Positions 1-64,000 of a stretch of DNA of 64,000 bases are shown here, piece after piece. Position numbers and translations under genes: made by a program. Source of the DNA: a virus; IMG/VR virus record IMGVR_UViG_3300045988_149331, positions 1 to 64,000 of that record; one strand, 5' to 3'. How positions within the stretch are numbered: position 1 is the stretch's first letter; every line of letters starts with the position of its first letter. Below the pieces are notes generated by a model, which ran no database searches, was not told where the DNA came from, and saw nothing but the letters and a program-made list of their open reading frames with translations.

Positions 1-866
1 ATACCGCCAAAGTTCTCGACCGCTACCACTATGATATCGGTCTTGCCGAGTTTGGTGACAACGCGCTGAGACATCTTGAGTTTGGCATCCGATATATTAC
101 CGACTTTGACGTCTTGATATATGCCCCCTAACCACGCTGAATCGTAACGCGCCAAGGCTTGCTCACGCGTACCTTCCAACTGAAAGTGTACAACGCGATA
201 CCCCTGCCGAGCGGCGGAGATTCCCAGGTGAACCAACGCTTGTGATTTACCAGCACCGGAAATACCCATCCACAACCACGCTTCGCCTGTTTCAGGACCG
301 CCATTAGCGCCACCCAAGCGATAGTCCAGTTCGTCGATACATGTCGGTATCTTATATCGGTAATTCCAGTCTGTCGAACGGCGTTCCAACTGACGGCGGT
401 TGAAGTCACTAAACACGCGGTCGTACTTGGCGTTCTGGATTGTAAAATGAGATATTTCCTCAGCTGCTGTTATGAGTATGTTGTACGCCTTTTCTTTGTC
501 GCCCAGGTTGTAGGCATCGGCGATACGGTCGTTGGCGTCAAGGAATTTCATCTGGCGAATGTACGCTTCCAGTGACGTTACCAGTGAGGGAATATCTTCG
601 TCCGTAACATCAACGTCGCGGATGTTTTCGATCAACTCCAACACCGCTTCGTCGTCTAAGAACTTTTGCTGTAGCTGACCTGTGGTCGGTACGCGCCCGG
701 TCTTAGAGAAGCGCTCAGTCATGTATTTCCAAACCTTCTTTTCGGCCTCAACCTGAAGATACGAAAAACGCAGGTACTGGTTCAATATGTCGAACACCGA
801 GCGTTTACGCATAGCCGCCGAGAACAACTCGGTTATAAGGTTTGACGATAATCTATCTTTTAGCAT
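1..866 (-). CDS. DnaB-like replicative helicase (RecA-fold ATPase); 3' end runs off the left edge of the window
   Basis: Absent from the ORF track because there is no in-window stop. Manual minus-strand translation from ATG 866..864 stays open to position 1: MLKDRLSSNLITELF...KIPTCIDELDYRLGGANGGPETGEAWLWMGISGAGKSQALVHLGISAARQGYRVVHFQLEG. The 'IPTxIxxLDxxLGG ... GxxGxGKS' layout matches the DnaB/gp4-type helicase domain with Walker A. Overlaps the upstream ORF by 14 nt. Confidence 0.7.
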   Translation of the reverse strand, partial: MLKDRLSSNLITELFSAAMRKRSVFDILNQYLRFSYLQVEAEKKVWKYMTERFSKTGRVPTTGQLQQKFLDDEAVLELIENIRDVDVTDEDIPSLVTSLEAYIRQMKFLDANDRIADAYNLGDKEKAYNILITAAEEISHFTIQNAKYDRVFSDFNRRQLERRSTDWNYRYKIPTCIDELDYRLGGANGGPETGEAWLWMGISGAGKSQALVHLGISAARQGYRVVHFQLEGTREQALARYDSAWLGGIYQDVKVGNISDAKLKMSQRVVTKLGKTDIIVVAVENFGG

Positions 867-1485
867 ATCCTCGTATTTTGTATACAAGCGGGAAATTCTT
901 CCCCAAAAGTTTCTTGCAATCTTTTCGGAACTCACACGTCGCACACCACATACTACGGTGGTGATACAACGTCGTATTCACTATACACCACGCAAAGCCC
1001 TTGTTGGTGCCATAATAGGCTGCCTTGGCTCGTTCTTCGCGATCGATAAGCCTAACCAATAACGCTGGTATTTCGGTATCGAATTTCAGCGTCGAGATGT
1101 CAAATCGGCTTTTAAGACCACGGGCTGTTTTATAAGTGGCCGACGCGGGTTTAACCTCCTCCCATGCCTTCACTGCCTGCCTACTAAACAGCCACGTCAA
1201 ACGTGTACGGCTCAACACCTTACGATCTATACGACCGCGCCTATCGCCGTAACGACACTGTAATTGAAACAGCATAAACCGCCGCACGAAATCCTCAGTG
1301 GCGTTTGGGTAACGATCCGCGAAATGATTCCACGTGTGAATATCGGTATTATTCACACGAAACGTATTGCGCATATCACACCCCATTTGGTACAACGTAT
1401 CGACTAAAAGTCGGACGGCGTATCGGTAGAGTGACGGTTTACAGATAACCAAATCTTCAGCCATCGTTCGAGAGTTGTGAGCCAA
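853..1485 (-). CDS. hypothetical protein with C-terminal Cys cluster (possible zinc binding)
   Basis: 210-aa ORF ending ...CIVNTTLYHHRSMWCATCEFRKDC.... Start is uncertain: M34 at 1386 would remove the 82-nt overlap with the upstream helicase gene. Confidence 0.5.
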   Translation of the reverse strand: MAHNSRTMAEDLVICKPSLYRYAVRLLVDTLYQMGCDMRNTFRVNNTDIHTWNHFADRYPNATEDFVRRFMLFQLQCRYGDRRGRIDRKVLSRTRLTWLFSRQAVKAWEEVKPASATYKTARGLKSRFDISTLKFDTEIPALLVRLIDREERAKAAYYGTNKGFAWCIVNTTLYHHRSMWCATCEFRKDCKKLLGKNFPLVYKIRGYAKR

Positions 1486-2960
1486 TTTTCAACCGCCGTG
1501 TCCAGTATTCCGATACCTGCTTCACCGACGGCTTTAACGTAGGTATTTAACCGTGTCGATGAGTGCTCCGAGAAATAAGCGTCGTCGATGTCGATAAAGT
1601 CGATAATCGCTGAACGGCTCTTGGCTTCTGTGGCGCCTAAAACACGGCCTTTACGCTGAATGGTGTTGGCGTTTTCCAAACCGCCATCGACGTTGAATAG
1701 CACCTCAACCTCCGGCAGCGTCACACCCTTCTTGAAGATATTCGAGGCCATCAACACGCCGCCATCAGGACGAGCCAAGAACTCTTCCTTAACGCGATCA
1801 CGTGTTTCGTTGTCGGTATTGCCGTGGATGAAGGTGCACCCGGTAAGTTCAGCGATGTGACGACCGTGATCTATAGACTGGAACATCACCAGCGTCTTGA
1901 AGCCGTTAGCACGACACGTTTCGATAACCTTCACCACCACGGCGTCACGGATTTGGCTGTTGAAGATAATGGCCTTCTGGTAGGCGGCGTAGGTACACGC
2001 CCTCAGGGCTCTTGAATCCTGCTCTAAAGCCAGCAGGAAGACCTTGTATTCTGTAAGCACACCGCGTTCGCGCAGCGTCTCTTCCTTGATACGATAAACG
2101 ACATCGCCACTCCAAGCCTTCAAACGCAAGTTCTCTACAAACGCCTCTGCGCGATACGGCGTGGCCGAAAGGCTCAGCTGGTGTGTGAGCGACTTGCAAC
2201 TTTTATATATCTTCAACTTAGGGGACGATGCGTTATCATGTACCTCGTCAACAATCAAAAACCGGAGCCCGCGTAGGAAGGTCTTTAGTTTGTTCTTTTT
2301 GCCGGTTTCAGTGCACCGCTTGGACAGCGTGGCTTGGATGGTTTGTATCATCGCCACGGTGACGCGTTTTTCAGTGTCGATACGTCCGGCGCGTATTTCG
2401 CCAATTTCGATACCGCCATACGGCTCGAAATAACGCTTGAAATCGTCGATAGCCTGCTGGAATAGCGTTTTACTATCAACAACGAACATAACCTTGTACG
2501 ATACTGCCTCGGTCTGCAAGAAGATGCGTATACATTCGCCAGCGATAAAAGTTTTACCACCACGCGTCGGAACAACAATAATCCCTATCCTCCGGCAAAA
2601 GAACGCCTCAACGGCCCTGCGCTGGTGAATGTACTTACCACCCAAACGTTCATCGATCTTGACTGACCGAGGCAGTTTGAAATCATAATCCACCAAGCGA
2701 TACTCGCGTCCGGCGGATGACAGTTTCTTAATCAACGTCGGCAGCATGCCTACCTTGAACGTCATATCGCGGCGGTCGAACATTTGAATCTGGTCGCTGT
2801 ATGCAAAGGGACTCGGATTGGCGTATGTTAACGCCTTGGCCACGATACGCTTTCCAACAGCGTCGCATCCAGCGAACGAATATTCAAAAAAGTTTACACG
2901 TGTAAGCACGATCTTGTAACCCGCCATAGCCATATCCCTTTCGGTATCTTCTGTTAGCAT
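1404..2960 (-). CDS. superfamily-2 DEAD/DEAH-box helicase
   Basis: Walker A 'VVPTRGGKTFIAGE', motif II 'LIVDEVHD', motif III 'LSATPYR', and a C-terminal helicase lobe 'TIQRKGRVLG'. Confidence 0.8.
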   Translation of the reverse strand: MLTEDTERDMAMAGYKIVLTRVNFFEYSFAGCDAVGKRIVAKALTYANPSPFAYSDQIQMFDRRDMTFKVGMLPTLIKKLSSAGREYRLVDYDFKLPRSVKIDERLGGKYIHQRRAVEAFFCRRIGIIVVPTRGGKTFIAGECIRIFLQTEAVSYKVMFVVDSKTLFQQAIDDFKRYFEPYGGIEIGEIRAGRIDTEKRVTVAMIQTIQATLSKRCTETGKKNKLKTFLRGLRFLIVDEVHDNASSPKLKIYKSCKSLTHQLSLSATPYRAEAFVENLRLKAWSGDVVYRIKEETLRERGVLTEYKVFLLALEQDSRALRACTYAAYQKAIIFNSQIRDAVVVKVIETCRANGFKTLVMFQSIDHGRHIAELTGCTFIHGNTDNETRDRVKEEFLARPDGGVLMASNIFKKGVTLPEVEVLFNVDGGLENANTIQRKGRVLGATEAKSRSAIIDFIDIDDAYFSEHSSTRLNTYVKAVGEAGIGILDTAVENWLTTLERWLKIWLSVNRHSTDTPSDF

Positions 2961-3243
2961 ACTGTTCCTTTAACTTTGACGCTGTCAGGTCGCCTGGAAT
3001 AGGTTTTATCACAACCCAAACACCATACTGGGGTGTGTGGCGGATGTACTCTGCTCCAGCCAACATATTGAAATAACCGTTGACGGTGGTCAATGAACCG
3101 TATTTGCGGTAATTCTCCACCTTCTCTTCCAAGATGGCGCGTACAGCCTTTTGAGTCACTAAACTGCCATAGCTGCACTTGGCCATATATTCACGGATCA
3201 CGCTCCAGGCAGTGATACTCGTTTTGGTACGTCGAAAGACCAT
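2884..3243 (-). CDS. hypothetical protein
   Basis: 119-aa ORF, co-directional and in operon context. No recognised motif. Confidence 0.5.
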   Translation of the reverse strand: MVFRRTKTSITAWSVIREYMAKCSYGSLVTQKAVRAILEEKVENYRKYGSLTTVNGYFNMLAGAEYIRHTPQYGVWVVIKPIPGDLTASKLKEQYANRRYRKGYGYGGLQDRAYTCKLF

Positions 3244-3255
3244 ATCATTCGTATT

Positions 3256-3441
3256 TTATAACCAACAATCAGATTCCACACAGGTTTCCTTCCTGCGAAC
3301 ATAGCGCAAGGCCGATGTACGCTTTAAGCGGTTGTACACGCGACGGCGGGCGTCGTTGCTATCCTTGGCACGAACGGTGAACTCCAGTATCTGGTCCAAC
3401 TCGATCGTAACGTGGTGAATATTATTTTTCGTCTTCTTCAT
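3256..3441 (-). CDS. hypothetical protein
   Basis: 61-aa ORF packed between neighbouring genes. Confidence 0.4.
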   Translation of the reverse strand: MKKTKNNIHHVTIELDQILEFTVRAKDSNDARRRVYNRLKRTSALRYVRRKETCVESDCWL

Positions 3442-3781
3442 GGTCGATAAGATTGGCGTAATACGTCACGAGGTCTTGAAGGAAATTCAATCGAACATCC
3501 TTTTCATGATAGTCCCACCAAAAGAGGTCTTCCGGATCGCAATCAGCAGGACGTACAAACTGGGGGATGAGATCAGTGACAGTGACGCCATGATATCTGT
3601 GTTCGTAATTCATAAACACAAGCATCTTGGCGTTTAACTTTTGATCGTCAGTTTCAACAAAACCTTCACGGCGTATAATTCTGCAAAACAACCCACACAA
3701 TCCAGTGTAGGCATCATTGTTCTTTCGCCATTCATCACGCGCCAACACGCACATCTTAAATCTCCATTCATTTGCAGTCAT
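3422..3781 (-). CDS. hypothetical protein, first gene of the replication-module operon
   Basis: 119-aa ORF directly downstream of the 3782-4130 intergenic spacer. Confidence 0.55.
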   Translation of the reverse strand: MTANEWRFKMCVLARDEWRKNNDAYTGLCGLFCRIIRREGFVETDDQKLNAKMLVFMNYEHRYHGVTVTDLIPQFVRPADCDPEDLFWWDYHEKDVRLNFLQDLVTYYANLIDHEEDEK

Positions 3782-3862
3782 TTCATCAACAATTTCGTTT
3801 CACAATCGCGTTCTCGCGCACACGCCAGCATTACATTTGCTGGTGGGGGACATAGCGAAGGA

Positions 3863-3881
3863 GGTTTACCCCCTTTCCCCC
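3863..3881. repeat. direct repeat copy A (GGTTTACCCCCTTTCCCCC)
   Basis: Shares the exact 10-mer GGTTTACCCC and a following T/C-rich ...CCCC tail with copy B, 66 nt away in the same intergenic spacer. Confidence 0.6.
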
Positions 3882-3928
3882 TACTGCCAATATGGCGTCT
3901 TGCTGTATGGGTCGCGTGTCGTTGAAGT

Positions 3929-3949
3929 GGTTTACCCCTGTTCATCCCC
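3929..3949. repeat. direct repeat copy B (GGTTTACCCCTGTTCATCCCC)
   Basis: See copy A. Confidence 0.6.
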
Positions 3950-4082
3950 AATACCGTTGCACGCTTTGGTAACGACATAAACGTTGTGGCCATTTTAAGC
4001 GTCGTTCGACATTGCGCGAGGTACGTGTATAGGCGCGTATAGGAAAACTCGCTGCCAAGAGCAAAATGGGCCTACAAACGCG

Positions 4083-4109
4083 AAAAAAGCCCCGGCTGTT
4101 ACCGGGGCT
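4083..4109 (-). terminator. rho-independent terminator closing the late/tail operon
   Basis: Minus strand reads AGCCCCGG-TAACAG-CCGGGGCT followed by TTTTTT. It lies 22 nt after the stop of 4131..4565. Confidence 0.8.
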
Positions 4110-4130
4110 CGTTTAGGCTAACACCTGAAT

Positions 4131-4565
4131 CTACCGTTTAGGCGGGTATTTCTTGTTGGAAATATACTTAATCCACCCGAACCAGTGATTCCAGAAATGA
4201 CGCGAATACTCGGGGTCATCCTGCGTGTACTGGCATTCGGTTTCGAAACAGATGTTCTTGTACGCCATGTCGTACGGAGGCAGGAAGATTTCGATCAACC
4301 AGCACACCACGTACACGGCGTAATACGAGGCCAACCACAACAGCCACCACCACGGGTTGTAGTCGTAGATGAGCCACGTCGTAAGGAACAACGCGAAGGA
4401 TGTGATCATAATCTGCAGGACCTGATGCCAATGACGCCGTTCGTGACGGTAGATAGGCTCGGGGACTACACGTCCGTGTTTGTCTTCACGGACGAAGATC
4501 ATGAACCACAGCGTCATCATCCAGAACTTTCCGACGGGGATGTACTTGTTGAAGATAATCCACAT
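4131..4565 (-). CDS. Trp-rich multi-pass membrane protein with an HExxH motif (holin-like or membrane zincin-like)
   Basis: 144 aa with hydrophobic segments (FWMMTLWFMIF, ITSFALFLTTWLI, WWWLLWLASYYAVYVVCWLIEIF). 'HERRH' at aa 41-45. Last gene before the terminator. Confidence 0.5.
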   Translation of the reverse strand: MWIIFNKYIPVGKFWMMTLWFMIFVREDKHGRVVPEPIYRHERRHWHQVLQIMITSFALFLTTWLIYDYNPWWWLLWLASYYAVYVVCWLIEIFLPPYDMAYKNICFETECQYTQDDPEYSRHFWNHWFGWIKYISNKKYPPKR

Positions 4566-4576
4566 ACCTCACGCGA

Positions 4577-4885
4577 TTAGGCGCCAGCCGTTACGTTGAT
4601 AGTGCAGGCGGTTCCTTCAACCGTGCCGGTGCCCTGGGCCGTGCCAGTGATGGTGATGGTCTGGAGGAGGTCGGCCTTCAGTGCGTAGGTGGACATGTCG
4701 GGCTTGCCCTGGATGTCGTCCCAGTTGACTTGCGTTGCGTCGCCACCGCCCGAGCCAGCGTCGGCCAGTTTCAGATCGACGATTTTGAGGAGGTCGTTGA
4801 CCGTCTCCATCGTAGCGTAGGGAGTGATCGCGAGGCTCTCACGAATCTTGGCGATGAGGGCCTGAATTTTCTCTGCGTTAGTCAT
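4577..4885 (-). CDS. small tail-fibre-associated protein
   Basis: 'VNWDDIQGKP' matches the W-x-x-I-x-GKP motif common in phage fibre proteins. Gly/Thr-rich C-terminus. Confidence 0.5.
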   Translation of the reverse strand: MTNAEKIQALIAKIRESLAITPYATMETVNDLLKIVDLKLADAGSGGGDATQVNWDDIQGKPDMSTYALKADLLQTITITGTAQGTGTVEGTACTINVTAGA

Positions 4886-4920
4886 AATAGTTTGTTGTTA
4901 AGATGTTGATAATAAAAGGT

Positions 4921-5232
4921 TTAATTCTTAGGGAATCCTGCTTTGGTAGTATTACCGTAAAGACCCACAGTTTGGGCGGTGTCCCATGTAGCGATTACCA
5001 GGTTGTCGGACGTTTGTATGACCTTCAATTGCCGCTGAATTTGGGAGGCCACAGGTACACCCGGCGCTGACGTCGTGAATGTAATGGTCTTCTCGCGTTG
5101 TGCGCCTGTGTAGTTCCAGTCGGACGTTACCTCGATGGACGTCGTTCCAGGCAGTTTTGCAGGATCATACGACACGTAGAAATTGTCGCTGGACTCGTCT
5201 CCCCAAGCAATCGTTGTTTTTTGTATAGCCAT
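4921..5232 (-). CDS. BACON/Ig-like domain protein
   Basis: 'TSIEVTSDWNYTGAQREKTITFTTS...QLKVIQ' follows the BACON-type pattern (S/N-x-x-W ... R-x-x-I-x-F/V ... V-x-Q). Confidence 0.45.
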   Translation of the reverse strand: MAIQKTTIAWGDESSDNFYVSYDPAKLPGTTSIEVTSDWNYTGAQREKTITFTTSAPGVPVASQIQRQLKVIQTSDNLVIATWDTAQTVGLYGNTTKAGFPKN

Positions 5233-5247
5233 ACTCGTTTAATTGAT

Positions 5248-5275
5248 CCTGGAGGAAGGTCTCCCCGCCTCCAGG
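5248..5275 (-). promoter_or_regulatory. intergenic stem-loop (8-bp stem CCTGGAGG/CCTCCAGG), no U-tract
   Basis: Perfect inverted repeat between the stop of 5293..5919 and the start of 4921..5232. Confidence 0.4.
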
Positions 5276-5292
5276 ATGATAGGGTTGAAACG

Positions 5293-5919
5293 TTACGAAA
5301 TACTGAACGTGGTGTTGGTGGACACGTTGAGCGTCACGCCCGAACCGTCCTGCGGAACGTTGACCGTGGTCTTGTCCAGATTCAGGTACGGATCGCCAGC
5401 CGTCTGTTTCAGTGTGATGGTAGTCGTCTTGGTGCCGGAAGTCGTAGCGGTGATCTGCTGCGTGCGCTCCGAAATGGTGGTGTTCTCCGCAGCGTTCAGC
5501 GTCAGAACGAATGCATACTTTTTCGTCGCACCCGGGTCGTTCGTGATTGCCACACCGGAAGTAGCGGCTGCGCCGTTAGCCCGGTAGGCAATCGACGCCA
5601 CGTCTTCGTCGATGATGTCGCCAGCCCCCTTCGAGAAGGTGATGGTTGCGGCGTTTGACATACCGTCCAACACCACCGAACCCCCCTCCTTGGGAACTGA
5701 GGCTTCAGCGCCGTCGTCCCACGAAATGAACTCAGCTGCTGCCTGGAGTACAGCGGAGAACGTCTTGTTAGGCGTAACGCCAGGAGCCGTTACCGTGAAA
5801 GTGTCAGTTTGGTTGACGCGGTTTCCGAGATTGGCAACTTTTGCCTTGAGCGTCAGCTCGGTGTCACCAGACCCCGACCCGGGGGTACAGATGACGTAGC
5901 TTTTTGTTACATCAGCCAT
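5293..5919 (-). CDS. Ig/BACON-like repeat virion surface protein
   Basis: 208 aa, Thr/Ser/Asn-rich beta-type repeats ('DTFTVTAPGVTP', 'TTTITLKQTAGDPYLNLDKTTVNVPQDGSGVTLNVSTNTTFSIS'). A11 leader immediately upstream. Confidence 0.45.
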   Translation of the reverse strand: MADVTKSYVICTPGSGSGDTELTLKAKVANLGNRVNQTDTFTVTAPGVTPNKTFSAVLQAAAEFISWDDGAEASVPKEGGSVVLDGMSNAATITFSKGAGDIIDEDVASIAYRANGAAATSGVAITNDPGATKKYAFVLTLNAAENTTISERTQQITATTSGTKTTTITLKQTAGDPYLNLDKTTVNVPQDGSGVTLNVSTNTTFSIS

Positions 5920-5941
5920 AGCTTTTTTTTTTTGAGATGGA

Positions 5942-6223
5942 TTATTCTACAGTAAATTCTGTATTCGTAAATATCATGTTCTTACTCTCTTCGGCGGGAT
6001 TCTGGCTTACGTACACCACCAGTTTCTCGATTTCAAGATATGGCAAAGAACTTCGATCGTACAACACTTCTCCATTAAGGACAACGCGATGAATGGTTGG
6101 ACCAGGTTGCCCTTCAGTAAAGGGCCAGATGACTTGACCGTTGAAGAGAACGCGGCGTATGGCCTCACCAGACAGTAATCGCCGTCCGTTGAGTACCATA
6201 TCCGATATCTTTCTATTAGCCAT
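5942..6223 (-). CDS. hypothetical protein (tail-fibre module)
   Basis: 93-aa ORF in tight operon packing. Confidence 0.5.
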   Translation of the reverse strand: MANRKISDMVLNGRRLLSGEAIRRVLFNGQVIWPFTEGQPGPTIHRVVLNGEVLYDRSSLPYLEIEKLVVYVSQNPAEESKNMIFTNTEFTVE

Positions 6224-6440
6224 CGGTTTCTGATTTTACCTCAATGTACAAAATGTTGTCTTGTTGAGAAGGAGCGTTTTCGGTGATTTCAACACCTCGT
6301 ACCGTGAGTGAACGAACAGCCTTGGCGTTGATCTCACTTTGGAACTCTTGTTCGTCTTCGTCGAATACTTGCGCGCTTCGCGCCAACTTTCCGTCAGCTG
6401 CCTTGCAGTGAAGAAGTCCGTAGATATCGATCTCTGCCAT
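6216..6440 (-). CDS. small protein carrying a copy of the tail-fibre N-terminal module
   Basis: Start preferred at M22 of the listed ORF (ATG 6440..6438, 6 nt after the upstream stop). 'MAEIDIYGLLHCKAADGKLARSAQVFDEDEQEFQSEINAK' parallels 'MGEYINIYGLLFAKTADGKLAFTGQIWDEELQKFQSDINKL' of 6446..8230. Confidence 0.55.
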   Translation of the reverse strand: MAEIDIYGLLHCKAADGKLARSAQVFDEDEQEFQSEINAKAVRSLTVRGVEITENAPSQQDNILYIEVKSETDG

Positions 6441-6445
6441 GACGC

Positions 6446-8230
6446 TTACGCAATTACACCGGTAAACGTACCCTCCGCAAACGGACTTGCGCTGCGGTAA
6501 CATTTGTAGTCGCCCTTTCCGTCAACGGCAACCGTTACCGGAGCGGCCATCGGTACGTCGAAACCACCCGATTTTACACTGTTGACGGACATCGTCGAGG
6601 GAACACACAGCCAGAGATACTCGTTGGCGCCGACCTCAACCGTTGCGTTACCCGCGGGCGACGACTTGATAGGTTGCTTAGTCATGGCCAGAATATCGGC
6701 CGACTCCAGAGCGTTCTTAGCCGACGCACCGAAATACATCGGATAGTAGGCGTTGACCGTTACCGAAGCAGTCTTGGCGATACCCTTGATGACGGCCGTC
6801 ATGGAGTATGCCTGGGTGTCGGTCACCGAATCCCCGATAGTTTTGAGCGTTTTGTCGGAGGTGAGAACCTCGCTTCCTTTCTTTACCTCCAACGAATCAG
6901 GCTCAATTTCCTGGTTGTTGAATTTCGTAGACCAGTTCAGCGTCACGTTGGTTTCAACGCCTTTCTCAAACAAAGCCGGGGTGCGGCTCATCGACAGAGC
7001 GGTGTACTGGGTGAAGAGAATCTGGTTGATGTCATCAACGTCGGCTTGAGAAGCGGCACCGATGTTATTCCGTGCTTGGAGTTTTTGCGAGTCGGCGAGC
7101 GACTGCGTCTGGCTGAAAAGTACAGCACCTTGGGGTATGAATACATTCGCGGTGCGCAAGCGATTGAGTGCCGTAGGGATGCCTGTTTCGCCGCCGACAA
7201 TTTGGTACTCCGAAATACTACCGCCGGGTCGCATCGCGATGAAGGTCATCTCTTCGTTGCTCCAAGCAACCACCGTACCGAATTGTTGTTTGGGGTTTTG
7301 TACGCTGTCTTTCGAGTAGAACCAGAATACCGGACTGGTTTCGTCGATCGTACCCATGAACGCGATAAGGCGTACAAGGAACGCATACATCGGTGAATCG
7401 TCAGCGATATCGTACTGCGACAAGTCATCACCACCCACACCCACGTATGTCGGTGCCACTACCTGCAAAAGACCGTCAACGGTTTCAGCATCAATAGCAC
7501 CGATATTGCTTCTGGCGATAGACTTTTGCTGAGGGGTGAGCGTTTGACGTTCGTATTTCACTGCCACCTGGTCTTTTATGTCTGTCGCCGCTAAAGTAGA
7601 AAGTCTTTTGCTGGATATCGTCAGCGTGGCGCGTCGGAACGAAAAGTTGGTGTTAAAAGAAAAGAAGTCAATAGTCGAAGGCGTTATGATGGCTTTCGTG
7701 AAGATGAATCCAGCCTGATCGCCATCAATGGGAATGATTGCCGTGGCGTTTTGGATAGCGGCGAAATCCTCGTCCGACAGCACAGTGCCGAACAACGCGC
7801 TGGGGATTTTGACGATGTTCAGACCAGCGTTCGCCAGTACTTGGTTTTGCTGCTTGGCGGTAAGCGTTTGCTCCTGGTCGAACACCAGCGCGTTGTTTTC
7901 ACCACCGCCGAAGGAAGCCCATGCGCCGTCAATCCACATCGAGGCGTCGTAGACAACTGGGTCGCTACTCTCACGCTTGACGAGGTAAATCTTGTTGGCC
8001 TCACCCGTTTGAGGAAGCGACTCAACGACCTCGGTCGAAGTGGCGTTCTTAAGCGACTCTGGAAGCAGGTCGGCGGGCAGTTTGCCGTCCTCCCCCAGCT
8101 GGGGGGTCAACTTGTTGATGTCGGACTGGAACTTTTGCAGTTCCTCGTCCCAGATTTGGCCTGTGAACGCGAGTTTGCCGTCGGCGGTCTTCGCGAAAAG
8201 CAAGCCATAGATGTTAATGTATTCTCCCAT
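6446..8230 (-). CDS. tail fibre / receptor-binding protein 1
   Basis: 594 aa, positioned after the baseplate genes. Its C-terminal ~190 aa are paralogous to the C-terminus of 8243..9367. Confidence 0.6.
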   Translation of the reverse strand: MGEYINIYGLLFAKTADGKLAFTGQIWDEELQKFQSDINKLTPQLGEDGKLPADLLPESLKNATSTEVVESLPQTGEANKIYLVKRESSDPVVYDASMWIDGAWASFGGGENNALVFDQEQTLTAKQQNQVLANAGLNIVKIPSALFGTVLSDEDFAAIQNATAIIPIDGDQAGFIFTKAIITPSTIDFFSFNTNFSFRRATLTISSKRLSTLAATDIKDQVAVKYERQTLTPQQKSIARSNIGAIDAETVDGLLQVVAPTYVGVGGDDLSQYDIADDSPMYAFLVRLIAFMGTIDETSPVFWFYSKDSVQNPKQQFGTVVAWSNEEMTFIAMRPGGSISEYQIVGGETGIPTALNRLRTANVFIPQGAVLFSQTQSLADSQKLQARNNIGAASQADVDDINQILFTQYTALSMSRTPALFEKGVETNVTLNWSTKFNNQEIEPDSLEVKKGSEVLTSDKTLKTIGDSVTDTQAYSMTAVIKGIAKTASVTVNAYYPMYFGASAKNALESADILAMTKQPIKSSPAGNATVEVGANEYLWLCVPSTMSVNSVKSGGFDVPMAAPVTVAVDGKGDYKCYRSASPFAEGTFTGVIA

Positions 8231-8242
8231 AGTACTTTGAAA

Positions 8243-9367
8243 TTATGATATAACGCCGATGAATTCACCCACCGCAAACTGGTTGACACTTCGGTAGCAA
8301 TTATAATTGTTTCCTTCAACAGTTACCTCCACCGCAGGCTTCATAGGTACGCCGAAACCACTCGACGAAACACCCTTGATGGTCATAGGCGCAGGCACAC
8401 ACACCCACAGATAGGCCACCTCACCAAACGGCACTTCGATATCGCCCGCCGGAGTGGTCTCGATTTCACGAGCCGTAAAGTCCAGCACATCAGCTTCGGT
8501 GAGGGTATCTTTCGGGTTGGCGCCGTAGTACATTTTGGCGTTTGCCTCCACGGTGATTTCAGCCGATTTGGCGATACCTTTTATCACAGCCGTTACTGTG
8601 TATTTGGTAGTCTCGGATATGTGGTCTACAACGCTCTTAAGCACCACATCGGTCGTCAGTACGGTGTCGCCGCGCTTAACCGTAAGCGAATCGGGCGTCA
8701 CTTCCTCGCCGTCGAACTTGGTGGACCAGTTAACCGTTACGTCGGTAAGTGCGCCAGCCGTAATACTGGGAGGGACGGCCGCTACTACCAGCGCGGCCTT
8801 GGAGCCGAACAACACTTCTTCGATAACGTCCAATCGTTGGTCGGTGGCTTCCTTGTATTGGTCGAAAATTTCAGACGAAACCAGTCCTAACATTTCGGCC
8901 GTCAGGTTACCTTTAATCGTAACGCCGTCAATAGACGGCAGATTTTTGAGTTCGTTGTAATCAGTCGTACCGCTTCCACCCCCGCCGTTGATAACGGGGA
9001 TCATGACGGCTTGCGCCTGCCAGTAGTTCGTGTTCCAGAACAACGTTATAAACGCTACATGGTCAGCATCGGTCGTAACCTCGATAGGGTCCAGCGAAGC
9101 GTCAATGAAATTCTTGAAAGTAACCGTCGTGTTAACGCCTACTTGCGACAGATACGCCACACGGGCCGAAGGAGGTTCGATGGGGTCAGTCGTAGAGTCA
9201 GCGATACCAACAATCGACGTACTCATCGAGGTCTCCAGTTGCTGAACGTAATCCAACAGAGCCAGCTCGTAGTTTTGCTGATTGGGGACTTGCACTTTAG
9301 TCCCCTCAGGCCGCTCTTCGAGGGTCTGAAGAATAAGTTTTCGGACTTCGTTATAAGACAGTGGCAT
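8243..9367 (-). CDS. tail fibre / receptor-binding protein 2
   Basis: 374 aa. C-terminal domain '...VNWSTKFDGEEVTPDSLTVKRGDTVLT...TAVIKGIAKSAEITV...YLWVCVP...GFGVPM...YNCYRS' aligns with fibre 1. Confidence 0.6.
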   Translation of the reverse strand: MPLSYNEVRKLILQTLEERPEGTKVQVPNQQNYELALLDYVQQLETSMSTSIVGIADSTTDPIEPPSARVAYLSQVGVNTTVTFKNFIDASLDPIEVTTDADHVAFITLFWNTNYWQAQAVMIPVINGGGGSGTTDYNELKNLPSIDGVTIKGNLTAEMLGLVSSEIFDQYKEATDQRLDVIEEVLFGSKAALVVAAVPPSITAGALTDVTVNWSTKFDGEEVTPDSLTVKRGDTVLTTDVVLKSVVDHISETTKYTVTAVIKGIAKSAEITVEANAKMYYGANPKDTLTEADVLDFTAREIETTPAGDIEVPFGEVAYLWVCVPAPMTIKGVSSSGFGVPMKPAVEVTVEGNNYNCYRSVNQFAVGEFIGVIS

Positions 9368-9369
9368 GG

Positions 9370-10263
9370 TTATGAATATTCTTGTTCGTTGTAGTCGTCG
9401 CTGTAGCTTCGATTATCTACAAGATTATAATTGATGATGATGGAAATGCGTTCGAGAGTTTCCTCTTTGACCTTCTCGTCATACTCCTCGAACAATTGCT
9501 CACAGGTCTTATACGCCGTGGGGCGGATAGCGCGTTTTACCCAAATCCCTATGCAATCATTGGGGTTCATCGTATCGGCGACAAGCAGTGTGTTGTCGAT
9601 AGCGTTGCGGAATTCGCCGTCAAACTCCAAACGTATCTTTCCGCCTTCCTCGTTCATGACGCTGACCTCAAACGGTTCGATGGATTCGGTATCGCGCCGC
9701 TCGATGCGGAACACCTTTTCACTCACGTAAACCACCTGCCATACCGAACTGTCAGCGAAGGCTTCAGCAACGGCATCGAACGTTCCCTTGTAATCGGCAG
9801 TTTTAGGCGATTTGACGAGAATATTGAACGGTTCCAGTACAAACTCCTCGCCGACGGCCGCAGGCGAAATTATGGTCACTTGTACGCCTGCGCGGCGAAA
9901 GTCGGCGTTGTAGAACGTAGCGTTGATAGGTAACGAGTACCGCGTTTTCAGTGACTCCATCTGGAGATCGTTGACCTTTACGGCAGCCAGTTCAAATTGG
10001 CACACGTCATCGTCCGCCCCCACAATCTTGATTTCAACGTCTGAAACCGGTTGGTTGTAACCGTTGATAAGGGCAAACGCCATACACTCGGTAGGGCGGT
10101 TCTGAAGCGTCAGCAACGATATCTGGTCAAACAGCACGTTCAGCGCCCCGTTCGGCACCGGGGTTGATGACACATACCCTCCAAGACTCATCCTCGGATC
10201 ATTTTGAGGCGCGTCAGGCGAGGTCTTCCATGAGTTTGGCGCACCTGTTAAGTATAACATCAT
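9370..10263 (-). CDS. hypothetical baseplate/tail structural protein
   Basis: 297-aa ORF with a 4-nt overlap with its neighbour, inside the baseplate-fibre module. Confidence 0.55.
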   Translation of the reverse strand: MMLYLTGAPNSWKTSPDAPQNDPRMSLGGYVSSTPVPNGALNVLFDQISLLTLQNRPTECMAFALINGYNQPVSDVEIKIVGADDDVCQFELAAVKVNDLQMESLKTRYSLPINATFYNADFRRAGVQVTIISPAAVGEEFVLEPFNILVKSPKTADYKGTFDAVAEAFADSSVWQVVYVSEKVFRIERRDTESIEPFEVSVMNEEGGKIRLEFDGEFRNAIDNTLLVADTMNPNDCIGIWVKRAIRPTAYKTCEQLFEEYDEKVKEETLERISIIINYNLVDNRSYSDDYNEQEYS

Positions 10264-11618
10264 AGGTTGACGGTCAAAACAGAGTTAATAAGCGTTTTCT
10301 GCGATGAAGCAATACGGTCCTGATACGTGGCTTGCGGGAACGCCTTGAAGGCCGTAGCCGACTGGCCCGATACATCGCGGAACCGCATCGTGAGAGAAGT
10401 TTGTCCAGCGTTAAGCGGCACGAAGATATTCACCGCTGCGTCCGTTACCGGGAACCGAGCTGTCGAGTGAACGCCGCCCCACGTAGTCGCCCCTGACGCC
10501 ACCATCTGGTATTCGATTTCCGACACCGACGGTACGATCACGAAGTCGTCACCTTCGCCGAGTGAAATATCACCGCTCCAAGATGCCAGGGTGAGGGTAG
10601 TGTTGGCGTTATCAACGATGCGGACGCCTTTTCCAGTAGCGCGGTTGAACAGCGTCCAGCCGGCAAACGTAGACGAAGGAATGGTTCCTGTATCACCCGA
10701 CACCGTACCGAGGATGTTGTTATGGCCTCCCAAAATACGGAACCGGAGAGCCGAACTCCGGATTTCAAACGACGTTACGGTGTAACCGTTTTCAACGCCA
10801 ATACGAAGCATGTTCCCGAACCGCTCCACGTCGAGTACACTGACGATGTTGGTCGCAGCGGCTGTGATTTCTTCGACGGGTTCGGCGTTGAAAGTACAGC
10901 TGTTGCGCATATCTACAATCGCCATATCACCGCTATCCCAGTTCAGCTGGGCGATGATGAACTCACGGCCTTCTTCAACCTCAGGCTGTGTTTCTGACTG
11001 TATCATTCGCACAGCGAACGAGTCGTACTCGTAGATGAGTTCGTTGGCGGTGGAAGGTACAAATCCTGGCGTGAACGCTCCCACCACGCCGTATCGAATG
11101 CCGCTTTCAGCCGCGGCCGGAGCGGCAATGACGGCCGACGTGTCAGAAACTACGTTGATAACCTCGTAATTGAGGATGTTTTTGGTAGAGTCTATGAACT
11201 TGACAGCGTTAGGGAAGTTATCGCCGCCACGAAGCACCTTGGTGAACTCAGTACCGACGCCTGTTAACGTACCGTCGGTGGCTACCGATACCGTTCCAGG
11301 TTCGTAGTTGTTCACCGCCCGTGAAAGAACGACCCACGTCCGCGTATCGGATTGTATGGCTTGTGCCGTTACGACTTCGAGGTTGATGATGCGGTTGAAG
11401 TCCTTATCCCAGGCCGTACCGGGAGCGATGGAAATAACGTTCTCCTCGCCAGTGGCCGTAACCTCGAAGGCGTTGACGTTGGAATCGCGAGCGATTCCAA
11501 AATTCTTCACCATGGATTTGAAAACAGCCTTGTATCCTTCATCGACAATCAACCGACGAAAGTTCTCCAATTCGGCAACCTCCAGGAAGAGGTTGGGTGA
11601 TAATTTCAATTTCGACAT
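10260..11618 (-). CDS. hypothetical baseplate/tail structural protein
   Basis: 452-aa ORF. Call rests on position only. Confidence 0.55.
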   Translation of the reverse strand: MSKLKLSPNLFLEVAELENFRRLIVDEGYKAVFKSMVKNFGIARDSNVNAFEVTATGEENVISIAPGTAWDKDFNRIINLEVVTAQAIQSDTRTWVVLSRAVNNYEPGTVSVATDGTLTGVGTEFTKVLRGGDNFPNAVKFIDSTKNILNYEVINVVSDTSAVIAAPAAAESGIRYGVVGAFTPGFVPSTANELIYEYDSFAVRMIQSETQPEVEEGREFIIAQLNWDSGDMAIVDMRNSCTFNAEPVEEITAAATNIVSVLDVERFGNMLRIGVENGYTVTSFEIRSSALRFRILGGHNNILGTVSGDTGTIPSSTFAGWTLFNRATGKGVRIVDNANTTLTLASWSGDISLGEGDDFVIVPSVSEIEYQMVASGATTWGGVHSTARFPVTDAAVNIFVPLNAGQTSLTMRFRDVSGQSATAFKAFPQATYQDRIASSQKTLINSVLTVNL

Positions 11619-11620
11619 AT

Positions 11621-13747
11621 CTATTCGATCTTAATGGCGTTGACGTTTGTTTTGAGGTCTACAAGAGCCTTGTCACCTACCGAGTTTATGATAATTGTAT
11701 TTGGCGTCACTATCATGTAGGGCGTGAACTCAGACGGCGTGGTCGAGGTGTTGACAGGTGTCGTTCCGTACACGAACACAGGCTGGTACCCATACGGGAT
11801 CAAGTAGCGGTTCACGATACGCTCCAACTCGGCCTGGGACATTGTGTTATTGTTGTTCTTCAAGAAGATGTAGAACAACTGCCGGGACTGAATAAAGCCG
11901 TTTGAACGAGCATCAACACGAAGCGTTTCTTTCAACGGCAGTATGTTGCGTCCGTATACCAACGGACGAATCTTGTAGTTCCAAATGTAGAGCGTAGCCG
12001 TGTCGTCGTCGCCTCCGAGCTGAATCTTCGGCAGAATGTATTCGACGCCGTAATTGTTGTAGCACAACTGTGTTCCCAGATGCGGCATTATATTCAGGCC
12101 TGGTGTGCGAACTGTTACGGGCTTGGTGGCATAGGCATGGATGATGCCGCGAACGTGATACCACGTGTTGGATTTAATGGCCGACAGCGGTACATTCTCA
12201 GCGAAATAATCCGTCACGGCAGCAGAATCCAAGCGGATGAATCCGGTACTTAGAGCGGTCTTGAAATTATTGAACGCCTCGACGCCAAAATTCAGCGTAC
12301 CTTTGCCGTCGGTCTTCATCCAGAACGACACCTCGTACGACAGGTTGCAGTCGGCGTTGTAAATACGGTCGCTAACCGGGGTTGAATTATCGCCACGCCC
12401 CAAACCGCCGGAGCCTGTAATTTTCAGGCAGACCTTGTTCTTGTAAACGGGGGTCTTCTTCTCGCGGTCGTAACCGACGATATACTGGTCGGCAATCTCT
12501 TCGATAGCGACGTTACCGGTAGTTACAAAGTCATCAAGGCTTTCGAAGTCGGGTGACGTTTCGCGTGTTTTGTTCAGCTGGTTTGAATCTCCAACGCCGC
12601 GATACATAGGCGACGACTGCCCCAGGCACCACCCCATTTTGGCTGCAGGGAGGTTGTCGGTCAGCAACTCGTCGCTATCGTTAAGCCCAAACAGGCGCAC
12701 GAATTCGCCGTTGTAGAGTTGATCGCCACCACGGCGTGTGAACACCATCGCCGTACCTCGCTTGCGTATTTCGTCGTAGTAGTGCGACGCCAGATACTGC
12801 AGTTCTTCCAGTGTGACGGTCTTTTCATCGAAGTACAGCCCGATCTCGCGAACGTACTCACGCAGCATATCGAAGTCGTTGTAGATGTTTTCAAACCGCT
12901 TGGCGAATGACACCATCATAGCGAAGAATCGCCCAACGGTCGAAAACAGCGACACATAGTCTTGATCTTCCTGGTAATTACGATCAGCGCCGCGCGTCAC
13001 GTATTCCGCCATTACGCCGCGATAATACAATTTCTTGAACAGGTTACGTTCGATATGCTTGGTCTGCTCGGACGATATCACTCCTGCAAAGATCGACTCG
13101 TCGATTGTCGGGGCAATGAACTTGATAGGTACAGCCGTACCTTTGAAGGTCATCGAGTTGAACGTGATGGGCGCACCACCGCCACGGCGGATGTATTGAA
13201 CCTCAATCGTCATCACACCATCAGCGGTAATAGGCTCTAAAGCCGCCAGCGCTGCGTCGGTGAGTTCAGTCCATTCCGTCCAGAACAGTTCATCAGCCGA
13301 AATGCGGAATAACCGTACCACGTCTGCCACGGCTTCTATCCCCGTTAAATCTTCGTTGAAGGATGTAAACGTTACGCGGCCTGAAATCTCGCACGAAATA
13401 GCTATCGTCAGTGAGTCACCAACGGCCTCCATCGTATTATTCAGCGTAGGGACCTCAGAGTCGTCATACATCAACTCTGCGCCGTCGCGGCGGTACTTAC
13501 CCTCTTCTCCGTCAGAGACCGTTAAAACGAGACTGCCATCACTTTTAAGGACAGCATCGGCAGGGGGTTTGTCCAGACTCAGCATCAAGTCGCCTTGAAC
13601 GCCCGACGTGTTGTTGATAGTCTTGGGCTCTTGGAGAATCTCAGCCTCATAGATTTCAGGCCGCTTGCCTGCTGCCCACGCCGTGATCGTCACTTCGTTG
13701 TTACTCGAAACGACTACTCGGCTGCGTATAGAGGTGGTGAGATTCAT
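11621..13747 (-). CDS. large baseplate-associated structural protein
   Basis: 708-aa ORF immediately downstream of the baseplate-J-like gene. Confidence 0.55.
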   Translation of the reverse strand: MNLTTSIRSRVVVSSNNEVTITAWAAGKRPEIYEAEILQEPKTINNTSGVQGDLMLSLDKPPADAVLKSDGSLVLTVSDGEEGKYRRDGAELMYDDSEVPTLNNTMEAVGDSLTIAISCEISGRVTFTSFNEDLTGIEAVADVVRLFRISADELFWTEWTELTDAALAALEPITADGVMTIEVQYIRRGGGAPITFNSMTFKGTAVPIKFIAPTIDESIFAGVISSEQTKHIERNLFKKLYYRGVMAEYVTRGADRNYQEDQDYVSLFSTVGRFFAMMVSFAKRFENIYNDFDMLREYVREIGLYFDEKTVTLEELQYLASHYYDEIRKRGTAMVFTRRGGDQLYNGEFVRLFGLNDSDELLTDNLPAAKMGWCLGQSSPMYRGVGDSNQLNKTRETSPDFESLDDFVTTGNVAIEEIADQYIVGYDREKKTPVYKNKVCLKITGSGGLGRGDNSTPVSDRIYNADCNLSYEVSFWMKTDGKGTLNFGVEAFNNFKTALSTGFIRLDSAAVTDYFAENVPLSAIKSNTWYHVRGIIHAYATKPVTVRTPGLNIMPHLGTQLCYNNYGVEYILPKIQLGGDDDTATLYIWNYKIRPLVYGRNILPLKETLRVDARSNGFIQSRQLFYIFLKNNNNTMSQAELERIVNRYLIPYGYQPVFVYGTTPVNTSTTPSEFTPYMIVTPNTIIINSVGDKALVDLKTNVNAIKIE

Positions 13748-13748
13748 A

Positions 13749-15008
13749 TCAGATCGACATTAAAACGGTTGCTTGATAGTTTGCATCCTCGGCGTTAGGA
13801 TAGTACACCTCGGACAGCACCCCGGCATTATCGACAATCACGTTACTGTCCAAGTCGCGCATCACGAAACTCCTAACGCGCGGCAGTGTGTACTCCGGTA
13901 CGTTGATGTCGTAGTTGGGGTTGAAATGTGTGTCAGGCACATAGCGTACACCCTCGACGTTCTTGACGACGTACAACAGGTCTTCCCATTCCACCTTGTC
14001 GCCCGGCTCCCAGAATCGGTAATCGAACAGTTTGTTCATCTGGAGTTGGATTTGAGTGCGAACGTCGTCGGTATTGTATGCCGGGTCAATATCGACACGG
14101 AAATCAACGTTCACAAACAGCCAATTCACGTTACGCAGATTAATGGCCGGATAACGCGCTCCGGCGATCGATACACGCAGCAGGTCAGTCAGACACAGAT
14201 ACTCTTCAGCGCGAGAATACATTTCGTCAAACTCTTCCTGTGTAAACTCCTGACCGTTGACTGAAACCACCGTCATGTTAATGCGGCTTTCGGCGGCCGA
14301 TCCGGTGGTTTGCGTTTCGCCATAGCCACCCTTCAGTACGCGCAACACTCGCGGGTTGATCTTCATCAGCACCTGTTCCAACTGCGAAAGCGTGTTCATG
14401 GACAATTGGTTGACGCTTTCTTTCACGCGGATGCGGAATGTTTCGTCGTCTTCCTGATCGCGCCCTCCGGTAGCCTGGTATTCGTTAGTACAACTCTGGT
14501 GCCCCGGAGGCGTCGGGTTAACGCGGTTGAGCGACAGCGGAGGCACGTTGGTAGTGGCGCCTGACTTGGTGCATCTTACTGGGATGTAAGCGATGCGTGA
14601 ATTTACGACCACGCGACCAGTATCATCTGTACCGCCGATAATGACGTCTTCCGTAGAAACGAACGTCAATCCGGTCGTTGAAGTGAACATCGTCCCGGCC
14701 TGGTAGAACGTTCCGGGATCGCCTATCACACGGACGTAGGTTGTTGCTGGAGCAGCGCCGAAGCGTGGCGCCACACCGCGTAACGCCGCCAGGGCGTCCA
14801 GGTATTCACCCGCAGCGGTGTCGGGGAAGATGTGACCTTCGATGACGGCTTGGTTGACCATGATCTTCTGGCCGATCTTGGCGTCAGAATAGGCCATGGC
14901 GTTCAGTACCGATTCAGCCGATACGTCGGAAACCTTGTCAGTCTTGTTGAGGAATATCTCAAGCCACATCTGCTTGAGTTCCTCCATGGACGTTATCTGA
15001 GTTATCAT
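13749..15008 (-). CDS. baseplate J-like (gp6/gpJ family) protein
   Basis: '...FPDTAAGEYLDALAALRGVAPRFGAAPATTYVRVIGDPGTFYQAGTMFTS' fits the Baseplate_J pattern. Start chosen at the ATGA overlap (ATG 15008..15006 against TGA 15007..15005); the longest ORF would start at 15065. Confidence 0.6.
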   Translation of the reverse strand: MITQITSMEELKQMWLEIFLNKTDKVSDVSAESVLNAMAYSDAKIGQKIMVNQAVIEGHIFPDTAAGEYLDALAALRGVAPRFGAAPATTYVRVIGDPGTFYQAGTMFTSTTGLTFVSTEDVIIGGTDDTGRVVVNSRIAYIPVRCTKSGATTNVPPLSLNRVNPTPPGHQSCTNEYQATGGRDQEDDETFRIRVKESVNQLSMNTLSQLEQVLMKINPRVLRVLKGGYGETQTTGSAAESRINMTVVSVNGQEFTQEEFDEMYSRAEEYLCLTDLLRVSIAGARYPAINLRNVNWLFVNVDFRVDIDPAYNTDDVRTQIQLQMNKLFDYRFWEPGDKVEWEDLLYVVKNVEGVRYVPDTHFNPNYDINVPEYTLPRVRSFVMRDLDSNVIVDNAGVLSEVYYPNAEDANYQATVLMSI

Positions 15009-16006
15009 AGCTTCACTTTTTTGATCACTTTGTCGTTGTACTTGGTCTTGATTTCCAAGGTACATACCAGCCCGTCCTGTACTTGCTCGATGGCTGTCAT
15101 ATCAACCGATTCAAACAAATCGTCCTGGAGGAACGTGTCTACCTGTTGGCGGCGTACCGTGGGTAACGATAGCTGCGCTGCGGTAACACCTGCCGTCAGG
15201 TTCGGGTCTACACCCAACAGCGGGTTATCGGGAACGGTTCCGCGGCGAAGTCCCATGAGGATCATCACCTTTTGGTCTATGTTGTCCTTGTATTTAACGA
15301 TTTTAAGGTCGCCTATACGCCGGGCCGAGGTGACGGTCGTTTCGTCGCCAGATCGTCCAAAAACGGCCTTTGTGTTCACTTCCTCCTCGACCTCTATGGC
15401 GATCTTACGGGCGATGTCTTTACCGTAGACTTGTTCGCCGACGGGTGGTTCGAGAATAGTCCGTACAGCGGCAGGCGTGATATTGTTCACCATAGCGGTA
15501 ACAGGCACCAGTTCGTCGATCTCCCACTGGTCTTCTTCCAGGTCGTTGTCTAACATCAACTGCTCCCACGTCACGCGGTCGTAGCCGCTGGACTGAATGG
15601 CCGTCGATAAGTCTTCCATCGTGCGCTGAGCGCCAATTGTCGATTCAACCTGAATTACGGGCTTATAGTTACGGGCCGTGAGCGTGGTGCGGCGGAACTT
15701 TGGTAGCTTGACGACCTTTTCAACTTGCGTAATGAGGTCATCGATCCACTCCATCAGCAGCCAATAGCCGCAGTTGTCGAAACGGTTGGCGTAGTTCTTG
15801 AACTGTGCCTGTAGTTCCTTACAGTCAGCCAGGAGTTTCTGGAGACGGCGCAAGCGGTCGTGATCGACAGTTTCACTCAACCCCGAGAAATACTGGTCGA
15901 TGAACGTATAGTCGTTATCAAAGAATTCTTGATACCGTTCCAGAAAGTCTGTGAGGCGGTATTTCGTAACGTTCGAAAAACGGATTATGTATTCAGCTAC
16001 CAGCAT
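15005..16006 (-). CDS. baseplate wedge protein with a gp25/W-like C-terminal domain
   Basis: C-terminal 'GKDIARKI...GDLKIVKYKDNIDQKVMILMGLRRGTVPDNPLLGV...VRRQQVDTFLQDDLFESV' resembles GPW/gp25. It sits directly upstream of the J-like gene. Alternative start at 16033. Confidence 0.45.
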   Translation of the reverse strand: MLVAEYIIRFSNVTKYRLTDFLERYQEFFDNDYTFIDQYFSGLSETVDHDRLRRLQKLLADCKELQAQFKNYANRFDNCGYWLLMEWIDDLITQVEKVVKLPKFRRTTLTARNYKPVIQVESTIGAQRTMEDLSTAIQSSGYDRVTWEQLMLDNDLEEDQWEIDELVPVTAMVNNITPAAVRTILEPPVGEQVYGKDIARKIAIEVEEEVNTKAVFGRSGDETTVTSARRIGDLKIVKYKDNIDQKVMILMGLRRGTVPDNPLLGVDPNLTAGVTAAQLSLPTVRRQQVDTFLQDDLFESVDMTAIEQVQDGLVCTLEIKTKYNDKVIKKVKL

Positions 16007-16008
16007 CG

Positions 16009-16797
16009 TCAAAACATATTCATCACCCCACAAGTGAGGAGATCAGTTACTTGGCCCAGAACCCGCGTCACGCTTCTGCTCAACGACTGGTTCATGACCT
16101 GACCTAAAAAGTCGTTGACGCTCTTGATGGTAGTATAGGCTGCCACACCACGCAACTCCACTGAGTAGTTCCATATCATGTTACTGTTCTCGTCCATCGA
16201 GTAGTTATCCTGGACGACTTCGACGTAGTATGCCGTATTGAAGGCATGGTTGGTGAACACCAGTCGATAGGGCTTGCCGTTAGGGTCCAATTTGGTGGAT
16301 GCAGTTAGAATTTTCTGCATCATCTTGGTGAGGCCGTACCCTGTTTTGGCGATCATAGTCTTGTTATCACCTACCCCAGCCGCTCCGGTGAACATACCGA
16401 CGTTGAAAAACGGTATTGAATTGCCCTCTTCGGAGGTGTCCTTGAACTGCTGTTGGCCAAACGACACGCGAAGTTTACGGCCAAACGTACCACGCAACGA
16501 AATATCGACGGGGTTGAACGACGGGTTGATCATCGACACTACCACGTTGTTGGTCTTGCTGATAGTGGTTAACGACGTCCGGCTCTCGGTAATGTTTGAA
16601 GGCATCACCGGAAGGTTCATGAAAGCCGCAGTTTCGCCGCTCGACCTCAGCAATTCCAACGTACACATGTAGTATTCATAGTCGTCAGGAGCAACAGCGT
16701 GAACCAACCCGCGCCCCATCGTTACAAGGGCGTCGCTGGCCGCGCTGGCAAAATCGCCTGTGGCCTTATTCAGAACTGTTCCTGCTATGGTCGGCAT
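16009..16797 (-). CDS. hypothetical baseplate protein
   Basis: 262-aa ORF lying between the 148-aa ORF 16826..17272 (downstream of the spike-like gene) and the W-like gene. Confidence 0.5.
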   Translation of the reverse strand: MPTIAGTVLNKATGDFASAASDALVTMGRGLVHAVAPDDYEYYMCTLELLRSSGETAAFMNLPVMPSNITESRTSLTTISKTNNVVVSMINPSFNPVDISLRGTFGRKLRVSFGQQQFKDTSEEGNSIPFFNVGMFTGAAGVGDNKTMIAKTGYGLTKMMQKILTASTKLDPNGKPYRLVFTNHAFNTAYYVEVVQDNYSMDENSNMIWNYSVELRGVAAYTTIKSVNDFLGQVMNQSLSRSVTRVLGQVTDLLTCGVMNMF

Positions 16798-16825
16798 CGT
16801 CTTAAATTTACATCAGTTATACTTG

Positions 16826-17272
16826 TTACAAGGGCAGCGCCGACAATGCCGCGTTAGCCTGAGCGAGTAGTTGCGCTGCGGCAGTCACAGGAGCCGGCAA
16901 CGGTATCATAAAGCCGCCGACAATCCGCGTCACCTGAGATATTGCGGCGTTACCGGTAGCCACAGTGGCTTTCGCCGTTGCGGCACCAGATTTAGCTGAA
17001 GCGATAACACCCGCCGAAGCTACACCAGCCATAGGGTCGGCGCACACAGCTTGAACAACCAGCGTACTGCAAGCGTCGATGGCGTTCTGAGCGGATGTTT
17101 CGGCTGCTGTAAGCCACGTTTCGGCCTCGTCTATTTTTTGCTGTATGGCGTCACCAACTGCCGACTCCATCTCGTTGACGTAGTTTTCAGCCTCGTCGGC
17201 GGGGAGCGTGTCGATGTAGTCCTTACACGTAGCGCGGATGACCATCTTGGGGTCTATGCCTAACTTTCCCAT
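16826..17272 (-). CDS. hypothetical Ala-rich protein
   Basis: 148-aa ORF in operon context. Confidence 0.45.
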   Translation of the reverse strand: MGKLGIDPKMVIRATCKDYIDTLPADEAENYVNEMESAVGDAIQQKIDEAETWLTAAETSAQNAIDACSTLVVQAVCADPMAGVASAGVIASAKSGAATAKATVATGNAAISQVTRIVGGFMIPLPAPVTAAAQLLAQANAALSALPL

Positions 17273-17277
17273 GAGCG

Positions 17278-18141
17278 TCAGTGTGATAATTTCTTGTCTT
17301 CCATTTTCGGCATTTCACTGGCCATCCACTGCGACAGGTTAGAACCCGACGAAGCTATCAACAGGTCTTTTTGGAGAGCCTGAACCAGCGATTCTATCTG
17401 GGCTATGTTGATGACGCCGCGGTTAGCACCACCGTTAAACGAAGCCTGATCGCCCTTGACGATAAACGTCGATTTGCCGCCTTTGGTCGTATACTGGAGT
17501 TCGTCGTCTTGTAATATGAGTTCAATACCAGCCTCGGTATCAACGCCATTCAGTATGTGGGCTGTGATACGTGAAGCAGAGGTTATTTCAACGTTCTTAT
17601 CACCCGAAACAGCAATGTCAGCGTCAGAGGTGATGTTTATCTTAGAATCAGCATTGGCTGAATGAACGAAGATGTTCAATTCAGCGGGGGTGTCTTCAGT
17701 ACCGTTGACGTATATGTCGATGATACCTTGTGAGGCGTCAGCCTTCATTTCGGCAATAACGCCGTCCGACTCCTTGCGCATGGTGCGTTGACCCGGCTGT
17801 TGTTGGTTAAACTTTCGCAGGTCGAGGGAATTCACCACCACGGGCCATTGGTTGTACTCGTCGAGTACCCAAACAATAGGCGTTCCAAATTCTTCAGTCG
17901 ATACCGGGAATTCAACCGTCTCCAGGACCGAAGGCGGGATTGGCACGTCATTATAAATAGAACGTCCCGCACCGCCTTGGATAGACACCGTATTGGTGCG
18001 CATGCAGTTTTGAATGTATAGTTCGCGGTTGTCGCCCCCTTCAGGAATAACGATATATCCAATGCCACCGCATCCTATTTGAATACGATTCATTTGTACG
18101 CCAAACGGCGCGGGCGAACGTTTGTATTCTTTAGTTTCCAT
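17278..18141 (-). CDS. putative central spike / baseplate hub protein with a beta-helix-like C-terminal part
   Basis: Repetitive beta-strand segment 'KINITSDADIAVSGDKNVEITSASRITAHILNGV'. Located after the tail lysin. Confidence 0.4.
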   Translation of the reverse strand: METKEYKRSPAPFGVQMNRIQIGCGGIGYIVIPEGGDNRELYIQNCMRTNTVSIQGGAGRSIYNDVPIPPSVLETVEFPVSTEEFGTPIVWVLDEYNQWPVVVNSLDLRKFNQQQPGQRTMRKESDGVIAEMKADASQGIIDIYVNGTEDTPAELNIFVHSANADSKINITSDADIAVSGDKNVEITSASRITAHILNGVDTEAGIELILQDDELQYTTKGGKSTFIVKGDQASFNGGANRGVINIAQIESLVQALQKDLLIASSGSNLSQWMASEMPKMEDKKLSH

Positions 18142-19984
18142 TCTTAATTCCTGTTGGTAAGAAAGCTATTTTCTTACACATTTTATCCAACACACCTTGC
18201 TGAATATGAATATCAGCAATACATTCGTTAAACGTAGTGGAACCATCAATAAGACCATCCCACTTTTTAGGATAAGTCGCTCCGGCTTCAGTGAAGCCGA
18301 AATTTACAATCCCGTAATAACCAGCATAAATTCGCTGGCCTTGAACGTCCAAGTTGCCTATTTCAGAACGCCCAGAACCATCAATCAAATCGACGCGCAT
18401 GCCGCGCGATACCTGTAAAGTCGTCGAGCGAAACACCTTGTTACCAACACTCTGAAAAGTATTCGTCACCGCATCGACATAGTACATTTCGTCGGTAGGA
18501 GCAAAGTACATCCAGTTGCCGCGTTTTATTTGGCGATTTCCATACAGCGTGATAGTCCCCTGGCGGGTAAACGGCAAGAGGATGGTGGTCTCAATCATGA
18601 ACTTAAAGTCCAGCATCATCTGAAGGTACGACCGCGCAAAGTTATTCCGCGCCGGAGCACTGACAGCTTCACTTGAATTGTCGATATCAGCCTCGCCGTC
18701 GTTGACTGTATTGTAGTAATTACTCTGAATGTGGCAGGCGCGGGCGCCAAACAGCGCCGCCATCTCAGGAAAGAATACCGCGGGGATGTAGTAGGTAGTT
18801 CCATCGTTTCCGCCAAACGAAATACGCGGGCGGAGGTAATACCACGAATAAGCGTTGCTGACGCTCTGTGTGAAAGCAGTTTCGACAACCTGCTCTTTTT
18901 GTATAACATGATACAAGCCACTGCCGCTCATCGCATAGTTATACGCCCTCAATACGCTGGCGTGATCAAAAGGCGGACGCCGGGCGATGAAATAGTATTG
19001 ATCGCCGTAGGTATCACCCATAAATTCCACGAACGGCTCTTGACATACCTTGTTAAACCAGTTCAGCAACGACCCTTGGGAGTTGGATATCGTTCCATCA
19101 AAAACCTGTCGATTGGCGACGTTTTCGTCGATAATGAGTTTTACGATCTGCCATATGCCCGGAGCCAGTCGCTGTTGTGTTTGAAGGTCTTCGCGCTTTA
19201 TATCCTTCACGATGGGCTCCGTGGCTTCGGAATCGAATGAAACAGCCTTTCCTTTTTGGAAACGGGTGAAATCTTTTATCCACTGATAATCCGGGACAGG
19301 CTTCGAACCTACATCGGTAGTGAAACGACGCCGATCGTATGGATTGATGAAGGGACCATATTCCTTCTTTGAAACGGAGAAATAACAGTAACTCATCATC
19401 TGCGCAGGATTGAGCCAATCGCCTCCAAACGCGCAGTCTAAATGAAGGTGAGGACCTGTAGAACGCCCTGTGTTTCCAGACTTTCCGATGAGGTCTTTAG
19501 GCTCCAGCCAATCACCCTCATTGATATTGGCCAATTCGCTGAGATGCATAAACCGAACTGTTGCGTAAGCACCGCAGCGGATAGCATCCTCAGCCCAATC
19601 ATTTCGGTAAAGGGCATTATTTGCTAAATTCGCGGTGTGGAATTGACCAAACACCCCGACGTCTCCAAACCACCACGCAGGGATAATCACTGAAACGTAA
19701 AGACCGCCGGAATTCTTGGGGTTTTTGTTAATGCGCACGACCTTACAATACACAGGAGCCTTTATGTGCGTCCCGACTGGAAGAGCAATATCTATACCAG
19801 GGTGGAAGTCGTCATACTTTTTACCGTCAATAGACAATGATCGGTTGCCGACAATAGATGTTATCACAAGCGGCGCAGAAGGCGATTGGCCATATACGCA
19901 CCACTCTTCATTCCAAGTCTTAAAGGCCCAGTATTCGTTTTCCTTTTGGCCCGTGTACCATACAAGTCCAGTTCCAATACTCAT
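18131..19984 (-). CDS. tail-associated peptidoglycan hydrolase with an N-terminal M23 (LytM) peptidase domain
   Basis: Both M23 motifs are present: HxxxD 'FHPGIDIALPVGTHIKAP' and HxH 'GNTGRSTGPHLHLD'. Confidence 0.8.
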   Translation of the reverse strand: MSIGTGLVWYTGQKENEYWAFKTWNEEWCVYGQSPSAPLVITSIVGNRSLSIDGKKYDDFHPGIDIALPVGTHIKAPVYCKVVRINKNPKNSGGLYVSVIIPAWWFGDVGVFGQFHTANLANNALYRNDWAEDAIRCGAYATVRFMHLSELANINEGDWLEPKDLIGKSGNTGRSTGPHLHLDCAFGGDWLNPAQMMSYCYFSVSKKEYGPFINPYDRRRFTTDVGSKPVPDYQWIKDFTRFQKGKAVSFDSEATEPIVKDIKREDLQTQQRLAPGIWQIVKLIIDENVANRQVFDGTISNSQGSLLNWFNKVCQEPFVEFMGDTYGDQYYFIARRPPFDHASVLRAYNYAMSGSGLYHVIQKEQVVETAFTQSVSNAYSWYYLRPRISFGGNDGTTYYIPAVFFPEMAALFGARACHIQSNYYNTVNDGEADIDNSSEAVSAPARNNFARSYLQMMLDFKFMIETTILLPFTRQGTITLYGNRQIKRGNWMYFAPTDEMYYVDAVTNTFQSVGNKVFRSTTLQVSRGMRVDLIDGSGRSEIGNLDVQGQRIYAGYYGIVNFGFTEAGATYPKKWDGLIDGSTTFNECIADIHIQQGVLDKMCKKIAFLPTGIKNGN

Positions 19985-21273
19985 TTCACGTTCTTTTTAG
20001 GGCCTTCGGTGGCGGCAGGTTCGATATCGGCCATCATAGTACGTTCATCACCCCACGGCTTGAACAGATAATCCGGGGCAATGGCTATATTCGACAGCCA
20101 GTTCACTACCTCTTTGAGGACGAATTCCAACGTGTACATATTCCCTACAAACGGGAGTATAACACCACTAACGTTTCGCCCCAAAAGGCGGTTGATGGCG
20201 TTTTTACAGTTGAGGTTAGCACCTAACCCATCGCCATAGGCCGTCGGAGAAATACCTGACGTATTGGCGAAAAGTTCACGTGCTCCTAAATCCATAGCTG
20301 CCGGGAAGAAGAACGATCCGTCATCGATCAGTAGCTTCATAAGGTCGCGCCCTTTGACGGTGATATTAGAAATAGACCCCTGGGCGTCGGTCGAAATACT
20401 CACCGTATCGACCAACCCAATCATGTCCCAAACGTCACCATGTAAGGTAGGCTCTCCGGTCTTGTTGTTGAGGTCATCGTTGATCTCCTCGACGGTCTTT
20501 TCGAACCGCAAGAAAATAACGTCATTTGGCGATATAAGCCAGTTGAAATAGTCATAATCACCGCGCGATACGTCGTCGGCAAATGTAGTCTTGTAGTACG
20601 ACTTATCCTCGATGTCGGCCGAATATACTGTATCAGTTAAAGTTCCCTCAGTGCCGCGAATCACCTTTTCGATAGCGACGTGCGGTAGGCTGAAGGTGAA
20701 ATTACCACCGTTCTTGCTGTTGTTAACAGTCATAGCGCCAATGAAGCGGGAAATGTCCAGCACCGCTGAAGACCGTTTGGTTCTGTTTTTATTCAGAAAG
20801 TCTAAAGCCTTGAACCACCCACACACACGAATGTTAGGGGCCATTTTGCGATAGTCCTTCGTTACGACGTTACCTTCGCTCCGGAAACCGTTAGAGTCCG
20901 TTATTTCGAGCAGCCGTTCGTCAGCCCACTTTGTGTAGTCGGTGACGTTGGCCTTGACGTTGCTGACGTAGATGACATTCTCTTGCCGGACGTTGGTATA
21001 GTAGACTCGTATTTTGGCGAACCGCGGTAAGGGCATCGTTGGGTCCAACTTGTCGGCTGTGAGCGTATCTGACGGCCCGGTCATACCATGCTGGATCATG
21101 TAAGCGCACTTGTCTATCCATGACATGGCGGCGAATATATTCTCGCGGTTATCGTCGAATAGCTTTTCCGGCGTTATATCGTCGATGTGATAGAAGGCGA
21201 TGAAGTCTTCCATCGTAACCACGCTCTTCTGGTCGTGGATTATATCAATGTATCCCTTAACTTTTACCATCAC
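19981..21273 (-). CDS. hypothetical tail tip / hub protein
   Basis: 430-aa ORF with 4-nt overlaps on both sides. Directly follows the tape measure gene. Confidence 0.5.
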   Translation of the reverse strand: MMVKVKGYIDIIHDQKSVVTMEDFIAFYHIDDITPEKLFDDNRENIFAAMSWIDKCAYMIQHGMTGPSDTLTADKLDPTMPLPRFAKIRVYYTNVRQENVIYVSNVKANVTDYTKWADERLLEITDSNGFRSEGNVVTKDYRKMAPNIRVCGWFKALDFLNKNRTKRSSAVLDISRFIGAMTVNNSKNGGNFTFSLPHVAIEKVIRGTEGTLTDTVYSADIEDKSYYKTTFADDVSRGDYDYFNWLISPNDVIFLRFEKTVEEINDDLNNKTGEPTLHGDVWDMIGLVDTVSISTDAQGSISNITVKGRDLMKLLIDDGSFFFPAAMDLGARELFANTSGISPTAYGDGLGANLNCKNAINRLLGRNVSGVILPFVGNMYTLEFVLKEVVNWLSNIAIAPDYLFKPWGDERTMMADIEPAATEGPKKNVK

Positions 21274-23345
21274 GATCCGGGGTGAACCTCGTTTTCTTCG
21301 ACATTATATCCTGCCACGGCACTACCCAATTGAGTGCTGAACTCATCAGCGGCACTGATGACCTTGCCAATGGCGGTACGGAACTGTGAATAGTCGGTGA
21401 CGTTTTGGAGTATTCCAGCGTGAGCTGCTCCGGCCCCTTCGCTCATCGCTTGACGTGACTGCCTGAATGCCTGAACGGTTTTACCAGTAGCCAGGCCAGG
21501 GATGGTCTGCGCCAACTCTTCGTAACTGAGATTTGGTAATATACCGCGGATGATGTTCATGAACGCCATATTACCAAACAGAGCGTCCATATTGCCACGA
21601 TCGCTTTCCTTGACGCCAGCCATATCAGCCACGCGGCGTATGACCATTGAATTGATCTGGGTTTCATTGAGGCCAAAACTCTGCGGGTTGCTCATGACGT
21701 ATTGCAACTGGAAATTGTTCATCTTATCCAACCCAAATTCAGCGCCATATTCACGCAGGGCATCAAACGAGATAGCCTGCATATTCTCGCTTTGGGGATT
21801 CCCCAAGGCAGCGTCAAGTTTGGCAATAACGTCACCTATTCTGCCGTCTTGTATGAACCGCGGGTCCATGGCGGCGGAATATGCCGCTTGCGTAGCGTTG
21901 GCCACGTTGTAGTCGGGGCGGTTGTAGACGGAGTAATATCGCCCCATCAACTGCTGTTGAATGTCAAAGCGCTCCTGCATCCGTATGTACCCCAAATCGC
22001 CGCCGATACCGGTATTAACGCCCTGGTCGTTGAGGCGTTCGAGTTCGTAAGCCAAACGCGCTATCGCTTCATTAGACTCTGCGCCGTAACGGTCGTAACG
22101 CGACGCGCTGGCGATAGAACCATCGCGAAGGTTAAACTGGCTTTCATTGGCGTAGCTGTAGAACGTCCTGTTTTCCCAGTTGGCTAAAACTCCAGAAGTC
22201 GTCATAAGAGCCAACGCCCGGTTCATGAATTCAGCGTCTTCTAAGCCTAACTGCCGACGAGTTATCTCCTCGCCGTAATATCCGTTGGTTCGGGCGTTGA
22301 TGACGGTAGCGGTGGCGTTGCGCAAGGCAGCGTTGCCGGTGTTGCCGTTCCAAATACCGCGGACTGACGCGATGTCGCTCATGGACTCAATGCGATCGAC
22401 TGTCTTTACAATAGTTTGCCCCACGGCAGCCACAATGGCTCCGACGATGATTCCTACCAGCGGTACACCAGCCAAAGCGGCACCAAGGCCGACTGCCCCA
22501 ACACCTACACCCGTCATACTGCCGCTGGCGGCTGAGGTTATCATGCCGGCGCCAGATGTAGCCAAACGGGCATTTGTTACACTCTCGAAGATATCGCCGT
22601 TGCCGGCAGCGGATTGACGCTGATCGAATTCCTGTAAACGCTTTCGGGCCGCAATGTAATCATCCTGCGATACGGCGCGTTCCATATCATCGGTAAGTTC
22701 CTTGCGCTGAAGACGCAATTTACCGATATAGCTATCTTCGCCGCCAGACGACTTCTCACGACTCTCATTTCGTAACGCCTCAGCAACGCTCCGCAATGCG
22801 TCCGTCATTTCGCGTTCGACGGATAGACGCTCAGTTTCCTCTTCCGAAGCTAAACGCTCGTCAATTCCCCCAAAATCTGCGTCAATTTGCTGACGGCGTG
22901 GGTTGTACCAGCGGTCGAGGTCTTGAGAGACGGTAGTCCCCAGCGGTACTTGATTTCCATCAGGGTTCCAAAGTTGACCGCGGGCGTCGAAAGAATAACG
23001 TGCTGCGCGGGCTTCACGTTCGGCGTCCAACTTGCTGACCTCGTCAGACCACTTGGTATAGTTTTGCTCGCGGGTGAGGTCAAAACGGCTGCGAATTTCT
23101 TCCTGACGTTGGGTAACTATACTGCGGCCGACGTCATTCAGGTAGCCTTTGAAACCGCTTTCGCCAACGCCAGGGCCGTTACCCCGAGCGAGGGCGTTGC
23201 GTATTTCGGTCACCAGTTCCGACACTGACGCTGTTAACCGCGCGTCGTCACCCACTCCTTCGGCCCCTGGAGTAGGTGAAGGAGGAGTGCCAGAACCGCC
23301 AGAGCCGTTTCCGTTGATATTAACCGTTATGTCCCTTTCGGCCAT
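21270..23345 (-). CDS. tail tape measure protein
   Basis: 691 aa. Coiled-coil-like charged N-terminal part, a Gly/Ala/Val hydrophobic stretch 'GVGVGAVGLGAALAGVPLVGIIVGAIVAAVG', and the canonical position after the chaperone genes. Confidence 0.65.
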   Translation of the reverse strand: MAERDITVNINGNGSGGSGTPPSPTPGAEGVGDDARLTASVSELVTEIRNALARGNGPGVGESGFKGYLNDVGRSIVTQRQEEIRSRFDLTREQNYTKWSDEVSKLDAEREARAARYSFDARGQLWNPDGNQVPLGTTVSQDLDRWYNPRRQQIDADFGGIDERLASEEETERLSVEREMTDALRSVAEALRNESREKSSGGEDSYIGKLRLQRKELTDDMERAVSQDDYIAARKRLQEFDQRQSAAGNGDIFESVTNARLATSGAGMITSAASGSMTGVGVGAVGLGAALAGVPLVGIIVGAIVAAVGQTIVKTVDRIESMSDIASVRGIWNGNTGNAALRNATATVINARTNGYYGEEITRRQLGLEDAEFMNRALALMTTSGVLANWENRTFYSYANESQFNLRDGSIASASRYDRYGAESNEAIARLAYELERLNDQGVNTGIGGDLGYIRMQERFDIQQQLMGRYYSVYNRPDYNVANATQAAYSAAMDPRFIQDGRIGDVIAKLDAALGNPQSENMQAISFDALREYGAEFGLDKMNNFQLQYVMSNPQSFGLNETQINSMVIRRVADMAGVKESDRGNMDALFGNMAFMNIIRGILPNLSYEELAQTIPGLATGKTVQAFRQSRQAMSEGAGAAHAGILQNVTDYSQFRTAIGKVISAADEFSTQLGSAVAGYNVEENEVHPGS

Positions 23346-23356
23346 TGTTATTTGCG

Positions 23357-23692
23357 TTAAAAGTCATCCAAGTTGATACTATCGTAGTCCCTGTCGATTT
23401 CTTCCTGGCTCAGTTTCACTAACCGCGGATCGTAGTTATCTCCCATGGTTTCGCGTTCTTGTTTTTCAAGAGCCAGGCGACGCAAGAACACCTCTTCGCG
23501 GTACTCACGTAACTGGTCAAAGAAACTGATTTCGCGGTGCTGCGGCGATCCCCACGCCACGCCGTATTTCCTTCGCCACCAAAGGTCGATCGGGAACCGC
23601 CTAATCCAACGGCCGACGTTATCGTCGGCGAGGTCGTTAAGCGTCTTTTCCGCCGTCATCGTTGAGAGACGGCTGGGCACTTCCTGCCTCAT
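23357..23692 (-). CDS. tail assembly chaperone-like, downstream overlapping ORF
   Basis: Overlaps 23637..24050 by 56 nt in the +1 frame. Position between tube and tape measure. Confidence 0.45.
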   Translation of the reverse strand: MRQEVPSRLSTMTAEKTLNDLADDNVGRWIRRFPIDLWWRRKYGVAWGSPQHREISFFDQLREYREEVFLRRLALEKQERETMGDNYDPRLVKLSQEEIDRDYDSINLDDF

Positions 23693-24050
23693 ACAGTTTC
23701 GACATCAACGAGTTGTACCACGGCGCGATTTGCTGCTTGTACCAAGCCGTCAATTCCGACGCCAGCGCCGAATCGACGCTCATCAGCGATTGTCCTTCGG
23801 GTATGTTCAGCATGTTGCGGACGGCCTTGAGTTTGATCTCGATGAAGGACATGGCGTCGATAACGTCCACGGCATAAATCATACTCTTCACGCCGCTGGC
23901 CAGCATCACGCCGTACCGTCCGCCGGAGTACGCGGTTTTGAGGTTCTCGATGTCGATCATCTCGCCGACATTAGGGAACTTGACGTTGAGTTTCGTTCCA
24001 CGGAACTCGACTACTTTCACCTCGGAAAGTTGCTGTACATAATCTTTCAT
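23637..24050 (-). CDS. tail assembly chaperone-like protein
   Basis: 137-aa ORF between the tail tube and tape measure genes. Confidence 0.5.
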   Translation of the reverse strand: MKDYVQQLSEVKVVEFRGTKLNVKFPNVGEMIDIENLKTAYSGGRYGVMLASGVKSMIYAVDVIDAMSFIEIKLKAVRNMLNIPEGQSLMSVDSALASELTAWYKQQIAPWYNSLMSKLYEAGSAQPSLNDDGGKDA

Positions 24051-24074
24051 TTTCGCACTATTTTGTTTAACAAT

Positions 24075-24111
24075 AAAGAGAGCACCACGGACGTTCCGCA
24101 GTACTCTCTTT
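24075..24111 (-). terminator. stem-loop after the tail tube gene (attenuator/terminator-like)
   Basis: AAAGAGAG...CTCTCTTT 8-bp outer stem with an inner CGGA/TCCG stem. On the minus strand it is followed by ATTGTT. Confidence 0.35.
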
Positions 24112-24139
24112 ATACTTGGTGTTGTTGAGCAACCTGCGG

Positions 24140-24640
24140 TTACTCGCTGATACCGTCAAAGAGGATCGGGGTGGTGTATTCGAATTCAGTGTCGCGGCCT
24201 GAAATCTGCCCCTCCTGGATGTCGAAGCCCTCACGGGTTACGAACGCCCCCTTCACCAGCGCAAAGGTCTCATAGGTGGCCTTTACAAGCCCCGTTTCAG
24301 GATCAATTTCACCGTCCTTAACCTTACGCTGGATAGCGAATTCGAGGCCCTCTTCCTGCAGCAGAATGGCATTTGCCCACTCCTCGACGCTGGTAGTCTG
24401 ACGGAAGGTTCCTTTCTTGACGACGTTGGCCAGGCGGTTGAAGTTGATGGAATACGAGCTGCAACTCAGCGATCCGCTCCATTCCACCGCCGGAACCTCG
24501 CTTGGAGTAAGGCTCCCGAGGCCCACTACACGCCCACGGCGGATATTCTCCGTCACACGAACGTTTTTCATCTTACCGACGGCAACGCTGTTGATGCGGA
24601 TAATCGCCAGCGGTGCGGTCATTACTCTTTTGTTTGACAT
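24140..24640 (-). CDS. tail tube protein
   Basis: 166 aa, immediately downstream of the sheath gene. It is the only gene I noticed with an SD-like AAAGGAG upstream (24641-24659). Confidence 0.65.
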   Translation of the reverse strand: MSNKRVMTAPLAIIRINSVAVGKMKNVRVTENIRRGRVVGLGSLTPSEVPAVEWSGSLSCSSYSINFNRLANVVKKGTFRQTTSVEEWANAILLQEEGLEFAIQRKVKDGEIDPETGLVKATYETFALVKGAFVTREGFDIQEGQISGRDTEFEYTTPILFDGISE

Positions 24641-24659
24641 ATCGCGCTCCTTTCTTTAA

Positions 24660-26345
24660 TTACGAGTTGAATGTATAGTCGAGCATGTTGCCGATGAAGA
24701 AGGTCTTGTTCACGGGCACGTTAGGTACAAAGTCGTACGTTACCTTGTAGTCACCGTTCTTGGCCGATACCTTCACGTTCTTCCATGAGATAATGAGGTT
24801 GTCAGCCCCGACGGCTGCTACCAGCGACGTGAGTTTGGTCTCGGTAAAGTCCTTGACGGTGTTAGGCGAAGCCTGCGCTGCGGTATTACCCGTGAAGCGC
24901 GTTTGGGCGTCAAGGATCAGTTCCTTGTTCAGCTGAGCCTTGATAAGCGCGATCGACAGTTCGAACGTTTGACCATCCTCGGCAATGGTTTGCTTGTTAT
25001 TCTGAAGCGACGTGATACCCTGGTTGACGCGGTAATAGCCCGACACCTCGCGGACGTGCATGATACCAGCCTGTAGAGCCTTAACGCGCTCGCTGAACGT
25101 GAGGTCGTAGGCGTAGGCGTCGTATCCCACGCGCTTGAACGTCAACGGCGTCTGAGCAGCCAAGCCGGCATTCAATCCCATAATCGCAGCGGCCAGGTAA
25201 ATCGACGGCAGGTTCTTGGTGCCGTTGCCATCCTTGCGGGCAACGGTCGGCGAACCGTGAACGATAATGACCTTCTCGTCGTTGTAGTGAACGGCCAGTG
25301 CCTGCGACGTTTGGGTGATAGTGTTGGTGGTAAGCAGGTCGGTCTTGCCTTCGCCGCCAGCAACGAACATAAACTCGTCGAATTTGGCGTCGTTTTTCAG
25401 AAAGGTGAACAGTTTACCGTTCGACGAAGCCTTGGTGCCGTTGACGACGCCATAGTCCGTGCACAGGAAGAACGTTACCTCCAGTTCACGGATGGCCTCA
25501 AGCACGCCGGGATAGTATTCGTTTTCACCTTTCGAGCCCGTGTAAGCCGTCGAGCCTCCAGCAAACGCCGTCGGTTCCATGACCTCAACAGCCGTCGTGC
25601 CTACAAAGCCCGCGCCCTTCGACGGACGGAAATTAGCCATAACCATCGACGACGTGATGAGCCAGTTGTAAAGTTCGTCGTAAGTGGCGATTTCACCCGA
25701 CTGAGCGATCATCTCGCCGTATGCCTGGGCAAACGTGTAGGTTCCGTAAGGCTCGCCGGCAGCGTCCGTACCGCGATAGTTACCGCGATAGATAGTAGCG
25801 ATAAATTTCGACGTGTCGTCAACGCCTGCCTTAATGGCCAGTGCATAACCCACCTTGAGGTTTTCCAGCGTACCGTTCGACAGTTCACTCATATCGCCGT
25901 CGTTAATGCCGTTACCAACCGCGCCTTCGTTCAAACACGTCAGTACGATCGAGTTCGTGCCCGTTCCGATAGTCAGCGCAGCAGGCGTGGTTTTGGCAGC
26001 ACGCGTGTAATACAGCCGCGGTGCCCCCAGCGCCCCGTCAATCGGCGTAAAGATCTTCTCAGCCAAGTCGGTGATCATACCGCCACCCATGAAGTCAGAG
26101 AAGTCTTCGAAATTTTCGAAACTGTAAATGGCCTTGCGCCCAGAAGCGTCAACGCCGGCAATACCTGCACCGCCAGCGAACTCATACGTCGCATCGCCCA
26201 CCTTCTCCTGCGAGAGCCCTGTGTCGATAATCATCACGCGGCCAAACGAAGCCACGTTGACTACCGAGGTAGGCTGGTAGACAGTGATTGCGTACGAACC
26301 CGGCTCGACATAGGTCTTGCCATTCATAGTTACCACAGTACTCAT
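24660..26345 (-). CDS. contractile tail sheath protein
   Basis: 561 aa. N-terminus 'VEPGSYAITVYQPTSVVNVASFGRVMIID' is sheath-like (PGVY...). Sheath-tube-chaperone-TMP gene order. Confidence 0.7.
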   Translation of the reverse strand: MSTVVTMNGKTYVEPGSYAITVYQPTSVVNVASFGRVMIIDTGLSQEKVGDATYEFAGGAGIAGVDASGRKAIYSFENFEDFSDFMGGGMITDLAEKIFTPIDGALGAPRLYYTRAAKTTPAALTIGTGTNSIVLTCLNEGAVGNGINDGDMSELSNGTLENLKVGYALAIKAGVDDTSKFIATIYRGNYRGTDAAGEPYGTYTFAQAYGEMIAQSGEIATYDELYNWLITSSMVMANFRPSKGAGFVGTTAVEVMEPTAFAGGSTAYTGSKGENEYYPGVLEAIRELEVTFFLCTDYGVVNGTKASSNGKLFTFLKNDAKFDEFMFVAGGEGKTDLLTTNTITQTSQALAVHYNDEKVIIVHGSPTVARKDGNGTKNLPSIYLAAAIMGLNAGLAAQTPLTFKRVGYDAYAYDLTFSERVKALQAGIMHVREVSGYYRVNQGITSLQNNKQTIAEDGQTFELSIALIKAQLNKELILDAQTRFTGNTAAQASPNTVKDFTETKLTSLVAAVGADNLIISWKNVKVSAKNGDYKVTYDFVPNVPVNKTFFIGNMLDYTFNS

Positions 26346-26372
26346 AATGTTATATGTTTAGAAAAGTTTTGG

Positions 26373-27077
26373 TTATTCTTTGTTACCTGCGCCGGGGACA
26401 ATGTATTCACCACTCACCGGGTCGCAAATGTTATAATTGTAGTTGATACCCTTCAACACCATGGAACGTAATCTTGTTGGAACCACAACCTCGTACTTGA
26501 ACGCCAGCGTGAGAGCCTTGTGGAATATCGACGGCGGTACGATGTCCTGCTGCATAATGATATCACCACCCGACACACGCGGTATGCGCAACCCCACCAA
26601 ATCGAGGTTAGGGGCGTACATCAACAACATAGCTTTCAACACGTGATAGGCTATCATGGTTTCGCTTGAGTTATCCGACGTGATCAGGATTTGATACTGC
26701 GCGTCCATCCACTGCGAGTACATAAACTGATTAGCATCGGCGTCCCATTCCTGTCCTTCGCCCAACGGTGAATTGGAGGCTTGTTCGCCGGGCAAAATGA
26801 TATGGACGGCCAGGGCGGTCGTTACCTGCATATTATAGCCCAAATGGACCTCCAAATTCGCTGGATTAGAGAATATTTTCACCGCCTGCCGGAAATAATT
26901 GTAGGCGTTCATGTGAATAGGCTGGTCGTCCTCGTTAACGCCCAACAACTGGTATAGGATGGTTTGCTTTACGTCTTGAGGGAGGGTGAGTTCGATGTCG
27001 TCACGGATCGTCTTCACCATGGCGTTCAACGCACGGGCGATTATCACCTCAGGCAATATGATGGCGTCTACTTTCAT
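26373..27077 (-). CDS. hypothetical neck/tail-completion module protein
   Basis: 234-aa ORF. Call rests on position only. Confidence 0.5.
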   Translation of the reverse strand: MKVDAIILPEVIIARALNAMVKTIRDDIELTLPQDVKQTILYQLLGVNEDDQPIHMNAYNYFRQAVKIFSNPANLEVHLGYNMQVTTALAVHIILPGEQASNSPLGEGQEWDADANQFMYSQWMDAQYQILITSDNSSETMIAYHVLKAMLLMYAPNLDLVGLRIPRVSGGDIIMQQDIVPPSIFHKALTLAFKYEVVVPTRLRSMVLKGINYNYNICDPVSGEYIVPGAGNKE

Positions 27078-27880
27078 AGGCTTTCAATGAAATTAACCGA
27101 TTCGTTGTGTACGATAGTTTCAACATCAGTTTGGTCAAGAGCCTTGTCGGCAAACCGACGCGCTGTAAGGCCTGGGAATATCCAACTCAGTGGGTCGGAA
27201 TTCTTCGACGCCCGTCGGAATGAAACATAGGTGTTCTGAGTAGTGCGGGCATACACACCAGTTTGCTTGGTAATACCTTCGTAAATGGAGTGTTTATGGA
27301 TATAGGCCGCATAGGCTTTTGAACGATCAGTAGCGGCGATAGCCCGGCGCTCGGACGGAATGTTGTACGGTGTAGGAATCTGTGAAGCGCGCAGCCGCTG
27401 TCCGGTAACGAACGTGCGCACCACATCATACACCTCTTGCGGCATTTCGCCAGAGAACCCTGCTTGACCAACCGTACCAGGCGTACCGTGACGGAACGGA
27501 ACAGTCAAGTACCAATCACCGCCAGGCTTCAGCACCGTACCGTCTTTGCGTAGTACAGGTACGGTGTGGCGGACGCGCGATGACCGCTGGAAATACTCCT
27601 TCTGGTCAAAAGGGGTTGCCCCGGCCTCCAGCATCACTGGTAGTTCCCCCGTCAGGACGATCGACTTGGCAAAGCGGCCGCGGTCGATAATGTTGAGATT
27701 TTGGAGGTATTCGGGGCGTGTTGAGTTGAGACCCTGTTTGGCTAACGCTTCCCAATTGGCGTAGACGGCAGCAGTGACGGCCTGGACACAGCGTTCCGTA
27801 AGGTCGTCTATCTGGGCTTGGCTCAGTCCAAACTGCTCCCCCAAGCCGCTAACGTCTATGTTGATGGGGCGTGGCATCAC
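27074..27880 (-). CDS. hypothetical neck module protein
   Basis: 268-aa ORF with 4-nt overlaps. Confidence 0.5.
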   Translation of the reverse strand: MMPRPINIDVSGLGEQFGLSQAQIDDLTERCVQAVTAAVYANWEALAKQGLNSTRPEYLQNLNIIDRGRFAKSIVLTGELPVMLEAGATPFDQKEYFQRSSRVRHTVPVLRKDGTVLKPGGDWYLTVPFRHGTPGTVGQAGFSGEMPQEVYDVVRTFVTGQRLRASQIPTPYNIPSERRAIAATDRSKAYAAYIHKHSIYEGITKQTGVYARTTQNTYVSFRRASKNSDPLSWIFPGLTARRFADKALDQTDVETIVHNESVNFIESL

Positions 27881-28710
27881 TTAACGGTGTTATTGTAAGG
27901 CACATCGCCGTACCGCATCGGCGGGAAGACATATTCTGCCTTGCGTCCAACGACCTTCACCGGCATAGCCGTGAGTGCTTCACGCCGGGCGGCGCAGGGC
28001 TTTCCTTCACGTACTTGCATGAGTTCACGGTCAACGTCGATAATGTGGTACACAGGATAGTGCTTGTAGCGAATAGAAACGGTCAAATTGCCGGACTTTG
28101 CGTTAGGGTCGTTACTTTCTACCTGATGGATGAGTTCCTTGTTGAAAATGACCCTATTTTTGTCCAGCTGATAGTCAGCCGTAGTGAGCGGCCGAAGCGG
28201 TTCGCCGTCAGCCACGTGAAGGAAGATGTCAGTAACCTCCAGCGGCTCGTACACCGGATAGGCGAACAACTGGTTGCGATAGATAGTCGGACGCAGTATT
28301 TCAGAGAAATATCCCTCCAGGTCCAGCAACACCACACGATCCATAAAGCCCATACGGTCAACGGCACGAGCCGTAATGGCTGCTGTACCGATGTTGAGTT
28401 CACTCCACTCTTCGTACTTGCGGCGGTTGCTCATGGTTTGGGCTATGAGGCGTGTTTCACGCCTGTTGACGAAAAACCATCCGCGTCCGTAGCAGTTTTG
28501 ACACGTCGAAGAGGCCTGACCACTGGTCTTGTCCACACACGGGCAACGCATAGCGCGGTCGATGTAGGCATCATATCCTTGGTCGTAGATAAGGCGTTCG
28601 AAACGTCCAACGTCCCACCCCACGGCCGGACGCCCCAGTTGCGCGGGGGTCAGGCTTACGGGCGGAGTTTCTACAATTGAGGCACTCAGTATGGGTTGTT
28701 TCTTGGCCAT
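27877..28710 (-). CDS. neck module protein with a CxC...CxxCxGxG zinc-finger-like motif
   Basis: 'RCPCVDKTSGQASSTCQNCYGRGWF' at aa 55-79. Confidence 0.5.
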   Translation of the reverse strand: MAKKQPILSASIVETPPVSLTPAQLGRPAVGWDVGRFERLIYDQGYDAYIDRAMRCPCVDKTSGQASSTCQNCYGRGWFFVNRRETRLIAQTMSNRRKYEEWSELNIGTAAITARAVDRMGFMDRVVLLDLEGYFSEILRPTIYRNQLFAYPVYEPLEVTDIFLHVADGEPLRPLTTADYQLDKNRVIFNKELIHQVESNDPNAKSGNLTVSIRYKHYPVYHIIDVDRELMQVREGKPCAARREALTAMPVKVVGRKAEYVFPPMRYGDVPYNNTVK

Positions 28711-29504
28711 TATAATACGTCAAACGCGATACCGCGGTACTGGTTTTTGAGGTTCGGTAATTGTTGATTCAGTTCGTCAAGGTATTGTTTGATGCGGCCA
28801 CCGAACAGGCCGCCCTGTGCCGAACGTGTCAACGGCGTGTTTTGCGACACACCGTCCAGCGAAATACTCACTGACGACATGCCCACGCCGTATAGTACAT
28901 CACCCAAAACCGCCAGGACGTTCAGCGACGCCAACTTGGAGATAAAATCTAACAAGTCGGCGGGAATTTCGTCCCAGCCAGTTACGTATTTCAGCCGCCA
29001 GTAGTTGGGTATGTACTTTTGACCAAACCACCCCAAGTTCGGTGCAATGCCGTTATACACGTACGAATTCTGCGTCATGATGGCCCCTTTTCCGCTGCCG
29101 GAGTTGGGGATCAACGAGATGTTACGGTAAACGGCCACCGAAGCTATTTTCTTGATAGAAAGCCACTCGGCGGGATAGCGGGTCTGCATTACAGAGTTAA
29201 TGAACCCGCAAAGCGACTTGATACAAACAACAGGGTACATTGCGCGAACGAAGCCCCAGTTGTTCCACTCTTCGCGAATGTAATCGCGGCTTTCCTCGAT
29301 AACCTGCTTTTTGAGTTTTACCGAAAGCAGGTTTTCAACCTTGGTCTGTGCAACCCGGATCTGAGTCTTAATTGAAGACTCTGAGACACGCTGGCCGTCG
29401 GGCGAGCACATCGGAATGCCAAAAAGGTAGTTTTCAGTCAACTCCGAAGGGCTGATCACGAGGCCCTCGTTCTTGTTATAGAGGATGTCTAATTGAAGAG
29501 TCAT
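28710..29504 (-). CDS. hypothetical head-completion/adaptor module protein
   Basis: 264-aa ORF. Call rests on position only. Confidence 0.5.
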   Translation of the reverse strand: MTLQLDILYNKNEGLVISPSELTENYLFGIPMCSPDGQRVSESSIKTQIRVAQTKVENLLSVKLKKQVIEESRDYIREEWNNWGFVRAMYPVVCIKSLCGFINSVMQTRYPAEWLSIKKIASVAVYRNISLIPNSGSGKGAIMTQNSYVYNGIAPNLGWFGQKYIPNYWRLKYVTGWDEIPADLLDFISKLASLNVLAVLGDVLYGVGMSSVSISLDGVSQNTPLTRSAQGGLFGGRIKQYLDELNQQLPNLKNQYRGIAFDVL

Positions 29505-29528
29505 TTTGGTCTGTTTTGCGAGTCGTAA

Positions 29529-29918
29529 TCACGCGACGAGGTAACTCTCGTCTTCGCCCTTTGCGGCCTCAGAAGCGGTCTTGTATTTCTTGACGAGATA
29601 CGCAGCCATGAGTTTGGAGTTCTTCTTGTACTTGCTGTACTCCTCAGCGGGATACCCGGCCTCAGCAGCAGCGGCCAGCATTTCCTCCATCGACATACTG
29701 CGGATAGCAGCAATCACCTCGGCGTCGGAATTAGCGGCTTCGGGGGTAGCGGCAGGGGCTCCCTCGCTAACGGCGATCCAGTCAGGGAGCGTCAGCAGTT
29801 GAGCGGCGCACGCTTCGGATACATTGATCTCGCCGTTACGGTCGATTTGGATGGTGCCATCGACAGGAACTGTCAAACGGGAACCATGCAGGGCAGTGTT
29901 GTTAGTTTTCAGTTTCAT
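29529..29918 (-). CDS. hypothetical protein downstream of the capsid gene
   Basis: 129-aa ORF. Confidence 0.5.
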   Translation of the reverse strand: MKLKTNNTALHGSRLTVPVDGTIQIDRNGEINVSEACAAQLLTLPDWIAVSEGAPAATPEAANSDAEVIAAIRSMSMEEMLAAAAEAGYPAEEYSKYKKNSKLMAAYLVKKYKTASEAAKGEDESYLVA

Positions 29919-29935
29919 GATTTTGTTTTTCGATT

Positions 29936-29972
29936 AAAGAGAAAGCAGGGACGGGGCAACCCCCACCCCTGC
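29936..29972 (-). terminator. hairpin plus T-rich tract after the major capsid gene
   Basis: Minus strand reads GCAGGGGTGGGGGTTGCCCCGTCCCTGC followed by TTTCTCTTT. It lies between the capsid stop (29996) and the next start (29918). Confidence 0.55.
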
Positions 29973-29995
29973 TTCTCGGTTGAACGATTGTTGCG

Positions 29996-31483
29996 TTAGT
30001 TGGCGGCGCGTCCGATGTTGATCAGACGAACCAGTTTCTTCGGCGCGTACAGGAACGGCGTACCGTACAGCAGCACCATGAAGCGGTACGCGGGCGACAG
30101 AATCGCCAGGTCCATCTTCATCAGCGGGGCCAGCTGTGCGAACTCGATTACCTCGTTGTCGAACTGTACCAGGAAGGCCTGGTCGCAGTCGGGCAGGAAG
30201 TAGTTGTTGTCGCGGCACAGATCGCCGGCAGCACCTGCGTAACCCAGTTTCAGCTGAGCCACCGAAATGTCGAAGATCGGGTACAGCGGGCTGTCCTTGG
30301 TGCCGCCCTTCTTCGAACGATAGATGCGGTAGCCCGTTGCGGGGTGAGCGTTGTCCGTGATCGAGAACTTGAGGTCAACGACCGCGCCAGCGGTAACAGC
30401 GACCGGAGTCTCGTTCACAACCAGTGCCGACTCGCCGTGACGGTTGATGGCAGCAACGGCGTAGATGTAGTTGCCGGCATCCTCCGAGTTGAATTTCGAC
30501 GTGGTCACGCTGGCCACGACCGTAGCCGGAGCGGCGGTGTCCCATACGGGAGCAGCGGGCGACTTGGGATGCGTCGACTGAGCACCAGCCTTCTTGAACG
30601 GAGCCTTCTTGAAGAAGACGTCGTAATTCAGGCCGATGCGGCCGAACTGCGAGTCGAACGCCTGAACGCGCTGACCCATGATGCCGGCGCTGGTTTGGGC
30701 GGTGTTGGGCTGGATGAACTTGTTGCCGTAGAACGTCTTGACGAAGTCCGACAGAACGGCGGGGGGAGCGTACAGCTCCGTGCCGAGGCCGTAGTTCTCG
30801 ACGATCGAGTTGGCGGCGCTCTCGATGGGGTCCTCCGTCAGGCCGCGACCACGCAGGTCGATGACGTTCTCGGAGTTGAGGTAATCGTCCAGGCCACTCC
30901 ACGCGTCGGACTGCATCTGCTGGGCGAGCAGACCGTTGAACTCCTGCGGGATGATGTCCGAGTTGCCGGTGTACAGCGACTTGTTCAGCTTGCGGAGAAT
31001 CCACAGCGTACCGTCCTTGATGGTACGCTCCATGATGTTGCCCACCATCGTGTTGACGAGGGTCATCTGGTGCGTGACGGACTTGGTGACACCGAGGTAT
31101 TTCACCAGCTGAGCCCGGCGGATGTAGATCGAGTCCTCCTCGTCAGGGAGTTCGCCTTCGTTGGTGAAGCCACCACGGTCAGCACCGTACGATGCCAACT
31201 GGTTGTACTCCTCAACGGTGTTGTAGGCAGCCTTTTTCGGCAGGTTCTTCCACAGAACGATGTCGCTCTCACGGAAGGTCAGGTGCTTCAGAGTGCGCTC
31301 CAGCGACTCAACCTTCAGCGGCGCACCCGATGCATCGGTCAGGTTCGTCGTCTGACGACCCGTGATGTCGGTGGCTTCGAGGGCTTTGTTCAGCTGAGCA
31401 ACCTCTTCCTGAGTGGACGAGCCGTACTGAGCACCACGCGAGTTGATGCCGTAGTCGGCGAGATTGATAGAAAGTCGGTCCAT
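29996..31483 (-). CDS. major capsid protein
   Basis: 495 aa, directly downstream of the protease-scaffold gene. Highest local GC and followed by a hairpin. Called from position and size; no family signature verified. Confidence 0.6.
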   Translation of the reverse strand: MDRLSINLADYGINSRGAQYGSSTQEEVAQLNKALEATDITGRQTTNLTDASGAPLKVESLERTLKHLTFRESDIVLWKNLPKKAAYNTVEEYNQLASYGADRGGFTNEGELPDEEDSIYIRRAQLVKYLGVTKSVTHQMTLVNTMVGNIMERTIKDGTLWILRKLNKSLYTGNSDIIPQEFNGLLAQQMQSDAWSGLDDYLNSENVIDLRGRGLTEDPIESAANSIVENYGLGTELYAPPAVLSDFVKTFYGNKFIQPNTAQTSAGIMGQRVQAFDSQFGRIGLNYDVFFKKAPFKKAGAQSTHPKSPAAPVWDTAAPATVVASVTTSKFNSEDAGNYIYAVAAINRHGESALVVNETPVAVTAGAVVDLKFSITDNAHPATGYRIYRSKKGGTKDSPLYPIFDISVAQLKLGYAGAAGDLCRDNNYFLPDCDQAFLVQFDNEVIEFAQLAPLMKMDLAILSPAYRFMVLLYGTPFLYAPKKLVRLINIGRAAN

Positions 31484-31520
31484 GATTGGAATTGATTATG
31501 TTATGGAAATTGTTTGGGTG

Positions 31521-33062
31521 TTATTTTACTACCTCGTACCCGGTCTCAGCCTTGAGGCGGGCGATAATGTTGCTGGGGAGTCCGTCCTCGGGGCGAGCCT
31601 CAAACGCCAGCAGCGCGTCGCCATACTCCTTGTCGTATCCCTTGGCGAACGACGCCTGATCCAGGAGTTCCTTCACGGCTGCGGGGTTATCGGTGAACGA
31701 GATGCGGTTGGCGCCGCCCTTCTCGATGTCACCCTCGGGTTTAGCCTTGGCGAAGGCGCGGTCTACTACCACAGCCGACCGCAGCGATTTGGGGCGCGGT
31801 ACATCGTTGCCGTAGCGTTCCAGTTTGTCGGAGAACTCACTGATGGTGTCAGATTGGCCCTTGATGATGTTCTCCAGTTCGGCAATGCGCTTGGAGTCCT
31901 CGGCGCGCTTCTGACGAAGATCGTTCACCAGCACGGCAGTAGCGCGGATGTAGGTCTTGAAGTCGTCGCCAACGCTCTGAATAGCCTTCAGAATGTCGTT
32001 CGACTTGCCCTTCTTCATCTTAGCACCGTTCTTGTCGCACTGCTCGAAGCCTTCGTCGTCCTCCTCGGTCTCCTCTTCGGATTCCTCCTTCTTGCCGGCC
32101 TTGGCATTCTTCATGTTGGCGGCGTTATGACGCGGCTCGTCGTGGGTTTCGTCTTCCTCACCCATCTGGCCGTCGGCGTCATCACCCTTTTTCACCTCTT
32201 CGTCACCTTCAGCCTTGGCGCCTTTCGGGGTAATTCCCAGAGCGTCATAAGCCTTCTCGATGTCCTCGGAAGTGATGGATTTTCGTTTGTTCATAACCGA
32301 TATGTTTTTGATTAAAGTGTATACACCTTGTGCGTTCGGTATTGTAATATTTGGAATGTCCTTGAAGATACATTCCATGACGGAAGATTTCGAGAAGGTT
32401 TGTTTCTTTGGCTGGCCGTCAACCGATTCAGGCATCAGCGCTGCGCCGGACTCAGTGGTCAGAGCCTTCTTCTCGGTTTTTCCACTGCGCTCTTCAGCGT
32501 TATCGTCCTCTTCCTCCGCATCAACGTCGATACCGTCAGCGTCGATCTGACCCTTGATGATATTTACGAACGTATGGGGGTTTTTGGGCATATGGGTTAC
32601 AGCGACGCCTGTGATAACGGCCTTGACGATCTTATTGTAGAGCGGCGAGTTCTTGTCGTTAGAACCACGCTTTACGACCTTACCCTCGATGGAATACCCC
32701 AGACGGCGCGTCTTGCTGTCGTGTTCGAGGGTTTTGGCCAGTTCATATACCTCGCACGCCATAGGCGACGAAGCGTACAGGTCGCTCTCGATCCAAAGAC
32801 CTTCAGGACGCAGTTCCACCTTTGAAGGTTCGCCAATGATAGCCGACGGGGAGTTCTTGGCCTGGTGGTGCCAGTTTACCATGCCTGACTTCTTCAGCGG
32901 GTCAACGTCGAAGCCTGTCGGGTCCAGGTATTCGCCATCAGCATCCTTATCCATAGTGGAGGCAATACCGCCAATACGCATAACAGGTTCGCCTGCTTCG
33001 TCGGTGGCCTTCTCGATGCGTCCGATGGGGCACCAGAAATTGAATTTATCGTCCTTAAACAT
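31521..33062 (-). CDS. prohead protease fused to an acidic scaffold-like region
   Basis: N-terminus 'MRIGGIASTMDKDADGEYLDPTGF...VNWHHQ...IIGEP...LGYSIEGKV' resembles HK97-type prohead proteases. Followed by long Glu/Asp/Lys-rich segments. Confidence 0.55.
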   Translation of the reverse strand: MFKDDKFNFWCPIGRIEKATDEAGEPVMRIGGIASTMDKDADGEYLDPTGFDVDPLKKSGMVNWHHQAKNSPSAIIGEPSKVELRPEGLWIESDLYASSPMACEVYELAKTLEHDSKTRRLGYSIEGKVVKRGSNDKNSPLYNKIVKAVITGVAVTHMPKNPHTFVNIIKGQIDADGIDVDAEEEDDNAEERSGKTEKKALTTESGAALMPESVDGQPKKQTFSKSSVMECIFKDIPNITIPNAQGVYTLIKNISVMNKRKSITSEDIEKAYDALGITPKGAKAEGDEEVKKGDDADGQMGEEDETHDEPRHNAANMKNAKAGKKEESEEETEEDDEGFEQCDKNGAKMKKGKSNDILKAIQSVGDDFKTYIRATAVLVNDLRQKRAEDSKRIAELENIIKGQSDTISEFSDKLERYGNDVPRPKSLRSAVVVDRAFAKAKPEGDIEKGGANRISFTDNPAAVKELLDQASFAKGYDKEYGDALLAFEARPEDGLPSNIIARLKAETGYEVVK

Positions 33063-33144
33063 GTTTACGATAGTGTACTGTTATCAGCGTTATATTTGTA
33101 ATGGCGAATCGTGTTGACGTGGGCCCAAACACGCCCCCATTAAC

Positions 33145-33169
33145 AAAATCCCCGTAACTGAGGGATTTT
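33145..33169 (-). terminator. hairpin AAAATCCC-(9 nt)-GGGATTTT downstream of the moron gene
   Basis: Perfect 8-bp stem whose 3' arm ends in UUUU on either strand. It sits in the 199-nt spacer 33063-33261. Confidence 0.5.
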
Positions 33170-33261
33170 CTTAGATATTGGCATATACGGTTTTTATTCT
33201 CAGAATATCAGAGGGATTTGCAAGATTGTTCGAAATAACTACTGTATAGGCCCTTCTTTTG

Positions 33262-35031
33262 CTATCCGAGTACAAAGATATGCTTGAGATACACCTGTAG
33301 GCCAGGATAACCTTCTAATAATCCAGATGTACATTGGAAATCAAGAACTCCAGCTGCACGACGGCGAACGTTTATTGAGCCATTGGAGCTGGTTGCGCTA
33401 TCAAAGAATCCCGCAATTGTATTCCATGAATTGTGCGCCGAAGGTAAATCGTAATATACGACCACATTTCCAGACGGACTAAATCGCCCATCGCTGTCGG
33501 CCATTTCGAAACAAAGCATTAATGTTACCCCGGGCGATAATTTTGCTAATTCGGTAGATCCATAGGGGATGATTGCACCGTTGCTTTGGTTGAGTTCTAC
33601 ATCCGATCCTGGTAGCTTTATTACCGTTTGTGCTCCTCCGCCGCCTAATTCTGTCCATTGAGCAGTAGTTCCGTTCGTCGAGCCGGAGAAAGTACGGCTA
33701 CCATCAGCTGTTTGGAGCAGATAGGTGTATAAAACAGGCCCCGATGAACTCCTAAAACAATGACCGTATAAAGGCGCAGTAACACCTGAAGGTCCCCCTA
33801 CGATTGTGCCTGCTGTACATATGATCACTCCTTGACCTACAGCCAAATTTCTTATGCTAATATTCGTAGGGTTATTGAAATTAGATACCTGTATTTTTGT
33901 TGCTGGCAGGTCTTTGATAGCAAGACTTACTCCCGTCATATCCACAGCCCCAGTTGTTGCGTTAACGGCGATGCGTTGTATTGCAGCATTAAACGTTGAG
34001 CCAGTACCTACCGAAGGGCAAATAAAGACATATTGATCGGTTTCAGCGCTGTCTTGAGATCGGATAAAGTCTAACTGACCGTAGTCTGCCTGATCGGGGG
34101 TACTGAATATCATACGGAAGATATCGGCAACCTTAACGAATTTCAAATCGCCAGTAGGCACACCCCCGCCTTCGCCGTATGTGAATTCGTATACTGAGGC
34201 TTCGATTCCTGTGGGAGTGCCAAGAATACTCCAGTTCGTAGCGTAAATGTTCGTAGACTGGTAAGTATACAGATACGAACGTTTATAAGTATTGATTGAA
34301 ATAGAGGTACCAACGTATTTAATCGACGAAGCAGAAATTTTTACAGCATAGCCTACCAAAGCCGAGCCAGGTCCGTTAGCGGCGTCATCGGCGCTCGTAA
34401 ATGTGAACATCTCGCCAACGGCAATATCACCCATCACGCAATTGCTGAAAGTGTTACTCTTAAAATCAGTAACCGTCAGATATTTCATGGCGCTGCCGCC
34501 GCTGCCGCCGCCTCCGGCCCACTCCATCATTACACCCATACCACCCCAGTCGTCATAAGCGGTCGAGTGCAATTTCTTGATGATTGCTTCGTCTGTCAGA
34601 GTTTGGAGTGTAAGCCACGCCATGGGGATACTGGACGAAGGAATGACGCGAATATAACTGTCGGTAAGATGGAAAATTTGGAGACCGTTCGTGCCTCCGG
34701 TTTCGGCGTTCGTTCCTTGGAGTATATTGACAATAAACGCCATTTCAGGTTTTCCTGGTGCGCCTGACGCGAGATTCCCTGTCACGATACGCAGACGTCC
34801 GATATTCGCCGCTGCGGTCAGTAGTCTGAGCATGTCCCAAAGTTTTACCTTGCTATCGCCGTATGTAAAATTGTTGGAAATGGGCAAATTGCCAAGCGAC
34901 GGATCTTGCGAAAACGTCAACGCCGCAATCTGGCTTGTGTTGATCTTGTTAGACTCAGAAACCTGAATTTCTTCTTGTCCGCTGGCTGAAGACTTCAGCG
35001 TCAACGCAGACATGTCAATAAAAGTAGGCAT
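33262..35031 (-). CDS. low-GC repeat-domain protein of unknown function (moron-like insertion)
   Basis: 589 aa with Gly linkers (GGGGSGGS, GGGGA) separating beta-rich segments of similar pattern. Has its own promoter motif and hairpin, and lower GC than the flanks. Confidence 0.6.
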   Translation of the reverse strand: MPTFIDMSALTLKSSASGQEEIQVSESNKINTSQIAALTFSQDPSLGNLPISNNFTYGDSKVKLWDMLRLLTAAANIGRLRIVTGNLASGAPGKPEMAFIVNILQGTNAETGGTNGLQIFHLTDSYIRVIPSSSIPMAWLTLQTLTDEAIIKKLHSTAYDDWGGMGVMMEWAGGGGSGGSAMKYLTVTDFKSNTFSNCVMGDIAVGEMFTFTSADDAANGPGSALVGYAVKISASSIKYVGTSISINTYKRSYLYTYQSTNIYATNWSILGTPTGIEASVYEFTYGEGGGVPTGDLKFVKVADIFRMIFSTPDQADYGQLDFIRSQDSAETDQYVFICPSVGTGSTFNAAIQRIAVNATTGAVDMTGVSLAIKDLPATKIQVSNFNNPTNISIRNLAVGQGVIICTAGTIVGGPSGVTAPLYGHCFRSSSGPVLYTYLLQTADGSRTFSGSTNGTTAQWTELGGGGAQTVIKLPGSDVELNQSNGAIIPYGSTELAKLSPGVTLMLCFEMADSDGRFSPSGNVVVYYDLPSAHNSWNTIAGFFDSATSSNGSINVRRRAAGVLDFQCTSGLLEGYPGLQVYLKHIFVLG

Positions 35032-35054
35032 ATTTCTATGATTTTATGAATTTA

Positions 35055-35062
35055 CAAATTTA
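35055..35062 (-). promoter_or_regulatory. Bacteroidota-type -7 promoter element TAnnTTTG (TAAATTTG)
   Basis: Minus strand reads CAACTATAAATTTGTAAATTCATAAAATCATAGAAAT-ATG. The motif ends 23 nt upstream of the 35031 start codon, within a 37-nt spacer. Confidence 0.5.
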
Positions 35063-35068
35063 TAGTTG

Positions 35069-35593
35069 TCACGCCATTATTTCAACGTGTATTGCAGGCT
35101 CGTTGGCGTCAATAGAAACCTTCGGACTGTCGTACTTCGTATCGCCAAGCGGCGTAATAATTTTACGGCACTTTTCTTCTTTGGCCAATGCTTTGGTGAA
35201 GTCGCGTGGGTTTTTCATGCGGGTGATCGACAGATCGATGATGTTGCACTGACGGTACAACTCCTCCGTGGTGCAGTGGAGCGAAACACGTTGCCCCATT
35301 GAGGCTTGACGCTCGATTTCAGCTACCATCAGTTTCTCAACCTCAGACCGGGCCTGCTTTTTGCAGTTATCGTCAAAAACCTTCACAACAGCTGCACCGG
35401 GGGCGCGATAACGAATGCGCTTGCCGGCGCACAGGTTGTCGGCCATAGCCTTGGCCTGTGTTTCGGGGGTGCGCAGCGTGGAGGTAATGACGATATCGGG
35501 GTTGTTGGTATTATCGGCGACGCGGCTGATAAGGTCTTTCACCGTGTCGTTAATCGCAAACGCCGACTTGTTAGCGTATGTAATATTTGCCAT
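35069..35593 (-). CDS. hypothetical protein (weak resemblance to LAS/hedgehog-type zinc peptidases)
   Basis: 174 aa with 'VITSTLRTPETQ', 'VSLHCTTEE...NIIDLS' and 'EPAIHVEI'. Spacing is not canonical. Confidence 0.3.
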   Translation of the reverse strand: MANITYANKSAFAINDTVKDLISRVADNTNNPDIVITSTLRTPETQAKAMADNLCAGKRIRYRAPGAAVVKVFDDNCKKQARSEVEKLMVAEIERQASMGQRVSLHCTTEELYRQCNIIDLSITRMKNPRDFTKALAKEEKCRKIITPLGDTKYDSPKVSIDANEPAIHVEIMA

Positions 35594-35987
35594 ACGGAAT
35601 TGTGATTTTGAGTGCTTCTACACTGATTGAGTTCGTATTCATCCAATCCAGCAAGTAGTCCGACTTATCGGCATTGCTTAATTTTACAAAGTCCGCAGGC
35701 GTCACGGCGCGTTTCGCCAGGTACTCCTTGAATCCTTGTTCCATGAGGGCAATACGCTGCCCCTCCATGGCTACCTTCTGGAACAACGGCGACAACTCAT
35801 CGAGAGTGAGAGTTTCCTGAATAGCCTTACGAAATTCCCGTGCGTCAATGTCATTCAACATCGGGAATTCGCCGCGGAACGGTATAAGTTCCGACGGGCG
35901 TTTACGATCGATGTATCGCGACGCTGCGCCTCCTACAACGGAGGTCGTCAGATTGCGCGGTACACCATATTTGCCTTTGCTTTTCAT
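35571..35987 (-). CDS. hypothetical protein
   Basis: 138-aa ORF. Confidence 0.5.
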   Translation of the reverse strand: MKSKGKYGVPRNLTTSVVGGAASRYIDRKRPSELIPFRGEFPMLNDIDAREFRKAIQETLTLDELSPLFQKVAMEGQRIALMEQGFKEYLAKRAVTPADFVKLSNADKSDYLLDWMNTNSISVEALKITIPYGKYYIR

Positions 35988-35990
35988 GGC

Positions 35991-38372
35991 TTATTTCCTT
36001 GTAATTATTTTCGAACGGTTGAACACGATCATGAACGAGTTTCCGCAGTGATTACCGTTAGGCTGGATCATGGCGTCATAACCCTTCAACGCAGCGTATA
36101 CACCCAATACCTCGTCACACGATCGTGCGGCTTGATATATTCCGGCATAAATGTCCTTGTCGGGATTTCCGACGCTGTTGGTAGCCAATTTTCGGGCTGC
36201 ATCACGCTTTTCCTGATAGATACGGAAGGCGTCAGCGCGTTCCTTTTGAAGACGGTTTACTTCGTCGTCGAGATTATTGACAGCCTCCTTGACAGCTTCT
36301 TCGATACGGCCGTAGTGCTCGCGCATGATCCATTCCTTAAACTGGCGGACGGGATAGTTGTACGGACGTGAAAAGCCGCTTTTGCGCTTAATAGCGTTAT
36401 TCTCGTACCGGTAACGCGAGAACAGAAAACGCTCCGTAGTATTCGGCATTTTGATGACCAAATCACCACTCCCGTTGTTCTTCTCGGTAATAGTACCGCC
36501 ATTGGCCGTTACCCAGCCGCGGAGGTGGTTGTTCACGAAATCGTCAAATTTCATATAGTCCGGGTTGCCGTCATCGTCGATAGCACCCCAGTCGATGATC
36601 TGATCAATCTGCAACGGGATGTCCTTGTAGGCAAAGTCGTCCCAATGCATGTTGGCCTTAACCTGCTTTTCGGTAGTGTTGGTTAGGGTGTTCAGTTCTT
36701 GAGACAACTTGTTGTAGTTATCCTCCGCGTCTTGCTGCTCCTTAAGAGCCTTCTTGGCTGCAGGAGAAGTGGTGAGCGGCAGTTTCTGAATTTCATCACG
36801 AGCGTCTTGAACGGTAATCACCTTGGCGGAATCATCCAGTACAGCTTCGATGATAGCCCCGTTGTAACCAGCGTAACCACGGGCGTTTTTGTAAGACGAT
36901 GTGTGCTTGTACCCCGACGGCGTTTTATTGGCGTTATCAGAATCGTTGACGTGGAAATAGATTCCTTCGCCGTAAATACCTTGCGTACCGTAGAAACACG
37001 CGTCGTTGTACTTGAAGTCGTCAGCGTAATATTCCGTATCACTGCCGCGCACATTAACGCCACGGAACAGATGGTATTTTGACTGCGCCACCTTGGCCCA
37101 GAAGGTATTATCATCTACAACGTCAGGACGCACATCGAAACCGCGGGCCTTGCAAATATTGGACAGCATCTCCCATCCTACCTGATTATTGGTATTGGTT
37201 AACTTGTCCGCAGCACTGATTCCGCTGACGCTACTGTAGATTTCCGCCAACTCATCATCGGTGAACTCGCGGTACATTTCCGCATCCGGTTTCAGAGTTC
37301 GCGGCGCAACCTTTCTTTGCTGGCGTTGCAACTCTATCTCGTACTGTCCTCTGATGCGATCAAGGTCTTTGAAACGAGCCTCGATGATAGCACGCATCTT
37401 CGGTTTAGAGGCCAATTTACCAGCGTCGAAAAACGCCAACACCTCGTCTTTGCGTGCCTTTAAGGCGTCAATTTGGTTGATAAAATCCCGCGGCGTAAGG
37501 TTAGCTACAATCTGTGGGTTGTAGCGAACCATGCCGTCCCAGTCGATTTGACTGTTAAAAGGCTTATTGGCGCCTTGTGCTCGGTAGTCGAACGTACCGC
37601 CGTTATCCACGCGATAGACTTTGCCGGCGGCGTCAACCAAGCAGTTGTCATTCTGGTAGATATCCCAGTTGGCCAAAAAGGCATCAACGGCGAAGCCTTT
37701 GGCCATAGCGTCATAGTCCTTGGCCTGCGGCTCACTCATACCGCGCATGTACGGCGAAATAAGCGTCAAATCGGTTCCGTCGTCGTACATTTCATATTCT
37801 GGCGTGTCGAGCCCCAAGAGGTCATAAACCTGCGCGGCGTAGTATTCTGCAGCAACGTGACCGCGATTAGTGTTTTTAGAACTCTTGACGACAAACTCAC
37901 GCCCCTTAGAGTCCTTCATGAGTTTGGCTCCAGTACTACCGCCGAGGTCCTGCACATAGGTGAGGTCTGAAGGATCGGCAGGGAACATCTCGTTCAACTG
38001 CTTCTCTTCCTGAGCCAGCATGGCTTTAGAACGAAAGGCTCCTTTTCCAATAGGTTGGCCGTTGGCGGTCTTGTAAACTCGCCAGTCGTACGTCGTCTTG
38101 GCGTTAGGAGTCAGCGTCCAAATGTACACCACGCCATTCACGACCTTGGTCTGGCCAGGCATGATGGCTTTGGCTATCTCGGGGTCTTGATCGATACCGT
38201 GGATGTGGTCATACACCGATTTGGCGACGTACAGGTTGTACGAATAGTCGTCAGCAAAGTCTTCAGACCGCGCCTTATACGCTTCACACGCCTTCTCCAG
38301 TACGGCATCAGATATCTCGCCCTCAGCGTTACGGAGGGCGAAGACATCGAGTGCTTTTCTGAGTTCATCCAT
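35991..38372 (-). CDS. multidomain candidate packaged effector: protein-kinase-like domain plus ART/PARP-like domain
   Basis: Kinase-like features: 'LGGSTGAKLM', 'EFVVKSS', 'DAFLANWDIYQNDNCLV', 'RVDNGGTFDYRAQG'. ART-like features: 'YHLFRGVN', 'GIYGEGIYFH', 'GAIIEAVL'. Confidence 0.55.
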   Translation of the reverse strand: MDELRKALDVFALRNAEGEISDAVLEKACEAYKARSEDFADDYSYNLYVAKSVYDHIHGIDQDPEIAKAIMPGQTKVVNGVVYIWTLTPNAKTTYDWRVYKTANGQPIGKGAFRSKAMLAQEEKQLNEMFPADPSDLTYVQDLGGSTGAKLMKDSKGREFVVKSSKNTNRGHVAAEYYAAQVYDLLGLDTPEYEMYDDGTDLTLISPYMRGMSEPQAKDYDAMAKGFAVDAFLANWDIYQNDNCLVDAAGKVYRVDNGGTFDYRAQGANKPFNSQIDWDGMVRYNPQIVANLTPRDFINQIDALKARKDEVLAFFDAGKLASKPKMRAIIEARFKDLDRIRGQYEIELQRQQRKVAPRTLKPDAEMYREFTDDELAEIYSSVSGISAADKLTNTNNQVGWEMLSNICKARGFDVRPDVVDDNTFWAKVAQSKYHLFRGVNVRGSDTEYYADDFKYNDACFYGTQGIYGEGIYFHVNDSDNANKTPSGYKHTSSYKNARGYAGYNGAIIEAVLDDSAKVITVQDARDEIQKLPLTTSPAAKKALKEQQDAEDNYNKLSQELNTLTNTTEKQVKANMHWDDFAYKDIPLQIDQIIDWGAIDDDGNPDYMKFDDFVNNHLRGWVTANGGTITEKNNGSGDLVIKMPNTTERFLFSRYRYENNAIKRKSGFSRPYNYPVRQFKEWIMREHYGRIEEAVKEAVNNLDDEVNRLQKERADAFRIYQEKRDAARKLATNSVGNPDKDIYAGIYQAARSCDEVLGVYAALKGYDAMIQPNGNHCGNSFMIVFNRSKIITRK

Positions 38373-38378
38373 GGCTGG

Positions 38379-40136
38379 CTATTCGAACAACAGGGTTTCT
38401 GCCTTTTCGATCGACATTTCATCAACGTGGAGTGCGCCAAGATCAATCTCTTTGGCCTTCCACGTATCAGGGATCATGTCTTCAGCACCGAGTGTTTTGG
38501 CGCGACGCTTGATCCAGCGGCGAGCGCGTTCGGGGTTCTTAGCGTTGCCGGCGAGGCGGATGGCATTCTTCAGATCAGACTTGTTGCGGATCGGGAACGA
38601 GCCGTCGGGGAGGGCCTCCTTTTTCTTGGCGAGTTTATCGCGCTGCTCTTCGGTGAAATCGGCCTTTTCGAGCGATTCTGCGCCGTTAAGTAACTGCTCG
38701 GCCTTACTGATCGCGTCGGAGGTTTCGATCGGTTGAATGGCCTCATACGCGAGACTCTTCGTCAGCGCACGCACGGCACTCTTCTCCCACTCCTTTTGCT
38801 TCGCACCGATGAGGTTCGTCCACTCACCGCCCTGTTGGGCCATACGGTTAGAACGTTCCGTAGAGCGTTTTTCTGACAGAATGGTACCGAAAGTACGGGT
38901 GGTAAACTTGGCGGGATCGATCTTATCCTTATTCTTGACGATCAAATCGAACAGCTCTTGGCGTTCGGCCTTGTCCTCTTCAGGATCGTCAAGGTGAGGT
39001 GCCTGAGGTACGTCCATACTGGCGAATCGGTCTTTTAGTACCTCGATAGTTTCATCAACCGTCAGGTACACCTCCGACGAAAGCGTAGCGCGGCTGATGA
39101 TAGCTTTAGTATCTTCGTTCTTGGCGAGGTTCACCAAGTCCTTGTTGGTCATGATGATGATACGTCCCGTGAATACGAAATTCGACTTGACGTCTTCAGG
39201 GTCGCCGACGACGCGTTTACCACTGGCGGCAGTAGCTTTCTTCATGATAGAAGCCAGGTCGGCGCGGGTGATAACGGAATCGGTATCGTCGAACAGCAGA
39301 ATCTTGCCGTTGTGGGCCTTGAGTACGCCCAACAGCTGCTTCTTGGAGTTGATATCACCAAGTTCAACGTAGTCATAATCGCCGTCGCCAGGGGCGTCGG
39401 TCTCAGCGTCAAACGGACGCTTGTTGAGCAGTTCGGCGATCTTCTTGAAACCGTACGACTTACCAACGCCTGCGCCTCCGGCCGAGATCATGAAGCGTTG
39501 CTCCTTGTTGTCCAAGAACTCCAGATACTGGCGGTTCAGGTCGTACATTACCTCAACGGGCGGCTGGTAGTCGGGGTCCTTACGCTTCATCTTGTAGACG
39601 AAACGGTCGTAGGCGATACGGTCTTGGCGGTTCTGGAGTTTGTTGAATTTCTTCTGAACACGCGGGTCCTCGGGGTTGAGGAACCAGTCTTCCATAATCT
39701 CGCCATCGACGTTTTCACCTTCGCCGTCGTTAATATCAACCTTGTCTTGGGCGTTAGTAGGCGCAACGTCGTCCTGCTTGGAGGTCATCTTCAGCAGCGC
39801 GTCGAGTGTACCGGAGGTATCAACAGCCGAAGCGTCGAATTCGTCACGCGTCTTCAACTCCTCATAGGCAATCTTACGCAACTGCGCGTTGCCCTTGGGG
39901 TTGTTTACTACTTTGAGCAGATTGTCTGCGGAGGTACGCTTGGCCCACTCTTCAAGGCTGGCGGAACCGCCAGCAGAACCCGATTTACCTTCGTCGGCGG
40001 CAGGAGCCTTCTTGTTCTTGGCGTTTTTGTCGAGACGCCAGTTGAACTTTCCTGGCTTGTATTCGGTCCAAACCCACGGCTGTGTAGGGTGGTGGTCGCC
40101 GACGTTGTGTTTTGCTTTTTGGATAATGTCTGACAT
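38379..40136 (-). CDS. AAA+/P-loop ATPase domain protein with N- and C-terminal extensions
   Basis: Walker A 'SAGGAGVGKSY', Walker B 'KILLFDDTD', sensor-1-like 'IIIMTNK'. Confidence 0.6.
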   Translation of the reverse strand: MSDIIQKAKHNVGDHHPTQPWVWTEYKPGKFNWRLDKNAKNKKAPAADEGKSGSAGGSASLEEWAKRTSADNLLKVVNNPKGNAQLRKIAYEELKTRDEFDASAVDTSGTLDALLKMTSKQDDVAPTNAQDKVDINDGEGENVDGEIMEDWFLNPEDPRVQKKFNKLQNRQDRIAYDRFVYKMKRKDPDYQPPVEVMYDLNRQYLEFLDNKEQRFMISAGGAGVGKSYGFKKIAELLNKRPFDAETDAPGDGDYDYVELGDINSKKQLLGVLKAHNGKILLFDDTDSVITRADLASIMKKATAASGKRVVGDPEDVKSNFVFTGRIIIMTNKDLVNLAKNEDTKAIISRATLSSEVYLTVDETIEVLKDRFASMDVPQAPHLDDPEEDKAERQELFDLIVKNKDKIDPAKFTTRTFGTILSEKRSTERSNRMAQQGGEWTNLIGAKQKEWEKSAVRALTKSLAYEAIQPIETSDAISKAEQLLNGAESLEKADFTEEQRDKLAKKKEALPDGSFPIRNKSDLKNAIRLAGNAKNPERARRWIKRRAKTLGAEDMIPDTWKAKEIDLGALHVDEMSIEKAETLLFE

Positions 40137-40171
40137 ACGTTGTGCAGTTTTCCAGATAAATACTTGGAAAT

Positions 40172-40981
40172 CTACACCTCCACCGCGTCAAAGTCAATAT
40201 CAAATTTCTTGTACACAATTCGCAACTCCGGTACGCCGTTAATTGGCTTCTTCTTTTCGTCAATACGAGCGTTCAACGGCCAGCGCTTGAGTATGATGTC
40301 GTGCGCCCGCTGCACGCGCTCCTGGCGTTCGTATACGTCTTGGAGACCGCCGCCCTGGTTGGCTTCCTTGTTCATCTTACTCTGGAGAAGGAACCGCACG
40401 AACCGCGCGTAGACGATTCCCAGGTACATGCATTTCAACGAATAGTCGATGTCGCATTTCAACTCCAACTTTTCGTCAAAGTCCAGTTCCAGCGTCCGTA
40501 GCCCCTTGAAGACGATCAAGTGTGGAATACCGCCGTACTTGAAGCGCGGGCTGACGTCGGTACAACTCCAGTCGAAGGCGCTCTTGCCCATCGTTCCATA
40601 CTCAAAATCGGTTTCCATGACCTCGCGATCAAACTCCTCAAAGAACTCGCTGAGTTCTTCCGGCGTTTTCAACGACAGCCCACACTTGGCTTCACCGTCG
40701 ATCGAGTAGAAGAAGTTGGCGATGTCGTCATCCATCACCACCACCGGGTGGTTCTTGCGGAGGTAGGTGTTCTTGCAGAAATTTACCACGTAGCTGTAGC
40801 CGCGGTTCGAGGCCGGCAGCACAATCAGCCGCTCACGGGCGTGACCCGCTTCGACGTATTTTTCAACGTCCTCCTTTTCGACCACAATATTGTAGTCAAC
40901 GCCGCCCTTTTCCAACAGTTTAGTCGTGACGCACTTGGGGCGGTTCTTGGACACGACGAAGAATTGACAGTTCATACTCAA
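40172..40981 (-). CDS. GT-A-like glycosyltransferase (TET/JBP-associated-GT-like), paralog of 57887..58702
   Basis: 'FFVVSKNRPKCVTT', 'VVVMDDDI', 'KMNKEANQGGGLQDVYE...RWP'. Each aligns with the corresponding segment of 57887..58702. Confidence 0.5.
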   Translation of the reverse strand: MSMNCQFFVVSKNRPKCVTTKLLEKGGVDYNIVVEKEDVEKYVEAGHARERLIVLPASNRGYSYVVNFCKNTYLRKNHPVVVMDDDIANFFYSIDGEAKCGLSLKTPEELSEFFEEFDREVMETDFEYGTMGKSAFDWSCTDVSPRFKYGGIPHLIVFKGLRTLELDFDEKLELKCDIDYSLKCMYLGIVYARFVRFLLQSKMNKEANQGGGLQDVYERQERVQRAHDIILKRWPLNARIDEKKKPINGVPELRIVYKKFDIDFDAVEV

Positions 40982-41658
40982 AAGGGTAATTCACCTTCGG
41001 ACCATATTTCCTCGGGTGGGTTTTGTTCTATGAAACGTTGATATTTGTCTATCGTAGGCTCCAGCGACGGGTAGAACCTAAAGGCAAGTTCCCACTTGAC
41101 GTCAAACATATCGTCGCACGGGACTTTGCGCTTCATCAACACATTTTCGTTGTTGTAGCACTGAATTGTGACTTGCTGACGGCCACGCGAAGTGTACGAA
41201 TAGGGAAAGTCGCGATAGTACTCAGCCAGCGAAACCGTATCTTGAACAACGTCGTGAATGAACTGATTGAAGGGGTGTCCCAGCCCCAACGGCGCCAATA
41301 CGGTATAACCACGGTTGCGTCGTAGGAAACGACGCAAATGGTCGCGAAGCGTTTGTTCGGCGAAATTAAGCGTGTCAGTTCCGTATTTAGTTCTGAGGTA
41401 CGTATAGACGCTGGAGAGATTAAAGTCCTTGAAATGGTCGCCAAAATCGCTACAAATCGCATCTTCGAACCCAGTGTCGAAGACATCCATCGTAATACCC
41501 ATGAATTCATAGAGCGATCGCTGTTCTACAACGCGGTTTGGGTCGCTATCTACAGTAAGCACCCGAACGTCATATTCGGGTGCTACTAAAACGTGACAAG
41601 CGCTCATCAGGAGATCACCCGCGTGAGGCTCGACACACAGGTACTTTATTTTTCCCAT
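40978..41658 (-). CDS. PIG-L/LmbE-like deacetylase
   Basis: 226 aa. 'KYLCVEPHAGDLLMS' (HxxD strand, compare AHPDDE), 'VRVLTVDSD', 'GLGHPFNQFIHD'. Confidence 0.45.
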   Translation of the reverse strand: MGKIKYLCVEPHAGDLLMSACHVLVAPEYDVRVLTVDSDPNRVVEQRSLYEFMGITMDVFDTGFEDAICSDFGDHFKDFNLSSVYTYLRTKYGTDTLNFAEQTLRDHLRRFLRRNRGYTVLAPLGLGHPFNQFIHDVVQDTVSLAEYYRDFPYSYTSRGRQQVTIQCYNNENVLMKRKVPCDDMFDVKWELAFRFYPSLEPTIDKYQRFIEQNPPEEIWSEGELPF

Positions 41659-42605
41659 GGCCGCTTGTAGATTTTCTCAGCGCAGGGGCCGTCTTTCGAC
41701 ACGTCCTCAGCCATCTTCCGGATTTCCGGCGTGATAGGCGGCAGCGTTTGCTTACCCATTTTGTCAGGCAGGAAGCCGACGCGGACGCTTACGTGCGTAC
41801 ACCCCTGACACGGGCGGAAGCGGCGGTCGTTGTTGTACAGCATGACACGGGCGGCGTGAAAGCGCGGGTGGTTCCACAGGTCTTCGATGGGCATGTCGTG
41901 GATGTTGGCGATTGGGTACTCACCGCGGAAGTCATCACAGCACAGACACACCTGGCCATTCCACCTCACGTCCAGTTCGCGGAACGGGAAGGTGCACCGC
42001 TTGTTGTTGAACGAATCGTCAAGCGGGAAGGCCGCGCCGCAGTGGTTGGCCAGGCGACGTGTCATCTTGTTGGTGTCGTCGTGGGCGATAGGCGGCAGCA
42101 AGCAGATACGACGGCCCTGCTTGGGGTAGTAGTACGGAACGCCGGGTTCCAGCGTCACGACGTTGTACTTATCAACATCGATCTTCTCGACGAAATTCCA
42201 GTCGCCGTTGGCCGTGTAGCAGTCCACCAGAATATCGTTCATACCTGCTCCGAACAGCGCGTCGAGGTACGCCTCGGTGTCTTCAGCGTGGTTCATGGCG
42301 TAACCGTTACTGTACATATGAAACACAGCCTTCGGCAAGTGCTTGCGGAACGTGGCGACGATGTCGATGAAGGCAGGATTCAGCGTCGGTTCGCCGTGCA
42401 TAGCGAACACGAACTTACAGTTCCAACCCACCCGCGCTACCTCCGAAGCAATACGCTCGGCCGTTTCGACGGTCATGAAATTCCAGGGCTTGGTCCCCTT
42501 TTCACGCATACCGTGTAAACCGCAGAACGAACAACCGAGGTTACAGCCCTCGGTAGGTTCAATCTGCATGGTAAACGGGGGGTCTTGTACGATTTTGTTT
42601 TTCAT
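41646..42605 (-). CDS. radical SAM enzyme with a Cys-rich SPASM/twitch-like C-terminal domain
   Basis: CxxxCxxC 'EGCNLGCSFCG'. C-terminal 'RCTFPFRELDVRWNGQVCLCCDD...RPCQGCTH'. Confidence 0.8.
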   Translation of the reverse strand: MKNKIVQDPPFTMQIEPTEGCNLGCSFCGLHGMREKGTKPWNFMTVETAERIASEVARVGWNCKFVFAMHGEPTLNPAFIDIVATFRKHLPKAVFHMYSNGYAMNHAEDTEAYLDALFGAGMNDILVDCYTANGDWNFVEKIDVDKYNVVTLEPGVPYYYPKQGRRICLLPPIAHDDTNKMTRRLANHCGAAFPLDDSFNNKRCTFPFRELDVRWNGQVCLCCDDFRGEYPIANIHDMPIEDLWNHPRFHAARVMLYNNDRRFRPCQGCTHVSVRVGFLPDKMGKQTLPPITPEIRKMAEDVSKDGPCAEKIYKRPWEK

Positions 42606-43537
42606 TATTTTGTAACTTTAATGTTGAGTTTCACGTTCTTTAACTTTGGGTCTTTGAACTGACGCTTGACGGGCTTGGTGAAAGCGCGGGTTGCGGGGTC
42701 CCAATCGAAATTATCAGGCTTGTAATTAACCTGACACCGGCAGTAGGGGTGCGTCGGGTTAATCGTAGGGAGCCACTCTGCCGCCTTACGACCGATGTTG
42801 TTACCGTTAGCGATAAGGTCCGCCAAACGGAACAGTTTCGGTTTCGAGGTAGGGTCCTCGGGGTCTTCTAAGTACAACTCCCGGCACTTAGCGCACGCGC
42901 CTGGATAGACGTCGAAATACACTTTGGCGTCAGGCCCGTGTTGCTTGAAAATACTTTCAGCACGGCCCACGTTGTAGGCTTCGTGCAGGAGATAGTACGC
43001 AATACGCAGCCAATCGCGTCCCCAGTCTTGGGTAAGGTTTCCCAGTTCGCTGGCTACATAGCGCGCCCCCTTACGGAGTTGAACGGCTTGAATGGCCTTA
43101 TCTTTGATTTGCTGGCGTATAGCGGCCTGCTGACGGAAATTCGACTTGAGGATGGTGTTGCGTGTCCCGGTGACGATACGGTTGCCAAGCGATGTGATGT
43201 CGGTGTAGGCGCGGTTCTTGAGGTAATTGAGGGCGTTCTCTTCCTGTTCAGTGAGCGGTACAAAGTTTCCTGATTTCAAGAACTGAAGAAACTGTTTGTA
43301 GTTCATCTTCTTGGCGCGGGTATCGCCGATAGCCTCAGCCAAGATTCCAAACAGAAAGGCGTGTTCGATTATACCCTTAGAGTTCTTGTACTTATCGACG
43401 TTGACGCCTGACGCCACCAAGATGTCGATCTCCGACTGGGTCAGAAAATCCAATCCGACGTGCTTAGCAATAAACAGGTACTGCCAGCGCCGGAGAATAC
43501 CGACCATGTCGTCTATTTGGCGGTTATTGAAAATCAT
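42605..43537 (-). CDS. MuF-like (SPP1 gp7 family) minor head protein
   Basis: C-terminal 'INPTHPYCRCQV' matches the PxxHPNCRC signature of the Phage_Mu_F family. Confidence 0.7.
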   Translation of the reverse strand: MIFNNRQIDDMVGILRRWQYLFIAKHVGLDFLTQSEIDILVASGVNVDKYKNSKGIIEHAFLFGILAEAIGDTRAKKMNYKQFLQFLKSGNFVPLTEQEENALNYLKNRAYTDITSLGNRIVTGTRNTILKSNFRQQAAIRQQIKDKAIQAVQLRKGARYVASELGNLTQDWGRDWLRIAYYLLHEAYNVGRAESIFKQHGPDAKVYFDVYPGACAKCRELYLEDPEDPTSKPKLFRLADLIANGNNIGRKAAEWLPTINPTHPYCRCQVNYKPDNFDWDPATRAFTKPVKRQFKDPKLKNVKLNIKVTK

Positions 43538-44175
43538 CAGTCTTCAGTGCTCCAAGAGCCGTCGTTTTTTAATTCCCTGGCTTTTGGTCCATCAGATACA
43601 GTCTTCTTGATACCATATTCCCCAGGGCGTTCGTTTTCTTCACTCCGTACCTTGTTCGCAGTTTCCGCCGCTTTTTGATACGAACCACTCTTTACCTTCC
43701 GTAACAAACGAATGTCTTCTATCTTTATGGAATTTGGATATTTGCCCCCTATTTTGTTAACAAGTCCGTCTATTTTCACCTCAAAGCTATCGCCATCGCG
43801 GCTAACTATCTTCCCAACTGAATATGAATGATAACCGGAGCCGTTATTAACATGAACAATTACGACATCGCCATGGCTTAAATCGGAAGGTTCAACCTCG
43901 TGTCCTGAATTAAAATCCTCAACGGTGTACTGGTACAGTTTCTTGTTAGGTAATTTAATTGGCTTGAACTTAGGTTCTTTGTAAGGCATCCCAACGCGCC
44001 CTAATTTCCGATTTTCAGACGTGTCGGCGTATCGCCCGGTCTTCGAACGGGCTTTCTCCAACGCATCGCCGTCGGTTAGGTTTCCTTCAAAAGCACCTAT
44101 GGCTTTACACAAGTGGTCGTGGCGATATTGATTGGCTTCATGAAATGCCCTCGTCACTTCATCTACTACTCCCAT
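43537..44175 (-). CDS. candidate packaged protein with an 'EKAR..G.Y.D...NR.L.RVG..Y' motif and an SH3-like C-terminal part
   Basis: 'LEKARSKTGRYADTSENRKLGRVGMPY'. C-terminal 'GDVVIVHVNNGSGYHSYSVGKIVSRDGDSFEVKIDG'. Confidence 0.5.
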   Translation of the reverse strand: MGVVDEVTRAFHEANQYRHDHLCKAIGAFEGNLTDGDALEKARSKTGRYADTSENRKLGRVGMPYKEPKFKPIKLPNKKLYQYTVEDFNSGHEVEPSDLSHGDVVIVHVNNGSGYHSYSVGKIVSRDGDSFEVKIDGLVNKIGGKYPNSIKIEDIRLLRKVKSGSYQKAAETANKVRSEENERPGEYGIKKTVSDGPKARELKNDGSWSTED

Positions 44176-44678
44176 AATCTTACTCGTGATTCATGGCCGT
44201 GTTTAACGGCAATTCTACCGTTGTTAAGGTCGATTTCAACGCTCTTATCGGTAAGTGCAACAACTTTTCCAGGCTTATAACAAAACCCATTTTCAGCGTT
44301 CCCCAACTTGACGATAACAGCTCTGTACTTGGTGAGTTCGGAAAAGTCTTTGATCTTGATGGCTTCTTCGTCAAACATCTTTTTCCAAAACCACTCGATA
44401 TCAGGCCAGAGGCGAACCTCTTCGTTAACCCCTAACGACGCTGTAATCGGCGCACCATTGGGGAACAAATTCACCTCACACTTACCATCACTGACGCGTG
44501 ATAGCGTACCGATGTTATACCTCACCTTCCCCTTATCATCCTTCACGCGAACGATGACTCGTACAGGGTAAGGCGGTGTTACCTTCAACGCGCTGTTAGC
44601 AGCGATTGTTGTGCCGATATGCCAAATCTTCTCAGCCTTCGCTGCTGACACGGCCCAAATTATTTTTCTTTGGTCCAT
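44166..44678 (-). CDS. hypothetical protein with two SH3/KOW-like beta-barrel repeats
   Basis: 'VRVIVRVKDDKGKVRYNIGTLSRVSDGKCEVNLF...EEVRLW' and 'VIVKLGNAENGFCYKPGKVVALTDKSVEIDLN...SRVRLW'. Confidence 0.45.
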   Translation of the reverse strand: MDQRKIIWAVSAAKAEKIWHIGTTIAANSALKVTPPYPVRVIVRVKDDKGKVRYNIGTLSRVSDGKCEVNLFPNGAPITASLGVNEEVRLWPDIEWFWKKMFDEEAIKIKDFSELTKYRAVIVKLGNAENGFCYKPGKVVALTDKSVEIDLNNGRIAVKHGHESRVRLWE

Positions 44679-44850
44679 CTTCCTTTAATTCTTTTACCGC
44701 CGCAGCCGTAGCGTCGGCGATGTATTTTAGTACATCGCCTAACGCAGCGGCGTTGTTGGCGTTCCATTCGCGGATAAACCGATCTTCGTACTGAGTAACG
44801 GTGGGGAATGGCGACGGCAAAAAGTGGGTATGTTTGGCGTTGTAAGGCAT
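44632..44850 (-). CDS. hypothetical small protein
   Basis: 72-aa ORF with a 1-nt overlap with the upstream gene. Confidence 0.4.
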   Translation of the reverse strand: MPYNAKHTHFLPSPFPTVTQYEDRFIREWNANNAAALGDVLKYIADATAAAVKELKEDGPKKNNLGRVSSEG

Positions 44851-46604
44851 TACTCTTGTTTGCTATCTTCCGGCAACCATTCCATTAAGACACGATTTCC
44901 TTCAATCTTATGGACCTTATAATTTTGGTCTCGGCCAATTAAAAATTCCCCCTCCTCTCCTCCGTAAACCCCTACTACTGGAGCAACCGGGCAACCCGCG
45001 GGAGCGATAATATCAAAATACATAGTCCCCTCGTCGTTGCTAATTTCAGGATAACATGTAGTGCTCATGAACGACTTATCGCTGAACACCTCCCCCTCCT
45101 TGAGATTTTTAACGAAATTATCTGCATCGTTTTCAAACGTAAGTTTCCTGTATAAAACGATATTTTGTCCCACTTTATTTTGAGAAATAAACGTATCAAT
45201 TCCGTTTATGAATTTATCCATTTTATCAGACGATACATCGACTTTGTTGCCGTAAAGGTATTTTCTCATTACAGCAAAGTCAAGATCATCATCTTCGTCA
45301 AAATCGTCATCATGGTCTGCGGAATATAAAACAATAGCTTTTACTGCATCCGAATCGCTTTCGTCCATGAAATCCTCATAAGCGTCAACAATCTTATCAA
45401 AGAATTCAGTTGCATCGTCGCTGTTTAATCGTATGAATTTTTCGCCGTTTATGTCCAACCCACTTTTCCGTAAAGCCCATTTGTACGCTCTATCGGCCTT
45501 TTTGAGAACTTTTTCATTCGCCTTGTCAGAGGGTAATCGCTCAATGTTTTTCGCAGTACTGTCGCCTGATAATGAAATATTAAAACGTTCATTATCTGCT
45601 TCAAATTTCTTTTGTTCTTCTGCTTTTTCCCTTTTAACATCCTCGCTTTTTACCCAAAAAGCGATAGCGTCGTCTTTTGTGTCTTCAGGCACGATATTAT
45701 TTCTTTTCAAGACATCAATCGCCTTTTTAGATAATTCTTCGGGGGTTAATTTATACTTTGAATACTGTTCGTCGGTCTTTCGTAATTTACTCAAAAAGAT
45801 GCCAGCTATCGTCTTTGGTGTATCGCTACCTCGTACTTGATCCAGCAAATCTTTTTCGAATTTCTCATCAACGGCATCTTCGTCTTTATTGTCGTCATCC
45901 TTTTCACTACCCTCCCTGGCGTCAGGATCGCCGAACTTGGACGCGGCTCCCTCGACGTCAGCGATCTCCTTCACCGTCGTGGTCTCGAAATTGTCAACAT
46001 CGGCGTAGGGGTATTTGTCCACGCGGTAGCCTTCGCTGGTCTTGGTGACTACCAGATCGAAGCCGTCTTCGTCGCCGCCGACCTGCTTGATGAACGCGTG
46101 AGAAGCGTCTTCGACTCCAGCGTACTGCTCCAGGTCCTGGTCGTCCATCTGACGGAAGCCCATGGACTCAAACGAGGCCGTCGCCTTGGCGTCACCGTCA
46201 GCCAGGCCGTTACGCAACGAGGCGTCGCCCTTCTTGTTCTTGGCGCGAACGTTCACGCCGCGGCGTTCGAGTTCTGCGGTGGCCACCTTGCGCATTTCAG
46301 CGTCAGCCGACGGATCGTTAGCCACTTTCACCAACGCCTCCTCCGAAGCCGAGCGGGCATGATTCTGGAGGCTGACGTTGCCTCCGGGAACGCCACCTTC
46401 ACCCCCCTCAGCCGCGGGGTCTTTCTCCTTGGCTGCGTGACCGTACTCCTGACCCACACGTTGCAAGCGGCGGTTTTGAGCGTTGTCGGTGTATACACCG
46501 TGACGCGCTTTTTCGATTTCTACCTCTTCAGTTTCGGGGATGTTGACGAACCCCTTGAGGATTTGCTGTCGTTTTGCCTCACCGTAGTTGATAATCTCTT
46601 TCAT
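44850..46604 (-). CDS. candidate packaged effector with a C-terminal R-S-E ADP-ribosyltransferase domain (Alt/C3-like)
   Basis: 'NIVLYRKLT' (Arg), 'KSFMSTTCY' (S-T-T), 'GGEEGEFLIG' (ExE). The N-terminus carries 'EKARHGVYTDNAQNRRLQRVGQEY'. Confidence 0.65.
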   Translation of the reverse strand: MKEIINYGEAKRQQILKGFVNIPETEEVEIEKARHGVYTDNAQNRRLQRVGQEYGHAAKEKDPAAEGGEGGVPGGNVSLQNHARSASEEALVKVANDPSADAEMRKVATAELERRGVNVRAKNKKGDASLRNGLADGDAKATASFESMGFRQMDDQDLEQYAGVEDASHAFIKQVGGDEDGFDLVVTKTSEGYRVDKYPYADVDNFETTTVKEIADVEGAASKFGDPDAREGSEKDDDNKDEDAVDEKFEKDLLDQVRGSDTPKTIAGIFLSKLRKTDEQYSKYKLTPEELSKKAIDVLKRNNIVPEDTKDDAIAFWVKSEDVKREKAEEQKKFEADNERFNISLSGDSTAKNIERLPSDKANEKVLKKADRAYKWALRKSGLDINGEKFIRLNSDDATEFFDKIVDAYEDFMDESDSDAVKAIVLYSADHDDDFDEDDDLDFAVMRKYLYGNKVDVSSDKMDKFINGIDTFISQNKVGQNIVLYRKLTFENDADNFVKNLKEGEVFSDKSFMSTTCYPEISNDEGTMYFDIIAPAGCPVAPVVGVYGGEEGEFLIGRDQNYKVHKIEGNRVLMEWLPEDSKQE

Positions 46605-46679
46605 CGTATTGTTGTTTTATATGTTTCTTTTCCTACTACAAAAGGTAATGAAAATTCTCCAAACCGCCAATAGTTTTTG

Positions 46680-47237
46680 TTAAAATTTTACACCAAAATC
46701 CACCGTATATCCCCAGTTATCATTAACCCTCATGGCTGAAGCACCTACCATGAACCGCTGGCGGAAATCGGCTCCGGCGGAGAACTTTTGTGTACCAAAG
46801 TCCAACGATGTGCCTATTTGGGCATAGCCTTGGATGAATGGTATGCGGGTTTGCACCGTGGTACGTTCTATTTCACGCACTCGTATCAGAGGATTGATAA
46901 TTGACGTAGCTTCAGTGATGGCGTTGCGGTTCACAGTGGCGTTCACCTTGAACGTTCCAATACTGTCGTTTGAAAAGTCCAGCGTGTAGTGCTTTGTAGC
47001 AAGATAATCAGCCAGCAACGCCGCGGTGTCGATTTCCCCTGGAAGGTAGATGGTGGTATCGCGTACGACGATATACGGCACCGGAACCTTCACTGTATCG
47101 CGGTATTCGACCGTGTCGTGCTTTGTATGCCACCTTTCAACGACTTTCGGGGGTTCGGGGATATAACTACCCCGCCCAAGAAAGAACGCGAAAATTAGGG
47201 CCGCTACAACGATAATTATGGATGCCGCAGTTTTCAT
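46680..47237 (-). CDS. signal-anchored protein with a beta-rich C-terminus ending in Phe (outer-membrane-protein-like)
   Basis: N-terminal 'AASIIIVVAALIFAFFLG'. C-terminal '...NDNWGYTVDFGVKF' stop. ATGA overlap with the upstream coiled-coil gene. Confidence 0.45.
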   Translation of the reverse strand: MKTAASIIIVVAALIFAFFLGRGSYIPEPPKVVERWHTKHDTVEYRDTVKVPVPYIVVRDTTIYLPGEIDTAALLADYLATKHYTLDFSNDSIGTFKVNATVNRNAITEATSIINPLIRVREIERTTVQTRIPFIQGYAQIGTSLDFGTQKFSAGADFRQRFMVGASAMRVNDNWGYTVDFGVKF

Positions 47238-47734
47238 GGACGTTTGCCGTTTTTGATCATATCCTCGTAGGCCACAATTGACGCTTCAAGATCACTGATG
47301 CGACGCTTGTATTCCTCGGCGGCGCGATTGGCTTCGCACTCATGTGTACGGAACTCCTCCATCAGGCGGTTATACTTATCACGATCGGCCTGGCGTTGAG
47401 CCTCGTATTCGTCGCGAATCTTGTTGAGTTCGTTACGAAAGTTGGTCATCATTTCGTTAGATAACCGCCGTTCGTTCTGTACCTCTTGGTAGAGGTTGTC
47501 GTAGCGTTCCTTCCACCACGACTCCTTCTTGTCCAACTCAGCCGCCAATACGTCATATCGCCCTTTCCAAAACTCTTCACCCTTGAGGTCGGCATCAGCC
47601 TGACTGGCGCGAACTTCCTGCTCGTATTTCTTACGATCGAGCATACGTGCTACAACGGCATAACCGATACTACCCACTCCAAATAGAAGTGAGATCACGG
47701 GGAAAATTGTAGTCATGAAAAGTCCGTCAGCCAT
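47234..47734 (-). CDS. N-terminally membrane-anchored coiled-coil protein (i-spanin-like)
   Basis: TM 'TTIFPVISLLFGVGSIGYAVVA' followed by ~130 aa of charged heptad-like sequence. Confidence 0.45.
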   Translation of the reverse strand: MADGLFMTTIFPVISLLFGVGSIGYAVVARMLDRKKYEQEVRASQADADLKGEEFWKGRYDVLAAELDKKESWWKERYDNLYQEVQNERRLSNEMMTNFRNELNKIRDEYEAQRQADRDKYNRLMEEFRTHECEANRAAEEYKRRISDLEASIVAYEDMIKNGKRP

Positions 47735-48296
47735 TGCGTTTCATTATTTCGTTAATGCGTATGCGAGCGGCCTTGGCGGCTTTAGCATATGCATTGTAAT
47801 TGTAATTCGAGCGGAGACACCTCAAGATTTCGTCAGCAAAAACCTTGATAATATCCACCTTGGCGTTTTGATAGGCGTCCATGTCGCCTTCATTAGTTAA
47901 CGTCGCTGGATAGATTATCAGTTTTACTTCCGCGCTTACACGATTGAAGAAACGATACCACTGGCGGTCGTACGAATCGACGAACGTAAATGACCTCCAA
48001 CGAATTTGAGGCGTGAGAATATCGTAGTGGTTTGAAAGATTATAGGCGAAATCCCGTGTTAACACAGGACAAACGCGGTTGAGTGTTAAACTACAGCCAT
48101 CGGCATGGTCATGGAAAAAGTCCACTGCCATGGCTACACCGTAGGTGCGATGAGGGCGAAAGTAGTTCCAAACGTCATAGGCGTTTCCTGTAACAACCTC
48201 CACGCGACGACGGCGTAGTTCGTCAGCCAGTTCGCGTACAAAACTACGGGCCTCGGTATTGAACCGCTTTGACGCTAAATAAACTACTCTACACAT
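47727..48296 (-). CDS. hypothetical protein (weak LAS/M15-peptidase-like 'PHRTYGVAMAVD...HDH')
   Basis: Start preferred at M27 (ATG 48296..48294), just after the upstream stop at 48302..48304. Confidence 0.35.
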   Translation of the reverse strand: MCRVVYLASKRFNTEARSFVRELADELRRRRVEVVTGNAYDVWNYFRPHRTYGVAMAVDFFHDHADGCSLTLNRVCPVLTRDFAYNLSNHYDILTPQIRWRSFTFVDSYDRQWYRFFNRVSAEVKLIIYPATLTNEGDMDAYQNAKVDIIKVFADEILRCLRSNYNYNAYAKAAKAARIRINEIMKRNG

Positions 48297-48301
48297 GGCT
48301 G

Positions 48302-49930
48302 TTAGAGATAATCGATCTTCTGAATGAAACTCGTGAATCGTAATCTTGAACTTGAAATATACCCCGTTGCCCACGCTGTGAGCAAATAATATCCTGCAGA
48401 AGCCATGTTGTAGTCTTTAGACCCGTCACCATCAACCACACGAAGTGTTTGACCGTTGGAGACGTTACAATAGATGATCACCTGAATCGTGCCGCCAACA
48501 CTTTCGTTTGTGTAGGCATCCAGTGCTCCGGGATTATCCAAGAAGCCCAAATTCAGCGTCCACACAGCAGACGTTATTGACGATGCGTTGAGATTGTAAA
48601 AATAACGATACCCGAGTCGGACGTTGTACGTTGAACCGCCGGGCAGATTCGAAAATCCAACACTTCCGCCAACTATTCCAACGGCCATGTGTCGTTTCAG
48701 GACGTTACGTTCAAAAATTGACGATGAATCCACCAATTTCTTAAGTATTGGACCTGTATCGCCACCTGTAATGATCTGAGCAATATCGTCCCACAGCAAC
48801 TTGAATGCATCACGCACGCTTCCCTCGACGTCGATGAAACCCATGTAGTCGATGTCAGGAAAATCGGTCTGTTGGCCGCCTATTTTAATGTTCTTAGATT
48901 CGCCGTATTCCGAATCAATATCCAGAATAGCCTGATGGAGCAGCGCGATAGCCTTTTCGACGATATCCCCTGCTGCCGGCATGATGCCCTTGGTGTTAGG
49001 GTTGGGTGCGTAAGCCGACGAAAGACTCGCGCCAGTAGCCAGTTTGAGACGATTATACCAGCCTTGAATCTTGTTGAAAGCGGCGGTTATATCGTCGTTG
49101 GGTGTGAGGTCTTGTGGAGCAGCCACCGTAGCCGTTACGGGATTAACCTCGATCAACTTTGAGGTAAATATCATCTCACGCGAGTTGTTCTGCCAGTCCC
49201 GGACTATATCTTGTACGTCCTTGAAGACCTTATCCATTGCGGCGTAATCGGCCGTGTATTGCTTGTAACCGATAACGGTAGTATCGTCCGTCTGTTCCGA
49301 GACGATGACGCCTTTCATTGCCGCTGAAAAGTTGAAATACAACCCGTCAACAAACGCCAACGAGTTCTTCGGTGACTTAGATATCAGCGACTGAATAGTA
49401 CGCTTCACCAGTGTGGTGTTCTCTCCAACCATACGCATGCCGTACAATACGTCAGTCATGGCGGGGTTGTCGGTAACGGACTGGAACTGGAAATTGAGTT
49501 TAGAAGTCGCAGCGTCAAACGTCGCGACGACGTTATCGAAGAAATAGTTCGTGGAGGCGACGTACTGCGTAGTAGTCCCCTGGCCTGCGAGGTCTTCGAC
49601 GATGATGTTGTTTTGCTTGTCCACGTACTGGACACGCGTCGAACCCACCACCCAGACCATAGTGTTCCAGTTGGCGTCAGAGTCGCGTTTAACGACGTGA
49701 TAGAACGCACCGATAGGCAAGCCGCCGGGGAGGTTCGCTTTATTGATAAGGGCGTTGAAATCGGCTATTTCAGCGACAATTGCCTGCGACATCGGCACCC
49801 ACTCCCCCAACGACTGGTTGTAACTCTTGTGGAGGCCGTCGGTGGTGTCGTACCAGATGATGGCCTGATTAGAGGGGGCGGTTGCGCCGATCGATATGCC
49901 GGCAATTGTTCCGATGTCTACAGTTGCCAT
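48302..49930 (-). CDS. virion fibre-like protein of unknown function
   Basis: 542 aa. N-terminus 'APSNQAIIWYDTTDGLHKSYNQSLGEWVPM' resembles the IW.D...L..Y....W motif of fibre N-termini. Confidence 0.4.
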   Translation of the reverse strand: MATVDIGTIAGISIGATAPSNQAIIWYDTTDGLHKSYNQSLGEWVPMSQAIVAEIADFNALINKANLPGGLPIGAFYHVVKRDSDANWNTMVWVVGSTRVQYVDKQNNIIVEDLAGQGTTTQYVASTNYFFDNVVATFDAATSKLNFQFQSVTDNPAMTDVLYGMRMVGENTTLVKRTIQSLISKSPKNSLAFVDGLYFNFSAAMKGVIVSEQTDDTTVIGYKQYTADYAAMDKVFKDVQDIVRDWQNNSREMIFTSKLIEVNPVTATVAAPQDLTPNDDITAAFNKIQGWYNRLKLATGASLSSAYAPNPNTKGIMPAAGDIVEKAIALLHQAILDIDSEYGESKNIKIGGQQTDFPDIDYMGFIDVEGSVRDAFKLLWDDIAQIITGGDTGPILKKLVDSSSIFERNVLKRHMAVGIVGGSVGFSNLPGGSTYNVRLGYRYFYNLNASSITSAVWTLNLGFLDNPGALDAYTNESVGGTIQVIIYCNVSNGQTLRVVDGDGSKDYNMASAGYYLLTAWATGYISSSRLRFTSFIQKIDYL

Positions 49931-49942
49931 AATAGGAAACGT

Positions 49943-50200
49943 TTAGCGTGAATATAGGTAGGCGGTACGGTCGTCCCAAACGAAATTGAAACTCATATCC
50001 CCTTGAGGATATTCCGTGATGGTAATGCCGTTGGCGGTTGTTTCACGTTCGATACGCCAGCCCGGCTCTCCCTGGCCTGTGCCGATAGGGGCATATCCGC
50101 GATACACGGTCCCCTCAGTGGAAGCGTCGATGATAGGCTTCGGCATGGCCTCCGAAAGCAACTGCACGATGGGTGCAGTATTCTTCTCGTTACTCGTCAT
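49943..50200 (-). CDS. hypothetical protein
   Basis: 85-aa ORF directly after the portal gene. Confidence 0.45.
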   Translation of the reverse strand: MTSNEKNTAPIVQLLSEAMPKPIIDASTEGTVYRGYAPIGTGQGEPGWRIERETTANGITITEYPQGDMSFNFVWDDRTAYLYSR

Positions 50201-51956
50201 GATCTATTGCTTTTTGTAAGTATTCGTCAAATGCGGCCACGAGCGGGTTTGCCTCACGGGCCTTCATAGTCTCTTCGTCGTCGCCTTGGGCGTAAAGGTC
50301 AAACGGGTTGCCGCCCTGGGCGTCGGCGTCTTCTTCGCCTTCACCACCAGCCACAGGCTCATCAGCCGGGCCGCCTGCTGCCTCCATACCCATACCAGCG
50401 GCCTCTTCGAATGGGTTTCCACCGCCCATTCCCATACCGCCCATCGCCTGCTGCTGTTGCTGCTTGGCGCTGAGGGCTTGTTGAATAACGGAGTTTTCGA
50501 TAGTATCACCACCCTTTTCTTCGCCGATGGCGGGGAGGTCCCACTTTTCGCGAATTTCATCGACGGTCTGGAAGGCTTGAAGGCGTTTGATGTCCATATC
50601 CAACTCCTCGGAAATAGTCATTCCGTTGAGGCCCATGAACACGAACTCAAAGTCAGGGTTAATCTGGTCAACGATGAACTTGTTAATCTTACGCTGGATG
50701 AACTTCAACAGCGGATACAGACCCTTGTCTTTCGACTGCTCCATACGTTGTTTTTGGCCATCGCCAAACGTCAGGCCGCTGTTGTTAGAACGTGATATGT
50801 CCCAACCGATTTCCGTCGGGTCGATACAGTACACAGCGCAAGCGATCTTAATCAGGTATTCCATCCAAGACGTGTACTCCATATCACGGTTGTTCTTCTG
50901 GAGGTCTACCCAGTCAATATCACCTTCGACGACAGGCGTCTTCCACGACTGCATAACGCCTGAAATCATCGCCTGCCACTGCTGTTTGAACTGCTGAAGC
51001 GAAGCCTCGTTGACGTTGCCCTTGATACGCAACAGACCCTTCGGGGCTGACCCCTGTGAGAAGAAACGGCGGTTGTACTCATCACCCCAAAGCATCGACG
51101 TGACGACGTTGATCAACTCTTCCAACTCGGAGTTCCCGTAGCCGTTAGCGTAGATAGACGTTGACGGGTTGCGGATTCCAAAGCACAACTCCCATGGATA
51201 GAACTGTGCCACCTTGGCTGTTTGGTACACCTGGACGTAGGCCGGGTAGTAACCGTCGATTTTTTGCCCCCAGTTTTGGCGGTCATCCATCATTACGCCG
51301 CGGAAATACGGGTTGTCGTATTCACCATCAAAGTACGAATCTGCCAACCGGAACGTAGCAGCGTCTACAGCCTGGAAACGTACCAATTTACCGCGGCGAT
51401 TGCGGATACATTCAAACGTCAGCTGGTCGAACGTCAACGAGTCGTCAACGATCTTACGTATGAACTCGTCAAATTCGTCACCATCCCACGCAGCAGTATC
51501 GCCACAGTTTAGGATGAAGTCCGTGATGGACGAAGCGATCTTGCAGTCTTGGGAGTCCATTTTCTGCTCCATACCGTGACGCGGCTTGCGTCGAATAACG
51601 AAGCCCGTCGAATAGCGGTCGGCCTGCGGTTCAGCAAAGTCGGCCACCTGATTCTTACGGGTCTTGATGATGGAGTTGATAATGGGGGTGCGGCTCATCC
51701 GGCGCAGCGTCTCGTACGAGAGTGAGAACGGCTTATCCTTGTAACCCAAAAACGAGTTGAACTCCAACGGGTCGATGAGATATGCCTTGGGGGCCACGTT
51801 GGCGGGCTTGCTTTGCTGGTTAAATATTTCGGCCGCTTTGAGTATGTCGGACGGGTTATCACCACGCAGCGCCTTCTCCACCAACAGCGATTTGCGGATG
51901 GTCAAGGCTTGCATGGCGCGTTCTACCGATTCCAATCTTTCTTTTACACCGGACAT
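50190..51956 (-). CDS. portal protein
   Basis: 588 aa, first gene of the head module. Acidic Gly/Met/Gln-rich C-terminal tail. A MuF-like gene lies in the same module. No family signature verified. Confidence 0.6.
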   Translation of the reverse strand: MSGVKERLESVERAMQALTIRKSLLVEKALRGDNPSDILKAAEIFNQQSKPANVAPKAYLIDPLEFNSFLGYKDKPFSLSYETLRRMSRTPIINSIIKTRKNQVADFAEPQADRYSTGFVIRRKPRHGMEQKMDSQDCKIASSITDFILNCGDTAAWDGDEFDEFIRKIVDDSLTFDQLTFECIRNRRGKLVRFQAVDAATFRLADSYFDGEYDNPYFRGVMMDDRQNWGQKIDGYYPAYVQVYQTAKVAQFYPWELCFGIRNPSTSIYANGYGNSELEELINVVTSMLWGDEYNRRFFSQGSAPKGLLRIKGNVNEASLQQFKQQWQAMISGVMQSWKTPVVEGDIDWVDLQKNNRDMEYTSWMEYLIKIACAVYCIDPTEIGWDISRSNNSGLTFGDGQKQRMEQSKDKGLYPLLKFIQRKINKFIVDQINPDFEFVFMGLNGMTISEELDMDIKRLQAFQTVDEIREKWDLPAIGEEKGGDTIENSVIQQALSAKQQQQQAMGGMGMGGGNPFEEAAGMGMEAAGGPADEPVAGGEGEEDADAQGGNPFDLYAQGDDEETMKAREANPLVAAFDEYLQKAIDHDE

Positions 51957-51993
51957 AATGTTTTTACGCGATTTATGTACCTATAATTGGCTA

Positions 51994-52317
51994 TCAACCC
52001 AACATTTTCAAAATGTCGTTGCAGGCCGTTTTCCTGATTATCAACGCTTGATGAACGATATCTCCCCACACCGCCAACTGATGACCGCGCCATGAGTAGT
52101 AGTCGGTTTGGTCATCGTACGAACCTTGCCACTCGCCTTCGCTGCGTATAGTAGCCACCAAACGGCGAAATGCTCGCTGTTCGTCGGTAGTGAGGGGTGA
52201 TATAAAAGTGCCGACGACTACTAATCGTGCGGCACTCGTTGTTAGATCATCGGCTAACGTTTGAAAGTTAATGCCCATGAACTCACCTGTCTCTAATGGG
52301 GTATGAAAAGTTATCAT
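51994..52317 (-). CDS. hypothetical protein
   Basis: 107-aa ORF with a 4-nt overlap with the upstream gene. Confidence 0.5.
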   Translation of the reverse strand: MITFHTPLETGEFMGINFQTLADDLTTSAARLVVVGTFISPLTTDEQRAFRRLVATIRSEGEWQGSYDDQTDYYSWRGHQLAVWGDIVHQALIIRKTACNDILKMLG

Positions 52318-53324
52318 TCGCCAACCAATTTTACAGTTCGTGGTTCAAAAGTAGAGCGTTGCTTACCTTCACCGATGCGCATCTTCCAGTATTTTTGATA
52401 TTCACACAACCACATCTCGATCTGGTGAAGGGTTATATTGCCGTGAGGCGTTGTGTAATATCCTGCTTCGAGTTTGTGCCAGTGTAGGTACGGAAAATCT
52501 CCAAATGTCGCCAACGCCACCTGCGCTTCATCACGCAGACGATAGATACCGTCAATTTGACGTTTCAACGACGGGAATATTAACCGCAACCCAATCGACG
52601 CCCCAGGCCCCACGTTAGTGTAGTCATCCTGAGTGAAACGCATGAAACGCCGATATGTATATCGCGGTATATAGGTGAAATCTTGATAGAATTCGTGAGC
52701 GATGAATGCAGCCGATGACGGAAGCCCCTGAAGGAACTTGATGATCTGTTCAGGAGTTTGGGCCGTAAATACCATCTTGATGAGTTCACCCAAGCGACGG
52801 TGTAACGTAGGCACTACCAGATGGGTGTAACAGTAATCACGCGGTTTACCCGGCGTGGCCATGGAATTGATGAGATATGCCGTGGTGTAGGGGTTGTTCC
52901 CCGAAGCGCGGTACGACGTTATCATCTCTGCAAAAGCGTCTTCGTCGTAGCTGTCGTAATCTGGAATACCAGCGCCCCAGCCATACTTATCGCGAGCGTA
53001 TTCAAAAGTACTGGGGTTGTTGAAATACCGGAACACCATCATCTTCCACACCAAGCTGGCTAACGACAATGAATCATCCAACAGAATATTTCGAATTTGC
53101 CACTGGGAATTTCGATCCAGTTCGCGGTACACGTTAGTGAACTTGTAGTCGCGCAAAATAGGGTCTTCAGTCCAGGGGCGTGGTTGGTGATCGATGAAAC
53201 GTCGTTTCCAGATCATTTGCCGCTCAAACATCGTGCGAAAGAACTCCGTGCGGTGTTCGTCGCTCACGTCAAGCGTATCAGATGGGAGTTTGTCACTCCA
53301 AGAATAGTGATCAAAGTTTGCCAT
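52314..53324 (-). CDS. aGPT-Pplase-like protein (putative thymidine hypermodification transferase family)
   Basis: 'FERQMIWKRRFIDHQPRPWTEDPILRDYKFTNVYRELDRNSQW' matches my recollection of the family's N-terminal signature (R..G.P.PWT.DPIL..Y+FTNV.R.LDR.(S/T)). Predicted all-helical, 336 aa. Confidence 0.5.
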   Translation of the reverse strand: MANFDHYSWSDKLPSDTLDVSDEHRTEFFRTMFERQMIWKRRFIDHQPRPWTEDPILRDYKFTNVYRELDRNSQWQIRNILLDDSLSLASLVWKMMVFRYFNNPSTFEYARDKYGWGAGIPDYDSYDEDAFAEMITSYRASGNNPYTTAYLINSMATPGKPRDYCYTHLVVPTLHRRLGELIKMVFTAQTPEQIIKFLQGLPSSAAFIAHEFYQDFTYIPRYTYRRFMRFTQDDYTNVGPGASIGLRLIFPSLKRQIDGIYRLRDEAQVALATFGDFPYLHWHKLEAGYYTTPHGNITLHQIEMWLCEYQKYWKMRIGEGKQRSTFEPRTVKLVGE

Positions 53325-53625
53325 TTTGTTTACAATAGCTTCGTATCAGCAATTCACGGCGCGCTTCAGAGGTCTTTCCAGCCAGCCGGAACAACGTAGC
53401 ATCAGGCAAGTTCTTCAGTGGTCGTTTAGCTGCATTTACAAGACGCGCTTCGTCTATAACGAGGTTTACCCTTATCCGCCGCCCGCGGATCAATTTGACG
53501 GACTCTGCAGCGAGCAGTGGACAATAATCGTTACCGTGTAACGAACGTACAATAAACGTCATCGAACCCCAAACCTCAGGGTCTGCAACGACGTCGCCTA
53601 TTTTGAAATATCTCCATCGGTCCAT
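53311..53625 (-). CDS. hypothetical protein
   Basis: 104-aa ORF. Confidence 0.5.
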   Translation of the reverse strand: MDRWRYFKIGDVVADPEVWGSMTFIVRSLHGNDYCPLLAAESVKLIRGRRIRVNLVIDEARLVNAAKRPLKNLPDATLFRLAGKTSEARRELLIRSYCKQNGKL

Positions 53626-53631
53626 ATAACT

Positions 53632-53670
53632 AAAAAACGTTGGCCCCGAAACGCTTACTGAATCGAGGCC
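53632..53670 (-). terminator. hairpin plus T6 tract
   Basis: Minus strand reads GGCCTCG-(15 nt)-CGGGGCC AACG TTTTTT (7 bp including one G-U pair). It lies between 53712..54383 and 53311..53625. Confidence 0.45.
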
Positions 53671-53711
53671 GCGGTCCTAACTAACCTTGGAAAATGGAAA
53701 CAGAAAAGAAA

Positions 53712-54383
53712 CTAAAACCCGAACACCGTCAGCTGTCGAGGCGACAATTGATAGCGTTCGTTGTCGGAAAGATTAGTCTCGAGAATTTCACACGCCTTGA
53801 TGTCGGTAGCGACATTGGCGTACTCACGGACCTTATCGTTGTACTCCTGGCGGCACTTACGCATTTCGGGAGTAACAGGGTTCTCCTGCTCTTCGCCGGC
53901 AATGAGCGATCCTGCAACTTTAGGACCTTCACAGAGGTCGCATGCCTGCCACGAGAAGATGCGGAACGGAAAATCCATCTTGATCTCCGCAGTCCACCAG
54001 GGCGGAACGGTCTCGGTAGGAGCCCCGCCGCAGTCTTCGAGTTTGCTCTCGATTTCAGCCGTCAGGACTTGGAGTTTAGCGTTCAGCGGCGGAAGAATAT
54101 CGGCCTTCAGTTTAGCCTTGATTTCCTTGCCCAGTTTGCCGAACTTGATGTTAGAATCGTAGCTGATGGCGTTCATGATGTCCGATTTCTCGATCTCGCC
54201 CTGAAGAGCCACGTCGCTATCGCCGGACTCAGCCTTTTCGATAGCCCCGGCCATCTTCTCGAAAACGTTATCAGCCTTTTCGACCTTTTCCTCAGGGTCT
54301 TCGGAAACCGGAGCGAAGCCCTTCAGCATGTGCTCTTGACGCTCAGCGCGAACGCCAAGAATGATATCACGAATGTTTTCCAT
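53712..54383 (-). CDS. hypothetical acidic protein
   Basis: 223-aa ORF. Confidence 0.55.
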   Translation of the reverse strand: MENIRDIILGVRAERQEHMLKGFAPVSEDPEEKVEKADNVFEKMAGAIEKAESGDSDVALQGEIEKSDIMNAISYDSNIKFGKLGKEIKAKLKADILPPLNAKLQVLTAEIESKLEDCGGAPTETVPPWWTAEIKMDFPFRIFSWQACDLCEGPKVAGSLIAGEEQENPVTPEMRKCRQEYNDKVREYANVATDIKACEILETNLSDNERYQLSPRQLTVFGF

Positions 54384-54567
54384 CGCTCACTTCGGTTTTT
54401 GCGGCTCGCGCCTTTACGTAATTAACCCACGCCCAGTGTGCCACCACGCCCGCCGTGAACGAGCCAATAGCCACCAACGTGTGAATGATCTTCGCCTCAT
54501 GGGCGTACACTACCGCAGCCACGACAAGCGCGACAACGATAATAAGAATCCACATCCATTTCTTCAT
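54367..54567 (-). CDS. small two-TM membrane protein (holin-like topology)
   Basis: 'WMWILIIVVALVVAAVVYA' and 'LVAIGSFTAGVVAHWAWV'. Confidence 0.45.
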   Translation of the reverse strand: MKKWMWILIIVVALVVAAVVYAHEAKIIHTLVAIGSFTAGVVAHWAWVNYVKARAAKTEVSDGKHS

Positions 54568-54586
54568 ACTACTATAATTTTGGTTG

Positions 54587-55579
54587 TTACTTAATCAACA
54601 TTCCGTAGAAATCCTCAAGTGTGTATGCCTTTTTATAGTTGTAAGAATCCTTCGTATTGGCCACTTCTTCAGCCATTGCTACGAGCAGTTCTTCTTGGCG
54701 CGGCCCGTACACTGAAGGCGACAGCCAGGTTAATTTTACGTTGAACAGAATCTGACCTATCTCGTCAGTGCTTAACGGCGCACCCAAGAATTTCTCGAAC
54801 TTGGACTGAATCCACAGCGCCAGTTTCGTCGAGACATATTCTTGGAAATAAGTCGGCGATACGAGTCGGCCGTTGAATTCTTGTTTCAGCGATTCGATAA
54901 AACGGTTGAACGCCTTATCACCAAATCCGCGCCGCACCTTGGGGATATTATCCGACTTATCACCCATCAGCACCTTGTACAGCAACACCTCCATCGCTTC
55001 AGTATTGAGGACCTGGATGTCGGCATCCAACAGATCGTTCCACAGCGATTCTTTACCGGGGAAACAGTAAAATTTCATGAACTTGGAGTTGTAGTTGAAC
55101 ACCGAAACCGTTGGCGTTATCAACTGGCGAATATCGCTATCGGCCGTGAGGATGACTGTTTCTTCGCCGGGGAGTTCGTCCAGCGCAAAGGCCCACAACA
55201 TCATCAGGTCGTCGCCTTCAGCGCCCGGTACGCGCGTAACGATCAACCCGCGTTTACGCAGCAGGCTTTCCAGTTCGCCCAACACCTCGATGAACGCATC
55301 ACTCCACGGCTCCTTTACCTTGGTGAGTGCGTACTTGTAGTCGTCATATACGTCACGACGCCACGAATGAGAGTCAATCACCACTATCACGCGATGAACG
55401 TTATCGCCAAAACGGCGTACCGCGGCGCAAAGATTCATCACGCACTTACGGATCAGCACCTGGCGTTTTTCCGGGTCATCCAAGACCTCTGTTAAATCTT
55501 GACCCCGGTAGTACGTGGACCACACTGAAAACGACAGGTGGTACAGGAAATTGCCGTCAAATACGAGATTAATCTTCAT
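54587..55579 (-). CDS. FEN-type 5'-3' exonuclease / flap endonuclease (T4 RNase H-like)
   Basis: 'LVFDGNFLYH', 'WRRDVYDDYK', 'GAEGDDLMM', 'LTADSDIRQL'. Confidence 0.7.
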   Translation of the reverse strand: MKINLVFDGNFLYHLSFSVWSTYYRGQDLTEVLDDPEKRQVLIRKCVMNLCAAVRRFGDNVHRVIVVIDSHSWRRDVYDDYKYALTKVKEPWSDAFIEVLGELESLLRKRGLIVTRVPGAEGDDLMMLWAFALDELPGEETVILTADSDIRQLITPTVSVFNYNSKFMKFYCFPGKESLWNDLLDADIQVLNTEAMEVLLYKVLMGDKSDNIPKVRRGFGDKAFNRFIESLKQEFNGRLVSPTYFQEYVSTKLALWIQSKFEKFLGAPLSTDEIGQILFNVKLTWLSPSVYGPRQEELLVAMAEEVANTKDSYNYKKAYTLEDFYGMLIK

Positions 55580-56466
55580 CGCGCTAACTGGTTAAGGTTG
55601 GTATTTTCGGCGGTGAGTCCCGCCTTGGAGATAGTAACGTTGCGGCCGTCTTCCATCCCCTGTCGCATCGCTTGGTAGCTACCAATGTGCTCCGGGCGGG
55701 CCTTGCCTAATTTAGGATATTTCTCAGCCAGGTAGTCGTCGAGTTTCTTGTCGGTACGCAACAACAGCGCGTTGACCTGGACCTGGGCTTGAAGTTCGCG
55801 GTCGCGCTCCTCTTTGAGTTTCTGCTGAACACCTTTGGCTGCGCCAGCAAGGTACGACCGCAAGAACGTACCGCGGTGCATTTTCTTTTCGCCAACGAAA
55901 AGCCGCATCACCGCTTGAGTGTCGTCGTTACGGTATTCCTCGTAACGCTTCAACGCCAACTTATAAAGATTGGCGGCCAATACGTCGAACAGCCACTTTA
56001 CGACCTGGATGTTCTGCGGCTCACCGATGACGATGTAACGACGGCGGTTTTCCCATACCTCACGACCATTACGATTCGTACGATAAACGTGCGTATTACT
56101 AATCAGCACATAACAGAAATTGTACTTACAAATTCCGTACAACAGGAGCTGGTCCCACGAACCGCCACACTTACGCTGCCAGTTGTCGCCCAAACGTTCT
56201 TCGATAACGTCAGTCTTTTGCTCGTTGTCGGCAACCGATTCAACGTCAGCCATCGAAAGGTTGTACTGAGTTAAGAGATTCTGAATTTTGGTAGCGGCAT
56301 TCTGTGCTTCGGCTTCGGAGTTGATAGCCTTGGCGCCTTCGTACAGACGCTGCAGTTTCTTCAGTTTTGAGAGGATCAAGTTGAGATCTTGAGTCTTTTC
56401 CATAACCAATTTTGTTTTACGATTCTTTTCAAGAGCGAAGGTACGTTGAAATTCCAAAATCTCCAA
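55576..56466 (-). CDS. DUF2786-like protein
   Basis: 'KKLQRLYEGAKAINSEAEAQNAATKIQNLLTQYNLSMADVE' fits the DUF2786 helix pattern. Confidence 0.45.
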   Translation of the reverse strand: MEILEFQRTFALEKNRKTKLVMEKTQDLNLILSKLKKLQRLYEGAKAINSEAEAQNAATKIQNLLTQYNLSMADVESVADNEQKTDVIEERLGDNWQRKCGGSWDQLLLYGICKYNFCYVLISNTHVYRTNRNGREVWENRRRYIVIGEPQNIQVVKWLFDVLAANLYKLALKRYEEYRNDDTQAVMRLFVGEKKMHRGTFLRSYLAGAAKGVQQKLKEERDRELQAQVQVNALLLRTDKKLDDYLAEKYPKLGKARPEHIGSYQAMRQGMEDGRNVTISKAGLTAENTNLNQLAR

Positions 56467-56482
56467 GAGAATTTCAAGAAAT

Positions 56483-56758
56483 TTAACAATCCATCACTAA
56501 ATTTCCCGCCAACTCCAACTCATACAACCGTTCAGCATCAGGCTTGGCGTAACAGAATATCAACTTTCCACCGCCCGCAGCCCGCAACGCTTTACGATAC
56601 GTCGCCTTGATGCGGGCCAACTCTTCGCTTCGGTAAAAATCGTAGTCGCTTACACACAACTCCCACCACCGCTCTTGCCGCGACGCCCAGGCTATGACTC
56701 CTGGGCGTTCGGCTTCAATCCGCTTTACAGCAGCTAATAACAGCGCGTCGTGTTTCAT
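56483..56758 (-). CDS. hypothetical protein
   Basis: 91-aa ORF. Confidence 0.5.
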   Translation of the reverse strand: MKHDALLLAAVKRIEAERPGVIAWASRQERWWELCVSDYDFYRSEELARIKATYRKALRAAGGGKLIFCYAKPDAERLYELELAGNLVMDC

Positions 56759-57342
56759 AACGTTTCGTCGATAGACTGCGCCAACTCAGCCAACAGCCTT
56801 ACGTGTACGCGCTCGTCGGCGATAATCTTGTTGAGGAGTTGAACCGCCAACGTAGAAGTAGTGGTCGGCGTAGGGTTGCCTGCTTGGATGCGCTGGATGA
56901 GTTTTTCGTACTCAGCGATGGTGTCCTGCTCGGCGCGAATATTGATCTGGATGGCTTCAGCCGCGCTTTCGGTCGTTATGTCCACTTTGGCTGCCGAAAA
57001 CACAGGCTTCGATACCGCGTGACCCAGATGGTGAATGAAGTCGCCTAATCGGTCGTAGTGCTTCATCTCGGTGAGGGCGATACCCAGGAACGTTTCGCCA
57101 ATCTGATCGAAAAGCATCCGCTGTTGGGTGTATTGGATGATGGCGGTGAGTTCGGACGTTCCGGTAATTCCGGCGTAGACTTTGTAGAACCACTCGGCCG
57201 GAACGCCGTCGTCGGCTTTAGCCTTGGAGATGTCGGGATAGTCAATCGCGTGGTCGGCGTAACGCATCGACTCTACCAGCGCGTCGGCCATGATTTCGAC
57301 GTTGTCCTGCTTGGCGGGTTGGTGTACGAGAATCGTTTTCAT
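56755..57342 (-). CDS. ferritin-fold di-metal protein, CotJC / Mn-catalase-like
   Basis: Four-helix pattern 'SELTAIIQYTQQRM', 'IALTEMKHYDRLGDFIHHLG', 'NIRAEQDTIAEYEKLI', 'IIADERVHVRLLAEL' (two E...ExxH pairs). 195 aa. Confidence 0.55.
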   Translation of the reverse strand: MKTILVHQPAKQDNVEIMADALVESMRYADHAIDYPDISKAKADDGVPAEWFYKVYAGITGTSELTAIIQYTQQRMLFDQIGETFLGIALTEMKHYDRLGDFIHHLGHAVSKPVFSAAKVDITTESAAEAIQINIRAEQDTIAEYEKLIQRIQAGNPTPTTTSTLAVQLLNKIIADERVHVRLLAELAQSIDETL

Positions 57343-57344
57343 GA

Positions 57345-57890
57345 CTATTTGGTTTCAGGTTCTTGGCTCTTGACGGTCGATCCCCATCCTGCTTCGCCGC
57401 GAGCGCTGGGCGTGAGTTCTTCGACGAGTGTAGGTTCAATCAACGGCGCAGGCACAATCACCAGCTGAGCAACGACGTCGCCCTTCTTGTACGCCTTACA
57501 TTCGTACGACAGCTCCCGCATTTTGAAGTCGGCGATAGTCCCTAAGACGTTGGAGAACAACACCGCCAAACACCGCGACATACGCTGCCACAGCGTGGGC
57601 ATGTGATAGATCTTTTTGTAGCGTACCAGCATCTCGCCACGGTACCCCGGGTCGATAATACCCGGCGCGTTACACATCACCAGGTCCATCTTCGACACGC
57701 GCGAGTTGGGGACCAGCAACCCGCTGTACCCTTTGGGAATTTCAACGGCGATTCCCGTCTGGTACTCGATGAAATCTTCGGTTTCGCGTACTCCAACGGC
57801 TACCAGGTCCAAGCCGTTATCCTCGCCATCGGCGTGGGCATACGCCGGCAACGTGGCGTTGGGGTTGAGTTTCTTGAATTTTACGTTCAT
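57345..57890 (-). CDS. dut: trimeric-type dUTPase with an internal insertion
   Basis: Five motifs present: 'NGLDLVA', 'PNSRVSK', 'GIIDPGYRGEM', 'VVAQLVI', 'RGEAGWGST'. Confidence 0.8.
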   Translation of the reverse strand: MNVKFKKLNPNATLPAYAHADGEDNGLDLVAVGVRETEDFIEYQTGIAVEIPKGYSGLLVPNSRVSKMDLVMCNAPGIIDPGYRGEMLVRYKKIYHMPTLWQRMSRCLAVLFSNVLGTIADFKMRELSYECKAYKKGDVVAQLVIVPAPLIEPTLVEELTPSARGEAGWGSTVKSQEPETK

Positions 57891-58702
57891 TTCTTGTATC
57901 CTTTTAAGTGTATTTTGACCTCGATCATCTCACGGTCCTTCATTTCACCACCCCAGTTGGTACACTTTTTGGTACGGAGGGTGATGTACTCGGGGAACGC
58001 TTCTCTTAAACGTTGTGATTCGGCGTTGGAGTTCTCGATCGTACGATAAATCGAACAACCACCAGCGGCGTTGGCTCCCGTCATTTTGTCGAACGAATAC
58101 TGATACGAGACGATATTATCCAACCCCGCGCGGCGTAATCCACACGCCACGGCGAAATCCTCCTTTATGGGCCAATCGCTGAACCTGACAGGCTGACTTA
58201 GATACTGGGCGATATTGAGGCCCCAAATGGAGAAGAACCGCCCGTTTATTTGTACGTCGTGTTCCTTGTCGCGGTTGAACGGACGGTATGAAAGCGCAGC
58301 CACGGCGTAGGTGTCTAACTGCTCAGCCACCCAGTCGAACATCATCTGGTAGATGTATTCCTGCGCCTCGACGGTGAAATTGTCGTTGTTTACGACCACA
58401 GGGGTCTTGGCATCGTCTAAACGCAACGAGAAAGACACGTTATCGTCTAAGAAAAAGACTCCTCCAAATCCCCTATCAACGGCCTCTACAACAATATAGT
58501 CCCGTATGTCCCCCACGCCGCGACACGCCGTACTGTATTCCTCGATACTGGCTACTTTTCCACCCCAGTTGCGCTGGTGAGCCGCCAACTCGCCGGGGTG
58601 ACAGAATATGTGGACGCGCTTCAACGCTTCAGGCGTCAACCGTTGAAGAGTTTTTTGGCGGTCAACACGACCTCGTGTGAATAAGGCTATCAGAGTTTTC
58701 AT
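57887..58702 (-). CDS. GT-A-like glycosyltransferase, paralog of 40172..40981
   Basis: 'LIALFTRGRVDRQKTL', 'VFFLDDNV', 'KMTGANAAGGCSIYRT...EAFP'. Confidence 0.5.
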   Translation of the reverse strand: MKTLIALFTRGRVDRQKTLQRLTPEALKRVHIFCHPGELAAHQRNWGGKVASIEEYSTACRGVGDIRDYIVVEAVDRGFGGVFFLDDNVSFSLRLDDAKTPVVVNNDNFTVEAQEYIYQMMFDWVAEQLDTYAVAALSYRPFNRDKEHDVQINGRFFSIWGLNIAQYLSQPVRFSDWPIKEDFAVACGLRRAGLDNIVSYQYSFDKMTGANAAGGCSIYRTIENSNAESQRLREAFPEYITLRTKKCTNWGGEMKDREMIEVKIHLKGYKK

Positions 58703-58721
58703 ACCACTTAAAACGATGGCG

Positions 58722-61442
58722 CTAACCTAACATGTCGAACTTAAATCCCGTCGTCATACGCGAAGCCGCCAAGTCAGCCAACCAGAACGAAGACGAAATA
58801 TCGTCATGACTGCCGACGCTCTCCAGCCCCTTTTCGGTGAAGGCTACTGAACCGAGGTCTTGGAAGATGAGGTCCTTGACCTGCTGTGAATAGACGTTCC
58901 CCACCGGGATGTGAATCTTACCGCGTTCGAACAGCGTCGATAGGTGGGGCCATCCGGTCTTGAGGTCATATTTGTCGATTCCAGTTGTATGGCCGATGAC
59001 GGGCATCCCTTCGGTATCAGCTGTTTCGACGAATATCTGCTGAAAGGTGTTATTCTCCATCACGATCAGGTCAGGCCGGAAACGGGAATTTATACGCCGC
59101 AAGACATTCATCTGCTCGAAGAACTTGGCGCCTTTTTCGCGGTAAAGGTGAAGCAGCCAACGCTCATCAGTCAGTTCGTCAATACCCCACACGCTGAATA
59201 CCGCGTAGTCAGCGCCGACGTTGGCTGAAATAGCGAAGTCACAGCCAACGACTACCTTGGAGAACTTGATGGGGAACTCTTCGCGTGAATCCACCAGCGT
59301 GTATTTCTCCATCCTCAGCAGCGACCGCGTGAGAATTTCCATCGGGAAAATAGACGATTCGTTGGTGATCGGGCGGCAAAGGTTCTCGCGCGAGAAGATG
59401 ATCGACCCCTGGGTCTCCTTTTTATCCATCAGATCCTTAAACGACCAACGCTGCGGCCACAATATTCGCCCGTTGGGGAAGATGGCCGGATATTCGATAA
59501 CGAACCAACCGTTCTTGGTCTTCAGGTCGCCATAAAGGTCTTCAGCGTGAAACGGTGTACCGACGACGATAATTTGGCCGCCAGGTACGAGCATGTTCAT
59601 AATTACGGAGTGGAAATAGTCGGTGGATTTGTTCCGTTGGAGAGCCGAATAGATGACGTTATCCTTCAGACCATCATCGACGATAATCCAGTACGGGTGA
59701 GCGCCACGCACCGAAGAACCAAAACCCTTGCCTGTCAAACGCGCGCCGTTACGGCACACTATATTGGTAGCTGACCAGTTGGCTGACGTTGACTGAGGAT
59801 AGAGTCGTTCCTTCAAGATTTCGTTTTCCTCGATGGTACCCTTCAGAATCTCCAAAAGGTCAACGCTCTGTTGTAACGAGAACGAAAACAGAAATCCGCG
59901 GTTCGACGACGCCACGGTGGGACGCTTCGAATAACGAACGCTTGACGGCTTTTTGTAGCGGTACAACTGCCACGCTGCGTAGGCGTTGGAGAAGTAGAAC
60001 GAGTTGTGAGCAACCGTTCCGTCGCCCAGTACGAAGCGATGGTCGCCATCGGTGGTGATCGAGACATATTCCCCTTCGCCAACAGGCGTGATCTTCAACG
60101 ACGATACCACCGTAGGGTGAACACCATCGATAGTTCCCCAGTCTTTGTGTGACGTCTTGGTAGACCAGTCGGTTTGGACCTTTTTACGGGCTATTTTCAC
60201 GGGGATTCGATCCAGTTCGCCAGAAATAGTTACACACCACGACGAATAGTCACGCCCTAACGCCTTACAATACCGCGTTCCACCGCCCATTCGCGTACAG
60301 AAGCCAAGACTGTCGGCCAGGTTCTTCACGTCACACACCAGCTGGTAGTTCGTATTACCGAAGTGATAGCCACCCTGCCAGTAGTTACCGTCGGAATCGA
60401 TCAACCCAGCCAACACCTGGAGGCGGACTGCTTCGCTGTTGACGAGATACTGCTCTGGAATGTGTTTATTGTAAAGCAGGTTGTAGCCCTTCAACACCCT
60501 TTCAATCGGGTTACGCTTACCGCGACCCCGAACGCCGACTCCAAGCGTCACGACAAGTCCCTTTTGGCTGTAGCGAAGCCCCGTGCGCTCGGCGTAGCCG
60601 CGGAGATATTCACGCACTTCAGGGTCGGCGGTGGTGATCTTCTGGTTGTTGGAGTTGCCGTCACCTAACCAGTACCCCAAGAAATACGGCTCCAACGTCA
60701 CAGGCCGTGCTGGATATTGTACCGCTACCTTGAAACCACGATAACGTTCCTTGATCCAGTTGGGGGTCTTACTTAACAGGGTCGGCATATCAATGTCCAC
60801 TATCCGCTTCGACGCTGTATCGATGGAGCCGTTGCGGTCCTTTTCGATCAGCGTACAAATGTGACGCGAATTGACCGTGTAACTATCACCGCGCGACTGG
60901 TCGATACGGTACATCGTGGAATCGTGACCGCGGTGCGTAGCCACCACACGGCGTGGTGTAGAGTTGATACCCATCAACAGATCGCCAACCACAACGTCTT
61001 CTACCCTCTTGATGGTTCCGTCGTACATCCTCACTGGTGTTCCAACAGCCTCACATTTCCCGTGGTCACGAGCAGCGTTGATACACAGTTTCTTGTGCTG
61101 GTGAACTAAATCGCCCCACTCCAGGTGGTGCCACGATAGTTGAAAGTCGGGGATAACGGAAGTGATGAAATACGTCAAATTGGCACACCGCAGCGTGTCT
61201 TCCACCACGGCAGAAATATTCTCTTCATAGCGCGGCTTAAAGTCGATCGACGCGTCACCTGTGTACATCACCTTGTAGGTGTCTTCCATCAACGCCGCGA
61301 ATATATCGTCAACATCGTGTGAGTCGCCACTCATCAACTCATTCAGTCCGCGCTCATCCAGCCCCTCGATTATTTCATCAACGAGGTCCAGGCACGCCAA
61401 ACGGTGCGTCACCGACGGCGATATAATAGTGTCTAAACCCAT
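58722..61442 (-). CDS. terL: terminase large subunit interrupted by an intein
   Basis: Exteins join to give Walker A 'AARDHGK|S'. Walker B 'YWIIVDDG'. C-terminal nuclease-like part 'VVVGCDFAIS'. 906 aa minus the 351-aa intein leaves 555 aa. Confidence 0.85.
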   Translation of the reverse strand: MGLDTIISPSVTHRLACLDLVDEIIEGLDERGLNELMSGDSHDVDDIFAALMEDTYKVMYTGDASIDFKPRYEENISAVVEDTLRCANLTYFITSVIPDFQLSWHHLEWGDLVHQHKKLCINAARDHGKCEAVGTPVRMYDGTIKRVEDVVVGDLLMGINSTPRRVVATHRGHDSTMYRIDQSRGDSYTVNSRHICTLIEKDRNGSIDTASKRIVDIDMPTLLSKTPNWIKERYRGFKVAVQYPARPVTLEPYFLGYWLGDGNSNNQKITTADPEVREYLRGYAERTGLRYSQKGLVVTLGVGVRGRGKRNPIERVLKGYNLLYNKHIPEQYLVNSEAVRLQVLAGLIDSDGNYWQGGYHFGNTNYQLVCDVKNLADSLGFCTRMGGGTRYCKALGRDYSSWCVTISGELDRIPVKIARKKVQTDWSTKTSHKDWGTIDGVHPTVVSSLKITPVGEGEYVSITTDGDHRFVLGDGTVAHNSFYFSNAYAAWQLYRYKKPSSVRYSKRPTVASSNRGFLFSFSLQQSVDLLEILKGTIEENEILKERLYPQSTSANWSATNIVCRNGARLTGKGFGSSVRGAHPYWIIVDDGLKDNVIYSALQRNKSTDYFHSVIMNMLVPGGQIIVVGTPFHAEDLYGDLKTKNGWFVIEYPAIFPNGRILWPQRWSFKDLMDKKETQGSIIFSRENLCRPITNESSIFPMEILTRSLLRMEKYTLVDSREEFPIKFSKVVVGCDFAISANVGADYAVFSVWGIDELTDERWLLHLYREKGAKFFEQMNVLRRINSRFRPDLIVMENNTFQQIFVETADTEGMPVIGHTTGIDKYDLKTGWPHLSTLFERGKIHIPVGNVYSQQVKDLIFQDLGSVAFTEKGLESVGSHDDISSSFWLADLAASRMTTGFKFDMLG
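60003..61055 (-). mobile_element. intein with a LAGLIDADG homing endonuclease domain (aa 130-480 of TerL)
   Basis: Starts with Cys (TGT at 61055..61053, after Lys). Block B 'NSRH'. Two dodecapeptides, 'LGYWLGDGN' and 'LAGLIDSDGN'. Ends 'VAHN' (AAC at 60005..60003) followed by Ser +1. Confidence 0.9.
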
Positions 61443-61463
61443 ATCTGTACCTTAAAAGGCAAC

Positions 61464-61490
61464 GCCGGAAGGGTTTTTAATCCCTCCGGC
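61464..61490 (-). promoter_or_regulatory. stem-loop upstream of terL
   Basis: GCCGGAGGG-ATTAAAAA-CCCTTCCGGC (one bulge) in the 70-nt spacer. The following T tract is weak. Confidence 0.35.
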
Positions 61491-61512
61491 ATTACCTGTC
61501 ATACAACAAAAC

Positions 61513-61989
61513 TCATCTCTTCACCTCCAGCGCCGTGGTGAGGTATTTCTCCATCTCGAGCGATTCACGCTGGTAGACTTCCTCGGGGTAGTCTTCCAGC
61601 AACAACCGCTTATAGCCTTCAACGGCATTACCCAGTAGCTGGGCGAGTTGTATGATTTTAGCCTTGTAGACCGCCGCACGGTCATCGGGGCTGAAGGCGA
61701 AGCAGAATTTTGTCTTGTTAGCGTCGAAGAATTTGACGTAGTTAAACGCGCTGAGCGTTTCAAGTAGTTCGAGTGCCGTGCGGTGCGACAGCGTTGTCTT
61801 TTTGACTACCTCGGTACGTGTGTAAGGCCGCTGGGCCGACATTTCAAGTTCCAGATGGTCCTTATTCAGAATACGAAGCAATTCGAGAGCCTTGGTGAAA
61901 GCCAATTGGCGATTTTCGTCTTGCTCGGTGAACTTTTGTGCCGCTGCTACCTCTTCGGGCGTTTGAGCGGCTTGTTTCTTATCTGCCAT
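61513..61989 (-). CDS. hypothetical protein, possible small terminase subunit (position only)
   Basis: 158 aa immediately upstream of terL, with a helix-turn-helix-like segment 'TLSHRTALELLETL'. Confidence 0.3.
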   Translation of the reverse strand: MADKKQAAQTPEEVAAAQKFTEQDENRQLAFTKALELLRILNKDHLELEMSAQRPYTRTEVVKKTTLSHRTALELLETLSAFNYVKFFDANKTKFCFAFSPDDRAAVYKAKIIQLAQLLGNAVEGYKRLLLEDYPEEVYQRESLEMEKYLTTALEVKR

Positions 61990-62668
61990 TTTGTTTTACG
62001 GTTTCTCGTTTTATAGTTGGAAATAATTCTCCCGTAAACCGAACCATCGTGCGCTGGAGATGGGCGAAAATGTCTTCCGGTTTGAGGTGGAGTTCTTGTA
62101 ACAACACCCGTTCCATCGTAATCAGTCCCTCGGTGTCAGGCAGACGATACACAACGTCGAAATTGTATTTTCCGTCGTGAGGATCGCGATAAATGGTGAC
62201 GATCTTCACCTCGATGATTTCGATAGGCCCTTCTGCGCCCGTGATAATGTAACGCGAATCGCCAATTTGAGGGAGAATGTTGCCCTTAACGCGAATTGCC
62301 TTTCCGTTCTGGTTGACGTCGCGCGGGGGGGTTACATGTTTTTGCCTTGAAGTAGCACGTTTCGCGCGGCTGTAGTCTTGATTCTCCAACCAAACCTGCG
62401 CCGCCAATTTATCGAGATCAGGGATAGTGGCGGAGGTGGGGACGTAACGATATCTGATCGTTGACTTCACGCCTTCGCGTTGGATAATACCCACGCTGGA
62501 AAGTACTTTGAACAGCGCCGGCGATACCTTGGGGCTGATGCCGTTCTTAGTGAGGATAGCACCAAACGACGCGCCAGGTTCCATCACACTAACCCATTTG
62601 TTGAGCGAACGTTCTAAGATGTCGGCAATGGCCGCCTTGACGCCTTTTTCGAAAAGTTCTTGTTTCAT
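61979..62668 (-). CDS. hypothetical protein
   Basis: 229-aa ORF. Confidence 0.55.
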   Translation of the reverse strand: MKQELFEKGVKAAIADILERSLNKWVSVMEPGASFGAILTKNGISPKVSPALFKVLSSVGIIQREGVKSTIRYRYVPTSATIPDLDKLAAQVWLENQDYSRAKRATSRQKHVTPPRDVNQNGKAIRVKGNILPQIGDSRYIITGAEGPIEIIEVKIVTIYRDPHDGKYNFDVVYRLPDTEGLITMERVLLQELHLKPEDIFAHLQRTMVRFTGELFPTIKRETVKQNGR

Positions 62669-62697
62669 CGTTGTACAGTTTTGTTGTTAGACACACT

Positions 62698-62711
62698 GTA
62701 TAACGTTGGCG
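62698..62711. repeat. intergenic 14-mer GTATAACGTTGGCG, copy 1
   Basis: Exact match to 63886..63899. Lies in the spacer upstream of 61979..62668. Confidence 0.7.
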
Positions 62712-62717
62712 GCTTTG

Positions 62718-63383
62718 TTATTTGGCGCATTGGAACTCGAAAAAGTCGTTACCGCGGCGGCGTTTCTTACGCTCGGTGGCGGTAATTTCGCCTTCAGCTC
62801 TCAACCGCTGGACACAGTATCGAAAATATTCGGCTGTGGCTTCAACGTCGTTCATCGCGCCGTGAGCGTCTGTGAGGCGGATGCCGGCGCGTTCACACGT
62901 AGCACCAAGTGTCATTTTCTCGTCACCCGTCAAGCCGTACATCATTTTGGAAAAGTACATCGTGTCCAGCGTCTGTTCTTGGATGTAGGTGAATAGGTCG
63001 TATTTCCGTCCATAGGATGAATATTCAAACGCCGCCGATAACATCGCCACGTCGAACATCACGTTGTGACCCACACCTATCAGGCGGCGCTGCTCTTTGC
63101 CCTTGGCGTCGGAGAAATTTTGAGTACAGAACCGCCCCAGTGCTTCGATAAACGCATCCAACTCCATACCTCGGTTCACCTCAGCCATATTGACCATGGT
63201 CTTAGAAATGGATTCTTTCGTTATTTGGAGACCATTGTACGGCTTTACGTAGGTTTCCCAGCGGTCTACCTCTTTCAGGGTGTTAAAGTCTAAAACAACG
63301 GCTGCAAACGACGTTATGGGGTTTTGAGTGGGATCGAGACCTCCAGTTTCCGTGTCGAAACACAAGAAATTACTTTTCTTCAT
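62718..63383 (-). CDS. DnaQ-like DEDDh 3'-5' exonuclease
   Basis: ExoI 'CFDTETGGL', ExoII 'GHNVMFDVAML', ExoIII 'HGAMNDVEATA'. Confidence 0.8.
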   Translation of the reverse strand: MKKSNFLCFDTETGGLDPTQNPITSFAAVVLDFNTLKEVDRWETYVKPYNGLQITKESISKTMVNMAEVNRGMELDAFIEALGRFCTQNFSDAKGKEQRRLIGVGHNVMFDVAMLSAAFEYSSYGRKYDLFTYIQEQTLDTMYFSKMMYGLTGDEKMTLGATCERAGIRLTDAHGAMNDVEATAEYFRYCVQRLRAEGEITATERKKRRRGNDFFEFQCAK

Positions 63384-63410
63384 ATCATTTCGGTTTTACG
63401 TAGTAACGCT

Positions 63411-63449
63411 GTAAGAAAACCACCCCTCTGCATCACTGCGGTGGGGTGG
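63411..63449 (-). terminator. rho-independent terminator
   Basis: Minus strand reads CCACCCC-(16 nt)-GGGGTGG followed by TTTTCTT. Confidence 0.6.
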
Positions 63450-63495
63450 CGGCGTTTAATCTATTTAACTTATGAATGCCCCTCTTTTTGAGGTT

Positions 63496-63525
63496 GTAAA
63501 AATCGGGGTGATATTTCACACCCCG
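63496..63525 (-). terminator. rho-independent terminator
   Basis: Minus strand reads CGGGGTG-TGAAATAT-CACCCCG followed by ATTTTTAC. Confidence 0.6.
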
Positions 63526-63607
63526 CACCCGAGTTGCCGTTCCTATTTACACTCCCGAAACTGCCGACAATGGGCGAACTGCCACAACATTCCGTCGGGT
63601 GAAAAAG

Positions 63608-63679
63608 TTGATCTGGAAGGGTTCGAACCTCCAATACGAGAACCAAAATCTCGTGTGTTGCCCATTACACCACAGATCA
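63608..63679 (-). tRNA. tRNA-Gln (anticodon UUG)
   Basis: Hand-folded cloverleaf, 72 nt, no encoded CCA. Acceptor TGATCTG/CAGATCA (7 bp). D arm GTGT-AATGGGCA-ACAC. Anticodon arm CGAGA-TTTTGGT-TCTCG. Variable TATT. T arm GGAGG-TTCGAAC-CCTTC. Discriminator A. Confidence 0.85.
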
Positions 63680-63885
63680 AGATAAGGGGCCGCGACGTAT
63701 CGCTTATACTCTTGCCCCTTGGTAGAGTCTGTCTCCTCCGCTCCGGCGCTCGCCTATGAGGAAGTCTGCGTTGCTGCCTTGGAGACATTTTGAGTAACGA
63801 AGTAACGCCAATTCATCGGAAAAGAATCTACACTACAAACTCGTCTCAACTGGCATGTTAAGCGGCGTTACGCTCGTTACGATTA

Positions 63886-63899
63886 GTATAACGTTGGCG
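63886..63899. repeat. intergenic 14-mer GTATAACGTTGGCG, copy 2
   Basis: Exact match to 62698..62711. Lies just downstream (in the transcription sense) of the 63914-63948 terminator. Confidence 0.7.
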
Positions 63900-63913
63900 T
63901 GAAAAAAGTAACG

Positions 63914-63948
63914 AAAAAATCCGCCAGGGCAAACCACCTCCCTGACGG
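63914..63948 (-). terminator. rho-independent terminator of an upstream gene lying off-window
   Basis: Minus strand reads CCGTCAGGG-(10 nt)-CCCTGGCGG (one G-U pair) followed by ATTTTTTCG. A minus-strand stop (TAA at 63984..63982) lies just upstream. Confidence 0.7.
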
Positions 63949-64000
63949 ACTGCGAAAGCAACCTTGTTGTTTGTTACGGTGTTATTTCTTGCCTTTGGCC

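Follow-up and report, generated by a model that had tools for sequence, protein, structure and literature searches.

The current scheme for phages that replace thymidine with a more elaborate base has three steps, in which a hydroxymethylase, a 5-hmdU DNA kinase and a clade-2 transferase act in succession. A clade-1 paralogue of the transferase is found in all the model hypermodifying phages, but no activity has been proven for it, and databases have downgraded it to the 'helical domain' of a kinase. The window analyzed here, 64,000 nucleotides of an uncultured virus (IMG/VR record IMGVR_UViG_3300045988_149331, positions 1 to 64,000), raises the question of what such a protein does on its own. 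The first-pass annotation had seen in it an aGPT-Pplase-like gene between portal and terminase and had suggested thymidine hypermodification. The gene is intact from ATG to stop, and its translation contains the peptide that had been quoted, FERQMIWKRRFIDHQPRPWTEDPILRDYKFTNVYRELDRNSQW, at residues 33-75. It lies between portal and terminase as described, in the following arrangement:

50190..51956, minus strand: portal (PF04860), the downstream boundary, 37 nt past a translationally coupled trio of ORFs
51994..52317, minus strand: 107-aa ORF whose ATG overlaps the target stop codon (ATGA), recognized by this overlap and by positional conservation
52314..53324, minus strand: the target, a standalone PF18723 protein of 336 aa (Pfam, PHROG, AF2 model, conservation)
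53311..53625, minus strand: 104-aa core partner ORF, translationally coupled (overlap with the target, AF2 model)
53712..54383, minus strand: conserved 223-aa ORF upstream of the coupled trio (77 of 80 loci)
58722..61442, minus strand: large terminase with a LAGLIDADG intein, the upstream boundary (PHROG 38)

The target ATG sits 14 nt inside the 3' end of the 104-aa ORF, which is found at 76 of the 80 loci. The AF2 model of the 104-aa protein (pLDDT 88.6) combines a KOW/Tudor/SH3-like beta-barrel with a helical hairpin and gives weak, consistent matches to NusG/Spt5 KOW and PcrA/UHRF1 Tudor domains, a fold that rules it out as an enzyme. Neither the 107-aa nor the 223-aa ORF has a Pfam or PHROG match; relatives carry an ORF of 107-121 aa at the position of the former. 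The conserved gene block runs DUF2786/DUF7168, FEN, 223 aa, 104 aa, PF18723 and portal. A DEDDh exonuclease is also among the neighbors, and eight other genes separate the target from the terminase. A promoter and terminator scan around the operon gave counts equal to those in shuffled sequence.

The target matches PF18723 over its full length. In a Pfam profile search it scores 174.5 bits (E 3.9e-51), far above the cut-off of 25 bits, with residues 26-320 aligned to profile positions 5-279 of 281. Together with a match to PHROG 2396 (5.8e-50), more than 700 metagenomic homologues at E<1e-5 and 3,104 representative clusters at E<=1e-3, this places the ORF far beyond chance. Its homologues in cultured phages, at most 28% identical, include M6 gp55, PaMx11 gp50 and the C-terminal half of SP10 gp186, and the same model is matched by the reference members PaMx11 gp50, SP10 gp186C and Sonora gp042. 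PF18723, formerly aGPT-Pplase clade 1, is currently named "HMUDK_hel" in Pfam; SP10 gp186C, PhiW-14 gp72 and ViI gp160 have been listed as 'aG/PT-PPlase1' (Lee 2018, PMC5889632). Against PF18724 (ADDT, aGPT-Pplase clade 2) the target gave nothing at E<=1, whereas the positive controls PaMx11 gp46 and Sonora gp039 were found at 1e-27 and 2e-23; a custom ADDT HMM gave E 4.1 with the PhiJL001 homologue of the target. NCBIfam gave no match, an exact-sequence look-up of the target found no record, and 24 kb of the window searched by megablast matched no cultured phage.

These profile matches assign the target to the aGPT-Pplase superfamily of the old nomenclature, in clade 1 and not clade 2. The family named in the first-pass annotation thus holds for the superfamily, in agreement with the Lee 2018 listing and with BFVD entry names, and not for the clade with proven activity. 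Clade 1 (PF18723) is an uncharacterized sister of the amino-acid/diamine:DNA transferases. The displacement of pyrophosphate and appending of amines, given in the annotation for the family, cannot simply be transferred to the target, since the clade-1 paralogue M6 gp55 is dispensable in in-vitro reconstitution (PMC8989533). Within PF18723, kinase fusion or adjacency is not universal and most members are standalone; the best 150 representatives are almost all 290-400 aa long.

Is the protein likely to be an enzyme? Its AF2 model (pLDDT 90.3) is all-alpha and HhH-like. In Foldseek searches the best BFVD match is SP10 F8WQ30 (5-HMUDK; E 1e-14, TM 0.73); further matches are PhiW-14 C9DG43, phiRSL1 and 'Pplase1 clade 1' entries, and an ADDT-domain protein is matched with prob 1.0 and TM 0.50. 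The top PDB match is PaMx11 gp46/PUGT (8z2n, E 0.08), followed by weak matches to the HhH glycosylases Ogg, EndoIII, MutY and AlkA (E 0.24-8, TM 0.2-0.5). The target has a GPG hairpin, and no Asp or Lys stands at the HhH-glycosylase catalytic position among the residues conserved in at least 70% of sequences. Over 141 PF18723 sequences of 27-50% identity, the target has every family-invariant residue (R35, N64, R67, D70, R99, F207, D215, GPG239-241, E303, C307, E308 and K311; 91-100% conserved), with R35, N64, R67, D70, F207 and G241 at 100%. C307 and K311 are conserved at 99%, E308 at 97% and E303 at 91%, and together they form a putative active site, E303-x3-C307-E308-x2-K311.

A MAFFT alignment places E303 and C307 on the E and C of the gp46 motif VETILC247. 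Profile comparison by hhalign is informative with deep alignments only: it then puts the same two residues on VETILC247 (E 9e-4 over 197 columns, at a probability of only 22%), and with shallow alignments of the target and gp46 families it finds no match. Cys247 is the covalent nucleophile of PaMx11 gp46 (PMC11472151), a Cys and a proximal Glu are essential in the clade-2 transferase (PMC8989533), and the clade-2 E-T pair binds an essential metal (PMC13458397). With a conserved Cys and upstream Glu that fall on the catalytic Cys247 and the metal-binding Glu of gp46 in these alignments, the target looks like an enzyme. The clade-1 family appears to retain the catalytic Cys/Glu signature of the transferases, on weak statistics.

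The resemblance to clade 2 (AADT, DADT and PUGT; PF18724), which includes M6 gp51, PaMx11 gp46 (8z2m/8z2n), ViI gp247, PhiW-14 gp109 and SH-Ab 15599 Pplase2, extends to a related HhH-like helical fold, a Glu-x3-Cys that tentatively aligns and occurrence in 5-hmdU phages. Unlike clade 2, the target lacks a PF18724 match and its similarity is remote (Foldseek TM 0.4-0.5). In addition, the residue after the Cys is Glu in the target family and Lys in clade 2, and the target exceeds clade 2 in length by about 45 residues and has its own N-terminal motif, FTNVYRELDR. With the clade-1 members M6 gp55, PaMx11 gp50, Sonora gp042, PhiW-14 gp72, ViI gp160 and SP10 gp186C it shares the full-length PF18723 match, the predicted fold (TM 0.6-0.73), the invariant residues including IE-x3-LCE-x2-KY, and host phages with an SPO1-type dUMP hydroxymethylase. 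However, unlike these members, it has no P-loop 5-HMUDK fused to it or beside it, its translation is coupled to that of a KOW/Tudor-like protein, and its gene lies in the late terminase-portal block instead of the replication/nucleotide-metabolism block.

The PF18723 gene is core to a large group of uncultured phages with genomes of about 100 kb, the clade of the window: it is present at all 80 loci, with 54-99% identity, similar to the portal. The rest of the genome was surveyed through close relatives (88-99% identity) standing in for the window's own. In relatives 97-99% identical (for example contig L178, at 97-98%), a ThyA-like gene of 408-409 aa is found about 4 kb outside the window, past position 1. 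Its product is uracil-specific, with Asn at the specificity position, and its nearest cultured homologues, at 44-47% identity, are the dUMP hydroxymethylases of SPO1 (gp29), SP10, SP8 and Goe9/10. By similarity, it is a predicted SPO1/SP10-type dUMP hydroxymethylase rather than a thymidylate synthase. Hydroxymethylase and PF18723 occur together in at least 22 of the 24 contigs of at least 90 kb. The first-pass annotation correctly stated that neither hydroxymethylase nor kinase is encoded in the window and proposed looking for both in the rest of the genome; the relatives yield the former just outside the window and no 5-HMUDK.

Members of the clade have a DnaE-type Pol III alpha with an intein and are probably associated with Bacteroidales. 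Their portal is about 40% identical to that of SPO1-like/SP10-like Herelleviridae, from which they differ in the genome of about 100 kb and the DnaE-type polymerase; the identities of portal and hydroxymethylase mark the clade as distantly related to the classic hmU phages. SPO1 itself has no PF18723 protein, and in SP10 the domain is fused to the kinase. According to Lee 2018 (PMC5889632), the clade-1 family occurs in hypermodifying phages only and is missing from SPO1, whose hmU is plain, and no SPO1-like phage appears by name among 451 tblastn matches. Chryseobacterium phage MA9V-3, which has the nearest cultured portal (42%), does not serve as a model: the 63 kb examined contain folE/queE instead of a homologue of the target, FEN or SPO1-type ThyA.

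The partners that the three-step scheme calls for could not be detected. No 5-hmdU DNA kinase was found within 10 kb on either side at the 80 loci, and sequence-profile searches across the genome of about 100 kb of close relatives, in which about 40 small ORFs are unannotated, found neither such a kinase (PF18748 or a related P-loop) nor a clade-2 transferase. Pfam scans of about 50 window proteins, 22 proteins of the remaining arc and both flanks show no kinase-type P-loop (AAA_33, Zeta_toxin, dNK, PF18748). A custom kinase HMM that detects the control kinases of RHph_I65, L083 and L172 finds nothing in the window lineage, and the ADDT HMM matches none of the clade ORFs. Such kinases can be hard to see, as the proven PaMx11 enzyme barely matches PF18748 (E 0.002). 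Four unannotated genes (319, 143, 210 and 352 aa) lie directly upstream of the hydroxymethylase, and no ORF in the DnaB-ThyA interval has a Walker A motif. HMUDK-like P-loop genes occur sporadically in a few distant clade members, L083/L149 (5e-8) and L135/L171. One window protein was considered as the missing kinase and rejected:

38379-40136: 585-aa protein with Walker A/B motifs (motif evidence)

It has no Pfam or PDB match, and the motif is embedded midway along a long, charged sequence. Only its N-terminal segment of about 100 aa is common to other proteins, and it is not conserved beside the target. No PLP or FAD tailoring enzyme was found, and the HD hydrolase of the clade shares with M6 gp59 and PaMx11 gp52 no significant similarity except the HD motif. 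No TET/JBP domain was detected in the genome. A 310-aa ORF (42605-43537), considered as a hidden dioxygenase or modification enzyme, was set aside because, by eye, it ends in HPYCRC, which is typical of Mu-F/SPP1 gp7 minor head proteins.

The window does encode several other enzymes that could take part in base modification:

57887..58702, minus strand: TAGT1, a PF20691 TET-associated glycosyltransferase directly downstream of the terminase (E 1.1e-12)
57345..57890, minus strand: dUTPase-fold protein (dUTPase/DCD-like), accessory (GIIDPGYRGE motif)
40172..40981, minus strand: TAGT2, a second, very divergent PF20691 glycosyltransferase (E 5.3e-13)
40978..41658, minus strand: 226-aa ORF, earlier called a deacetylase (EPHAGD, a short LmbE-like motif seen by eye)
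41646..42605, minus strand: radical SAM + SPASM enzyme, accessory (CNLGCSFC cluster motif)

The dUTPase, the two glycosyltransferases and the radical SAM enzyme had all been recognized in the first-pass annotation and combined there with the target into one pathway. The genes are indeed present; however, all of them are accessory and confined to close relatives, whereas PF18723 is core. TAGT1 is found at 21 of the 80 loci, TAGT2 at only 6 within reach and the radical SAM/SPASM gene at 9; TAGT2, the 226-aa ORF and the radical SAM gene form one block. Both glycosyltransferases belong to PF20691, but they fail to detect each other and are not close paralogues, and the supposed deacetylase has no Pfam, PHROG or PDB sequence match. 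The radical SAM enzyme shows no similarity to the SP10 gp185 rSAM; its substrate may be a DNA-linked sugar, a base or a peptide. The dUTPase-fold protein probably provides dUMP or keeps out dUTP (possibly dTTP), and by analogy may resemble the dTTPase/dUTPase of phage SH-Ab 15599 (PMC13458397). An FkbM methyltransferase gene lies directly downstream of the target at 20 loci. Since the TAGTs are missing from most clade members, glycosylation cannot be the conserved role.

A cultured phage offers a parallel. PhiJL001, which infects Alphaproteobacteria, carries in gp19-gp24 a PF18723 protein (gp19), a homologue of TAGT1 (gp22; 4e-13 in BLASTP, 4e-15 in phmmer), an SPO1-type hydroxymethylase (gp24) and a dCMP deaminase, and neither 5-HMUDK nor ADDT was detected in its complete genome. 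It is an unrelated siphovirus of 63.6 kb (Mesyanzhinovviridae) in which the PF18723, glycosyltransferase and hydroxymethylase genes sit close together within the replication module, whereas in the window clade the three are tens of kb apart and the glycosyltransferase is accessory. Judged from its sequence, this gene set would be an independent recurrence of the kinase-less combination of PF18723 and hydroxymethylase. The 5mYOX (TET/JBP) + GT pathways (Burke 2021; Pyle 2024; PNAS 2026) likewise use PF20691 glycosyltransferases, often encoded near terminase genes, with a predicted glycosylation of 5-hydroxymethylpyrimidine in DNA. The difference is that here a ThyA-type enzyme would add the hydroxymethyl group ahead of replication, and this pairing has been described as rare.

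Starting from what was observed, namely the family to which the protein belongs, its fold and conserved residues, the genes that occur with it and the partners that could not be detected, our best explanation overall, to which we give about an even chance, is that the target is a catalytically competent clade-1 enzyme that acts on 5-hmdU DNA with no recognizable kinase or clade-2 transferase. Substrate, chemistry, timing and product are inferred from these observations as follows. The SPO1-type hydroxymethylase would make 5-hydroxymethyl-dUMP, and the phage would incorporate 5-hmdU into its DNA. The PF18723 protein would then act on the DNA polymer and flip out 5-hmdU or a derivative. Cys307 would attack C6 of the flipped base, with help from Glu308, Lys311 and Glu303, the last of these serving as metal ligand or general acid as it does in clade 2, and this attack would activate the C5 exocyclic carbon for an exchange of substituents. 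Expression with terminase and portal suggests that modification takes place after replication, around packaging. The coupled 104-aa protein is probably a binding adaptor, and in the sub-lineage of the window the TET-associated glycosyltransferases would glycosylate hydroxymethyl groups. As far as sequence evidence goes, it points to an undescribed variant of phage thymidine modification.

Against this explanation, hydroxide would have to leave in place of phosphate if no kinase acts, a chemically harder step, and Pfam now treats PF18723 as a helical appendage of the kinase. One alternative is a non-catalytic helper, a DNA- or 5-hmdU-binding base-flipping module that presents or shields hmU for glycosyltransferases or methyltransferases, or guards it against host glycosylases. 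The kinase fusion in SP10, the kinase adjacency in M6, PaMx11, Sonora and RHph_I65 and the Pfam name with its implied 'kinase helical domain' fit such a role, as do product formation in vitro without M6 gp55, the variable tailoring neighbors (TAGT at 21 loci, FkbM methyltransferase at 20) and the coupling to a KOW/Tudor-like adaptor. Nevertheless, a helper role does not readily account for a Cys that is conserved at 99%, flanked by conserved Glu and Lys and aligned with the catalytic Cys of gp46; the kinase supposedly assisted is missing here and the standalone architecture dominates, and we consider the helper unlikely. Somewhat more doubtful is the canonical pathway with hidden partners, in which 5-hmdU is converted to 5-PmdU and then to an amine or amino-acid adduct by a kinase and a transferase that are too divergent or non-orthologous. 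The poor PF18748 score of the PaMx11 kinase, the sporadic HMUDK-like genes of distant members, the unannotated ORFs between DnaB and the hydroxymethylase and the Walker A/B protein all leave room for it. Against it stand the Pfam scans of window, remaining arc and flanks, the two custom HMMs with their kinase controls, the lack of Walker A in the DnaB-ThyA interval and the poor conservation of the 585-aa protein, and the fully sequenced PhiJL001 shows the same absence.

The HhH scaffold might also serve another DNA transaction, such as a glycosylase/lyase that attacks T- or U-containing host DNA and spares hmU, or a repair or anti-defense function. The fold does resemble Ogg, EndoIII, MutY and AlkA, the neighbors FEN, DEDDh exonuclease and DUF2786 have nuclease or replication roles, and discrimination of self from host would be useful to a phage that replaces T by hmU. 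Yet the glycosylase TM-scores are low, the best solved match is the transferase gp46, the signature is the Cys/Glu of C6-attacking enzymes rather than the Asp/Lys of HhH glycosylases, and the family is limited to hypermodifying phages and absent from plain-hmU SPO1 (PMC5889632), so that we regard this as improbable. The reading as a small terminase is effectively refuted, and we give it hardly any credence. It derives from a weak match to PHROG 800 'terminase small subunit' (5.3e-6), from the same label in RefSeq on SP10 gp186, PaMx11 gp49 and M6 gp54, and from the adjoining portal gene. However, the labeled proteins are biochemically proven 5-hmdU DNA kinases (PMC8989533 Table 1), and the label is therefore an annotation error that has spread via PHROG 800. 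Moreover, the all-alpha HhH-like fold is not the TerS oligomerization fold, and better TerS candidates (61513-61989 and 61979-62668) lie directly upstream of TerL.

The catalytic reading can be taken one step further, though tentatively and with a low probability. Clade-1 proteins might be autonomous Cys-dependent enzymes on unphosphorylated 5-hmdU, in which dehydration gives a C5 exocyclic methylene that is then taken over by a nucleophile or reductant peculiar to each lineage. In that case, clade 1 could be the missing activity that converts 5-hmdU to thymine in DNA, stated to be unknown in Lee 2018, or could alternatively install glutamate in SP10, a phage that makes glutamyl-thymidine with a clade-1 domain only and without clade 2 (PMC5889632). 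In a gut-associated clade and in PhiJL001 it would also open a way to a new base that needs no kinase, perhaps a thymidine derivative that is glycosylated.

PF18723 is the sole known member of the hypermodification toolkit besides the hydroxymethylase in this large and abundant clade and in PhiJL001. Since no kinase or clade-2 enzyme was detected in either genome, the window protein and PhiJL001 gp19 offer a clean way to examine clade 1 by itself. Its function could bear on the conversion of 5-hmdU to thymine in DNA and on the glutamyl-thymidine of SP10, and possible uses include new enzymes for site-specific DNA derivatization and 5hmU mapping. The clade probably consists of Bacteroidales-associated gut phages with a hydroxymethyl-uracil genome, possibly glycosylated, and such a genome would be relevant to how sequencing and restriction biases are interpreted in viromes.

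The target, a 336-aa ORF at 52314..53324 (minus strand), is present, and the peptide quoted in the first-pass annotation corresponds to its residues 33-75. The minus strand carries every long ORF of the window, which is a segment of a tailed-phage genome with the following gene content:

50190-51956, portal
58722-61442, minus strand, large terminase (TerL), intein-bearing
in the window, SU10-like major capsid protein, baseplate J, M23 peptidase
in the window, DEDDh exonuclease, FEN-type 5'-3' exonuclease, SF2 helicase

The positions of portal and terminase bear out the earlier placement of the target between them. A DnaB-like gene is cut by the end of the window, so the genome extends past it. 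The terminase intein is composed of Hint and LAGLIDADG; some related contigs (L005, L177) have an intein-less TerL of 555 aa, and Pol III alpha just beyond the window is likewise intein-bearing (L178:18061 onward). A tRNA-Gln (UUG) at 63607-63679 (minus strand) occupies non-coding sequence upstream of the exonuclease, a position comparable to that of the tRNA-Gln beside HU in Chryseobacterium phage MA9V-3. A 584-aa protein (44850-46604, minus strand) with a C-terminal ADP-ribosyltransferase toxin domain and a 585-aa protein (38379-40136, minus strand) with Walker A/B motifs mid-chain have only their N-terminal ~100 aa in common; this segment recurs in other proteins of the relatives and may be a shared signal that marks cargo proteins for incorporation into the virion or for ejection.

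The target gene was found at 80 loci in a scan of viral contigs. The lengths of these contigs group at 97-103 kb, and one 199-kb contig carries two target copies 100,136 bp apart, indicating a genome of about 100 kb. Gene order is strict: TerL ... DUF2786/DUF7168 - FEN - 223 aa - 104 aa - PF18723 - (107-121 aa) - portal. The target is found in all 80 loci at 54-99% identity and is as conserved as the portal. Its start is overlapped by 14 nt by the 104-aa ORF, whose product, in its structural model, combines a KOW/Tudor/SH3-like barrel with a helical hairpin, and the target's stop codon overlaps the ATG of the next ORF. The PF20691 glycosyltransferase TAGT1, the dUTPase, the radical SAM enzyme and TAGT2, a divergent second PF20691 protein, are accessory, since of the 80 loci only 21, 26, 9 and 6, respectively, have them. 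An FkbM-type methyltransferase (PF05050) lies directly downstream of the target gene in 20 distant loci (e.g., L053:11091-12182), which suggests an alternative tailoring step such as O-methylation in those members.

A ferritin/rubrerythrin-like (di-iron) protein between dUTPase and DUF2786 (56755-57342, minus strand; 50/80 loci) could be an oxidase, a hydroxylase or an RNR-related protein. TAGT2, a 226-aa ORF and the radical SAM/SPASM gene form an overlapping three-gene insert (40172-42605, minus strand) in the head-morphogenesis region, adjoining a Mu-F/SPP1-gp7-like minor head protein (42605-43537); few relatives have it, and it may act on a DNA sugar, a base or a virion protein. The TerL-DUF7168 interval is an accessory-gene hot spot beside the terminase, variable in relatives (e.g., L314:4028-4285; members of alignment A2), where it holds Tad2-like and Sequestin/crAss001_48 (anti-defence-type) genes, NrdD or class II RNR, a HAD hydrolase, a sigma factor and homing endonucleases.

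Against Pfam, the target has one strong full-length match, PF18723 (HMUDK_hel, 5-hmdU DNA kinase helical domain; 3.9e-51). PF18724 (ADDT, amino acid:DNA transferase) gave no match at a cut-off as loose as E<=1. PF18724, formerly aGPT-Pplase clade 2, is matched by the proven transferases PaMx11 gp46, Sonora gp039 and M6 gp51. PF18723, here clade 1, is matched by PaMx11 gp50, Sonora gp042, M6 gp55 and the C-terminal half of SP10 gp186, homologues to which the target is 26-28% identical. Because these are the proteins that Lee et al. 2018 called aG/PT-PPlase1 (PMC5889632), a type of name that BFVD entries retain for clade 1, the first-pass call of an aGPT-Pplase-like gene is right as to family in the old nomenclature, but the activity quoted with it is proper to the sister clade 2. 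Formation of N-alpha-GlyT did not need M6 gp55 (PMC8989533), and clade 1 is unmentioned in the 2024 structural paper (PMC11472151) and the 2026 dapT paper (PMC13458397).

The AF2 model of the target (pLDDT 90.3, pTM 0.89) is all-alpha with one beta-hairpin. Among viral models, Foldseek matches it to the SP10 5-hmdU DNA kinase (5-HMUDK; TM 0.73), PhiW-14, phiRSL1 and others, with an ADDT-domain protein at rank 11 (prob 1.0, TM 0.50). In the PDB, PaMx11 gp46/PUGT (8z2n) is best (prob 0.9) and HhH glycosylases come next; a glycosylase-like function is one rival reading of the target. With phmmer, the target matched 3,104 clusters among 1.84 billion representatives, the best 150 being nearly all standalone proteins of 290-400 aa. 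Across 141 phmmer homologues aligned at 27-50% identity, conservation is 100% for R35, N64, R67, D70, F207 and G241, 99% for C307 and K311, 97% for E308 and 91% for E303. MAFFT places IE303-x3-C307 of the target on VETILC247 of gp46, as does a deep profile-profile alignment with modest statistics (E 9e-4, 197 columns); a shallow-profile comparison of clade 1 with clade 2 gave no alignment. In clade 2, Cys247 makes a covalent C6 adduct (PMC11472151), the proximal Glu and the Cys are both essential (PMC8989533), and an E-T pair ligates an essential metal (PMC13458397). A second rival makes the target a non-catalytic helper; we infer that clade-1 proteins are paralogues capable of catalysis, not passive helical domains.

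Two further rivals are that the target is a packaging protein and that canonical partners are present but hidden. The 'terminase small subunit' labels on the clade-1 family trace to PHROG 800 and to RefSeq entries that are proven kinases. Those so labelled are the 5-hmdU DNA kinases NC_019487 gp186, NC_028770 gp49 and NC_007809 gp54; PHROG 800 bears the same error, which spreads to homologues such as PAKlein3. As for partners, sequence profiles detected no PF18748 kinase or other kinase-type P-loop, and no PF18724, TET/JBP or PLP enzyme, in the window, both flanks, the remaining arc, or 80 target and 80 ThyA loci. A custom kinase HMM that picks up the RHph_I65 and L172 kinases and that of the distant clade member L083/L149 had no match in the window's lineage. 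Small P-loop genes, HMUDK-like at 5e-8 (L083:5706-6305 = L149:6115-6714) or PNK/AAA_33-like (L135:669-1145), occur in a few distant members, so the canonical kinase partner is sporadic in the clade and, by sequence profile, absent from the window's lineage. L172 (IMGVR_UViG_3300020576_004226), an unrelated 85-kb phage found via its exonuclease, has at 15257-20024 genes for two HMUDK-like kinases and for a FAD oxidoreductase resembling PaMx11 gp47, together with a weak ADDT match; these probably form a 5-NmdU-like pathway of the PaMx11 type in a genomic setting new for it.

The genome past 64 kb was surveyed through relatives 97-99% identical to the window in nucleotides. Past the low end they encode DnaB, four unannotated ORFs, a 408-aa Thymidylat_synt-family protein and the Pol III alpha with its intein; past the high end, ~20 small unannotated ORFs and HU; and in the remaining arc, a YfbR-like HD 5'-deoxynucleotidase, RecA, an SbcCD-like pair, UvrD and a NUMOD3 endonuclease. 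In the ThyA-like protein the catalytic Cys is retained, and the residue that specifies uracil is Asn. Among homologues in cultured phages it is closest to the dUMP hydroxymethylases of SPO1 (gp29), SP10, SP8, SP82G and Goe9/10 (44-47% identity), with those of M6-like phages next; by similarity, it is a predicted dUMP hydroxymethylase rather than a thymidylate synthase. Of 24 near-complete contigs, 22 or more have both its gene and PF18723. The HD gene directly follows Pol III alpha in close relatives (L189:14502-15200), whereas M6 and PaMx11 have right after the hydroxymethylase an HD hydrolase with no detectable similarity to it; these enzymes may represent convergent dTMP or dNMP clearance.

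The portal in the window shares ~40% identity with portals of Herelleviridae (SPO1- and SP10-like) and 42% with the portal of Chryseobacterium phage MA9V-3. Only one match was found among isolate and MAG genomes, a 97-kb contig assigned to the bin of an uncultured Bacteroidales MAG. The cultured phage PhiJL001 (63.6 kb) has gp19 (PF18723) clustered with the glycosyltransferase gp22, a TAGT1 homologue (4e-13), and with gp24, a hydroxymethylase of the SPO1 type. The profiles used for the clade match no kinase or ADDT in the complete PhiJL001 genome; RHph_I65, the positive control, has the canonical set of kinase, ADDT, PF18723 and ThyA. No description of PhiJL001 DNA chemistry was found in the literature searched.

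The most economical reading combines 5-hmdU DNA, a conserved PF18723 step and lineage-specific tailoring. The clade's SPO1-type hydroxymethylase would lead to 5-hmdU DNA, with nucleotide pools shaped by dUTPase and HD nucleotidase; the PF18723 enzyme would perform a conserved post-replicative step on 5-hmdU, exchanging a group at C5 after kinase-independent activation of the hydroxymethyl, and lineage-specific tailoring, in the window's lineage TAGT glycosylation, would be added on top. The system is a variation on the known thymidine-modification scheme, not a new kind, and the clade-1 protein stands here apart from its usual kinase and transferase partners, a setting that allows its function to be tested.
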